Source: Geotalea uraniireducens Rf4 (GTDB taxonomy: Bacteria > Desulfobacterota > Desulfuromonadia > Geobacterales > Geobacteraceae). Taken from it: 32,000 nt of DNA. Where the stretch lies: positions 1,590,001 to 1,622,000 of the forward strand of contig NC_009483.1 in NCBI RefSeq assembly GCF_000016745.1, read 5' to 3'. Each line of letters starts with the position of its first letter. Within the stretch, counting starts at the first letter, position 1. The translations under genes were made by a program, and so were the position numbers. Below the pieces are notes generated by a model that saw nothing but the letters and a program-made list of their open reading frames with translations, had not been told where the DNA came from and searched no databases. Below, piece by piece: positions 1-32,000 of the stretch.

Positions 1-759
1 CTCACCGGTCAGGTGGGTAACGGTGGCATCTCATGGACAGGTGATGTGTTCTCACAGCCGCTCGCATTGCAGTTACGCCATTATGGCTGGAGGAAATGGA
101 CAAAGGAAAGCGCAAAGCGGATTGCATCCCCTGTCTTGCTGAAGGCATACCGCCGCGCGCGAATGCCGAAGGATTATTCATGGTGCCAATCATCCGCCAT
201 CCATCCTGATTTTGCTCGCCGCTTGAACCTGCTGGAACAACGATTGAACGACCCTGCCGAGCATCCGCGCAGTCCGCAAGAAAAGCGTTTTCAGATTCTC
301 CAGCCCGGCTGCTCCTTTGTCGGTGCGCTGCATGCCCAAATGGGGGCAGCTCACGGGCTGGAAATACGCGACCCTACTGCAGATGCACGTGTCCTCGCCT
401 TCACGCTCTCGGTGCCCGACTACATCTTCATGGACCCGACGACGGGGCTGGATCGTTGGCTCATCCGCGAGGCCATGAAGGGCCGTCTGCCGGACGAGGT
501 GCGTTTAAATCGCGAGAGGGGTCGTCAGGCGGGCGACCTTGTCCCTCGGCTTCGCGCCTGCGCCGACGAGGTAGAAACCGCCCTGGACGAGTTGGCCGTG
601 GGGCCTGCGGCCGCCTATCTAAATGTGCCTTATATGCGCGAGGTGTGGGCAATGGTCCGCACCGATGACACTCCGGAAGCTTTTCGCAAGTCGGTAACCA
701 TTCTCACCAGAGGCATCATGGCCGGATTGTGGGTGAATGGGTTCTACAATGTAACCTGA
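1..759 (+). CDS. Lasso peptide cyclase (asparagine synthetase-like), C-terminal part; 5' end is off the window
   Basis: Frame 1 is open from base 1 (LTGQVGNGGISWTG...). The product aligns colinearly with the C-terminal third of the 3881..5782 protein: GLEIRDPTAD.RVLAFTLSVPD.IFMDP.TGLDRWLIREAMK, RGRQAGD.VPRLRACA.EVETALDEL, and TRGIMAGLWVNGFY near both C-termini. Confidence 0.85.
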   Translation, partial: LTGQVGNGGISWTGDVFSQPLALQLRHYGWRKWTKESAKRIASPVLLKAYRRARMPKDYSWCQSSAIHPDFARRLNLLEQRLNDPAEHPRSPQEKRFQILQPGCSFVGALHAQMGAAHGLEIRDPTADARVLAFTLSVPDYIFMDPTTGLDRWLIREAMKGRLPDEVRLNRERGRQAGDLVPRLRACADEVETALDELAVGPAAAYLNVPYMREVWAMVRTDDTPEAFRKSVTILTRGIMAGLWVNGFYNVT

Positions 760-820
760 AATTGAGATGAGTGAAAACATTACTTGCAGACGGTGGATAG
801 TGAAGAGGAAAAGTCATCAA

Positions 821-847
821 GGGCAACCAGCGGGTTGCCCTTTTTTT
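821..847 (+). terminator. Rho-independent terminator after the partial cyclase gene
   Basis: GGGCAACC-agcg-GGTTGCCC stem-loop followed by a run of 7 T. Confidence 0.7.
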
Positions 848-892
848 GAATTCGTTCTCATGTTTAAGAAGCGTTTAAATAGAAAATAATAA

Positions 893-920
893 TTGACAGT
901 GTCCTGGTTTGTGGTATTTA
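893..920 (+). promoter_or_regulatory. Candidate sigma70 promoter in an AT-rich spacer upstream of the GNAT gene
   Basis: TTGACA (893-898), 16-nt spacer, TATTTA (915-920). The surrounding ~190 nt is markedly AT-rich compared with the flanks. Confidence 0.35.
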
Positions 921-1079
921 GATTTAACATTAATTTGCAATAATTGTTAAACTTTATTTTTTGGTAAAGCATACCTGGTATGTCAACCAATCTCAGGCGT
1001 TCTTCAGCGATTCAGAAGCATCTGTCGCTCTCATGTGATTTGGTACGATATGTTGGACATGTCGAACGTCTGGATTCCC

Positions 1080-1583
1080 ATGGAAAACCATAACACCGCC
1101 ACGAAAAGGAGCGAAACTATCCATTTCCGCCCCATTACTGATGAGGATATGGAATTCCTGTACCGTCTGTACGCCTCCACGCGGCTCACGGAGATGGCCG
1201 TTACGGGATGGAACGAAACTCAGATCGAGGCTTTCCTGAGGATGCAGTTCAGGCTTCAGCACATGCAGTATATGCAGAACTATCCCGGTGCATCTTTCAA
1301 TATCGTTTTCATTGACGGCACGCCCGCCGGAAGGCTGTATGTGGACCGCAAAGAGGACAGGATGCTGGTCATCGACATCTCGCTGTTGCCTGACTTCAAG
1401 GGAAAAGGCGCGGGGGGAAGAATTTTGCGGGCACTGGTCGAAGAGGCCGATGCCAAGGGGCTTGTCATGAGTCTGCACGTGGAGAGAAGCAACCCGATTC
1501 TGCAGTTCTATAAAGCGCTCGGTTTTAGGGAACTGGAGTTGAGAGGCATGTACTACTACATGGAGAGAGAACTGTTAAATTGA
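1080..1583 (+). CDS. GNAT family N-acetyltransferase
   Basis: Acetyl-CoA binding motif A-like FKGKGAGGRILRALVEEA and a typical GNAT C-terminus (NPILQFYKALGFRE). The start is uncertain: GTG 1035, ATG 1050 and ATG 1080 are all possible and none has a clear SD. Confidence 0.7.
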   Translation: MENHNTATKRSETIHFRPITDEDMEFLYRLYASTRLTEMAVTGWNETQIEAFLRMQFRLQHMQYMQNYPGASFNIVFIDGTPAGRLYVDRKEDRMLVIDISLLPDFKGKGAGGRILRALVEEADAKGLVMSLHVERSNPILQFYKALGFRELELRGMYYYMERELLN

Positions 1584-1591
1584 GGAAAAAG

Positions 1592-1720
1592 ATGGGTGAA
1601 GGTTACCGGCTGTCACACCCAGACATTGGGGATTTCGTTCTTTTCCTCGGACCGGTGGATATCAAAGGGAGAGACGGGATGTATTACGAAGCGGTTTTTA
1701 ACCGTCTGACGTCACGCTAG
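1592..1720 (+). CDS. Small hypothetical ORF (42 aa) just upstream of the tail-collar triplet
   Basis: ATG preceded by GAGGA (1582-1586). Product is MGEGYRLSHPDIGDFVLFLGPVDIKGRDGMYYEAVFNRLTSR. It is below the ORF-track size cutoff. I cannot assign a family with confidence. Confidence 0.3.
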   Translation: MGEGYRLSHPDIGDFVLFLGPVDIKGRDGMYYEAVFNRLTSR

Positions 1721-1835
1721 AGAAAGGAGGTCAGGGGGGGCACGTGGGAAATGAGTACCTATGTGCGTACTCCATGGTTTGCTTCACCTTGGTCGGCAGC
1801 GCATAACAATCCAGATCAAAAGGAGGAACAAAAGC

Positions 1836-2378
1836 ATGAGCGATCCGTATCTTGGCGAGATCAGGATGTTCGGCGGAGACTATGCGCCGGAGAATTGGCA
1901 TTTTTGTGACGGCACTCTGCTGCCGATCAGTGGCTACGATGCGCTCTATTCACTCATCGGCACAGCCTACGGCGGTGACGGGATCAACAACTTCGCCCTG
2001 CCGGACCTGCGGGGTCGGCTTCCCATCGGCCAGGGACAGGGTACCGATTTGACGAACCACCCGGTCGGAGAGAAAAACGGCACTGAAACGGTAGGGTTAA
2101 CCCTGGCTCAAACACCGGCACACACTCATACGGTCAACGCTGCCTCGGGAACCGGCACGCAACCGAGCCCTGAAAACGGTGTCTGGGCTTCACTTGCGGC
2201 AGTCAACCAATTCATAACCCCCGCCGAGGTAAAATCACCCTCCATTATTCACGACATGAATTCGGCAGCCATAGGGACAGGCTATCAGGCTGGCGGAGCG
2301 GCTCACCTCAACATGATGCCCTCTTTCCCGCTGAGCTTTATCATCGCCTTACAGGGCGAATACCCGACAAGAGACTAA
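1836..2378 (+). CDS. Phage tail collar domain protein (MdpB/COG4675-like), paralogue 1
   Basis: N-terminus PYLGEIRMFGGDYAPENWHFCDGTLLPISGYDALYSLIGTAYGGDG..FALPDLRGR is the tail-collar signature. The C-terminus AHLNMMPSF..IIALQGEYPTR is typical of the family. AGGAGG lies 9 nt upstream of ATG 1836. Confidence 0.85.
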   Translation: MSDPYLGEIRMFGGDYAPENWHFCDGTLLPISGYDALYSLIGTAYGGDGINNFALPDLRGRLPIGQGQGTDLTNHPVGEKNGTETVGLTLAQTPAHTHTVNAASGTGTQPSPENGVWASLAAVNQFITPAEVKSPSIIHDMNSAAIGTGYQAGGAAHLNMMPSFPLSFIIALQGEYPTRD

Positions 2379-2394
2379 CATGGAGGAAATACTC

Positions 2395-2940
2395 ATGGCT
2401 GAACCTTTCTTAGGAGAAATAAGAATATTCCCGTTTGATTTTGCGCCGCGTGGCTGGGCGCTGTGCAACGGCGCGCTGCTGCCGATCGTTCAGAACCAGG
2501 CGCTCTATTCCCTGCTCAATACGACTTTCGGCGGCGACGGCAAAACTAACTTCGGTCTGCCGGATTTGCAGGGACGTGTTCCCATGCCTCCCGGAACCAA
2601 TCCGGTCTGCGGTAACATAGTCGCAGCCGGAAAAAAAGATGGCTCCGAAACGGTAACCCTCACGACCTCTCAAATCCCGCCGCATACCCATTCGGCTTTG
2701 GCAAACAGTATCAATGCCGACTTTGCGTCGCCCGTCACCCTCGCGGCCGGCAATATCTGGGCAAAAGCCGATGACCCCAGCTCAAATCCGGTCAATGCAT
2801 ATGAGTCCGGCGCGAATGCAGTCATGGACCAGAGCGCACTTTCGACTGCGGGTGGCGGCGGAGCCCATAACAACATGCAGCCGTATCAGGTGGTAAACTA
2901 TTGCATCGCCCTTATGGGTTTATATCCGACGCGGCCCTAG
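2395..2940 (+). CDS. Phage tail collar domain protein, paralogue 2
   Basis: PFLGEIRIFPFDFAPRGWALCNGALLPIVQNQALYSLLNTTFGGDG..FGLPDLQGR, then GGGGAHNNMQPYQVVNYCIALMGLYPTR. GGAGGA (2383-2388) sits upstream of ATG 2395. Confidence 0.85.
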   Translation: MAEPFLGEIRIFPFDFAPRGWALCNGALLPIVQNQALYSLLNTTFGGDGKTNFGLPDLQGRVPMPPGTNPVCGNIVAAGKKDGSETVTLTTSQIPPHTHSALANSINADFASPVTLAAGNIWAKADDPSSNPVNAYESGANAVMDQSALSTAGGGGAHNNMQPYQVVNYCIALMGLYPTRP

Positions 2941-2957
2941 GAAAGGAGGATTGATAC

Positions 2958-3491
2958 ATGGCTATTCCATTTATAGGTGAAATAAGGACTTTCGCGGGGA
3001 ATTTTGCGCCCTATGGCTGGTTTTATTGTCAAGGCCAACGGTTGAGCATTACCGAGTTTCAGGCCCTCTATGCGGTGATTGGTGCCACGTACGGCGGAGA
3101 TGGCAGTACCTATTTCAACCTGCCGAATCTGCAGGCGTACGCCCCCATGGGGCAAGGCGCCGGCACCGGCTTGACGCCGCGTACGCTCGGTCATGCCTGT
3201 GGCGTGCCGGCTACAACTCTGATCGACAACCAGATGCCCCCCCACACCCACGCGGCACAAGGGACCAACGCAACAGGTACCAGCAATAATCCCGCAAATC
3301 GAATCTGGGCCAAGGTTATATCGACACCTCAAATTCAACCGTATGGCAAGACGGTAGCCAGTACGCCGGTTGCCATGAAAGCCGATGCCCTTGCTTCCGC
3401 AGGTGGTGGATCTACTCACAGCAACATGCAACCTTACCAGGGGATCAACTTTATTATGGCCTGGCAGGGTGATTTCCCAGTCAGGCAGTAA
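2958..3491 (+). CDS. Phage tail collar domain protein, paralogue 3
   Basis: PFIGEIRTFAGNFAPYGWFYCQGQRLSITEFQALYAVIGATYGGDG..FNLPNLQ, then GGGSTHSNMQPYQGINFIMAWQGDFP. AAGGAGGA lies upstream of the ATG. Confidence 0.85.
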   Translation: MAIPFIGEIRTFAGNFAPYGWFYCQGQRLSITEFQALYAVIGATYGGDGSTYFNLPNLQAYAPMGQGAGTGLTPRTLGHACGVPATTLIDNQMPPHTHAAQGTNATGTSNNPANRIWAKVISTPQIQPYGKTVASTPVAMKADALASAGGGSTHSNMQPYQGINFIMAWQGDFPVRQ

Positions 3492-3528
3492 GCGTCAGGT
3501 ATCGTTGTTCGGTGACATAACTTGTGTT

Positions 3529-3558
3529 GCCCCCTCTTCCGCGACGGGAAAAGGGGGC
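3529..3558 (+). other. GC-rich hairpin between tail-collar gene 3 and the lasso precursor ORF (no T-tract)
   Basis: GCCCCCTCTTCC-gcgacg-GGAAAAGGGGGC pairs at 11 of 12 positions. No U-run follows, so it is a terminator-like or processing/stability hairpin rather than a canonical terminator. Confidence 0.4.
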
Positions 3559-3632
3559 GTTGCAACCTGCCGAAGCCACGCGACGCCCACTAAACAGTAA
3601 AGCTCAGTATTCCAACAACGGAGGGAACAACA

Positions 3633-3803
3633 ATGGATCGTGATAAACAGTCCTGTCCAGACAGCAGCGTTATCAGCGGAGAATCAGTCGCAGCATCCAC
3701 CCGCAGCGCATGGAGTGCCCCGACTATTACGCGGATTGAGATCAAGCGGACCATGGCCGGAGCTTCGGTAGCTTTGGATTCAAGTTTATTCACCACTCAC
3801 TGA
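3633..3803 (+). CDS. Candidate lasso peptide precursor (A gene), 56 aa, absent from the ORF track
   Basis: GGAGGG lies 7 nt upstream of ATG 3633. Product is MDRDKQSCPDSSVISGESVAASTRSAWSAPTITRIEIKRTMAGASVALDSSLFTTH. It ends 77 nt upstream of the cyclase start on the same strand. Thr is at the penultimate leader position if the core starts at A42. Asp is at core position 8. A WxxPxI motif sits in the leader. Confidence 0.6.
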   Translation: MDRDKQSCPDSSVISGESVAASTRSAWSAPTITRIEIKRTMAGASVALDSSLFTTH

Positions 3804-3880
3804 TCTGATTATTTGTAGCCCCGAAAACAGTTCATAATTTGAGAAAATGTCCTGCAGATATGGTGGACGACCGGAAACGG

Positions 3881-5782
3881 ATGAGTGGAATTTTTGGCAT
3901 ATTTAATCGTAATGGCGATCCGGTTGCATCACATACGCTGGAGACGATGCAGTGCGTCATGGCTGAATGGGGACCGGACGGCGGTGACATACTGCTGGAT
4001 GGGGCCGTCGGTTTCGGACAGATGCGCCATTTTACTACTCCGGAAGCGCAATTTGAACTGATGCCGGTTAAATCCCGCGAATCGTTTTCATCCTGGAATG
4101 ACGGACGGAAGTTTGCGTTTACTGCCGCAGGACGTCTGGACAACAGGGAAGAACTCATCGGACGACTTTCAGCCAGCGATCGGCACACAGCAATTCCCGA
4201 CAGCGAACTCATGCTACGCGCCTATCAGGAGTGGGGAGAAAACTGCCCGGCGCGTCTGTTCGGCGACTGGGCCTTTGCCGTATGGCACCCGGAAGAAAAG
4301 CAGCTGTTTCTCGCGCGGGACCACCATGGACACACCGCGCTCTATTACTACGTCGATCCCCGCTTCTTTGTGTTCGCTTCTTCGCGCCAGGCACTGCTCG
4401 CTCTGCATCTGGCGCCGATGGAAATGGATGAACTCTACCTGGCCCAGGTACTGGTTTCATCGCCTGCCTATCACGGCGAGCGCACTATCTATAAACCGGT
4501 AAAACGTCTCCCCCCAGCCCACTCTCTTACGGTAACCCCTGACCATATGTCTACCCACCGCTACTGGCGTCTGGAAGATACGGCGGAACTGCATTTGCCG
4601 CGAAGGGAAGATTATGTAGCGGCTTTTACGGAACTGTTCGATGAGGCAGTGCGGTGCCGCCTTCGTTCGGACAGAAAGATCGCCGTCTCCCTGAGCGGTG
4701 GGCTGGATTCCGGATCGGTTGCCGCAACTGCGGCGAAATTTCTGAAAAGGGATGACAAGCGCCTATCCGCATTTTCCTCCGCACCATTATCGGATACCGG
4801 CATGTATGTGGGAAAACGCTTCGGTGACGAATTTTCTTTCGCGCAGAAGACCGCCGACCATTGCGGCAATATTGACCTGTATAAAATTACTGCCGACACA
4901 ATCTCGCCTATCCAGGCAATTCGCGCGATGTTGACGGTCAATAACGAACCCGCCCATGCCGCCGGAAATTTCTTCTGGCTTCAAGCTATCCGTCAGGCCG
5001 CCCGCTCCCACGGAAGCCGCGTACTCCTGACCGGGCAGATGGGAAACGCCGGGATCTCGTGGACCGGCTCGGTTTTTTCTCAACCGGCGGCCTTCCAGCG
5101 ACGACATTTGGGCTGGCAGCGCTGGGCGAAAGAACTGGCAAAACAGTATACGCCCTCTTCATTGTTGAATGCCTACCGGCAGTTGCGAAAACCACCTCCT
5201 GCACTGGGAAGCTTTTCCGCTTTGCACCCTGATCTGGCGCGCAGACTGAACCAGGCAGAACGCATGATGAGCGATACCGTGCACCATCCGCGTACCCCCT
5301 TGGAACAGCGCTGTCATATTATTATGCCAGGACGTTCCCATGGCGGATTTCGCCATGCCGAGAACGGTGTTGTTTACGGTCTTGAGATCCGCGACCCCAC
5401 CGCCGATGTCCGTGTGCTGGCCTTTACCCTGTCCGTGCCCGACCATATCTTCATGGACCCGAAGACAGGACTGGACCGTTGGCTCATCCGCGAGGCGATG
5501 AAAGAATGCCTGCCGGATGAAGTGCGCCTGAATCGCCGGAGAGGGCGTCAGGCGGGTGACATTGTCCCACGTCTGCGCGCCTGTGCCGCCGAGGTCGAAA
5601 CCGCCCTGGACGAACTGGCCTGTGGGCCTGCTGCCGCCTTTGTTAATGTGCCCTATATGCGCGAAGTGTGGGCGATGGTCCTTACAAAAGACACCCCGGA
5701 TACGTTCCTTCTGTCATTAACCGTCCTCACCAGGGGAATCATGGCCGGGTTGTGGGTGAACGGGTTCTACCATGTTTCCTGA
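3881..5782 (+). CDS. Lasso peptide cyclase (asparagine synthetase B homologue, McjC-like)
   Basis: The N-terminus MSGIFGIF has Ser in place of the AsnB nucleophile Cys. The PP-loop is SLSGGLDSGS. The length and C-terminal domain are typical. Upstream TTG 3839 and ATG 3860 are alternative starts. Confidence 0.9.
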   Translation: MSGIFGIFNRNGDPVASHTLETMQCVMAEWGPDGGDILLDGAVGFGQMRHFTTPEAQFELMPVKSRESFSSWNDGRKFAFTAAGRLDNREELIGRLSASDRHTAIPDSELMLRAYQEWGENCPARLFGDWAFAVWHPEEKQLFLARDHHGHTALYYYVDPRFFVFASSRQALLALHLAPMEMDELYLAQVLVSSPAYHGERTIYKPVKRLPPAHSLTVTPDHMSTHRYWRLEDTAELHLPRREDYVAAFTELFDEAVRCRLRSDRKIAVSLSGGLDSGSVAATAAKFLKRDDKRLSAFSSAPLSDTGMYVGKRFGDEFSFAQKTADHCGNIDLYKITADTISPIQAIRAMLTVNNEPAHAAGNFFWLQAIRQAARSHGSRVLLTGQMGNAGISWTGSVFSQPAAFQRRHLGWQRWAKELAKQYTPSSLLNAYRQLRKPPPALGSFSALHPDLARRLNQAERMMSDTVHHPRTPLEQRCHIIMPGRSHGGFRHAENGVVYGLEIRDPTADVRVLAFTLSVPDHIFMDPKTGLDRWLIREAMKECLPDEVRLNRRRGRQAGDIVPRLRACAAEVETALDELACGPAAAFVNVPYMREVWAMVLTKDTPDTFLLSLTVLTRGIMAGLWVNGFYHVS

Positions 5783-6578
5783 TTTCCTAGCCGACGTCTT
5801 TATCAATTACTCCGCTGTCCCTCCGTATCTTGATGGCGCACGATCCCGCGGCGTGCTCTGGCAGGCCGCGCCTGGTCGTTTTCTGCTCGACCTGCCCGAT
5901 GTGGCACGTTTTCTGGTGGAGTCCGGAACAAAGGTAACTATCGATCCGTCGCCAACGGCTGAAGAAGCGGATCTGCGCCGTTTTGCGCGGATGGCCCCGC
6001 TGGCGGCGCTCTGTTATCAGCGGAGCATGCTGGCTCTTCACGCTGCCGCCGTGGTCGGTCCAAGCGGTGCGATCCTGATCGCCGGGGATTCCGGAGCGGG
6101 CAAATCGACCCTTCTGGCAGCTATGCTGAAACGGGAGTGGAGCTTTCTTGCCGACGACCTGGCGGCGGTGTCTTTGGCTGAAAACGGACTGTCGATGGTA
6201 TATCCGGCCTTTCCGGAACTGGCTCTCTGGTCCGACGCCAGGGGAAAACTGGCGTTTGACGATAGCGACACCGGCAGACATCTCCTGCCCCGGGTAGAGA
6301 GCTTCGGCACCACGCCACAACCGCTGCGCGCACTCTTCCGCCTTGCCGTCCATAAGGGCGAGATTGAACTGGCCGACGTCACCGGGACAAGACTCTTCGA
6401 CACCCTCACCACGCTCTCGTACAACAGCCGGATTGCCGATGCCCTGTTGGAGCGCGCCGCCTTCATGCGCCAGGCTAGCGCCATCGCCCGGACGGTTCCG
6501 GTGCGCACCCTGCGAAGACCGCGTGATCGCTGGTGTGCGGGTGAGCTGGCCGATCTGCTGGAGGAATCCTATTCATGA
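5772..6578 (+). CDS. HPr kinase-like (HprK C-terminal domain-like) protein 1
   Basis: P-loop ILIAGDSGAGKSTLLAAM is followed by FLADDLAAV, as in the HprK C-terminal domain. The start overlaps the cyclase stop by 11 nt. Confidence 0.8.
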   Translation: MFPDFLADVFINYSAVPPYLDGARSRGVLWQAAPGRFLLDLPDVARFLVESGTKVTIDPSPTAEEADLRRFARMAPLAALCYQRSMLALHAAAVVGPSGAILIAGDSGAGKSTLLAAMLKREWSFLADDLAAVSLAENGLSMVYPAFPELALWSDARGKLAFDDSDTGRHLLPRVESFGTTPQPLRALFRLAVHKGEIELADVTGTRLFDTLTTLSYNSRIADALLERAAFMRQASAIARTVPVRTLRRPRDRWCAGELADLLEESYS

Positions 6579-7483
6579 CATATGCCTACTCATTCCACGG
6601 ACTGACCCTTTCCCTCCCCTTTCCCTGCCCGTTCCTGCCGCGCGTCGAGACCGTTTCCGCACCGGATGTGACGGTGGTCTACGGTCCGGTGGCCAGGGAA
6701 CTGGAACACGCCATGGCAACTGATGACAGTTGGGCAGCGGGGTATTGCTGGCAGGCAGCTCCGGGGCGCTACCTTCTCAAAGGGGGGATGAAGTCCGGGC
6801 GCTTTCTGGTGGAAGGCGGCACTAGCATTACCCTTCAGCGCAACGAGAATGCCGAAGATAAACGTATTCTGTTTCATCTTCTACATCCGGTAACCGCCGC
6901 CCTGTTCTGTCAGCGGGGCCTTTTGGCGTTGCACGCCAGCACGGCACACACACCGGCGGGAACCATTGCCCTGTGCGGCAGGTCACAGGCGGGCAAATCC
7001 ACTACCCTTGCGGCCCTGCTCCAGAAAAAAGGGTGCGCCATGGTCTCCGACGATATTACCATTGTGCGCTGTGCGGCGCATGACCGCGTTGAAGTCGTGG
7101 CCGGTTCGAGCGTTATGCACCTGTGGGACGACGCGGCGTACGGCATAGGTCTTGATATATCGGGCTGCGACCGCCACCCGGTGAGACGCGGCAAAGCGGC
7201 CCTGACCGCGCCGAGCATGCCATCTTCGGGGGCGACGCTGCTCCGGAAGCTCTGTATCCTGGAACCCGGTACGGGAAAAATTGTCGGCGTATCGAGGGTG
7301 ACAGGCGCTGACAAACTCGATGCCCTCTTGGAGTGCGTGTACGGTCCGCTTTTTCAGGAAGAGCACCCCGGGTTGTTCCCCCTCTTTTCCGCCACCGCCG
7401 AACAGGCGGACATATTCCGCATCCGCCGCCCCGAAAGCCGCTGGAGTCTGGACGATGTGGTTTCGGTGATACTCGATGCGTAA
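6575..7483 (+). CDS. HPr kinase-like protein 2 (divergent paralogue)
   Basis: P-loop IALCGRSQAGKSTTLAAL is followed by MVSDDITIV. The N-terminal region resembles kinase 1 (W.AAPGR.LL...G.FLVE.GT..T). It has an ATGA overlap with the upstream gene. Confidence 0.8.
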   Translation: MTYAYSFHGLTLSLPFPCPFLPRVETVSAPDVTVVYGPVARELEHAMATDDSWAAGYCWQAAPGRYLLKGGMKSGRFLVEGGTSITLQRNENAEDKRILFHLLHPVTAALFCQRGLLALHASTAHTPAGTIALCGRSQAGKSTTLAALLQKKGCAMVSDDITIVRCAAHDRVEVVAGSSVMHLWDDAAYGIGLDISGCDRHPVRRGKAALTAPSMPSSGATLLRKLCILEPGTGKIVGVSRVTGADKLDALLECVYGPLFQEEHPGLFPLFSATAEQADIFRIRRPESRWSLDDVVSVILDA

Positions 7484-8345
7484 GATTATCTGGCTGGCAT
7501 CATACCCGAAATCTGGCAACACCTGGATGCGCGTACTGCTGACCAACTACCTGCGCAACAGCGCCACACCCGTTGATATCAACAAGCTGGAAGGCGGTCC
7601 CATTGCCAGCGCACGCCTCTGGTTCGACGAATGGGTCGGCGTCGAGGCTGCGGAACTGGACGATAACGTCATAGAACGTCTGCGCCCCGGCGTCTATCGC
7701 TGCATGGCGGGCGAAACCCACGACACGTTGTACATGAAAGTTCACGATGCCTGGGGGCGCACTGACCGGGGGGAAGCGCTCTTTCCGGCGGATGTCACCG
7801 CCGGGGTGGTCTATATCGTGCGCAACCCGCTGGATATGGCCATGTCATGCGCCCATCACTGGGGGGTAGACATTGATACGGCGGCGGAAAGCATGTGCGA
7901 CCCGACGTTTGCCACCTCCCGTTCGCTTGGCGGACTGTCGGACCAGTTGCGCCAGAGCATGCTCTCTTGGAGCGGCCATGTGCAAAGCTGGCTGGATGAA
8001 TCGGGGCTGCCGGTGCATGTGGTGCGTTATGAAGACCTGCTTGCCGCTCCGGCGGCAACGTTCGGCGGGGTTGTCCGTTTCTGCGGTCTCCCTTTTGACG
8101 CTGCCCGGGTTGGCAAGGCGGTCGCCTTTTCCGATTTCTCCGAATTGCAGCGGCAGGAACGGGAAAAAGGGTTTCGCGAACGGTCGCTACGGGCTCCCGG
8201 CTCGTTTTTTCGTCGTGGACAGGCGGGCGCATGGCGCGAAGAACTGCCGCCTGAACTGGTCAACCGTCTGATCGCGGCCCATGGAGAGATGATGAAGAGG
8301 TTCGGATATACAACTCATCAAGGAGGGAATGACAATGTCGATTGA
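7476..8345 (+). CDS. PAPS-dependent sulfotransferase family protein
   Basis: IIWLASYPKSGNTWMR matches the 5'-PSB loop. IVRNPLDMAMS matches the 3'-PB region. FFRRGQAGAWREEL matches the C-terminal motif. It overlaps kinase 2 by 8 nt. Confidence 0.85.
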   Translation: MRKIIWLASYPKSGNTWMRVLLTNYLRNSATPVDINKLEGGPIASARLWFDEWVGVEAAELDDNVIERLRPGVYRCMAGETHDTLYMKVHDAWGRTDRGEALFPADVTAGVVYIVRNPLDMAMSCAHHWGVDIDTAAESMCDPTFATSRSLGGLSDQLRQSMLSWSGHVQSWLDESGLPVHVVRYEDLLAAPAATFGGVVRFCGLPFDAARVGKAVAFSDFSELQRQEREKGFRERSLRAPGSFFRRGQAGAWREELPPELVNRLIAAHGEMMKRFGYTTHQGGNDNVD

Positions 8346-8631
8346 TATGGAGAGCCTCATCGTACGCAACAACGAGATGATGTCCAGCGCCATGGATCGG
8401 GAGCTTGTGATCCTGAACATGGCAAAGGGCAACTACATCGGCCTTGACGAGATCGGCCGTCGCATATGGGAGCTGTTGGAAACGCCCCTTGGTGCGGAAG
8501 AACTGTGCGGGTTGTTGGGCCGGGAGTTCGACGCTTCCCCGGAGCAGATCACGGCGGACGTCCTGCCTTTCCTGGTCGAATTGGAAAGCGAGGGGATGGT
8601 GCATGATGTTACGGGCGGACGATCTGCGTAA
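8335..8631 (+). CDS. PqqD-like lasso leader-recognition protein (B1 / RRE)
   Basis: VILNMAKGNYIGLDEIGRRIWELLETPLGAEELCGLL..EF...PEQITADVLPFLVELESEGMV is the PqqD family pattern. AGGAGGG (8321-8327) lies 7 nt upstream of ATG 8335. ATG 8329 is an alternative start. Confidence 0.8.
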   Translation: MSIDMESLIVRNNEMMSSAMDRELVILNMAKGNYIGLDEIGRRIWELLETPLGAEELCGLLGREFDASPEQITADVLPFLVELESEGMVHDVTGGRSA

Positions 8632-9067
8632 GCTGTTCAGCCTTACCCTGGCGGAGGTTTGCCTGCTGCTGGAGGCCGCTTTCTGGCTCGGTATCTGCCG
8701 GCTGGCAATACCGCTTTTGCCCTTCCGCTGGATTGCGCCGTATCTGGGGACCCACATGGCCGAGTCCGCCAGTGTGCTTGATCCGCACGGCCGTGAGGTG
8801 CCCCTTGCCGTATCCAGGGCGATAGTCCGGGCGGCCTGGCGGCTCCCCTGGGATTGCAAATGCCTGGCCCAGGCCATGACGGGTAAGGCTATGCTCAAAC
8901 GGCGGGGGGTGCCGAGCACGCTTTACCTGGGGGTTGCCAAGGACAAGGAGCAGCTTGCCGCCCATGCCTGGCTGCGGTGCGGCGATATAATCCTGACCGG
9001 GGGGCAGGGAAAAGAGCGGTTTACGGTCGTATCATCCTTCGGGGACGACATCCGGTCACGCGGATAG
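8603..9067 (+). CDS. Lasso peptide leader peptidase (B2, transglutaminase-like Cys protease)
   Basis: The catalytic-type Cys lies in WDCKCLAQAM and the His in LAAHAWLRCGD. The N-terminal hydrophobic helix is typical of B2 proteins. GAGGGGA lies upstream of ATGATG 8603. It overlaps B1 by 29 nt. Confidence 0.85.
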   Translation: MMLRADDLRKLFSLTLAEVCLLLEAAFWLGICRLAIPLLPFRWIAPYLGTHMAESASVLDPHGREVPLAVSRAIVRAAWRLPWDCKCLAQAMTGKAMLKRRGVPSTLYLGVAKDKEQLAAHAWLRCGDIILTGGQGKERFTVVSSFGDDIRSRG

Positions 9068-9110
9068 GCGCAGCCGGCCTCAGCGATGACAGAAATATAA
9101 GGAAAATGAA

Positions 9111-9548
9111 ATGGCAACATGGTTTTGGTATGCAATAGCGGCAGCTATTCTTTACGGGTTGCACCAGGTCTTCACGAAGCTCGCTGCAGACAACATCTCC
9201 GATGGCCTTGGCGGCTTGGTGGTGGAAGCCGCTGCAGCTGTTACCATCGCAATATACCTTGTGTTTCTCTGGCTGACCAACAGTTGGACACAGAAAGCTA
9301 CAGCCACAGGAATATGGTACTCGATACTCACGGGAATCAGTGTTGGCGCAGGCACGGTCATGTTTTTCCTTCTCTTTCAAAAAGGCGGCCCGCTCTCAGC
9401 TGTTCCCATGGTGCTGGCGGGAGGCGCCGCACTCATGGCCGTTAGCGGCATCCTTTTTTTTAAAGAGCCTGCATCTTGGCCAAGGCTCCTCGGAATTGCG
9501 TTTTCAATCGCCGGGCTTTTTTTATTGAGGTATTCGCCTGAAAAATGA
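9111..9548 (+). CDS. Small EamA/DMT-type integral membrane protein (possible exporter)
   Basis: 145 aa, four to five hydrophobic spans, single EamA-like half-transporter pattern. Same strand, 43 nt after B2. Confidence 0.65.
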   Translation: MATWFWYAIAAAILYGLHQVFTKLAADNISDGLGGLVVEAAAAVTIAIYLVFLWLTNSWTQKATATGIWYSILTGISVGAGTVMFFLLFQKGGPLSAVPMVLAGGAALMAVSGILFFKEPASWPRLLGIAFSIAGLFLLRYSPEK

Positions 9549-9610
9549 TGAAGTCCGAAGTGATACCCTTTCGAGGGAGCGTTAAGCGGGCTACGACAAT
9601 TGCGGTTCCG

Positions 9611-9895
9611 TCAAGCAGCCAAATCGAGCCTTACCTTGCGGCCGGCGCGGGCTTCCAGAGTAATCAGCATTTCCAGGCTAAATCTGTCCCACTTTCCCCG
9701 CATCAAGTCCGATACGCGCGACTGCCCGACACCAAGGCGCTGTGCGGCTTCCATCTGGGTCATGCCGCTCGAACGAATAAACTCGCGCAGATCGGTCATT
9801 AGCTCTGCACGCATCTGAAGAATCGCCGCCTCCGCAGGGTCGAATCCCAGATCAACAAAAACGTTGCCACTCGATTCAGTGATTGGCTCTTTCAT
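9611..9895 (-). CDS. XRE-family HTH antitoxin (HigA-like)
   Basis: SGNVFVDLGF..AE...MRAELM..L..FI...GMTQMEAAQRLGVGQSRVSDLMRGK...FSLEML is the classic pattern of the partner of Gp49/HigB-type toxins. It lies 3 nt downstream of the toxin stop. Confidence 0.85.
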   Translation of the reverse strand: MKEPITESSGNVFVDLGFDPAEAAILQMRAELMTDLREFIRSSGMTQMEAAQRLGVGQSRVSDLMRGKWDRFSLEMLITLEARAGRKVRLDLAA

Positions 9896-9898
9896 TAC

Positions 9899-10213
9899 TC
9901 AATCTCCTATTTGACAATAACGGCGCCGGGCAATTTCGATATCTTCATGTCGTGTTTTTTGAGTCTTCTTATGAAAGGCATGGAGAACATAAACGGCATC
10001 CGCGAACTTGGCGACATACAGCACACGCCATTCACCCAACACGCGAATACGTATCTCCCGTACCCCAGGTCCCACCGCATTCATCGGTTTCCAATCGGAA
10101 GGGTCCATCCCTCGCTGGATCGCGTGTAGCTCAAAGCCGGTCTGACGCCGAACTTCGGCTGGAAAATCGCGCAGGTCATCAAGAGAGGATCCGATAAACT
10201 TGAGGGGTTTTAT
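9899..10213 (-). CDS. HigB/Gp49-like (RelE superfamily) toxin; the full-length frame begins with ATA, not a canonical start
   Basis: The open frame reads IKPLKFIGSSLDDLRDFPAEVRRQTGFELHAIQRGMDPSDWKPM..GPGVREIRIRVLGEWRVLYVAKFADAVYVLHAFHKKTQKT. The first canonical start, ATG 10108, would delete the conserved N-terminus. Confidence 0.7.
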   Translation of the reverse strand: MKPLKFIGSSLDDLRDFPAEVRRQTGFELHAIQRGMDPSDWKPMNAVGPGVREIRIRVLGEWRVLYVAKFADAVYVLHAFHKKTQKTRHEDIEIARRRYCQIGD

Positions 10214-10219
10214 AGAAGA

Positions 10220-10248
10220 ATTATATAAGTTTTTAGATAAATTATCAA
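10220..10248 (-). promoter_or_regulatory. Sigma70-type promoter of the higBA-like operon
   Basis: On the minus strand: TTGATA, 17-nt spacer, TATAAT. The ATA codon lies 7 nt downstream of the -10 hexamer. Confidence 0.5.
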
Positions 10249-10253
10249 GAAAC

Positions 10254-10371
10254 TTTGATAATGGTAAAAAGGGCTTTCAGGTCGCATGGGTGGGGCATAG
10301 GCAGGAGGTAGAGACTGAAAGTTTAGAGATCACGGGCGAGAGTTAACAAATCAACAACGTTATATCTTCCC
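10254..10371. repeat. Copy A of a ~118-nt direct repeat (partner at 12460..12579)
   Basis: TTTGATAATGGTAAAAAGGGCTTTCAGGTCGCATGGGTGGGGCATAGGCAGGAGGTAGAGACTG...CAAATCAACAACGT...TATCTTCCC. It is about 90% identical by eye to copy B. Confidence 0.85.
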
Positions 10372-10408
10372 TCTCTTGAACCGGCATTTTGTATTTGCAC
10401 AATTTATC

Positions 10409-10436
10409 TTGACAGCTCAGGGACAAAAGATATAGT
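10409..10436 (+). promoter_or_regulatory. Sigma70-type promoter of the DUF4258/MqsA-like operon
   Basis: TTGACA, 16-nt spacer, TATAGT. The ATG lies 8 nt after the -10 hexamer and there is no SD. Confidence 0.5.
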
Positions 10437-10444
10437 CAACTCAT

Positions 10445-10768
10445 ATGCCGCTTAACATTGAGATAATCGGCTCACTTGCAGCAGGCGACCAAATAGCGTT
10501 GAAGCGCCATTCAATCGTGCGTATGCGCCAACGTCGGATATCTGCCGACGAAGTGAAAGAAGCGCTTCTCTCCTGCAGGCTGATTGAGGATTATCCAACT
10601 GATCGCCCCTTGCCCAGCGGGCTGGTCCTTGGCTATACTGCCAACGATAGGGTCATTCATGTAGTTGTTGCCATAGATGAAGATGAACCAATGCTCTGGG
10701 TGATTACCGTGTACGAGCCGACCATTGACGAGTGGGAGGAAGGTTTTGACCGAAGGAGAACAGTATGA
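10445..10768 (+). CDS. DUF4258-like toxin-type protein
   Basis: The pattern H...RM.QR.IS..EV.EAL......EDYP.D.P.PS.L.LG.T...R..HVV.A.......VITVYEP...W is what I recall for DUF4258. It overlaps the downstream zinc-finger gene by 4 nt (ATGA). Confidence 0.75.
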   Translation: MPLNIEIIGSLAAGDQIALKRHSIVRMRQRRISADEVKEALLSCRLIEDYPTDRPLPSGLVLGYTANDRVIHVVVAIDEDEPMLWVITVYEPTIDEWEEGFDRRRTV

Positions 10769-10995
10769 AATGCCCGTTATGTAGAGGAAAGATGGTCCCG
10801 GGAAAGACCAATCTGCCGTTCAGCCTCGAAGGTGGTAATGTCATTGTGGTCATCAACGTCCCTGCGCTGGTCTGTGAGCAGTGTGGCGATGATTTCGTCG
10901 AGATCGACGTGGTAAGGAAGGTCGAAAAGATCGTTGACCGTATTGAGCACGACGGCATCAGCATGGGCATGGTCGAATATGACAGGGCGGCTTGA
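10765..10995 (+). CDS. MqsA/YgiT-type zinc-finger antitoxin-like protein
   Basis: MKCPLCRGKM...... then ...VCEQCGD. Two CxxC pairs sit in the spacing typical of YgiT-type zinc fingers. 76 aa. Confidence 0.75.
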   Translation: MKCPLCRGKMVPGKTNLPFSLEGGNVIVVINVPALVCEQCGDDFVEIDVVRKVEKIVDRIEHDGISMGMVEYDRAA

Positions 10996-11081
10996 GGCAA
11001 GCTGAGGCAGTACCCATTCCCTTCATTCTGGTGTATGACAAGGGGAATAACTTCTAGCAGATAGGATCTTAATTGAGAAAA

Positions 11082-11113
11082 GGGGACAGAAAAATAAATC
11101 TGTCCCCTTTTTT
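11082..11113 (+). terminator. Rho-independent terminator
   Basis: GGGGACAGA-aaaataaa-TCTGTCCCC followed by TTTTTT. Confidence 0.8.
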
Positions 11114-11452
11114 GCTCCGTCAATGCCGCGTCCGATATTGTCCTGACGATGATTACCTCACAGGTGGCAAACAAAGAAGCCTATTACCAGGCCAATCCCC
11201 GCGCCGCTGGCTGCCTCGTGCGGGTCAACAACGGAGATTTTGCCTTTCTCAACCGCGACAGCGTCATTGACTGCAATAACGCGGAACTTCTTCCCAAAGC
11301 CGATTTGTTGAAAAAGTTCGATCCCGCCCATGGCTTTTAACATGAAAGTCCCGACCATACCAGAGCATGTCAAGCAGCAGATCATCCGGGCTATTAACGG
11401 TAGCCCGCTGGTCAAACCCTATATCAAGAAATTGCTTCCGGTTGTGCCGTAA
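11113..11452 (+). pseudogene. Probable remnant of an unidentified gene, split into two frames
   Basis: One frame is open from directly after the terminator (..DIVLTMITSQ...GCLVRVNNGDFAFLNRDSVIDCNNAELLPKADLLKKFDPAHGF*). A second piece follows in another frame from 11342 (MKVPTIPEHVKQQIIRAINGSPLVKPYIKKLLPVVP*). There is no SD and no promoter, and the N-terminus appears to be missing. Confidence 0.3.
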
Positions 11453-11456
11453 CGGC

Positions 11457-11597
11457 TTATTCTTCTCCCCACACGCAAGACGATACGCGCGACTGCCCGA
11501 CACCAAGGCGCTGTGCGGCTTCCATCTGGGTCATGCCGCTCGAACGGATAAACTCTTTCTTCCCGGCAAGAGCTTTCCATCGGTGGAGAACCGGCAT
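11457..11597 (-). pseudogene. Truncated XRE antitoxin remnant
   Basis: 46-aa ORF MPVLHRWKALAGKKEFIRSSGMTQMEAAQRLGVGQSRVSSCVWGEE. Bases 11481-11555 match 9710-9784 inside the intact antitoxin gene at 74 of 75 positions. Both ends of the HTH domain are missing. Confidence 0.6.
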
Positions 11598-11617
11598 GTG
11601 GCACCTTCAGTCTGATT

Positions 11618-12243
11618 TTATGGGGTGGGATATGAGTCCAGCGGCTTGCGGGGGTGGAAATATCCTTTGATACAATTGAGATTGCGAATGCAAATCTGGA
11701 TGTGGTTCTTTTCCCGGAACCCGGCATTGGGATATAGTTCCTTACCTTCCCAGAACACCCCTCGAACCGTGTCAAACGCCTTTTTTCCCATATCCGCATA
11801 AAGGGTATGGGTTGCCTCCACTACGGCACAGTCCAAACGACGGATGAGAACATCCTCTTCCTCTCCCAGAGGTCTGGAGTTTTGAGGCAAAGGTACGCCT
11901 GAAAGTTTATGGGATTGCAACAGCATGTCGTAGTTTGCTTTAAGGGTCTGCAGGGATTGGGTTTCCAGCAGGTTGAAGCAATTACCGAGGTCAATGACCG
12001 CTCCGATGACTGCCTCATTCTTTATCTTCGCTTTCCCATGAACAGGATTCTTCTTCAGATGGCGAGCATATTGGAGAGCGCGGTCCGGGTTGTTTTCCCA
12101 GAAGTAGATGCCATTGCCGAGCCAGAGTCATAGTCATTTTCGCTATGCTTCTGATGATCGTTGCCGGAATGGAGAATTTTCTCAGCCACATCTCGGTCAC
12201 AGCCGTGGAAGCCAAGAACAAAATACGGTAGGGTTTTATACAT
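11618..12243 (-). pseudogene. PARP-like (H-Y-E class) ADP-ribosyltransferase-fold gene, disrupted by a frameshift at 12125-12126
   Basis: Frame A reads MYKTLPYFVLGFHGCDRDVAEKILHSGNDHQKHSENDYD. Skipping the 2 nt 'tc' gives WLGNGIYFWENNPDRALQYA... with no stop until 11618 (207 aa in total). FHGCD...IL..G and GNGIYFW mirror the PARP motifs HGS...IL..G and GKGIYFA. Confidence 0.6.
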
Positions 12244-12385
12244 CCTGGCGGTAAGGTTTGGTTAGTTTGCCGTCAGGGGTGCTGATGCCTGCTTTGATGA
12301 GGAATTCTTTGGCTCGTTCGGGAGTAAGCTGTTTGGTAAACGCCTTGATGTCTGCGATGACTTTTTTTGCTTCACGAGTTGTCAT
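12236..12385 (-). CDS. Small 49-aa protein, putative cognate antitoxin of the ART-like gene
   Basis: Product is MTTREAKKVIADIKAFTKQLTPERAKEFLIKAGISTPDGKLTKPYRQDV. GGGGGA lies 9 nt upstream of the ATG. Its stop overlaps the ART-like start (ATGTATAA, 8-nt overlap). Confidence 0.5.
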   Translation of the reverse strand: MTTREAKKVIADIKAFTKQLTPERAKEFLIKAGISTPDGKLTKPYRQDV

Positions 12386-12413
12386 GGTGTTATATCCCCC
12401 TGTCGATTTTTTA

Positions 12414-12442
12414 ATAATACACAGTTCTGCAGGAGACTTCAA
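12414..12442 (-). promoter_or_regulatory. Sigma70-type promoter of the small-ORF/ART-like operon
   Basis: On the minus strand: TTGAAG, 17-nt spacer, TATTAT. It lies about 28 nt upstream of ATG 12385. Confidence 0.5.
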
Positions 12443-12459
12443 TCATATCTGTCTGGAAT

Positions 12460-12605
12460 TTTGATAATGGCAAAAAGGGTTTTCAGGCGCATGGGTGGGG
12501 CATAGGCAGGAGGTAGAGACTGCAATTTTAGAGATCGTGGGCGGGAGTCAACAAATCAACAACGTCCCTTTATCTTCCCAATCAACAACGTCCCTTTATC
12601 TTCCC
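12460..12605. repeat. Copy B of the ~118-nt direct repeat, ending in a perfect 26-nt tandem duplication
   Basis: 12460-12579 matches 10254-10371. AATCAACAACGTCCCTTTATCTTCCC occurs at 12554-12579 and again at 12580-12605. Confidence 0.85.
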
Positions 12606-12774
12606 CCGTTGATGGAGGGCTCGTCCTAGACTTTCGTTCTAATGCGGGGGGGGGTAGAACTCAGAGTCATGGTCGACTTCATGGACGAAAAGCCGAACCC
12701 GTAGAATTGACCAGAACTTCATTTGGCCATCCCTGGACCGTTGGCGATGCCAGGCAAATTTGTAGTGAAGGCAT

Positions 12775-12810
12775 AAAAAAGGCGCGGAGTCGAAACTCCA
12801 CGCCTTTCTT
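12775..12810 (-). terminator. Terminator downstream of hcp
   Basis: GGCGCGGAGT-cgaa-ACTCCACGCC (one mismatch), flanked by A6 and T-rich runs. On the minus strand the stem is followed by TTTTTT. Confidence 0.7.
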
Positions 12811-12835
12811 TTTCACATCATGACTTCCAGTCGTT

Positions 12836-14485
12836 TTATGCGCCCAGCGCTGCCTTCAGGTCCGCATCTGCCGTGGTGATCTGGCCGATGTTGAAGTTTT
12901 CCACCAGGAAGTTGAGGACGTTCGGTGTCAGGTACGCCGGCAGGGCCGGTCCGAGCTTGATGTTCTTGATCCCCAGGTGGAGGAGCGAGAGCAGGATCAC
13001 ATGGGCCTTCTGCTCATACCAGGAGAGGATGAAGGAGAGCGGCAGGTCGTTGACTCCGCAGTTGAAGGCGCCTGCCAGGGCCAGGGCGATCTGGACCGCC
13101 GAGTAGGCGTCGTTGCACTGCCCCACGTCGAGGAGGCGCGGGATGCCGCCGATGTCGCCGAACTCCAGCTTGTTGAAGCGGTACTTGCCGCAGGCGAGCG
13201 TCAGGATGACGCAGTCTTTGGGCACTATCTCGGCCAGTTCCGTGAAGTAGTTGCGCCCCGGTTTGGCGCCGTCGCAGCCGCCGATGAGGAAGAAATGCTT
13301 GATGGCGCCGCTCTTGACCCCTTCGATGACCTTGTCTGCCACCCCCAGGACCGCATTGTGGCCGAAGCCGGTGAGGATCTCCTTGCCCGGTGCATCGGGC
13401 AGGTCGGGGCACTCAAGGGCCTTGTTGATGACCTCGGAGAAGTTCCAGCCGGTCATGTGCTTGATGCCGGGCCAGCCGACCATGCCCCAGGTGAAGAGCC
13501 GGTCTTTGTAGGAGTCGGCCGGGCGCTGGATGCAGTTGGTGTTGAAGATGATGGCGCCGGGGAAGTCCGGGAATTCCTTGTGCTGATCCTGCCAGGCGCC
13601 GCCGAAGTTGCCGTAGAGGTGCGAATACTTCTTGAGGCCGGGATAGCCGTGGGCCGGCAGCATTTCGCCGTGGGTGTAGACGTCAATTCCCTTGCCTTCG
13701 GTCTGCTTGAGGAGCTCCTCGATCATGCGCAGGTCGTGGCCGGAGACGAGGATCCCCTTGTTCTTTCTGGTGCCGAGCTGGACCTTGGTCGGGACCGGCT
13801 GCCCGTAGTGGTCGATATGTCCCTGGTTGAGCATCCCCATCACCTTGATGTTCATCTTGCCGCATTCCATGGAGAGGCCGACAAAGTCCATCAGGCCTTT
13901 GGTTGGGTCGGTGGTGGCGGCGAGGGCCTTGTGGAAGAAGGCGAAGACTTCTTCGTCGGTCTTGCCGAGGATGAAGGCGTGGTCGGCATAGGCAGCCATC
14001 CCCTTGAGGCCGTAAATGAGCACCTCGATGGCGGAACGGATATCCGGGTCGGTGTGGTGGGTGTTGATGCCGTGGGCCTCTCCCTGCTTGACCAGGCCGA
14101 CAAGATCATTGGCGATCACCCAGGCGGCGGGCCCGTCAGAGATCTGCGGGGCGTGATTGCCGGTCTTTTCCCGATAGGCGGTCTCATACAGTGCCTTGAT
14201 CTTCTCCTTGTTGTCGAAGCACTTGCGGAGCTTGGCGGCGATGCTGACCGGGTCGAAGTCCACGTTGGTGACGGTGGTGAAGAGCCCTTCGAACATGAAA
14301 AGGTCGATGGTCTCGTCCCTGGCGCCGAATTCGCGGGCCTTGTCGGCATAGATGGCGAGTCCTTTCAGACCGTAGATCATCAAGTCCTGCAGGGCGGCAA
14401 CCTCGGGATTTTTACCGCAAACCCCCATGATATCACAGCCGGTACCCTTGGCAGCCTGTTCACACTGGTTACAAAACATTGACAT
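12836..14485 (-). CDS. hcp: Hybrid cluster protein (hydroxylamine reductase)
   Basis: N-terminus MSMFCNQCEQAAKGTGC..GVCGK carries the Cys cluster. The 549-aa length and colinear Hcp motifs fit throughout. AAGGAGGAG lies upstream of ATG 14485. The upstream ORF-track extension lacks an SD. Confidence 0.95.
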   Translation of the reverse strand: MSMFCNQCEQAAKGTGCDIMGVCGKNPEVAALQDLMIYGLKGLAIYADKAREFGARDETIDLFMFEGLFTTVTNVDFDPVSIAAKLRKCFDNKEKIKALYETAYREKTGNHAPQISDGPAAWVIANDLVGLVKQGEAHGINTHHTDPDIRSAIEVLIYGLKGMAAYADHAFILGKTDEEVFAFFHKALAATTDPTKGLMDFVGLSMECGKMNIKVMGMLNQGHIDHYGQPVPTKVQLGTRKNKGILVSGHDLRMIEELLKQTEGKGIDVYTHGEMLPAHGYPGLKKYSHLYGNFGGAWQDQHKEFPDFPGAIIFNTNCIQRPADSYKDRLFTWGMVGWPGIKHMTGWNFSEVINKALECPDLPDAPGKEILTGFGHNAVLGVADKVIEGVKSGAIKHFFLIGGCDGAKPGRNYFTELAEIVPKDCVILTLACGKYRFNKLEFGDIGGIPRLLDVGQCNDAYSAVQIALALAGAFNCGVNDLPLSFILSWYEQKAHVILLSLLHLGIKNIKLGPALPAYLTPNVLNFLVENFNIGQITTADADLKAALGA

Positions 14486-14541
14486 GGTTACTCCTCCTTT
14501 TTTACGGGACAAACTCCCTGTGTAGGCTTTAATATCTGATA

Positions 14542-14569
14542 AGTATAGCCTGTCTCCGGCGTATTTCAA
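14542..14569 (-). promoter_or_regulatory. Candidate hcp promoter
   Basis: On the minus strand: TTGAAA, 16-nt spacer, TATACT. It lies about 55 nt upstream of the hcp ATG. Confidence 0.45.
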
Positions 14570-14601
14570 TCTTGTCCGGAATGGACCTTCTTCCAATTCC
14601 A

Positions 14602-14700
14602 AATCAAGGCGCTATCTTCGTTGGCTCGTCTTCGGCTCCTCAACGTACTATCTGTACGCCTTCATCACCTCACTCCTCGCCGCCTTGATTTCATCCTTGA
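14602..14700. repeat. Structured intergenic element (family shared with 17831..17962)
   Basis: The perfect 10-bp inverted repeat AATCAAGGCG (14602-14611) / CGCCTTGATT (14681-14690) encloses the hairpin CGTAC-tatct-GTACG. The blocks ATCTTCG, TTCGGC, CGTAC..TGTACGCC and CCTTGATTT recur in the same order at 17831-17962. Confidence 0.45.
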
Positions 14701-14738
14701 TTTGAAATTGAAATTACTCCCTATTTGCAGGATACTCT

Positions 14739-14752
14739 TTGACCTTGGTCAA
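14739..14752. promoter_or_regulatory. Perfect CRP/FNR-type palindrome TTGAC-N4-GTCAA
   Basis: TTGACCTTGGTCAA. Its centre is 65 nt upstream of the methyltransferase ATG (14811) and about 200 nt upstream of the predicted hcp promoter. Confidence 0.4.
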
Positions 14753-14810
14753 GTTTTGGCGGAAAATGTAATGATGCGGTATTGACGGAGAAATCGGCAA
14801 GGGGTAGGGT

Positions 14811-15380
14811 ATGGGTGACGAGCGGCTCAAATGGGATGAACGTTATAGCGGTGAGGAATACCTGCTGGGAGTTGAGCCATCGAGCTTTCTGACGGAGAAG
14901 ATCGGTTTGATCAAATCTCTCTGCCCGGGGAGGCGGGCGCTTGATATTGCCTGCGGTGAAGGGAGGAACAGCATTTTTCTGGCGCAGGCCGGTTTTGCGG
15001 TTACGGGCCTGGATATTTCCCGGAAAGGGCTCGACAAAGCCATAAGACGTATGAACGAAGAGGGTGTGCAGGTTGATTTTCAGCTAGCAGACCTTGAGTC
15101 CTATGAGTTTTTCGAGACATATGACCTGATCATCAACTTCAACTTTCTGCTCCGCGAACTGATCCCGAAGCTGGTTTTCGCCCTCAATCCAGGAGGGGTA
15201 ATCGTATTCGATACGATCCTCGATGCCCCCACGCTTCAAGGGATGCACAACAGGAGATTCTTATTGCTGCCTGGCGAGTTGAGGGCGATTTTTGAAGGGT
15301 TTGCGGGTAAGATCCTATATTATGAAGAAAAGCCTCTGGATATGACTCCAACAGCGAAGTTGATATTTCAAAAAGTATAA
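14811..15380 (+). CDS. Class I SAM-dependent methyltransferase (TehB/TPMT-like)
   Basis: Motif I is ALDIACGEGRNSIFLAQAG. The acidic loop is GLDIS. Motif II-III is YDLIINFNFL and LNPGGVIVF. Confidence 0.85.
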   Translation: MGDERLKWDERYSGEEYLLGVEPSSFLTEKIGLIKSLCPGRRALDIACGEGRNSIFLAQAGFAVTGLDISRKGLDKAIRRMNEEGVQVDFQLADLESYEFFETYDLIINFNFLLRELIPKLVFALNPGGVIVFDTILDAPTLQGMHNRRFLLLPGELRAIFEGFAGKILYYEEKPLDMTPTAKLIFQKV

Positions 15381-15406
15381 TGCCAAAGCGCCATTTTCAA
15401 TCCGGT

Positions 15407-16114
15407 TTACTTTTCACCTACGTAGACGGTGGCAATACCTCCGGTGAGGTCGAAATGTTTCAGGTTCTTGAAGCCGACACCGGCCATGATGGCCTTGAAC
15501 TCTTCCTGGGAAGGGAATTCCATGACCGAGTCCGGGAGATACTTGTAGGCGCTGAACTGGGAGAAAAGACCGCCGATTACCGGCAGGACCTTGAGGAAAT
15601 AGAAATGGTAGAGTGCCTTGAACAGTGTTAAGCGCGGGGTGGAGAATTCCAGGATTACCGCCCGGCCGTCCGCTTTCAGGATCCTGTGCATTTCCTTCAG
15701 CCCCTGCGCCCTGTCCACCACATTTCTGATGCCGAAGGCTATGGTGACGGAATCGAAGCTGCCGTCGGCAAAGGGGATGGCTTCGCAAGGGGCTACCTGC
15801 ATGGATATGCGGGCAGCAAAAGGGGAGCAGTTTACCTTCTCTTTTCCCAGTTCCACCATCTCTTTACTGAAATCGACGCCGACAATGCTGATCGATGCCG
15901 GCGTCTGGGCTGCAATTTCCAGCGCCACGTCACCGGTTCCGGTGGCGACGTCCAGAATACGCCCACCTTCAGCATAGCGTATCTGCTTTACTGCGAATCG
16001 CCGCCACTTGCGGTCGATGCCGAAACTGAGCAGCCTGTTGAGGAAGTCGTAGCGGGGGGCGATGGTATCGAACATCTCCTGAATCTTCTCACCCTTTTCC
16101 GTAAGCTTGAACAT
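15407..16114 (-). CDS. ubiE: Demethylmenaquinone / ubiquinone-precursor C-methyltransferase
   Basis: MFDTIAPRYDFLNRLLSFGIDRKWRR is the UbiE/MenG signature. The SAM motif is LDVATGTGD. 235 aa. Confidence 0.9.
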   Translation of the reverse strand: MFKLTEKGEKIQEMFDTIAPRYDFLNRLLSFGIDRKWRRFAVKQIRYAEGGRILDVATGTGDVALEIAAQTPASISIVGVDFSKEMVELGKEKVNCSPFAARISMQVAPCEAIPFADGSFDSVTIAFGIRNVVDRAQGLKEMHRILKADGRAVILEFSTPRLTLFKALYHFYFLKVLPVIGGLFSQFSAYKYLPDSVMEFPSQEEFKAIMAGVGFKNLKHFDLTGGIATVYVGEK

Positions 16115-16296
16115 TTTTCCTACCCTTTTTGCCTCAAAAGTGTTATAAATTCAGGGTTTTTTCTGTATCAACCGATGGATAAACAAGGAAACAATTTTTA
16201 GCATAAACCTGCCGGGCATGCCAGCAAAATATTAATCTGGTCGGCTCCGGACAATATAACTCGTAGAGGTTGGGCGGTTTTGAAATCATTGGTTAA

Positions 16297-16360
16297 GGGC
16301 CTGTCAAAGATGGCCCGAAGATGAGATGCAAGAATGTAACAGTTATTTCTTGACAGGCCC
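16297..16360 (+). promoter_or_regulatory. 11-bp perfect inverted repeat just upstream of the cdaA SD
   Basis: GGGCCTGTCAA (16297-16307) and TTGACAGGCCC (16350-16360) are separated by 42 nt. The 3' arm ends 2 nt before the GAGAGG SD. Confidence 0.35.
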
Positions 16361-16375
16361 TGAGAGGTAAGCAGC

Positions 16376-17788
16376 TTGTTCCCCTATTTTCGTCCACAGG
16401 ACATCGCCGATATACTCATTATGAGTTTTCTTGTTTACCAGCTTTACAGCTGGTTCAAGAATACGAGGGCGCTCCAGGTCGTGATCGGACTTGGTTTTCT
16501 CGGGCTCCTCTATGTGATCACGAAAAATCTCGGCCTGTTCATGACCAGCTGGATACTCCAGGAACTGGGAACGGTCCTGTTCATCCTGCTGATCGTTATC
16601 TTTCAGGCTGAGATCCGGCAGGCGCTATATCGGTTCAGCCTCCTCAGAAATCTTTTCGGCCGCCAAGGGAGCGCCTCGCAGCTTGACCTGATGGATTTCT
16701 CTTCTACCATCTTTACCCTGGCCCAGGAGAAAACCGGCGCCCTTATCGTTTTTCAGCGGAAAGAAGCGCTTGACGATTATCTCCTCCACGGGGTTCAACT
16801 GGACAGTCTCCCCAGCAGTCAGCTTCTTATGAGCATCTTTAACGACGGAACGCCTCTTCATGACGGGGCCGTCCTGATAAGGGACGGTCGCGTTGCTCTC
16901 GCTTCCTGTCATCTCCCACTCTCTACCAGCAGCGATATTCCCCAATATTATGGGACCAGGCACAGGGCCGGGCTCGGGATATCGGAGCGTTCCGATGCAG
17001 CCGTGGTGATAGTCTCGGAGGAGCGAGGCGATGTGTCCCTGGCGCTTGCCGGAGAGTTGCACAAGATTAAATCACCGGAACAACTCCATGAATGGCTCCA
17101 TTCGCTCTTGGCGCCACCGTCGCAGGAGGCGAGCAAGATCAGCATAAAGAGCAGGCTGTTCAGTAATCTCTGGCCCAAGCTGGCGACCCTGATGCTTGTT
17201 CTTGTCTGCTGGATGTTGATAACCGCCCGTCAGGGGGGGATTCTTACCGTCACAGCTCCGATTAAGTTCCATAACCTTCCCGACAATTTGGCGCTGACAA
17301 AAAGTTCTCCGGAAGAAGTCGAGGTCCAGTTGAAGGTTTTTTCCAATCTCGTCCCATCGCCAAAGCAGATGGATATCGTGGCCGATCTTGACCTGTCCAA
17401 GGTTAAGGAGGGTGTAAACAACCTGGCCATACGCAATGACGACTTCAAGTTGCCGCCGGGGGTGGTTATTGCCGGGCTTAACCGTTCTGTGGCGAAAGTG
17501 ATAATTGATAAAAAGGTTCGTAAGCAGCTTGTCGTCAAGGTAAAGACGGTGGGACGGCTCCCCGGCGGGCTGCGGCTCCGTTCGTTAAAGGCTGATCCGT
17601 CGACGGTAATGGTGGAAGGCGCAGCGCATATCCTTGACCAGTTGGAGTTGTTGCAGACAGAAGATGTTGACCTGTCAACGGTGCGGCAAAGCACTGTAGT
17701 GGAGCGGCGGGTCTTATCGCCGGCGCCGCAGGTAAGGGTACTTTGGGATGAGCCGGTTAAGGTCCGACTGGTCACTGCTGGTCGCTAA
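16376..17788 (+). CDS. cdaA: Diadenylate cyclase CdaA fused to a YbbR (CdaR)-like domain region
   Basis: Three N-terminal TM helices. The DAC domain carries TPLHDGAVLI (DGA) and YGTRHRAG (RHR). A further TM helix and YbbR-like beta repeats (V.V.G....L......T..VDLS) follow. The start is TTG with an upstream GAGAGG. Confidence 0.85.
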   Translation: MFPYFRPQDIADILIMSFLVYQLYSWFKNTRALQVVIGLGFLGLLYVITKNLGLFMTSWILQELGTVLFILLIVIFQAEIRQALYRFSLLRNLFGRQGSASQLDLMDFSSTIFTLAQEKTGALIVFQRKEALDDYLLHGVQLDSLPSSQLLMSIFNDGTPLHDGAVLIRDGRVALASCHLPLSTSSDIPQYYGTRHRAGLGISERSDAAVVIVSEERGDVSLALAGELHKIKSPEQLHEWLHSLLAPPSQEASKISIKSRLFSNLWPKLATLMLVLVCWMLITARQGGILTVTAPIKFHNLPDNLALTKSSPEEVEVQLKVFSNLVPSPKQMDIVADLDLSKVKEGVNNLAIRNDDFKLPPGVVIAGLNRSVAKVIIDKKVRKQLVVKVKTVGRLPGGLRLRSLKADPSTVMVEGAAHILDQLELLQTEDVDLSTVRQSTVVERRVLSPAPQVRVLWDEPVKVRLVTAGR

Positions 17789-17830
17789 CCAGTTTCTGTC
17801 CGGAAAGGGTGCTTTTTCGCCCTGGCTGTG

Positions 17831-17962
17831 TCAATCTTCGGGCTTGCTTGTGATTTCGGCCTTTGGCCTCACCCTTCGGGCGCCTTCGCGGTCCAATTTT
17901 GCATGCAAAATTGTGCGGCGTACCTATGTACGCCTCCGCGCAACCCCTTGATTTTCTTGCCA
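17831..17962. repeat. Structured intergenic element containing a 20-nt perfect palindrome
   Basis: CAATTTTGCATGCAAAATTG at 17894-17913. GGCGTAC-ctat-GTACGCC hairpin at 17917-17934. It shares sequence blocks with 14602-14700. Confidence 0.45.
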
Positions 17963-18137
17963 GGACAAAAAATTCTTGCTTTCCGAATCAGCAGCCAATG
18001 GCTTCTCATCAGGGGTTTCCGGATGGAAACTATCTAGTGTCTTTACTGATGCGATTTCCCGGGGGGTTGACAAAACTATCTTTTTGTTATACAAATAACA
18101 AACTTTTTAATTTATTATAGAACAATGAGGGGGGGAC

Positions 18138-19178
18138 ATGGCTAATAACATTAGGGTTTTACTATTCTGCGTTATCGTTCTCTCCTTTCCTTCGCTTGTT
18201 CTTGCTGCAAAAACCCACAAAGTAAAAAAGAATGAAACAATTTTTTCCCTCGCCCAAAAATATCACGTCACCGTTGAAGAACTCAAATCGACTAACAACC
18301 TGGTAAGTAATCACATAAAACCGAAAGAAGTGCTGATTATCCCACCGAGATCGGTTGCGAACGGTTCAGGAGAGCATGAGTCGGGCGGAAGAACCAAGGT
18401 TGCCACATATAAGGTTAAAAAGAGTGAAACACTGTCACGTATTGCGAGAAAGACGGGTGTTTCTGTCCGCGAACTGAAGCGCCTCAACAACCTGACCAAT
18501 AAGCGGGTAAAAGCCGGTAAGATACTTGTACTACGTGAAGAAAGCGCTGCCGAAGAGCCGCCGCAGCGGAGTGCGAAGAAGCTTCAGTTGCGCCATGGCG
18601 ATCTTTTTAACGAAAAGGATTATGAGCAGAGTCTGTCGGAACTTGCCGAACTGGACCCGGACCAGCAGGTTGACCTGAAAAAAAATACCGTGCTCAAGCT
18701 GGACAGCATCCAGGAATTGAAAAAATCAGCCTATGGTTTTCTCGGCACACGTTACAGGTTTGGCGGCAGTTCAAAAAACGGCATCGACTGTTCCAGTTTT
18801 GTCCAGAAGGTTTTCAGCGAACTGGAAGTGTCTCTTCCCAGGACTGCCCGGGAACAGTACGGCATTGGGACTGAAGTGGCACCCGGCGATCTGCAGAAGG
18901 GCGACCTGATTTTCTTCCGCACCTATGCTTCCTATCCCTCCCATGTCGGCATTTATCTTGGTAACAATAAGATGATCCATGCTTCTTCACGGGATCGGCG
19001 TGTGGTGATTTCGCCGATGAACACCGATTATTACCGTTCTCGCTTTATCGGCGCCAAGCGGATCGCCAAGATCAATCCGGAAGTATTCAAATTTGATGAT
19101 CTCATTCTCGGTGTCGAAGAAGAGTCGGTTGACGATGCGATTTCAAACGATTCCCTGGGGCTGACTCAGGTAAAATAA
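18138..19178 (+). CDS. Secreted LysM-LysM-NlpC/P60 peptidoglycan endopeptidase
   Basis: Signal peptide. Two LysM repeats (HKVKKNETIFSLAQKYHVTVEELKSTNNL and YKVKKSETLSRIARKTGVSVRELKRLNNL). The NlpC/P60 catalytic residues are the Cys in GIDCSSFVQ and the His in SHVGIYLG...MIHAS. Confidence 0.9.
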   Translation: MANNIRVLLFCVIVLSFPSLVLAAKTHKVKKNETIFSLAQKYHVTVEELKSTNNLVSNHIKPKEVLIIPPRSVANGSGEHESGGRTKVATYKVKKSETLSRIARKTGVSVRELKRLNNLTNKRVKAGKILVLREESAAEEPPQRSAKKLQLRHGDLFNEKDYEQSLSELAELDPDQQVDLKKNTVLKLDSIQELKKSAYGFLGTRYRFGGSSKNGIDCSSFVQKVFSELEVSLPRTAREQYGIGTEVAPGDLQKGDLIFFRTYASYPSHVGIYLGNNKMIHASSRDRRVVISPMNTDYYRSRFIGAKRIAKINPEVFKFDDLILGVEEESVDDAISNDSLGLTQVK

Positions 19179-19203
19179 ACTGTAAATCATAGCTGCATAA
19201 AAA

Positions 19204-19229
19204 ATCCGGTCACTGACCGGATTTTTTTT
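19204..19229 (+). terminator. Rho-independent terminator
   Basis: ATCCGGTCA-c-TGACCGGAT followed by T8, with A-rich sequence upstream (bidirectional shape). Confidence 0.85.
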
Positions 19230-19265
19230 ATGGAAGGGAAGCAAGAATTTCGAAGGAATTTGCCA

Positions 19266-20936
19266 ATGCAGGTACTGCTTGCCTATAAATCTAATATCCG
19301 CGGTGCAAAAGATCCTTACACGTCCCTTCTTCCCATTGGCCTGGGATATATCAATGCGGTTCTCCGCAAAGAAGGCTACCCGACTCAGCTTGCCAACTTT
19401 TCCCAAACGAGCTGGAAGGAGATAGAATCTCACCTCGCGACCTTGCAGCCTGAAGTTCTCGGCATTTCCCAATTGACCCACAATCGGTTTGAATCACTCA
19501 AGCTGGCCGAACTCGCCAAAAAAATAAATCCAGCCACCATCGTCGTTTTTGGCGGTCCCCACGCTACCCACCAGTTTCAAGAGATTCTTGCCCGGCAGAC
19601 CGAGGTGGATGTCGTGGTTATGGGGGAAGGGGAGGATACCTTTCTCGATCTGATGAATACCGTCAGTAGAAAAGGCACATCATCCCTCGGCGAGGTGAAG
19701 GGCATCGCCTTTCGCAAAGACGGCGTCGTTGTCTCTACCGCTCCCCGGCCACCCATTGCCGACCTCAATTCGATCCCGTTTCCCGCCGGATATTTCGACG
19801 GAGGCATAGGTGTCGATATCCACCGTCAGCTCGAATTTATCGTCACTTCGAGAGGGTGCCCGGCGGTGTGTGTGTTCTGCTCGTCGCCGTTGTTTTGGGG
19901 GCGATCCCTCAGGTTACGCTCTCCGAGGGCTGTGGTTGACGAAATCAGGATGATCCGGGATCGCTATGGCCTCATCTACTTTTCCATCCGTGACGATACC
20001 TTCACTGTCGATAAGGGCAGGGTCATGGAGTTTTGCCGGCTTCTGCAGGAAGAAAAGGTCCACATCCTCTGGAACTGTCAATCCCGCGTGAATGCTGTTG
20101 ATGAGGAGATGTTGCTGGTCATGAAGCGGTCCGGCTGCGAATGCATCCAGTTTGGCGTGGAATCCGGTTCGCCGCGGGTACTCAAGGCGCTCGGCAAGCG
20201 AATCACCACGGAGGAGGTCAGGCGGGCTGCCGCTGCCGTCCGGCTGGCGGGAATACATCTCTCCATTTATCTGATTACCGGGGTTGCCGATGAGACGGAT
20301 GAGGACCTGAAGGCTTCCATCCGACTGATAGAGTCTATCCGGCCCCATGACGGCCAGGTTTCGCCACTGGCGTATTATCCCGGCACTGCACTGTTTGCCG
20401 GGGGAGTAAGGTCGGGGAGGATCGGCCGGGACATTTTCCTGAAAGACCGACGGGAGGCTTTTTATGTGCGAGAAGACCCATTTGTTGCGTCCTCGACAAA
20501 AACCCTGCTGAAGACGCTGAACAGGGTTGCGGAGGTCAATCGCTTTACCGCTGCCGATTATCGCGCCCAGAAGAAGCAGCTTGGTTACTGCCATACGACC
20601 AATATGATGGCTGGGGAAATGTATGAGGAAAAAGGAGACTGGGTGCTGGCGGAGAGGGAATATCGGGAGATTACCGAAAATGAACCGGAAAACCCTTGGG
20701 GATGGTTGCTTCTCGGTGGGCTCTATGGCAGGGTGGAAGAGTGGGAACGTGGTCGTCGGGCGTTCAATCGGGTACTCCGGCTTGTGCCGGCCCATGTGCC
20801 TGCCTACTCTGCGCTTGGGGAGCTGAACATGTTTGCCGGGAACAGCTCGGAGGCGATACGTAATTTTCAGCGGGCTCTTTCCATGAATCCGTTCGACAAG
20901 GCGGCACAGGATGGTCTAGGAGCCTGTCGGACTTAG
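19266..20936 (+). CDS. B12-binding-domain radical SAM protein with C-terminal TPR repeats
   Basis: N-terminal cobalamin-binding-like domain. The radical SAM cluster motif is GCPAVCVFC (CxxxCxxC). The C-terminal TPR-like repeats are AEREYREI..., WERGRRAFNRVLRL.P, AIRNFQRALSMNP. ATG 19230 lies within the terminator T-run, so ATG 19266 is preferred. Confidence 0.85.
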   Translation: MQVLLAYKSNIRGAKDPYTSLLPIGLGYINAVLRKEGYPTQLANFSQTSWKEIESHLATLQPEVLGISQLTHNRFESLKLAELAKKINPATIVVFGGPHATHQFQEILARQTEVDVVVMGEGEDTFLDLMNTVSRKGTSSLGEVKGIAFRKDGVVVSTAPRPPIADLNSIPFPAGYFDGGIGVDIHRQLEFIVTSRGCPAVCVFCSSPLFWGRSLRLRSPRAVVDEIRMIRDRYGLIYFSIRDDTFTVDKGRVMEFCRLLQEEKVHILWNCQSRVNAVDEEMLLVMKRSGCECIQFGVESGSPRVLKALGKRITTEEVRRAAAAVRLAGIHLSIYLITGVADETDEDLKASIRLIESIRPHDGQVSPLAYYPGTALFAGGVRSGRIGRDIFLKDRREAFYVREDPFVASSTKTLLKTLNRVAEVNRFTAADYRAQKKQLGYCHTTNMMAGEMYEEKGDWVLAEREYREITENEPENPWGWLLLGGLYGRVEEWERGRRAFNRVLRLVPAHVPAYSALGELNMFAGNSSEAIRNFQRALSMNPFDKAAQDGLGACRT

Positions 20937-21085
20937 GAATGAATCTACTGCGAGAACGGCAAATCGGTCCATATTCCCGGAAATTTTCGACGAATAGGTC
21001 CACTATTAGCTCTCAAATTTCCGTAAATCTGTCCTCGATTTTCCATCCTCTCGCTACGATTCCCTAAGTCCGACAGACTCCTAGG
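20916..21085. repeat. ~170-nt imperfect palindromic element (MITE-like or long hairpin)
   Basis: The terminal arm CTAGGAGCCTGTCGGACTTAGGAAT (20916-) pairs with ATTCCCTAAGTCCGACAGACTCCTAG (-21085) at about 25 of 27 positions. The interior halves are also partly complementary (GCGAGA, AAATCG and CGGAAATTT blocks). Confidence 0.6.
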
Positions 21086-21096
21086 GGAACTTGGCG

Positions 21097-21130
21097 AATA
21101 AATAAAGGCGAAACCTTTGCAGGTTTCGCC
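21097..21130 (-). terminator. Terminator downstream of the 21160..21579 lipoprotein gene
   Basis: GGCGAAACCT-ttgc-AGGTTTCGCC. On the minus strand it is followed by TTTATTTATT. Confidence 0.7.
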
Positions 21131-21159
21131 TCGTAGATTAAAACAGGATGAAAAGATGC

Positions 21160-21579
21160 TTATTTGCCGGCAGTTCTCAAGCCAGGGGCAAAAATGATCT
21201 TATCAAAGGTGCGCTTCAGAGTCTTGCTCTGGAAGTTCACCATCGGTGGTGAGTCAGGGAACTCGACAGTCTCGCCGACTTTTACCTTGGTCTGCATAAC
21301 GGCTACCCACAGTTTCTGGCCGTTTTCTTCCACTTCAACATAGGTATATCCACCGGAATCCATGGTCTGCAGAACTTTTCCCTTATGACCTGATCCAGCA
21401 GGAATCTCCTGCGGTTTCAGACCGGCATGGGGATCGCCACCCGGAGTTGCGCCAGCAGGCATCTGCTGAGCGGGTGCACCGGCTTCTGGTGCCATTCCTT
21501 TGGGAGCTTCTTCTTTTTTCTTGCAACCGGTAGCTGCAAGAGCAACGATTGCCAACATAACTACTAATGTCTTCTTCAC
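21160..21579 (-). CDS. Lipoprotein of unknown function
   Basis: GTG start with GGAGGATAACG upstream. The lipobox is LAATGC. A Pro/Ala/Gly-rich linker is followed by GYTYVEVEENGQKLWVAV..KVKVGETVEF. Confidence 0.7.
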   Translation of the reverse strand: MKKTLVVMLAIVALAATGCKKKEEAPKGMAPEAGAPAQQMPAGATPGGDPHAGLKPQEIPAGSGHKGKVLQTMDSGGYTYVEVEENGQKLWVAVMQTKVKVGETVEFPDSPPMVNFQSKTLKRTFDKIIFAPGLRTAGK

Positions 21580-21695
21580 CGTTATCCTCCTGTTGGATAT
21601 TATTAAGCGCTGGTTAAAATAGCACACCTTTAAATTATTTGACAATAAAAAAGTATGGGCTATTCACTCGTTTTATTGAAAGAATTTAAGACGGC

Positions 21696-24600
21696 CTATT
21701 TGCCGATTATTACTTCGCCGGTGTCGGTGATAAGCCTGCCGGGAAGCTCGAACACCCGCTTGAATATGTCGAAAACTCCTCTTGCCAGGGATTTCACCGG
21801 AATAGCGGTAACCTTCGGATCATCGGCCTTTCCTTTTGCCTCGAAATAAGCGGTTATAAGGGTTTTGTCCTTACCCGTAAGTATCCAGCCGACGATGGGG
21901 ATGTGACTTACCACTTTGTCAACGGTCTGCAGAGGTTGCACTCCTATGGTGGCATCAAGTTCTTCCTTTATCAGGTCGAGTTTGCCGACGGCGGAAATGT
22001 TCATGGCGTCACTGTCTATAAAAAGGTCTTTAGTGGAGATTACGCCATCGCGGATAGCTATGGAACCGGTTATTTCATTAAACGGCATGCCGCCGGAAAC
22101 CATATCGGGCAGTTGCAATTTCAGCAATTGAGAGACATTGAGAATGGAGAAGATTTTCGAGAGGGTCGAAAACTTGCGTAACGAGCCCTCTTCGATGGAG
22201 AGTTTTACGGAGCCGAGCGCTGTTTTTTTGATGTCGTCTCCTGTATTCCCCTTTGCCGTCAATTCTCCCTGCATGGTAAGTGTACCGGTGATTTCCTGCT
22301 TCTTTACGCCAACGGCCCGTGTGACCTTTTCGGCTGAAACCTTGTTCAGGTTAAAACTGACATGGTAGCGCGGGGCGCCGTTCGTGCCGAAATCGAACCG
22401 TCCCTTGCCCGATACATCCCCACCGAAAGCCGAAAACTCGACCGGTTGCAGATAGAGAATTTTATCATCAAGCATCGCCACGGTTTTTAAACGCTTGAAA
22501 TCCATATCCTTGAACTTTCCGGAACTTGCCAGGATTGTCGCCTTCAGCCCGATCCTCATTGGAGATTTATCCTTGATGTTCACCTGTTCCAGCTTCGACA
22601 AGAGAAGGATATCTTCTATTTCCAAATGGGGGGAGTTCACGGTGATGTCGATTTTTGGATTCTTAATGTCCTGGACAGTCCCTTTGATGTTTAACTGAGA
22701 ATTATTGATCTGTCCGGAAAGGGTTTTTATCTGGAGATTATTGTCCGTCAGAGAGATGTTGCCCTGCAACTTTTCAGTCCTGACTTCTTTTTGCGGGACG
22801 TGAAGTCCCAGATCGGAGAAATAGAGGGATGACGAGGCAAAGGTAATATTGAACGTCGGGTTTTTGAAGCCGGTTAATGAGCCCTTGCCGTAAATGGTCG
22901 AATTCCCGAGTTTCACCGAGAGTTGGGATGTTTCCAGCGAATCACCCTTGAAGCGGACTGCGCCGGTCATGTTGCTCACGGTCTTGACGGAATCGGACGG
23001 TTTGAACGAAAAACCGGAAAAGGAAACATCGCCTCCCCAGCGGAGATTTGTCAGGTCTTTATCGTTACTTTTAGCGTTGATGACGGCCTGGATTCTACCG
23101 GCTGGCTGGTATTGCCTGAAATAGGGGAGCATGGCGGCAACTTCGCCGAACTGAAACTGGTTCGTTTTGAGTTCCAGTTGCAAAAGGTTTTTGCCGGTGA
23201 AGCGGTAATCGGCGCTGGCGGTGAGTGCCAGCGGCGAGAGGTTGTAGACGAAAGAGGAAAGCCTCGCTTCCTGTTTGGTTATGCTCCCTTTGAAGGCCAG
23301 GGTGTTGTTCCGACCGGCCGGTTTGTTGATCAGGTCGGGAAAGCTGTATGAGGCAGAGGTCAGGTTCCAGTCGCCGGCAAGGTTGTAAGCGTGTGTAAAG
23401 CCGCTGCCGCTCAGGTGCAGGGTGGAATCTCCCGCAAACGCGAGTTTTTGCCCCTTTTCCCGTCCCAGAAGCCATGCCAGTTCCGCTTGCCGTGGCGCCA
23501 TTTTCATGGTGAAGGGATAGGACGATGGGGTGTCTAACGGATAGTCGGCGATTTTACCATCAAGCGTAAAGAATGATGAGCCGAAGTTTCCTGACATGTG
23601 CAGCAGGTTGAAATCCTTGCCGCGCATCTCCAGCTCGCCCTTGATGCCGTTGAAGGTCGGTACCTGCGCCCCGTAGGAGACGAGCCCTTTTTCAACTTTC
23701 CCCTTGATGAAGAGGACGTTGTAGTTCTGTCCGCGTTCCATGTGCAGTATCTGGCTTACCCGCCCATCGAGCCTGCCTTCGTCAAGCTTGTACGTGCCGC
23801 CTTTTATGTGCTGTTCTATGAAATCGGCCGGATCCTTGACGATTACACCGTACGGAATATATCCGCCAAACTCCTCCAGCCTGAACTGGGACGTTGAGGC
23901 ATGGGCAACAATGCGGGGGTCGCCGCTGTGTATGTCTTTGATTGCGCAGTTTCCCTTGACGTTCAGTCCGTCGACCGTCAGGTTGAGGGACTTCACCGAT
24001 ATATCCCGGTTAGTCAGCTCCATATCATAGCGGAAATGAAGATCCCTGGGGGCGAGAACGGCGTGAAAGACCTGTGGATAATCGAAGCGGAGGCCGGAGA
24101 TCTTCATCTCACCGTTTGATGTGAAAGCGAAAAAACTGCCGATAAAGTTTGTATCGATATCAAACCGTCCCAGAATTTTACGGAACGGAACATATTTGCT
24201 GTAATATGGCCAGAAGTGGGCGACATCAAGGTTTTTAGCGTCCAGCTTCATATTGAATGACGTTTCACTTAAAGGCTTGTCCTTGTCGGAAAGCTTTGCT
24301 GTGCCGGCGAGCGAAAACCTGTTTCCCTTGCTAAAACCGGCAATGGAAGCGGTTAATTTTACGTCGCAACTTTTGCTTCTGGCAAACTGACTGATGTTGA
24401 GGTCGGTATTTTCCAGAACGGTAGTTATACCCGCAGGGGTGATGGCCATGTCCTGGAAACGAATGGTCCCCTTTTTGAGTCGGATTCCCTTCAGATGCAG
24501 GGTTACGGCGGTTTTTTTCGCTTCCAGCAGGTCGCTTATGTTGGAAATGCCTTGATTGTCCCGGCTGAGCGCAATATCGGGGCGATCAAAAACCATTTCC

Positions 24601-24923
24601 TTGAGAGAAACCTTTTTTTCCAAAAGAGGCAGCAGGGCTATTTTAAAAGTGAGCCTCTTGGCGGTAACGAAATTTGTCAAGCCGTCCTTTTCCTTGACGA
24701 CGACGTTGGAAAAGGTGAAGGATGGGCCGAATTGCAGGGAGAACTCCCCCTTTTCATAGAAGACCCGGCGGTTAAGGGATTTTTCTATCTCAGCGAGGAT
24801 CTGCGTCTTATAGCTTTCCAGGTGGAAGAGTTTGTCGAGAAGGACAGTCACTCCGCCGCCGGCGACGAGAACGATGATGAGAATAGAAAGCAGGATTATG
24901 ATTTTTTTGCGCTGTATATGCAT
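21696..24923 (-). CDS. AsmA-family large envelope protein
   Basis: N-terminal membrane anchor KKIIILLSILIIVLVAGGG, then about 1050 aa of beta-rich repeats. The C-terminus (ITGSIAIRDGVISTKDL.IDSDAMNISAVGK.DL...LD) is typical of the AsmA/TamB-like C-terminal region. The start at M30 of the ORF-track protein is preferred. Confidence 0.75.
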   Translation of the reverse strand: MHIQRKKIIILLSILIIVLVAGGGVTVLLDKLFHLESYKTQILAEIEKSLNRRVFYEKGEFSLQFGPSFTFSNVVVKEKDGLTNFVTAKRLTFKIALLPLLEKKVSLKEMVFDRPDIALSRDNQGISNISDLLEAKKTAVTLHLKGIRLKKGTIRFQDMAITPAGITTVLENTDLNISQFARSKSCDVKLTASIAGFSKGNRFSLAGTAKLSDKDKPLSETSFNMKLDAKNLDVAHFWPYYSKYVPFRKILGRFDIDTNFIGSFFAFTSNGEMKISGLRFDYPQVFHAVLAPRDLHFRYDMELTNRDISVKSLNLTVDGLNVKGNCAIKDIHSGDPRIVAHASTSQFRLEEFGGYIPYGVIVKDPADFIEQHIKGGTYKLDEGRLDGRVSQILHMERGQNYNVLFIKGKVEKGLVSYGAQVPTFNGIKGELEMRGKDFNLLHMSGNFGSSFFTLDGKIADYPLDTPSSYPFTMKMAPRQAELAWLLGREKGQKLAFAGDSTLHLSGSGFTHAYNLAGDWNLTSASYSFPDLINKPAGRNNTLAFKGSITKQEARLSSFVYNLSPLALTASADYRFTGKNLLQLELKTNQFQFGEVAAMLPYFRQYQPAGRIQAVINAKSNDKDLTNLRWGGDVSFSGFSFKPSDSVKTVSNMTGAVRFKGDSLETSQLSVKLGNSTIYGKGSLTGFKNPTFNITFASSSLYFSDLGLHVPQKEVRTEKLQGNISLTDNNLQIKTLSGQINNSQLNIKGTVQDIKNPKIDITVNSPHLEIEDILLLSKLEQVNIKDKSPMRIGLKATILASSGKFKDMDFKRLKTVAMLDDKILYLQPVEFSAFGGDVSGKGRFDFGTNGAPRYHVSFNLNKVSAEKVTRAVGVKKQEITGTLTMQGELTAKGNTGDDIKKTALGSVKLSIEEGSLRKFSTLSKIFSILNVSQLLKLQLPDMVSGGMPFNEITGSIAIRDGVISTKDLFIDSDAMNISAVGKLDLIKEELDATIGVQPLQTVDKVVSHIPIVGWILTGKDKTLITAYFEAKGKADDPKVTAIPVKSLARGVFDIFKRVFELPGRLITDTGEVIIGK

Positions 24924-25169
24924 GGAATGATATCTGGTTGTTTTGGGCTCTTGCCGGATTAGTGGCGATCTTGAAGGAGTATACTCCTCCCACGACCCAG
25001 GTGCAAGCATGTCATGTGGTTTACTATCGGCGGTGCGGCAGGATAGGATTAGTTGAAATTAACTTGCGTGTGGCGATTTTGCTTTAAAGAAGCCGCAATG
25101 TGGGCCGATAAGAAGACTGTAAGCGCCGGTTTGCCCGGCACTGAACAGTTTGCAAGGAGGTTTTTCTGC

Positions 25170-25529
25170 ATGAAAAAAGTTTTGATCGTCGATGACAGTA
25201 TAGCGGTTGTACGCCAGCTCGAGAAAATCGTCAGCGGAACAGGCGAGTTTTCGGTGGTTGGCCATGCGAAGAATGGCGTTGAGGCCATCAAGATGAACCA
25301 GACAGAGCATCCTGACATCATCTGCATGGACATGAACATGCCCGGAATGGATGGGTTGACGGCGTTGCGCACATTGATGGCGCTTAATCCGGCCACAAAA
25401 GTGGTCATGGTGACATCGCTCGGCGGAGTTGGTGACAAATTCACCGAAGCCATGAAAATGGGCGCTCGCGCGGTGATTTCCAAGCCGTTTGAGGCTGAGC
25501 TGGTTTTGCAGGTACTTCGTACCCAATAG
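25170..25529 (+). CDS. cheY: CheY-like single-domain response regulator
   Basis: VLIVDDS, DIICMDMNMPGMDG, VVMVTS and KPF are the receiver-domain landmarks. AGGAGG lies 9 nt upstream of ATG 25170. Confidence 0.9.
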   Translation: MKKVLIVDDSIAVVRQLEKIVSGTGEFSVVGHAKNGVEAIKMNQTEHPDIICMDMNMPGMDGLTALRTLMALNPATKVVMVTSLGGVGDKFTEAMKMGARAVISKPFEAELVLQVLRTQ

Positions 25530-25574
25530 ATCGATAGGTTGTTACTATTATTTATTAAACGTGAGAGGTCATCT

Positions 25575-26441
25575 ATGGCAGTGAAATTTTTCGGCCAGTT
25601 TCTTATTGAGAAAGAAATTGTTTCAAGAGAAGTCCTTTTGAAGGCGGTTGAGTTGCAGGAGGAGGTTAATCTCAAATTCGGCGAAATGGCACTGGACATG
25701 GAACTTATTACCGTCGCGGATGTGGGGCGGATCCATGATGCGCAACGCTCGGAAGACCTGATGTTTGGCGACATGGCCGTGAAGCTTGGGATTCTGACGG
25801 ATGACCAGATAAAGCAGGTCCTGATCAGGCAGAAGAATTCACACCTCTATATCGGCGAGGCGCTGGTGCAGGTCGGTGCACTGAACACCGAGGAACTACA
25901 GCGTTATCTGGAAGAATTCAAGGCGGACCAGGCTCCTTATGCCACAACTAAGGTGTTCATACCCGATGGGGTGCCACATTCCGATATCTGGGAAATGTCG
26001 GCCGACCTGTCCGGCAAGATGATATCGAGGATTGTGAATCTGCCGTGTCGTCTGGGAGAATGCCGGAAAACGGAGAGGATTGAAACTAACGATATTGTCG
26101 CTGCCATGGATTTTCGTGGCGACATAAATGCGCATTATCTCCTTTCCGTTTCATTTGCTGTACAGAAAAAGATTGCGCTGGCCATCCTGAAAGAAGAGAC
26201 GGTTGAGAATGAACCGCAGGAAGTGCTGGATGATGCCGTTATGGAGTTGGTGAACATCATTTGCGGCAATATCGCCGCGAAAGCTGCGCAGCGGGGCAAA
26301 TGCACGGAGATCGAACCGCCGCTTGTTTTTCACCCCGGTCCGGGTGGGATCGAAGTGCCGTCGGGGGAACAAGGGATTGTTTTTCCGATTCACCTGGCAG
26401 ACGCGGAACTGGTGGAGCTGGCTATCTTCATAAAAGACTGA
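25575..26441 (+). CDS. CheX/CheC-like phosphatase domain protein with three N-terminal T2SSE_N/MshEN-like helical repeats
   Basis: The C-terminal half carries VMELVNIICGNIAAKAA (CheX-type E..N...G). The N-terminal half has three repeats with spacing G-x2-hh-x2-G/E-hh-x4-h-x2-hh-x2-Q/F. Confidence 0.65.
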   Translation: MAVKFFGQFLIEKEIVSREVLLKAVELQEEVNLKFGEMALDMELITVADVGRIHDAQRSEDLMFGDMAVKLGILTDDQIKQVLIRQKNSHLYIGEALVQVGALNTEELQRYLEEFKADQAPYATTKVFIPDGVPHSDIWEMSADLSGKMISRIVNLPCRLGECRKTERIETNDIVAAMDFRGDINAHYLLSVSFAVQKKIALAILKEETVENEPQEVLDDAVMELVNIICGNIAAKAAQRGKCTEIEPPLVFHPGPGGIEVPSGEQGIVFPIHLADAELVELAIFIKD

Positions 26442-26473
26442 ATGGACAAAACGAATCGCTATAGTTTGCTAAA

Positions 26474-26502
26474 GAAGGGGCAACTACAATAGTTGTCCCT
26501 TC
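26474..26502. terminator. Hairpin between convergent genes (probable bidirectional terminator)
   Basis: GAAGGGGCAACTA-caa-TAGTTGTCCCTTC pairs at 12 of 13 positions. The T/A runs are weak. Confidence 0.45.
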
Positions 26503-26503
26503 T

Positions 26504-28744
26504 TCATACCAATGTTCCGCTGACCGGCAGCTCAATAACGAAGATGGTTCCCTTGGGTTGGTTGTCTTTCGATCTGATGAAACCGTGGTGGTCGGAGATG
26601 ATGGTGTTGACGATGGCGAGCCCCAGGCCGGTACCGGATTTTTTAGTGGAGAAGTACGGTTCGAACAGTCTGGGCCGGTCTTCGGCTGCTATGCCGTGGC
26701 CTGTGTCGGCAACGGTAACGGTCGCCATTTTCAATTCTTGATTATAACAGCTCTCAATGATGATGCTCCCATAGCCGTCAATGGCTGCAACGGCATTGTC
26801 CAGGAGATTGATCAGCACTCTTTTGATCTGGTCGCGGTCCAGCAGGAACAGGGGTATTGATTCGTCGGTGCGGATGGTAAAGGTTATGTTGCGGTGGGCT
26901 TCCTGGTAAAGGGGGAGGGCTTCCCGCAGGACTTCGTTAAGGTTGTTGGGGGTCGGCAGTGCAGCCGGCATCCTCGCGAAGTTTGAGAATTCATCCACCA
27001 GGGTTTTCAGTTCGTCCACTGATTTGATGATCATGCCCGTACATTCGTCGAAGACCTTTTCCTCCCCTTCGAACCGTGAAAGATAGCGTTTCCTCAGGCG
27101 CTGGGCCGACAATTGGATCGGTGTCAAAGGGTTCTTTATCTCGTGGGCTATGCGCCGTGCCACCTCACGCCAGGCAGCCATGCGCTGTGCCTTGATCAGT
27201 TGGGTCAGGTCGTCGAACACCACCACCGTGCCCATGAACTCGTCGTTTTCGTCTTTCAATACGGTCAGGTTTACGAGAAGGGTCAGCTTGGTGCCCTTCA
27301 GGGGAATGGTCACCTGTTTGCTGACCGTATCGTGCTGCGCCAGAACCATGTCGCGCAGCATCCCTTTGACTATGTCCAGGTGGTCCGGCTGCAAAACCTC
27401 GCGAAAGTTCTTTCCGGTCACTTTCTGGGTGTCGATGTTCAATAACCGCTCGGCCGACTTATTAACCGTGGTCAGTATACCATCCCTATCCACCGAGATG
27501 ACGCCGGCGGTGACATTTTTCAGGACGGTTTCCATGTAGCGGCGTCTCTGTTCCAGTTCCATGTTGCTTCTGCTTACCTCTTCGTTGGTCTTTTTCAGGG
27601 CAAGCTGATTGTTTCGCAGGTCTTCCGTCATCTTGTTGAATGATGCAATCAGCATCCCTATCTCATCGGTCCCCTTTTCCCCCAGGTGAACTTCCAGGTT
27701 CCCTTCCGCAACCTGCCGCGTTGCTTCGGCAAGTTCCTGGATGGGGATGGTAAGGCTCTTTGCCAGGTAAACACCAAACCATACGGCAAGAAAGACGATC
27801 ACCATGGTTATGAGAAACAGGGTGAGGATATAGCCGGTAGTGATGGGGTTCTTCATAATCTTCAACTGGCGGAACTCATGATATGATGCGGATATCTCCT
27901 TCATCTTGCTTACCAGCGAGTAAGGGACATAGTAGTTTACCACCACGACACCGACCACATCTTTTGCATTCCAGTTGGAATAGACCGGAACAATGCCGCG
28001 GATAAGATCGGCCTTGCCGATGGAGTTCACCTTGGTGAGTTGTTTTCCGAGCAACCCGACCTTGATGTCTTCCGATGACGGATTGGTGAACTCTCCCCGC
28101 GGCAGCTTCGGGTTGGCAGCCCTGACCAGCTCTTCCCGCTGGGATGAATACACCTCCACAACACCCAGGTTGTATTCTTTCTGTTTCTGGCGGATTACGC
28201 TCTTCAGGCGCGGAAGGTTTTCCTCGTTCAACAGCTTTTGTTCTTTGATGATGGCGCTTATCTGCTCGCCGTAATAGATGGCGTTGGCTGCGGAGCTTTT
28301 GTAGTAGGTCTGGGCGACTTCCATGGATTCATCGAGAGATGTTTCCACCTGTTTGTTGAACCAGTTCTGGATGCTGTTGGTTATGAAGCCAGCCGAAACA
28401 AAGAAGAGGAGCATGGTCGGCACCAGGGAGAGGCCTACAAAGGCCAGAACAAGCTTGGTGCGGAGTTTGGCGCCGATGGCGTTTTGCCGCCGTTCCAGCA
28501 TGAGCTTGGCGACGTTCCTGAAAACCAGGTAAATGAGGAGGATGATGAGCAGAATGATGACGTTGATTATGCCGAAGATAATGATGTTGTTGCCCATCGG
28601 CACTTCGGAGCTCAGCTTCGAGAGATGAATCTCCGTAGAGGTGAGAAAAATGATCAACAGGAGAGAAAACGCGACAATAAATCCTTCGCGTTTTCTTTTG
28701 CGCAACTCTTCCGGCGGCAGGCCTTTGTTTGTTTCTGTTTTCAC
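26504..28744 (-). CDS. NtrY-like sensor histidine kinase (TM-HAMP-PAS-HisKA-HATPase)
   Basis: Multiple N-terminal TM helices. HAMP is LTIPIQELAEATRQVAEGNL...IASFNKMTEDL. A PAS domain follows. The H-box is HEIKNPLTPIQLSAQRL. The N and G boxes are LLDNAV, DTGHGI and GTGLGLAIV. The start is GTG. Confidence 0.9.
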   Translation of the reverse strand: MKTETNKGLPPEELRKRKREGFIVAFSLLLIIFLTSTEIHLSKLSSEVPMGNNIIIFGIINVIILLIILLIYLVFRNVAKLMLERRQNAIGAKLRTKLVLAFVGLSLVPTMLLFFVSAGFITNSIQNWFNKQVETSLDESMEVAQTYYKSSAANAIYYGEQISAIIKEQKLLNEENLPRLKSVIRQKQKEYNLGVVEVYSSQREELVRAANPKLPRGEFTNPSSEDIKVGLLGKQLTKVNSIGKADLIRGIVPVYSNWNAKDVVGVVVVNYYVPYSLVSKMKEISASYHEFRQLKIMKNPITTGYILTLFLITMVIVFLAVWFGVYLAKSLTIPIQELAEATRQVAEGNLEVHLGEKGTDEIGMLIASFNKMTEDLRNNQLALKKTNEEVSRSNMELEQRRRYMETVLKNVTAGVISVDRDGILTTVNKSAERLLNIDTQKVTGKNFREVLQPDHLDIVKGMLRDMVLAQHDTVSKQVTIPLKGTKLTLLVNLTVLKDENDEFMGTVVVFDDLTQLIKAQRMAAWREVARRIAHEIKNPLTPIQLSAQRLRKRYLSRFEGEEKVFDECTGMIIKSVDELKTLVDEFSNFARMPAALPTPNNLNEVLREALPLYQEAHRNITFTIRTDESIPLFLLDRDQIKRVLINLLDNAVAAIDGYGSIIIESCYNQELKMATVTVADTGHGIAAEDRPRLFEPYFSTKKSGTGLGLAIVNTIISDHHGFIRSKDNQPKGTIFVIELPVSGTLV

Positions 28745-28914
28745 TCGTTTCCCTTGGTTGCGATAAATGCAGAGCTAACATTATCTGAATTAGATGTTTA
28801 TTTCAAGGTGTTATCGGCGCCGCACAAGGACGGCGCCGCGACCGGTCACTGCAGTCAGGTACGAAACAGCTCCTTACAATATCCGTTTTGCAGCCTACGC
28901 TTGCGAAATATTTT

Positions 28915-29316
28915 CTAGCCTTTCCTGTCACACATAAGTTCGTTTCGTTCGTCGTGATAGAGGCTGCACTGGCATTCCATGGCCTTCCGTAAAGCGGTGC
29001 GGGAACGATGGAGTCTGATCTTGACAGTATCGAAGCTGATATTGAGTATGTCGGCAATCTCTTGGTTAGCAAGCTCTTCGAATTCGCTGAGGAGCAAGAC
29101 GGTACGATAGTTTTCGGGTAACTGGTCAACAACACCACGGATGCAGGCGTTCATTTCTCTATGGATATATTCCAGTTCCGTTCCTGAATAATTGGTATCA
29201 GGGAAATCGTCTAACGAACCATCTTCGTCGACCAAATACTCTTTCCCCTTTTGACGGGCCAGGGACGAAAGGGCATGGTCGCGGGCAGTGTTAGATAAAT
29301 TAGTTGCATTTTGCAA
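28915..29316 (-). CDS. ECF-type sigma factor lacking most of region 2 (possibly a truncated gene), with a Cys-containing C-terminal tail
   Basis: Region 4 is LPENYRTVLLLSEFEELANQEIADILNISFDTVKIRLHRSRTALRK. Only the end of region 2.4 is present (LSNTARDHALSSLARQK). The start is TTG, and an in-frame TGA 15 nt upstream of it closes the frame. The tail is ECQCSLYHDERNELMC. Confidence 0.55.
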   Translation of the reverse strand: MQNATNLSNTARDHALSSLARQKGKEYLVDEDGSLDDFPDTNYSGTELEYIHREMNACIRGVVDQLPENYRTVLLLSEFEELANQEIADILNISFDTVKIRLHRSRTALRKAMECQCSLYHDERNELMCDRKG

Positions 29317-29352
29317 ACAAAAAAGGTAGATTCATCCGAAGGAGACAACATC

Positions 29353-29817
29353 ATGGATTCAATCCGGGAGCAGTTGCAGATATTTACCCGTCGTTTCGAC
29401 TCGCTGAACTCATCCTGCTGCGACGAGTGCTGCGGACAGCAGGTCTCCATGGTCCAGAGCCATATCCTCTTCGAGCTGCGGAAAGCCGGCACCCCCTCCA
29501 TGCAGCAGGTAGCGGAGGAACTGATCATGGATGTGACCACCTTCAGCCGCCAGGCCAAGACCCTTGAAAAGAAGGGGCTCATATCCAGGAGTGTGTCACC
29601 GGACGACCGGCGTGTGATCCTGCTTGCTCTGACCGATGAAGGGCTTCGTGTGTTACGCCAGATCGACCTTTATATGGCAGACAGGATCGAACGGATATTC
29701 TCCTCCATGACCCCTTTCGAGCGGGAGACCGTAATCAGATCGCTCAGACTTCTGAACGATGCAGTGATCAAAGCCAGCTGTTCTCAACATCCAGATACCA
29801 TTGCATGTTGCAACTAA
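29353..29817 (+). CDS. MarR-family transcriptional regulator with Cys-rich termini
   Basis: The winged helix is SMQQVAEELIMDVTTFSRQAKTLEKKGLISR...DRRVILLALTDEG. The N-terminus has SSCCDECCG and the C-terminus has IACCN. AGGAGA lies upstream of ATG 29353. Confidence 0.85.
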   Translation: MDSIREQLQIFTRRFDSLNSSCCDECCGQQVSMVQSHILFELRKAGTPSMQQVAEELIMDVTTFSRQAKTLEKKGLISRSVSPDDRRVILLALTDEGLRVLRQIDLYMADRIERIFSSMTPFERETVIRSLRLLNDAVIKASCSQHPDTIACCN

Positions 29818-30204
29818 TTTGTCCGCGACCACTCACCGGCTCGGTAGGGAAATCAACTCGTAACGATGCTTCGCGACTTAGCCGAAACTAGTGCTGTCCA
29901 GGTGGACGCCACCCAACAGGCGTTTACGGCGGCCTTGGTCTTACGGCCTTCGACCTGCCCCTCGCCGGACTGCCATCGTCAACCTCCCCCCCCTTCCTCC
30001 ACCAGAGCTTTCGCGGTGGGTTAGCGGCTTTCCGCCTCGAATATACCAAGCTCCATTCCACGAGACCATGACCAAATCCGAAGTCGGCAGCCTTCTCAAA
30101 CCGGGAATCGGTACATGAAATGCGCTAAGGGAGGATAAAACCTTTTTTGGCTGTATCCTTTTTCTCCGGTTCCCGTCTATAGAGATGGAAAGGAGGTGAA
30201 GCTC

Positions 30205-30468
30205 ATGTTCGGATGTGAACACGGATGCGCAGGTTTCTGGTGGATAGGTCCAATCTTTCTATTGCTCTTGATTATCGGCTGCATCTTCATTATGCGCGGC
30301 TGCTCTTGCATGCCGGGCCGGCATTCCCCAGATGGGAAGACCCACCGCTTCTCGGACAACTCGGCAATGGAAATACTTGATAAACGGTATGCCCTTGGGG
30401 AAATAGATCGAAAAGAATACGAGGAAATGAAGAACAAGGTAACCGAGGATGGGAAAAAAGGCTCTTAA
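30205..30468 (+). CDS. SHOCT-domain membrane protein
   Basis: One TM helix (FWWIGPIFLLLLIIGCIFIM). The C-terminus AMEILDKRYALGEIDRKEYEEMK is the SHOCT signature. AGGAGG lies 8 nt upstream of ATG 30205. Confidence 0.75.
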   Translation: MFGCEHGCAGFWWIGPIFLLLLIIGCIFIMRGCSCMPGRHSPDGKTHRFSDNSAMEILDKRYALGEIDRKEYEEMKNKVTEDGKKGS

Positions 30469-30503
30469 CGGAGAATATGGAGTCGCGCAGGAAAGGAGTT
30501 CTT

Positions 30504-30683
30504 ATGAAAAAAGTGAAATCACTTTCTGAAAAGTTGAAAGCTTCAATTTGCCATAATTGCCCGCTGTGCAGGCATGCAAGGAGCCATCCCGAATCGTTCA
30601 TCGGAAAAATCGTTCATAGTAAGCATGCCAAAGACTGCCCGATGTGGAAAGCGGAACAAGAAGTATTTGGAAAGGAACCTTAG
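30504..30683 (+). CDS. Small Cys/His-rich hypothetical protein (59 aa)
   Basis: AAGGAG lies 7 nt upstream of ATG 30504. The motifs are CHNCPLCRH and DCPMW. I recognise no family. Confidence 0.4.
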   Translation: MKKVKSLSEKLKASICHNCPLCRHARSHPESFIGKIVHSKHAKDCPMWKAEQEVFGKEP

Positions 30684-30765
30684 TGATGCCGGTCTTCAGA
30701 CGGCAAGAGGAAAAGATAATAGCATAATCATAGATTAGATCAAAACAACCATAAAGGAGTCCCCA

Positions 30766-31050
30766 ATGTCCATCCTGAACAATCGTGAACGCGAACTAGT
30801 CGCCATAGGCGCTGCACTGGGAAGCAATTGTGTCCCCTGCATCGAATACCATATCCAGCAGGCCCGCAAAACCGGCCTCTCAGATGCGGAAATTGCCGAG
30901 GCGATTGAATTCGCCGATAAAATCAAGCGCGTACCAGCAGAAAAAGTGCTGGAGGCAGCTTCACGCAGGCTTTCAGCGCCGATCGACGAACAGGCAGCAG
31001 CGCCAGGTGCATGCTGCACGCCAGCGACAGCTGCCAAGTCATGTTGTTGA
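30766..31050 (+). CDS. Carboxymuconolactone decarboxylase / AhpD-like family protein with a Cys-rich C-terminal tail
   Basis: RELVAIGAALGSNCVPCIEYHI..A...G....EI.EAI is the AhpD-like CxxC core. The tail is GACCTPATAAKSCC. Confidence 0.85.
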   Translation: MSILNNRERELVAIGAALGSNCVPCIEYHIQQARKTGLSDAEIAEAIEFADKIKRVPAEKVLEAASRRLSAPIDEQAAAPGACCTPATAAKSCC

Positions 31051-31178
31051 CAAGCGTTATAGAGCGTCAGACTTCGACTATGGTCTTCGTACCCCCCCGG
31101 CTCTGCCGGGGGACTCACAACGTTTTTGAAAGCCACAACCTCTGGTGGGGGATTATATGTTATTTGCAGAACGATATA

Positions 31179-31913
31179 CTATCTTATGGGGCGGAAACCG
31201 AAATATAAAGCTTGTTTCGGGCATTGATCTACGCAGTCTCCACAGTTGATGCACTTCCGGTCATTTACGGCCGCTTCGTTATTCTCGACATATTCTTTTA
31301 CTTTAACACCCATCTGACAGCTATCGGTACATTTGTCACAATTTCCACATGATGCCTTGTGTATTCCGATTTTCACCAGACTGAATTTTGAATATAAGCT
31401 CAATGTGCCGCCAATCGGGCAGAGATATTTACAAAACCACCTGCTCCCCAAATAATAGGTCAAGAACATGGTTATCGGCATCATTGTTATGACTCCTCCG
31501 ATAAATATCCATAAACTGTTTGTCTCGTAACCATAGTTTGAATTGAAATTGATGGCATTGTAATTTCTGTAGAGACCAGTCACCAAACTGCTCAAAAGGA
31601 CTGCAGTAAAGAAAAAGATAAGATTTTGCTGCCCATATTTTCTTTTGGAGGGGTCAAATCCAAACGTTTTAAGCAAGTTGGCCGATTGTTCCTGCACCGG
31701 TGCGAATACACAAAGCCAGCCGCACAGTGCTCGTCCCCATACAAATACCATTAGCAGCATTACCAACCAGAAAATGGAAGCCTGCCCGAATTGTCCCTTT
31801 GAGATCAAGTCAGTCGTTGAACGTGGACAAAGGCTTTTCAATTTGGTCACTCCGGCAATCGTGAGACTGGTATGTAAAATAATCAAGGCATACACAATGG
31901 AATGAGAATACAT
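31179..31913 (-). CDS. Membrane-bound 4Fe-4S ferredoxin-type protein (NapH/MauN-like)
   Basis: Several TM helices. Cys motifs are LCGWLC, CKYLCPIG, CGNCDKCTDSC and CINCGDCVDQCP. Confidence 0.8.
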   Translation of the reverse strand: MYSHSIVYALIILHTSLTIAGVTKLKSLCPRSTTDLISKGQFGQASIFWLVMLLMVFVWGRALCGWLCVFAPVQEQSANLLKTFGFDPSKRKYGQQNLIFFFTAVLLSSLVTGLYRNYNAINFNSNYGYETNSLWIFIGGVITMMPITMFLTYYLGSRWFCKYLCPIGGTLSLYSKFSLVKIGIHKASCGNCDKCTDSCQMGVKVKEYVENNEAAVNDRKCINCGDCVDQCPKQALYFGFRPIR

Positions 31914-32000
31914 TCTCCTTGTTTTCCAATTACCCAGTTTGGGCCATTTGAATCTGATTCTCTGAACAGGAAGCGTATGCGTTGAAGTATATAAATATAA

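Follow-up and report, generated by a model that had tools for sequence, protein, structure and literature searches.

The Gura_1351 locus of Geotalea (Geobacter) uraniireducens Rf4 is a real, catalogued lasso-peptide cluster, and we lean towards reading it as a two-precursor, two-cyclase class II cluster that makes phosphorylated and sulfated lasso peptides. The window, the whole 32-kb stretch of DNA analysed, matches Rf4 at 100%, and the cluster has the gene order A1-C1-GNAT-(DUF6916 remnant)-three phage-tail Collar genes-A2-C2-K1-K2-ST-B1-B2 (Table 1). From C2 onwards neighbouring genes overlap, by 11 nt (C2/K1), 4 nt (K1/K2), 8 nt (K2/ST), 11 nt (ST/B1) and 29 nt (B1/B2), with ATG starts for B1 at 8335 and B2 at 8603. 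L081, a public contig of identical sequence, carries independently made gene calls, and these start at the same positions as the ORFs of the window. A first-pass annotation of this DNA had described a unit at 3633–9548. Its ORFs, overlaps and motifs were all recovered in the ORF listing, profile searches backed every gene assignment (the kinases weakly as single sequences), and HMMs and motifs bore out a split-B lasso operon in which two paralogues resemble HprK and the PAPS-type sulfotransferase is intact. The extent it gave was too small, as the L081 gene calls and related loci place the cluster upstream to the window edge and past it.

Table 1. Features of the Rf4 lasso-peptide locus, numbered from the first letter of the window
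Feature	Position	Strand	Basis
C1, second lasso cyclase, C-terminal third	13..759	+	Pfam Asn_synthase 2.3e-12
GNAT acetyltransferase	1080..1583	+	Acetyltransf_1 4.6e-10
DUF6916 remnant, 42 aa	1592..1720	+	tblastn; Pfam DUF6916 "weak" on gene call
Collar-domain protein 1, phage-tail, 180 aa	1836..2378	+	Pfam Collar 2.1e-26
Collar-domain protein 2, phage-tail, 181 aa	2395..2940	+	Pfam Collar 7.6e-28; gene call in L081
Collar-domain protein 3, phage-tail, 177 aa	2958..3491	+	Pfam Collar 3.9e-24
A2, precursor, 56 aa	3633..3803	+	ORF; RBS GGAGGG 8 nt upstream
C2, Asn-synthetase-like macrolactam synthetase	3881..5782	+	Asn_synthase 2.8e-31
K1, HprK-like kinase	5772..6578	+	HprK_rel_A 1.1e-9; Hpr_kinase_C 1.5e-4
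K2, HprK-like kinase	6575..7483	+	HprK_rel_B 1.4e-4; paralogue of K1
ST, PAPS-type (cytosolic-class) sulfotransferase	7476..8345	+	Sulfotransfer_1 1.1e-21
B1, PqqD-like RiPP recognition element (RRE)	8335..8631	+	PqqD 4.3e-17; lasso_PqqD_Bac 2e-17
B2, transglutaminase-fold leader peptidase	8603..9067	+	Transglut_core3 2.4e-29; lasso_biosyn_B2 9.5e-32
Small EamA/DMT-type membrane protein	9111..9548	+	EamA 2.8e-6, just under Pfam cut-off

The upstream half, comprising the second precursor–cyclase pair, the GNAT gene and three Collar-domain genes, is syntenic in relatives. A1 and C1 both start upstream of the window; in L081, C1 is 639 aa long, shares 63.5% identity with C2 and is preceded by A1, a terminator and an AT-rich region. 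C2 carries the motifs MSGIFGIF and SLSGGLDSGS and also matches GATase_7 (4.1e-25) and NF033535 lass_lactam_cya (2.4e-105). B2 has DCKCLAQAM and AHAWLRCGD, and B1 lies immediately 3' of ST in 36 of 60 related lasso loci.

The A1 precursor has 57 aa and the core LSTGSVNDGDGSTNEG. The A2 leader, ...AWSAPTITRIEIKRTM, has a WxxP RRE-type motif and Thr at −2, and its 15-aa core, AGASVALDSSLFTTH, predicts an Ala1–Asp8 ring. An HMM places A2 in a family of 32 precursors found directly beside the cyclases of related clusters. Among the 30 unique cores of this family, Gly4 occurs in 26, Ser/Thr5 in 23 and Ser/Thr13 in 26; A2 is a divergent member, with Ser4 in place of Gly4-Ser5. Kinase number tracks precursor type. 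In single-kinase clusters the precursor ends in Ser in all nine candidates, which is the paeninodin rule as known from characterised paeninodin-type systems, whereas just 5/30 cores of two-kinase clusters do so, and these clusters conserve Gly4-Ser5, Asp8 and Ser/Thr13. The translated A2 indeed does not end in Ser, as had been noticed at first pass. From these conservation patterns, the likeliest targets of modification are Ser/Thr13, close to the C-terminus, and ring Ser5 in canonical members such as A1. The earlier proposal that the tail carries several anionic O-modifications is plausible; the comparisons point to Ser/Thr13 in the tail and also into the ring.

Among lasso clusters, this one belongs to the paeninodin-like, kinase-bearing branch. 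K1 (GDSGAGKST...LADD) and K2 (GRSQAGKST...VSDD) are paralogues with 34% identity (E 7e-31); K1 resembles the lone kinase of one-kinase clusters more closely than K2 does, and K2 is specific to the two-kinase subfamily. Orthologues of both keep the HprK His, Walker A and (A/S)DD elements across many phyla: His90, GDSGAGKS and LADD in K1, and His120, GxSxxGKS and DD159-160, invariant among 36 homologues, in K2. A profile of the 36-member kinase family has HprK/P crystal structures as its top matches (E 4e-8), and 32 of the 36 members match Pfam Hpr_kinase_C. A confident AlphaFold (AF2) model of K2 (pLDDT 92.5) finds its best PDB fold matches in ATP-dependent PEP carboxykinase (E 2.8e-8), the fold class that also holds HprK/P. 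The predicted kinase function draws on about 55 alignable residues and this fold class; none of the characterised lasso kinases matches closely.

ST looks active, as all PAPS-binding and catalytic motifs are kept. It contains YPKSGNTW, RNPLDMAMS and FFRRGQAGAW, and PKSGNTW, K88/H90, RxPxDxxxS and FFRxG are conserved among 91 homologues. Its nearest solved relatives are the glycopeptide-aglycone sulfotransferases Teg12, Teg14 and StaL (1.9e-16 to 1.4e-10). These enzymes sulfate constrained peptide antibiotics and target phenols; Tyr is missing from most cores of the two-kinase precursor family, and we know of no biochemical precedent for Ser/Thr O-sulfation in the clade of ST. Real sulfation is supported because some relatives carry genes for PAPS synthesis: cysD with cysN-cysC, or cysC alone, lies in or beside lasso clusters with kinase and ST genes (L083, L021, L007, L009 and L051). 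The 32-kb window has no PAPS-synthesis genes. A kinase adjoins ST in 61 of 80 related genome loci, and the kinase–ST–RRE module is spread over many phyla. Within the lasso loci, K-ST-B1 is contiguous in 33/60, and L090 and L091 hold additional PqqD-K-ST modules, a pattern suggesting that the RRE guides these enzymes to the precursor while it is linear.

The near-constant pairing of kinase and ST would also fit a scheme, rather unlikely in our judgement, in which the kinases phosphorylate the peptide but ST, instead of sulfating a free Ser/Thr hydroxyl, acts on a handle made by the other tailoring enzymes, either the phosphate (giving a phosphosulfate) or a sugar that NTP_transf_5 adds to the phosphate, as in pseudomycoidin-type phosphoglycosylation. 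Sugars are the substrates of several bacterial sulfotransferases, NodH and Stf0 among them. NTP_transf_5 occurs with the module in 24 of the 60 lasso loci and in 10 of 13 two-kinase loci, and characterised relatives elongate the Ser-phosphate with polyphosphate or hexose (review PMC8498205). However, the window lacks NTP_transf_5, yet ST is intact and apparently translationally coupled, and its nearest solved relatives use peptide aglycones rather than sugars. To our knowledge, no Sulfotransfer_1 enzyme is known to make a phosphosulfate.

In the pathway that we propose, B1 would bind the WxxP...T(−2) leader of A1 and A2, K1 and K2 would phosphorylate core Ser/Thr hydroxyls with ATP while the peptide is still linear, and the PAPS-dependent ST would O-sulfate a further Ser/Thr hydroxyl. 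B2 would then cut off the leader and C1 or C2 would form an eight-residue macrolactam, from residue 1 to Asp8, round a short tail, yielding strongly anionic lasso peptides of 15–16 residues. We infer this order, the sites and the presence of both groups on the peptide against an observed background of gene identities, synteny, motif conservation, the precursor family and the co-clustering of PAPS genes in relatives. Phosphate or sulfate could instead serve as a leaving group, with elimination to dehydroalanine or dehydrobutyrine and no persistent anion. Class III/IV lanthipeptides acquire these residues by kinase-then-lyase chemistry, and in the case of CurM a sulfotransferase primes a hydroxyl for elimination. 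A 2026 review cites a lasso peptide that contains Dha and is made by a "hybrid biosynthetic system". Neither the window nor the conserved module contains a lyase or other eliminase, and the lasso HprK-type kinases characterised so far leave stable phosphoserine, which makes this route very improbable.

The GNAT and three-Collar cassette is a separate module that accompanies this cluster type. GNAT, its first gene, has a 100% identical counterpart among G. uraniireducens proteins; orthologues (34–74% identity) stand beside Collar triads near lasso-K-ST genes in L008, L009, L015, L054 and L080, and GNAT genes are called at the same position in L083, L090 and L091. The gene call for Collar protein 1 matches a public protein exactly and Collar protein 1 also hits a PHROG tail protein (2.4e-23), Collar protein 2 has HxH and H..N motifs invariant across the family alignment, and Collar protein 3 weakly matches the tip of the T4 gp12 short tail fibre. 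The triad probably makes up a heterotrimeric binding protein resembling a fibre tip. In the closest relatives the triad and GNAT lie in the cluster, directly 5' of A-C-K1-K2-ST, and K1, K2 and ST might conceivably target the three Collar proteins, or another protein, instead of the lasso precursor. We give this little credence, since in 54/60 K-ST lasso loci no Collar gene lies within 10 kb, Collar-GNAT cassettes occur without kinase, ST or lasso genes, K-ST is tied to the PqqD RRE, and precursor type follows kinase number. Between GNAT and the triad, the DUF6916 remnant corresponds to the C-terminal 37 residues of a protein of about 99 aa in relatives; in tblastn with the L090 and L087 proteins only residues 63–98 match, the N-terminal half being missing in Rf4.

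At the downstream end, the EamA gene is probably a mere neighbour, because it is not conserved with the cluster (no homologue at any of 80 related loci) and its composition differs (GC3 0.54 versus 0.61–0.76 for C2 to B2, with B2 itself at 0.76). The stretch from B2 to EamA showed no terminator-like site and the gene is possibly co-transcribed, but its membership of the cluster is doubtful. The first-pass annotation correctly saw no ABC exporter near the operon, and an HMM scan found none anywhere in the 32-kb window. The small DMT protein, which it placed where an ABC exporter or an isopeptidase normally sits, is no conserved replacement for the exporter, given the missing homologues and the GC3 drop, and a new export solution through EamA is disfavoured by what relatives carry at the same place. 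The nearest Geobacteraceae, like most other relatives with two kinases, have an ABC exporter and/or NTP_transf_5: an ABC transporter follows B2 in L002, L004, L007 and L008 (Geobacteraceae/Desulfuromonadaceae), with NTP_transf_5 too in L002, L007 and L008 and also cysC in L007. The Rf4 window has neither gene, nor a remnant of either, and with relatives so equipped at the EamA position this absence looks like loss.

Lacking a dedicated exporter and NTP_transf_5, and with DUF6916 truncated, the cluster may be partly decayed or silent. In the fuller form of this idea, its 3' end was lost by rearrangement beside the two toxin–antitoxin-like pairs that come straight after EamA, no product is exported, and the DMT gene in place of an ABC gene is an accident of the deletion junction; the composition break at the B2/EamA boundary would fit. 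We consider such decay unlikely on balance. None of the eight biosynthetic ORFs is broken, nor is either precursor, and the catalytic motifs are conserved and the start/stop overlaps tight. What follows B1/B2 varies in the nearest relatives, L089–L091, as well, and variation at the 3' end may therefore be normal; a transporter encoded elsewhere could serve export.

A functional cluster for phosphorylated and sulfated products remains our preferred reading. Genome mining listed the Gura_1351 lasso cluster in 2012–2014; Letzel et al. 2014 (PMC4289311) include it and mention that some of their listed clusters have genes for HPr kinase and sulfotransferase, so the architecture had been catalogued before. 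Putative sulfotransferases in Firmicutes kinase-type clusters are credited to Zhu et al. 2016 in a 2021 review. The searchable literature yielded no characterised product of the Rf4 cluster or of any K-ST lasso cluster. Nor does that literature, which extends to a June 2026 review on lasso modifications, report any lasso peptide carrying sulfate, in keeping with the first-pass statement that none had been characterised. The Rf4 cluster belongs to the paeninodin-type phospho-lasso family, and its products should be lasso peptides bearing phosphate and, probably, sulfate. The cluster family occurs in hundreds of genomes and may provide the first sulfated lasso peptide.

The lasso operon of Geotalea uraniireducens Rf4 encodes a precursor (A2), a cyclase (C2), two HprK-like kinase paralogues (K1 and K2), a PAPS-type sulfotransferase (ST), a PqqD-like RRE protein (B1) and a leader peptidase (B2). 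The ORFs, positions and overlaps reported by the first-pass annotation were all present, with start/stop overlaps of 11, 4, 8, 11 and 29 nt from C2 to B2, and the starts agree with those called independently on L081, a public contig of identical sequence. Cyclase, PqqD-like RRE, B2 and sulfotransferase assignments received strong Pfam and NCBIfam support, and the C, B1 and B2 components that define a class II lasso cluster were all identified by HMM. The limits 3633–9548 originally assigned to the unit proved too narrow. L081 and the window are identical across 9,739 nt, and L081 reaches 3.4 kb further upstream; the first nucleotide of the window lies within C1, a second cyclase gene. The full order is a terminator and AT-rich region, A1, C1, a GNAT gene, a DUF6916 remnant, three genes for phage-tail Collar-domain proteins (PF07484), A2, C2, K1, K2, ST, B1, B2 and a small DMT-type membrane protein gene (EamA). 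With A1 and C1 located upstream, the cluster thus has two precursor–cyclase pairs but a single B1/B2. Tandem cyclases are also present in the related locus L083. Scanning the cluster for promoters and terminators gave no signal exceeding that of shuffled sequence, and Rfam and tRNA scans of the whole window gave no matches.

Features of the Rf4 lasso cluster, its flank and related public loci (L-numbered contigs)
Feature	Location	Strand	Remarks
A1 and C1, upstream region	L081 2030-4210		A1 57 aa, core LSTGSVNDGDGSTNEG
C1 (639 aa in full), C-terminal third	window 13-759		gene starts upstream of the window; 63.5% identical to C2
GNAT and three-Collar cassette	window 1080-3491		
DUF6916 remnant, 42 aa	window 1592-1720		between GNAT and first Collar gene
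Three Collar genes	window 1836-3491		
Precursor A2, 56 aa	window 3633-3803	+	ORF with GGAGGG ribosome-binding site
Cyclase C2	window 3881-5782	+	lass_lactam_cya 2.4e-105, Pfam match
K1	window 5772-6578	+	HprK_rel_A 1e-9
K2	window 6575-7483	+	paralogue of K1
ST	window 7476-8345	+	Sulfotransfer_1 1.1e-21
B1	window 8335-8631	+	lasso_PqqD_Bac 2e-17, Pfam match
B2	window 8603-9067	+	lasso_biosyn_B2 9.5e-32, Pfam match
EamA-type protein	window 9111-9548	+	
Toxin-antitoxin-like pair	window 9611-10108	-	Gp49/HigB-like and HTH_37 antitoxin
Toxin-antitoxin-like pair	window 10445-10995	+	DUF4258 and MqsA-like zinc-ribbon protein
PAPS-synthesis genes	L083 6939-9718 (L083/L084)		within/beside related lasso-kinase-sulfotransferase cluster
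PAPS-synthesis genes	L021 14164-16987		
PAPS-synthesis genes	L007 14433-14981		
PAPS-synthesis genes	L009 3-1364		
PAPS-synthesis genes	L051 12359-12901		
Extra RRE-kinase-sulfotransferase module	L090 14044-17998		small ORF and radical SAM gene
Extra RRE-kinase-sulfotransferase module	L091 12400-14469		neither of these
Tandem Collar genes, viral contig	L095 3315-6528		
Tandem Collar genes, viral contig	L099 1-5426		

The kinase assignment was weak for single sequences, for which PDB searches with K1 and K2 gave only marginal P-loop matches, but it was supported by paralogy, a family profile and a structural model. K1 and K2 share 34% identity (E 7e-31). With a 36-member K1/K2 profile, four HprK/P crystal structures ranked first (E 4e-8 to 2e-7), in an alignment that pairs the catalytic His, the P-loop and the ADD motif, and 32 of the 36 members match Hpr_kinase_C in Pfam. 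The cluster thus contains the HPr kinase/phosphorylase homologue typical of paeninodin-type systems. The K2 structure predicted by AlphaFold (pLDDT 92.5, pTM 0.89) resembles ATP-dependent PEP carboxykinases (E 2.8e-8, TM about 0.57), a fold class that includes the HprK/P catalytic domain. The His, Walker A and (A/S)DD motifs are kept in both K1-type and K2-type orthologues and, on this retention, both kinases are probably active. The single kinases of one-kinase clusters score nearer to K1 than to K2, pointing to K2 as the paralogue that was added. Taken together, the ORFs, overlaps, HMM matches, paralogy, profile and fold evidence confirm the initial observation; the finding stands, and so does the core of its interpretation.

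ST carries the motifs of the Sulfotransfer_1 class, namely the 5'-phosphosulfate loop, the 3'-phosphate motifs and Lys-x-His. Across 91 homologues, YPKSGNTW (K12), K88-V-H90, R116-N-P-L-D120...S124 and FFRRGQAGAW are conserved at 95% or more, and the closest solved relatives are Teg12, Teg14 and StaL (E 1.9e-16 to 1.4e-10). Genes for PAPS synthesis, either cysD with a cysN-cysC fusion (APS kinase) or cysC, lie within or beside related clusters in L083/L084, L021, L007, L009 and L051 and count as indirect evidence for PAPS as the donor; a search of the window for cysDNC remnants found none. An APS-kinase-like role for the HprK paralogues was also considered and rated unlikely, as their motifs are HprK-type and relatives have a true cysC.

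To place this arrangement, species-representative genomes were scanned with ST; at least 516 stretches were found to encode a relative, and the best 80 loci went into the comparison. More than 500 species-level genomes carry the ST family, and the great majority of the 80 loci are lasso clusters with an adjacent kinase. Among these best 80 of at least 516, lasso genes lie within 10 kb of ST in 60 and a kinase directly beside it in 61. The sulfotransferase stands alone in the lowest-scoring loci (Parvibaculum, Sneathiella). Kinase, ST and B1 are contiguous in 33 of the 60 lasso loci. The K1-K2-ST order was found in 13 of the 80, in hosts from Geobacteraceae, Desulfuromonadaceae, Acidobacteriota, Sporomusa, Armatimonadota, Brocadiaceae, Chloroflexota, Riflebacteria and Paramagnetospirillum. 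Extra modules of a PqqD gene, in one case a small ORF, an HprK-like gene and a sulfotransferase gene adjoin the main cluster in two loci, suggesting that the RRE-kinase-sulfotransferase trio is a portable RiPP tailoring unit.

The precursors indicate where the modifications might be placed. In A2, a leader with a YxxP-type motif, ending in AWSAPTITRIEIKRTM, precedes the core AGASVALD8SSLFTTH, and Thr -2 and Asp8 identify it as a class II precursor; 30 related cores follow the same Thr(-2)/Asp8 pattern. An HMM built from candidates adjoining cyclases yielded 32 precursors; their 30 unique cores are 14–18 residues long, and the leaders follow the consensus W-x-x-P-x-h-T-x-h-(D/E)-h-(K/R)-(K/R)-T-(M/L). 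Several related clusters encode three to five precursors. Core position 4 is Gly in 26 of the 30 cores, position 5 is Ser/Thr in 23 and position 13 is Ser/Thr in 26; Asp at position 8 (30/30) is imposed by the extraction pattern. A1 is a canonical family member, while A2 is divergent, with nearest relatives of the form FGAHSG(T/A)DSTVF(T/S)T... in the related loci L089 and L090. As originally noted, the precursor lacks a C-terminal Ser: A2 ends in ...TTH and A1 in ...NEG, so neither offers the acceptor of paeninodin-type kinases. Within the two-kinase family only 5 of the 30 cores end in Ser. By contrast, a motif scan of single-kinase clusters with a sulfotransferase (L015, L019, L021, L026, L039, L047, L074 and the minus-strand cluster of L083) found a C-terminal Ser in all nine precursor candidates, the residue that characterised paeninodin-type systems need. 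Iteration of the precursor HMM reached no precursors from single-kinase clusters. This contrast between one-kinase clusters (C-terminal Ser) and two-kinase clusters (Ser5, Ser/Thr13) predicts the modification sites.

The reading best supported by these data, which we judge somewhat better than an even bet, has four steps. The B1 RRE would present the linear precursor; K1 and K2 would phosphorylate Ser/Thr hydroxyls and ST would sulfate a Ser/Thr hydroxyl, likely at Ser/Thr13 and, in canonical members, Ser5; B2 would then remove the leader; and C1 or C2 would form the lactam between residue 1 and Asp8. Gene identities, conserved motifs, gene order, the precursor rules and the clustering of PAPS genes are direct observations, while the sequence of steps, the modified sites and sulfate on the peptide are inferred. 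ST might instead act on a phosphate or on a sugar handle, which we regard as unlikely. A nucleotidyltransferase adds hexose to phosphate in pseudomycoidin, according to a 2021 review (PMC8498205), and a nucleotidyltransferase gene (NTP_transf_5, PF14907) is present in 24 of the 60 lasso loci and 10 of the 13 two-kinase loci among the best 80 of at least 516; in the window, neither NTP_transf_5 nor ABC remnants were found. Alternatively, the modifications could serve as leaving-group activation toward Dha/Dhb. No lyase is encoded, and we therefore give this reading very little credence.

Export is where the Rf4 cluster departs from its relatives. The reported absence of an ABC exporter held: neither an ABC_tran search of the large ORFs nor tblastn detected a transporter or remnant in the window, so the exporter of paeninodin-type clusters is missing, while an ABC transporter is present in 19 of the 60 lasso loci among the best 80 of at least 516. 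EamA, the DMT-type protein, was rejected as a conserved exporter because homologues occur in none of the best 80 of at least 516 loci; there is also a break in GC3 between B2 (0.76) and EamA (0.54), at boundary 9067–9111, and in L089, the closest relative, B2 is followed by an unrelated gene. The lack of an exporter beside a DMT gene is thus most likely a strain-specific loss next to an unrelated neighbour, and the Rf4 cluster may be without export functions. Directly downstream of EamA and the cluster are two toxin-antitoxin-like pairs, which may mark a rearrangement-prone flank. It is conceivable, though improbable in our estimate, that the Rf4 copy is decayed or silent, with exporter and nucleotidyltransferase lost; this would be compatible with the four-step reading. 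Further downstream, window 12836–28744 is ordinary chromosome. It encodes a hybrid-cluster (prismane) protein, two methyltransferases, a CdaA diadenylate cyclase with a YbbR domain, a LysM-NlpC/P60 hydrolase, a B12-radical SAM-TPR protein, an AsmA/YhdP-like protein, a CheX-domain protein and a PAS/HAMP histidine kinase.

The upstream cassette contains three consecutive Collar genes of about 180 codons with a conserved HxH motif, the arrangement expected of DSLV2-type tripartite tail proteins. The proteins are paralogues with 39–41% mutual identity and invariant H96/H98, and they weakly match the T4 gp12 fibre tip. Collar 1 starts at an internal Met, by exact match to a public protein, as its longest ORF begins too early. 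The DUF6916 remnant is cut to the C-terminal 37 residues; its full-length counterparts have about 99 aa (L087, L090) or 100 aa (L085). GNAT, in part with DUF6916, and three Collar genes lie directly 5' of A-C-K1-K2-ST in the window, L083, L090 and L091; L009 has the same order and L089 a Collar triad at the contig edge. Other arrangements beside lasso, kinase and ST genes were found in L008, L015, L054 and L080, and in L067 and L078 Collar genes accompany them with no GNAT detected. The loci in which the cassette adjoins such genes come from several phyla. Where GNAT, Collar and DUF6916 genes are neighbours without lasso genes (L085, L087), the GNAT is a more distant relative. The GNAT relatives with at least 60% identity repeatedly agree with ST or K2 relatives in the length of their longest contig and may form a lasso-dedicated subclade. 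A scan of viral contigs with the Collar 3 sequence alone gave no matches, but an alignment-based scan did: in IMG/VR contigs (L092–L104; one, two or three triads in L092–L100 and L104), Collar genes occur in tandem groups of 3, 6 or 9, sometimes with GNAT and never with lasso genes.

In the virophage DSLV2, three consecutive PF07484 proteins assemble 1:1:1 into a heterotrimeric fibre, which binds Synechococcus lipopolysaccharide (PMC12724248). The three consecutive genes here are of comparable size, and the multiples of three fit this heterotrimer. Unlike in DSLV2, the window triad is chromosomal, paired with GNAT and inside a RiPP cluster, with no virion genes nearby. By analogy, the cassette probably encodes a heterotrimeric binding protein. 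Since it also occurs without lasso genes and in viral contigs, the gene neighbourhoods argue that it is an independent module linked to one clade of lasso clusters. That the kinases and ST modify the Collar proteins, encoded directly 5' of A-C-K1-K2-ST, we consider highly improbable; the cassette is also found apart from lasso genes. As a separate association, the cassette may connect phage-derived binding proteins with RiPP chemistry; no papers connecting lasso peptides with a tail collar were found in the searchable literature.

The Rf4 cluster itself is known to genome miners. Letzel et al. 2014 list it under the asparagine synthase Gura_1351, with reference to two earlier genome-mining studies, and note HPr kinase and sulfotransferase genes in some lasso clusters, whose role they call unclear (PMC4289311). 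A 2021 review describes HprK-type kinases that phosphorylate the C-terminal Ser of linear precursors, for paeninodin and polyphosphorylated proteobacterial peptides, and mentions putative sulfotransferases in some Firmicutes lasso clusters (PMC8498205). As relayed there from Zhu et al. 2016, some Firmicutes kinase-type clusters carry putative sulfotransferase and nucleotidyltransferase genes. Given this listing and the review's mention of sulfotransferases, the kinase-sulfotransferase lasso architecture is already catalogued rather than newly discovered, which settles a point the first-pass annotation had left open. Its other expectation stood, in that no sulfated lasso peptide was found in the open-access literature searched. 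Sulfation is not among the lasso modifications listed by a June 2026 review, and a 2024 paper counts RaxX, some methanobactins, conopeptides and two lanthipeptides as the known sulfonated RiPPs (PMC11143521).

Predicted from sequence, the Rf4 operon represents a two-kinase, internal-Ser variant of the kinase-sulfotransferase-RRE lasso family. More tentatively, and with doubts outweighing confidence, we propose that this module, which some genomes supply through clustered cysDNC, would give the first lassos both phosphorylated and O-sulfated on Ser/Thr, a class of very small polyanionic peptides widespread across many phyla; that the bulky anionic groups may act as steric plugs of the 6–8-residue tail; and that in Geobacter/Sporomusa/Chloroflexota-type clusters the peptide would work with a GNAT-modified, heterotrimeric Collar complex resembling a phage fibre tip, as one peptide and binding-protein system. 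Sulfation is rare among RiPPs, and the family provides a concrete, large set of targets, of which Rf4 is not the best member for first expression. If the proposal is true, peptide engineering would gain useful tools in RRE-guided Ser/Thr sulfotransferases and internal-site HprK-type kinases.

Among known systems, the cluster resembles that of paeninodin (padeCAKB1B2D, Paenibacillus dendritiformis) in its split B1/B2, its Asn-synthetase-like cyclase and its HPr-kinase homologue for tailoring the still linear precursor. Unlike paeninodin, it has two kinases, an ST translationally coupled between K2 and B1, a second A-C pair and the GNAT/Collar cassette, in a Desulfuromonadales host; its precursors lack the terminal Ser phosphorylated by paeninodin-type kinases, and the cluster has no ABC exporter. 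With StaL, Teg12 and Teg14, which sulfate phenolic hydroxyls of non-ribosomal peptides, ST shares the PKxGNTW 5'-phosphosulfate loop and the RNPxD...S 3'-phosphate motif. The substrates of those enzymes are likewise constrained peptides, but most cores here lack Tyr and the predicted acceptor is therefore an aliphatic Ser/Thr hydroxyl.

The polyphosphorylated lasso system of Sphingobium yanoikuyae (Zhu et al. 2016 FEBS Lett, via PMC8498205) similarly combines a Gram-negative host with an HprK-type kinase for Ser of the linear precursor. As relayed by that review, it has one kinase and a C-terminal Ser acceptor with no sulfotransferase reported, whereas in the Rf4 family the conserved hydroxyls, Ser5 and Ser/Thr13, are internal. 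Relatives of the Rf4 cluster have the same kind of nucleotidyltransferase (PF14907) after B2 as pseudomycoidin of Bacillus pseudomycoides, but the window lacks this gene and pseudomycoidin lacks a sulfotransferase. SslA/SscA (SslST), RaxX (RaxST) and the Thr-sulfonated methanobactins also derive from RiPP clusters with a PAPS-dependent sulfotransferase (PMC11143521). SslST and RaxST, however, sulfonate Tyr; SslST is TPST-like rather than StaL-like, and these are other RiPP classes, with no kinase partner reported (PMC11143521). The ssl and ssc clusters carry cysC/D/N genes (PMC11143521), as do the L083 and L021 relatives of the Rf4 cluster.

What the first reader, a model, noticed from the sequence alone, without database searches (positions are those of the whole stretch)
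3633..3803. Unannotated 56-aa precursor ORF; predicted core AGASVALDSSLFTTH ends in His rather than Ser
The ORF is too short for the supplied track. It has a GGAGGG SD at ideal spacing and sits directly upstream of the cyclase.

Features that fit a lasso precursor:
- Thr40-Met41 precede Ala42, giving the conserved Thr at leader position -2.
- Asp is at core position 8, which would make an Ala1-Asp8 macrolactam.
- The 15-aa core resembles the sungsanpin/chaxapeptin layout (x3-S-x2-L-D-S...). Phe12 is a plausible plug residue.
- The leader has W27-x-x-P30-x-I32, which recalls the YxxPxL RRE-recognition motif. The spacing to Thr(-2) is 2 residues shorter than canonical.

Oddities:
- The 41-aa leader is long.
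- Core residue 1 is Ala rather than Gly.
- The C-terminal residue is His. Characterised kinase-type lasso precursors are phosphorylated on a C-terminal Ser.
- The tail offers S50, S51, T54 and T55 as candidate acceptors for two kinases and a sulfotransferase.
Basis: partly seen in the sequence, partly recalled or inferred. Interest (0 to 1): 0.75.

Follow-up and report, generated by a model that had tools for sequence, protein, structure and literature searches.

The report
Unannotated lasso-peptide precursor gene, His-terminated core
The 56-codon ORF is a real but unannotated lasso-peptide precursor gene in a widespread, uncharacterised cluster type with two kinases and a sulfotransferase, and precursors of this type have dropped the C-terminal serine that the better-known kinase-type lasso peptides need.

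Summary
Observation confirmed. ORF 3633-3803 (+) encodes MDRDKQSCPDSSVISGESVAASTRSAWSAPTITRIEIKRTM|AGASVALDSSLFTTH. GGAGGG lies 7 nt before the ATG, and the ORF ends 77 nt upstream of the cyclase ATG (3881).

The cluster is A-C-K1-K2-sulfotransferase-B1-B2 and matches Geotalea uraniireducens.

About 45 small ORFs at the same position in about 35 related loci from at least 8 phyla form one precursor family. In a 30-sequence alignment the only invariant residues are W27, P30, T40 and D49, which are W(-15), P(-12), T(-2) and Asp8. This supports cleavage after Met41 and an Ala1-Asp8 ring.

The "oddities" are family norms:
- W at -15 is the paeninodin-like leader signature.
- Core residue 1 is Gly in only 3 of 44 cores.
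- Long leaders are usual.

The C-terminal residue is Ser in only 5 of 44 family cores. It is Ser in 22 of 22 recognisable precursors beside more distant kinase homologues. So the missing Ser is a real signal, but it belongs to the family.

His is conserved in the nearest relatives (VGASVAGDSSLFTTH, FGAHSGTDSTVFTTPTH). The conserved hydroxyls are a ring Ser at position 4 or 5 and Ser/Thr13 (Thr54 here). These are the best acceptor candidates.

The products and modifications are untested. I rate this a new variant of a known kind.

The parts
3620..3625 (+). Shine-Dalgarno GGAGGG, 7 nt before the ATG
   Evidence: Read directly. GGAG(G)GA..CAAC.ATGGA is conserved in L163.
3633..3803 (+). Precursor gene A (56 aa plus stop)
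   Evidence: It is the only profile hit in the window. Homologues sit at the same position in related loci.
3633..3755 (+). Leader peptide, residues 1-41. The RRE-binding motif is W27 (3711-3713), P30 (3720-3722) and I32 (3726-3728). Thr40 at position -2 is 3750-3752.
   Evidence: W27, P30 and T40 are invariant in alignment A2. The W(-15)xxPxL motif was seen bound in the PbaB1-PbaA structure (PMC13381572).
3756..3800 (+). Core peptide AGASVALDSSLFTTH. Asp8 is D49 (3777-3779). Ring Ser4 is S45. Thr13 is T54. The C-terminal residue is His56.
   Evidence: D/E at position 8 in 44 of 44 cores, S/T at position 13 in 34 of 44, ring S/T at position 4 or 5 in 35 of 44. The closest cores are VGASVAGDSSLFTTH, FGAHSGTDSTVFTTPTH and FGAGSATDSSLFTT.
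3881..5782 (+). Lasso macrolactam cyclase C (Asn-synthase-like, starts MSGIFG...)
   Evidence: Pfam Asn_synthase and GATase_7. NCBIfam lass_lactam_cya, E = 2e-105.
5772..6578 (+). Kinase K1 (HprK-like, 268 aa)
   Evidence: HprK_rel_A and Hpr_kinase_C hits. The AlphaFold2 model has pLDDT 92 and matches the HprK/P and PEPCK fold. The His, P-loop and Asp are conserved in 41-45 of 45 orthologues.
6575..7483 (+). Kinase K2 (paralogue of K1, 302 aa)
   Evidence: 34% identical to K1, E = 7e-31. The His, the GxSxxGK[ST]T motif and the DD motif are conserved in all 33 orthologues alignable at these positions, of 35.
7476..8345 (+). PAPS-type sulfotransferase (289 aa)
   Evidence: Pfam Sulfotransfer_1, E = 1e-21. 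The closest solved structures are the glycopeptide sulfotransferases Teg12, Teg14 and StaL.
8329..8631 (+). B1, a PqqD-like RiPP recognition element
   Evidence: Pfam PqqD and NCBIfam lasso_PqqD_Bac. Homologous to TbiB1 (5v1u) and to the lasso chaperone 9x90_B.
8603..9067 (+). B2 leader peptidase (transglutaminase-like)
   Evidence: Transglut_core3. NCBIfam lasso_biosyn_B2, 111.6 bits against a cut-off of 33.
9111..9548 (+). Small EamA/SMR-like membrane protein. It is a possible exporter, but membership in the cluster is uncertain.
   Evidence: Weak EamA hit. Not found in the related loci by tblastn.
1836..3491 (+). Three tandem Phage-tail-Collar-domain genes directly upstream of A. Their role is unknown.
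   Evidence: The same block is upstream of A/C in L006, L011, L012, L083, L084, L163, L164 and the P0126 contig.
1..759 (+). 3' part of a second lasso cyclase (C2). Its own precursor lies just outside the window.
   Evidence: NCBIfam lass_lactam_cya matches the C-terminal part. In L001, the 57-aa gene A2 is at 2030-2203 and C2 at 2291-4210, 64% identical to C.

Best explanation
ORF 3633-3803 is the structural gene (A) of a class II lasso peptide.

Inferred pathway:
1. The B1 recognition element binds the leader through W27-x-x-P30-x-I32, at positions -15, -12 and -10.
2. While the peptide is still linear and leader-bound, the two HprK-like kinases phosphorylate internal Ser/Thr hydroxyls of the core, and the Teg12-like sulfotransferase sulfates one. 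The best candidates from family conservation are ring Ser45 (core S4, equivalent to the family's Ser5) and Thr54 (core T13). The C-terminus is not a candidate.
3. B2 cuts after Met41, using Thr40 at position -2.
4. Cyclase C joins the amine of Ala42 to the side chain of Asp49. This gives an 8-residue ring threaded by the tail SSLFTTH, with Phe12 and/or a modified Thr13/14 and His15 as plugs.

The predicted unmodified lasso has a mass of 1457.715 Da.

What is shown here: the ORF, its conservation, the four invariant residues and the enzyme families. What is inferred: the cleavage site, the ring, the order of steps, the modification sites and the threading.
For: - Gene context A-C-K1-K2-ST-B1-B2.
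- The same gene order occurs in more than 30 loci. These come from Desulfobacteraceae, Acidobacteriota, Brocadiaceae, Geobacteraceae, Chloroflexi, Sporomusa, Solirubrobacterales and Clostridia, each with 1-5 homologous small ORFs.
- Invariant W27, P30, T40 and D49. D/E at position 8 in 44 of 44 cores.
- Protein-level selection against L021. Conserved Shine-Dalgarno sequence, start and stop against L163.
- A paralogous precursor 5 kb upstream has the same leader and an Asp8.
- The closest relatives, P0126 and P0124, share the SSLFTTH-type tail and the GNAT-Collar x3-A-C synteny.
- B1 is homologous to the solved lasso recognition elements TbiB1 and 9x90.
- The W(-15) leader geometry matches PbaA (PMC13381572).
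- K1 has an HprK/PEPCK fold. Both kinases keep their catalytic residues.
- There are precedents for non-C-terminal phosphorylation: BsfK on Ser3 and LppK on S3.
Against: - There are no experimental data. Related proteobacterial clusters are often silent in heterologous hosts (the bsf cluster, PMC10368454).
- The window core departs from the family ring consensus G4-S5. It has S4-V5, a pattern shared only with P0126, so the ring-Ser equivalence is an assumption.
- No sigma-70-like promoter or attenuator hairpin was detected around the ORF.
- Nothing shows directly that the kinases or the sulfotransferase act on this peptide.
- No dedicated ABC exporter is present.
Confidence: 0.8

Rival explanations
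1. The precursor is real, but the ring is Gly43-Asp49. Cleavage would follow Ala42, giving a 7-membered ring with Thr at position -3.
For: Gly at core position 2 is conserved in all four members of the closest sub-clade: window, P0126, P0124 and L021. Gly is the classical first residue.
Against: Across the family, position 2 is Gly in only 10 of 28 cores. The Thr(-2)-to-Asp8 spacing is invariant. W at -15 matches the experimentally anchored PbaA numbering.
Confidence: 0.05
2. The gene is a cryptic or decaying precursor copy. The tailoring enzymes serve mainly the paralogous precursor (LSTGSVNDGDGSTNEG), which keeps the consensus G4-S5 and S12-T13, and this peptide is made unmodified or not at all.
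For: The window core lacks G4-S5. Degenerate precursor copies do exist in this family: the L003 cores AGIGSPP, EMEEST and YEATAYV lack Asp8.
Against: The same GASVA ring and SSLFTTH tail are kept in P0126. In L163 a His-terminated relative is the only precursor, sitting directly before C and a truncated downstream gene in the K1 position. Substitutions are mostly synonymous. The Shine-Dalgarno sequence is intact.
Confidence: 0.08
3. The C-terminal His functionally replaces the C-terminal Ser and is itself the acceptor, for example as a phosphohistidine.
For: His is the last residue in three of the four closest cores. His at position 15 recurs in L011, L012 and L018.
Against: The family C-terminus is otherwise T, N, G, S, P, I, L, V, A, F, K or D. 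L021 ends in ...FTT. The characterised HprK-like RiPP kinases named in the papers read here (paeninodin-type kinases, BsfK, LppK) all phosphorylate Ser.
Confidence: 0.03
4. The ORF is a chance open frame in an intergenic spacer.
For: It is short and has no Pfam or NCBIfam hit. The word-based homologue search found only the peptide itself.
Against: All the comparative evidence above.
Confidence: 0.01

Closest known systems
Paeninodin-like (kinase-associated) lasso peptides such as PadeA and PbaA, with HprK-like kinases such as ThcoK
   Same: Split B1/B2. An HprK-like kinase in the cluster. Leader motif WxxPx[L/I/V] with Trp at -15 and Thr at -2. The non-Gly first residue (paeninodin starts with Ala) is recalled from memory..
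   Different: There are two paralogous kinases and a Sulfotransfer_1 enzyme, and no nucleotidyltransferase or ABC exporter. The defining C-terminal Ser acceptor is absent: His here, and Ser in only 5 of 44 family cores. The host is a deltaproteobacterium, not a member of the Bacillota.
Proteobacterial polyphosphorylated lasso peptides (SyanK type, Sphingobium yanoikuyae)
   Same: A proteobacterial lasso cluster with an HprK-like kinase acting on the linear precursor. K1 is 25-39% identical to the kinases of such loci recovered here.
   Different: The recognisable precursors in those loci end in Ser, 22 of 22, for example ...DQDPNQPS and ...GLNTHS. This family does not end in Ser.
BsfA/BsfK of Bradymonas sediminis
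   Same: A deltaproteobacterial kinase-type lasso cluster. The kinase targets a Ser inside the future ring (Ser3) rather than the C-terminus, and is helped by B1 (PMC10368454).
   Different: BsfA has Y(-17)xxPxL, Ile at -2, Gly1 and Ser3. Here the equivalents are W(-15), Thr at -2, Ala1 and Ser4. The bsf cluster as described in the passages read has a single kinase and no sulfotransferase is mentioned.
Sungsanpin and chaxapeptin (15-aa lasso peptides from Streptomyces with 8-residue rings)
   Same: Sungsanpin is a 15-residue peptide. From memory, their cores are GFGSKP[I/L]DSFGL.., which share S4, L7, D8 and S9 with AGASVALDSSLFTTH and form an 8-residue ring.
   Different: Their sequences could not be retrieved here. 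From memory, they are actinobacterial clusters without kinases or a sulfotransferase. The family consensus here is xxxGSxxDGxxGS, so the match looks coincidental.
Teg12, Teg14 and StaL glycopeptide sulfotransferases
   Same: They are the closest solved relatives of the cluster's sulfotransferase, with E = 2e-16 to 1e-10. From memory, they are PAPS-dependent O-sulfation enzymes that act on a peptide natural product.
   Different: From memory, they sulfate phenolic hydroxyls of non-ribosomal glycopeptides. Only 4 of 44 cores here contain Tyr, so an aliphatic Ser/Thr hydroxyl is the likely target.

Membership tests
Lasso peptide precursor (RiPP, class II) | A small ORF co-directional with, and adjacent to, a lasso cyclase (C), an RRE (B1) and a leader peptidase (B2) | tested here: met
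   B2 scores above the NCBIfam cut-off. The cyclase matches lass_lactam_cya at E = 2e-105.
Lasso peptide precursor (RiPP, class II) | Leader motif [Y/W]xxPx[L/V/I/F/A] | tested here: met
   W27-S-A-P30-T-I32. W and P are invariant in 30 homologues. The motif definition comes from PMC13381572.
Lasso peptide precursor (RiPP, class II) | Thr at the penultimate leader position | tested here: met
   T40 is invariant in alignment A2.
Lasso peptide precursor (RiPP, class II) | Asp or Glu at core position 7-9 to form the macrolactam | tested here: met
   D49 is core position 8. D/E at position 8 in 44 of 44 family cores.
Lasso peptide precursor (RiPP, class II) | A threaded lariat topology of the mature product | not testable with these tools
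   Needs MS/MS, NMR, and carboxypeptidase or heat stability assays.
Paeninodin-like kinase-type lasso peptides | An HprK-like kinase encoded in the cluster | tested here: met
   K1 and K2. The K1 model matches the HprK/P and PEPCK fold.
Paeninodin-like kinase-type lasso peptides | A WxxP leader motif with Trp at -15 | tested here: met
   W27 is 15 residues before Ala42. PbaA has W at -15.
Paeninodin-like kinase-type lasso peptides | A C-terminal Ser as the phospho-acceptor | tested here: not met
   The C-terminus is His. Ser is C-terminal in 5 of 44 family cores, against 22 of 22 in the control loci.
Paeninodin-like kinase-type lasso peptides | Phosphorylation of the linear precursor before cyclisation | not testable with these tools
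   Needs in vitro kinase assays with and without B1.
BsfA-type ring-phosphorylated lasso peptides | Ser3 acceptor, Ile at -2, Y(-17)xxPxL leader | tested here: not met
   The core has Ala3 and Ser4. The leader has Thr at -2 and W at -15.
Sungsanpin/chaxapeptin-like lasso peptides | Core homology (GFGSKPxDSFGL..) and an actinobacterial A-C-B1-B2 cluster | not tested
   Reference sequences could not be retrieved from the held papers. The cluster composition here differs.

The most novel reading that the evidence does not exclude
The C-K1-K2-sulfotransferase family makes lasso peptides that carry both phosphate and sulfate esters on conserved internal hydroxyls: the ring Ser at position 4 or 5, and Ser/Thr13. 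This would be the first O-sulfated lasso peptide and a Ser/Thr-O-sulfated RiPP. In the many family members whose tails are almost all Gly, Ser and Thr, the charged ester rather than a bulky side chain would act as the steric plug holding the thread.
Probability: 0.3. Interest if true: 0.8.

Novelty: new variant of a known kind. Interest (0 to 1): 0.55.

Why it matters
Lasso peptides are valued scaffolds, and new tailoring chemistry on them is actively sought. The 2026 JACS review read here does not mention a sulfotransferase, and none of the passages returned from it lists a sulfated lasso peptide. Reviews from 2014 and 2021 note sulfotransferase genes in lasso clusters only as unexplained.

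This locus supplies a defined substrate and enzymes from a named organism (the sequence matches Geotalea uraniireducens; that it can be cultured is my recollection, not tested here). The comparative data turn a vague question, which hydroxyl is modified, into a short testable list: Ser45, Thr54, and then Ser50, Ser51 and Thr55. They also show that the C-terminal-Ser rule used to recognise kinase-type precursors fails for a whole widespread family. That matters for automated precursor scoring.

Tried and rejected
- A word-indexed homologue search with the peptide found only the peptide itself. Pfam and NCBIfam gave no hit for it.
- Rfam found nothing over 3000-4500. The promoter and terminator scan found none in 3400-3950. 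The A-C spacer has no significant hairpin, z = -0.3. The upstream spacer fold is only marginal, z = -1.65.
- Antisense-frame openness across homologues was uninformative, because short frames are often open.
- The key papers are not held: PMC4919450 (paeninodin, JBC), PMC3458324 (Maksimov 2012) and PMC6092944. So I could not check whether this exact ORF was already listed as the predicted Geobacter uraniireducens precursor. A full-text search for the core string found 0 papers.
- The sungsanpin and chaxapeptin sequences could not be retrieved.
- I looked for a link between loss of K2 and retention of a C-terminal Ser. L013 has one kinase, and all five of its precursors end in Ser. This is a single locus, so I rejected it as evidence.
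- GNAT-type lasso acetyltransferases (bioRxiv 2024.12.31.630886) act on Lys in actinomycete peptides. This core has no Lys, so that analogy was dropped.

Full report
**1. The observation**

The + strand has ATG at 3633 and TGA at 3801-3803. The product is MDRDKQSCPDSSVISGESVAASTRSAWSAPTITRIEIKRTMAGASVALDSSLFTTH, 56 aa. This ATG is the first start codon after the upstream in-frame stop. GGAGGG is at 3620-3625, 7 nt before it.

**2. Gene context**

| Window coordinates | Feature | Evidence |
|---|---|---|
| 3881-5782 | Asn-synthase-like lasso cyclase, NCBIfam lass_lactam_cya E = 2e-105 | |
| 5772-6578 | HprK-like P-loop protein K1 | |
| 6575-7483 | HprK-like P-loop protein K2, 34% identical to K1 | |
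| 7476-8345 | Sulfotransfer_1 enzyme; closest solved relatives are the glycopeptide sulfotransferases Teg12, Teg14 and StaL | |
| 8329-8631 | PqqD-type recognition element B1, homologous to TbiB1 and to lasso chaperone 9x90_B | |
| 8603-9067 | B2 peptidase, above the NCBIfam cut-off | |
| 9111-9548 | Small EamA-like membrane protein | |

An AlphaFold2 model of K1 has pLDDT 92. It matches the HprK/P catalytic domain and PEPCK.

The catalytic His, P-loop and Asp are kept in 41-45 of 45 K1 orthologues. They are kept in all 33 K2 orthologues that could be aligned at those positions, out of 35. Both proteins therefore look catalytically competent.

K1 is 100% identical to an NCBI protein of Geotalea (Geobacter) uraniireducens on a 5.14-Mb contig. 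Letzel et al. 2014 list a lasso cluster for strain Rf4 (Gura_1351). They cite earlier genome mining and remark that the HPr kinase and sulfotransferase genes in such clusters are unexplained (PMC4289311).

The peptide itself is present in the protein collection only from Logan read assemblies. So it is indeed unannotated in the NCBI-derived sets.

**3. Is it a gene?**

I aligned kinase homologues (A1) and scanned genomes and metagenomes with the alignment. The order C-K1-K2-ST-B1-B2 recurs in more than 30 loci. They come from Desulfobacteraceae, Acidobacteriota, Brocadiaceae, Geobacteraceae, Chloroflexi, Sporomusa, Solirubrobacterales, Clostridia and Anaerolinea.

Each locus has one to five small ORFs beside the cyclase with a common design. 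A profile built from them hits exactly one place in the window, which is this ORF.

A 30-sequence alignment has only four invariant columns: W27, P30, T40 and D49. These are the recognition-element anchor residues, the Thr at -2 and the ring-forming acid. They are the residues that define a lasso precursor.

Further support:
- Against L021, 21 of 29 residues are identical, but 14 of those use different codons. Nucleotide identity is 57%.
- Against L163, the Shine-Dalgarno sequence, ATG and stop codon are conserved while the N-terminal part of the leader has diverged.
- A paralogous precursor lies about 5 kb upstream, just outside the window, with its own cyclase. It is ...TWSKPIVTRINIKKTM|LSTGSVNDGDGSTNEG, and it also has Asp at position 8.

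**4. Closest relatives**

An exhaustive phmmer search of 1.84 billion representative proteins returned two close relatives:
- P0126: ...KRTF|VGASVAGDSSLFTTH
- P0124: ...KRTM|FGAHSGTDSTVFTTPTH

Both lie in the same GNAT-Collar x3-A-C synteny.

With L021 (FGAGSATDSSLFTT) they define a sub-clade with G2, A3, D8, S9, S/T10, L/V11, F12, T13 and T14. Three of the four end in His. The His is therefore conserved locally and is not a sequencing or frame artefact.

**5. The "oddities"**

- **Spacing.** The canonical motif is Y(-17), P(-14), L(-12) (PMC10368454). In the paeninodin-like PbaA leader, whose complex with PbaB1 was solved, the Trp is at -15. Trp is nearly invariant in paeninodin-like precursors (PMC13381572). 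The window peptide and all its relatives have W at -15, P at -12 and I/V/L at -10. If -17 numbering were applied, the acid would fall at core position 6, which is too small for a ring.
- **Residue 1.** It is F, A, L, I, V and others across the family, and Gly in only 3 of 44 cores.
- **Leader length.** Leaders of 30-45 residues are the norm in the family.
- **C-terminus.** Ser is last in only 5 of 44 family cores. The others end in T, N, G, P, I, H, L, V, A, F, K or D.

As a control, I took 22 precursors recognisable beside more distant kinase homologues found in the same scans. All 22 end in Ser, for example ...DQDPNQPS and ...GLNTHS. A few further candidates that do not end in Ser (L044, L053/54, L130) were of uncertain authenticity, and I left them out.

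The literature also no longer supports a universal C-terminal-Ser rule. BsfK phosphorylates Ser3 of BsfA, and LppK phosphorylates S3 of its core.

**6. Candidate modification sites**

| Feature (44 cores) | Count |
|---|---|
| D/E at position 8 | 44 of 44 |
| G at position 4 | 35 of 44 |
| S at position 5 | 29 of 44 |
| S/T at position 4 or 5 | 35 of 44 |
| S/T at position 13 | 34 of 44 |
| S/T at positions 12-14 | 41 of 44 |
| Tyr anywhere in the core | 4 of 44 |

The window core has S4 and T13, which are Ser45 and Thr54. I infer that these are the prime acceptors. Ser50, Ser51 and Thr55 are secondary candidates. Because Tyr is rare, the sulfotransferase must target an aliphatic hydroxyl if it acts on the peptide at all.

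Many family tails have no bulky residue, for example GDGSTNEG and GTNGSN. This raises the speculative idea that the ester itself acts as the plug.

**7. Proposed mechanism (inferred)**

B1 binds the leader. K1, K2 and the sulfotransferase modify the linear core. B2 cleaves after Met41. C forms the Ala1-Asp8 isopeptide around the tail.

Predicted masses: 1457.715 Da unmodified, +79.966 per phosphate and +79.957 per sulfate.

**8. Rival explanations**

- A Gly43-Asp49 seven-membered ring is disfavoured by the invariant T(-2)-to-D8 spacing.
- A decaying copy is disfavoured by conservation of the same ring and tail in P0126, and by L163, where a His-terminated relative is the only precursor.
- A phospho-His acceptor is disfavoured by the variable C-terminus across the family.
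- A chance ORF is excluded.

**9. Novelty**

The cluster has been noticed since 2012-2014. Lasso precursors and kinase tailoring are both known.

None of the papers I found in the held library characterises a lasso cluster with a sulfotransferase or with two kinases. The June 2026 review text contains no mention of a sulfotransferase, and none of the passages returned from it lists sulfation. I could not open the 2012, 2013 and 2016 papers that may already list this ORF.

My verdict is a genuine precursor that is a new variant of a known kind.

Noticed in passing
window 1836-2378, 2395-2940, 2958-3491 (+): Three tandem Phage-tail-Collar (PF07484) genes sit directly upstream of the precursor. 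The same triple block sits next to A/C in L006, L011, L012 (Sporomusa), L083, L084, L163, L164 and the P0126 contig. It also sits beside more distant kinase-type lasso clusters: L027 Hydrogenophaga, L035 Rhizobium, L041 Niveispirillum, L112 and L114. This cross-phylum linkage has no known role. No held paper mentions 'tail collar' together with 'lasso peptide'.
   Followed up: partly
window 1-759 (+); L001 2030-2203 and 2291-4210: A second lasso cyclase, 64% identical to C, runs off the left edge of the window. Its own 57-aa precursor (...KKTM|LSTGSVNDGDGSTNEG) lies just outside. There are two A-C pairs but only one B1/B2/K1/K2/ST set, so the tailoring and leader-processing enzymes are probably shared. 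The P0126 contig has the same layout.
   Followed up: partly
window 1080-1583 (+) and 1592-1720 (+): A RimI-like GNAT acetyltransferase and a 42-aa DUF6916-like ORF lie between the second cyclase and the Collar genes. The GNAT is conserved in the same position in the P0124 and P0126 contigs. It may be another tailoring enzyme, although the core has no Lys.
   Followed up: no
L013 (Chloroflexi MAG) 682-9144: This locus has only one kinase plus the sulfotransferase, and five precursor-like ORFs. All five end in Ser (…TVDS, …AGYS, …NWSS, …DSYS, …VECS), and most lack the ring Ser5. This hints that loss of the C-terminal Ser goes with gain of the second kinase. It is a single locus only.
   Followed up: partly
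L003 7156-7311, 7538-7681, 7876-7962: Three leader-bearing ORFs have truncated cores without Asp8 (AGIGSPP, EMEEST, YEATAYV). They look like decayed precursor copies next to an otherwise intact C-K1-K2-ST-B1 cluster.
   Followed up: no
L004, L008, L010, L103: Three to five tandem precursor genes per cluster have near-identical leaders and varied cores. This multi-precursor arrangement is typical of the family.
   Followed up: no
window 10445-10768 (+) and 12836-14602 (-): A DUF4258 protein and a hybrid-cluster-protein-like ORF lie downstream. They are probably unrelated to the lasso cluster.
   Followed up: no
P0127 (156 aa): One called protein contains two precursor-like units in tandem (…IELKRTL|EGAGSGAD… and …IELKRTM|FGSSSLTD…). 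It is either a read-through gene call or a fused double precursor.
   Followed up: no
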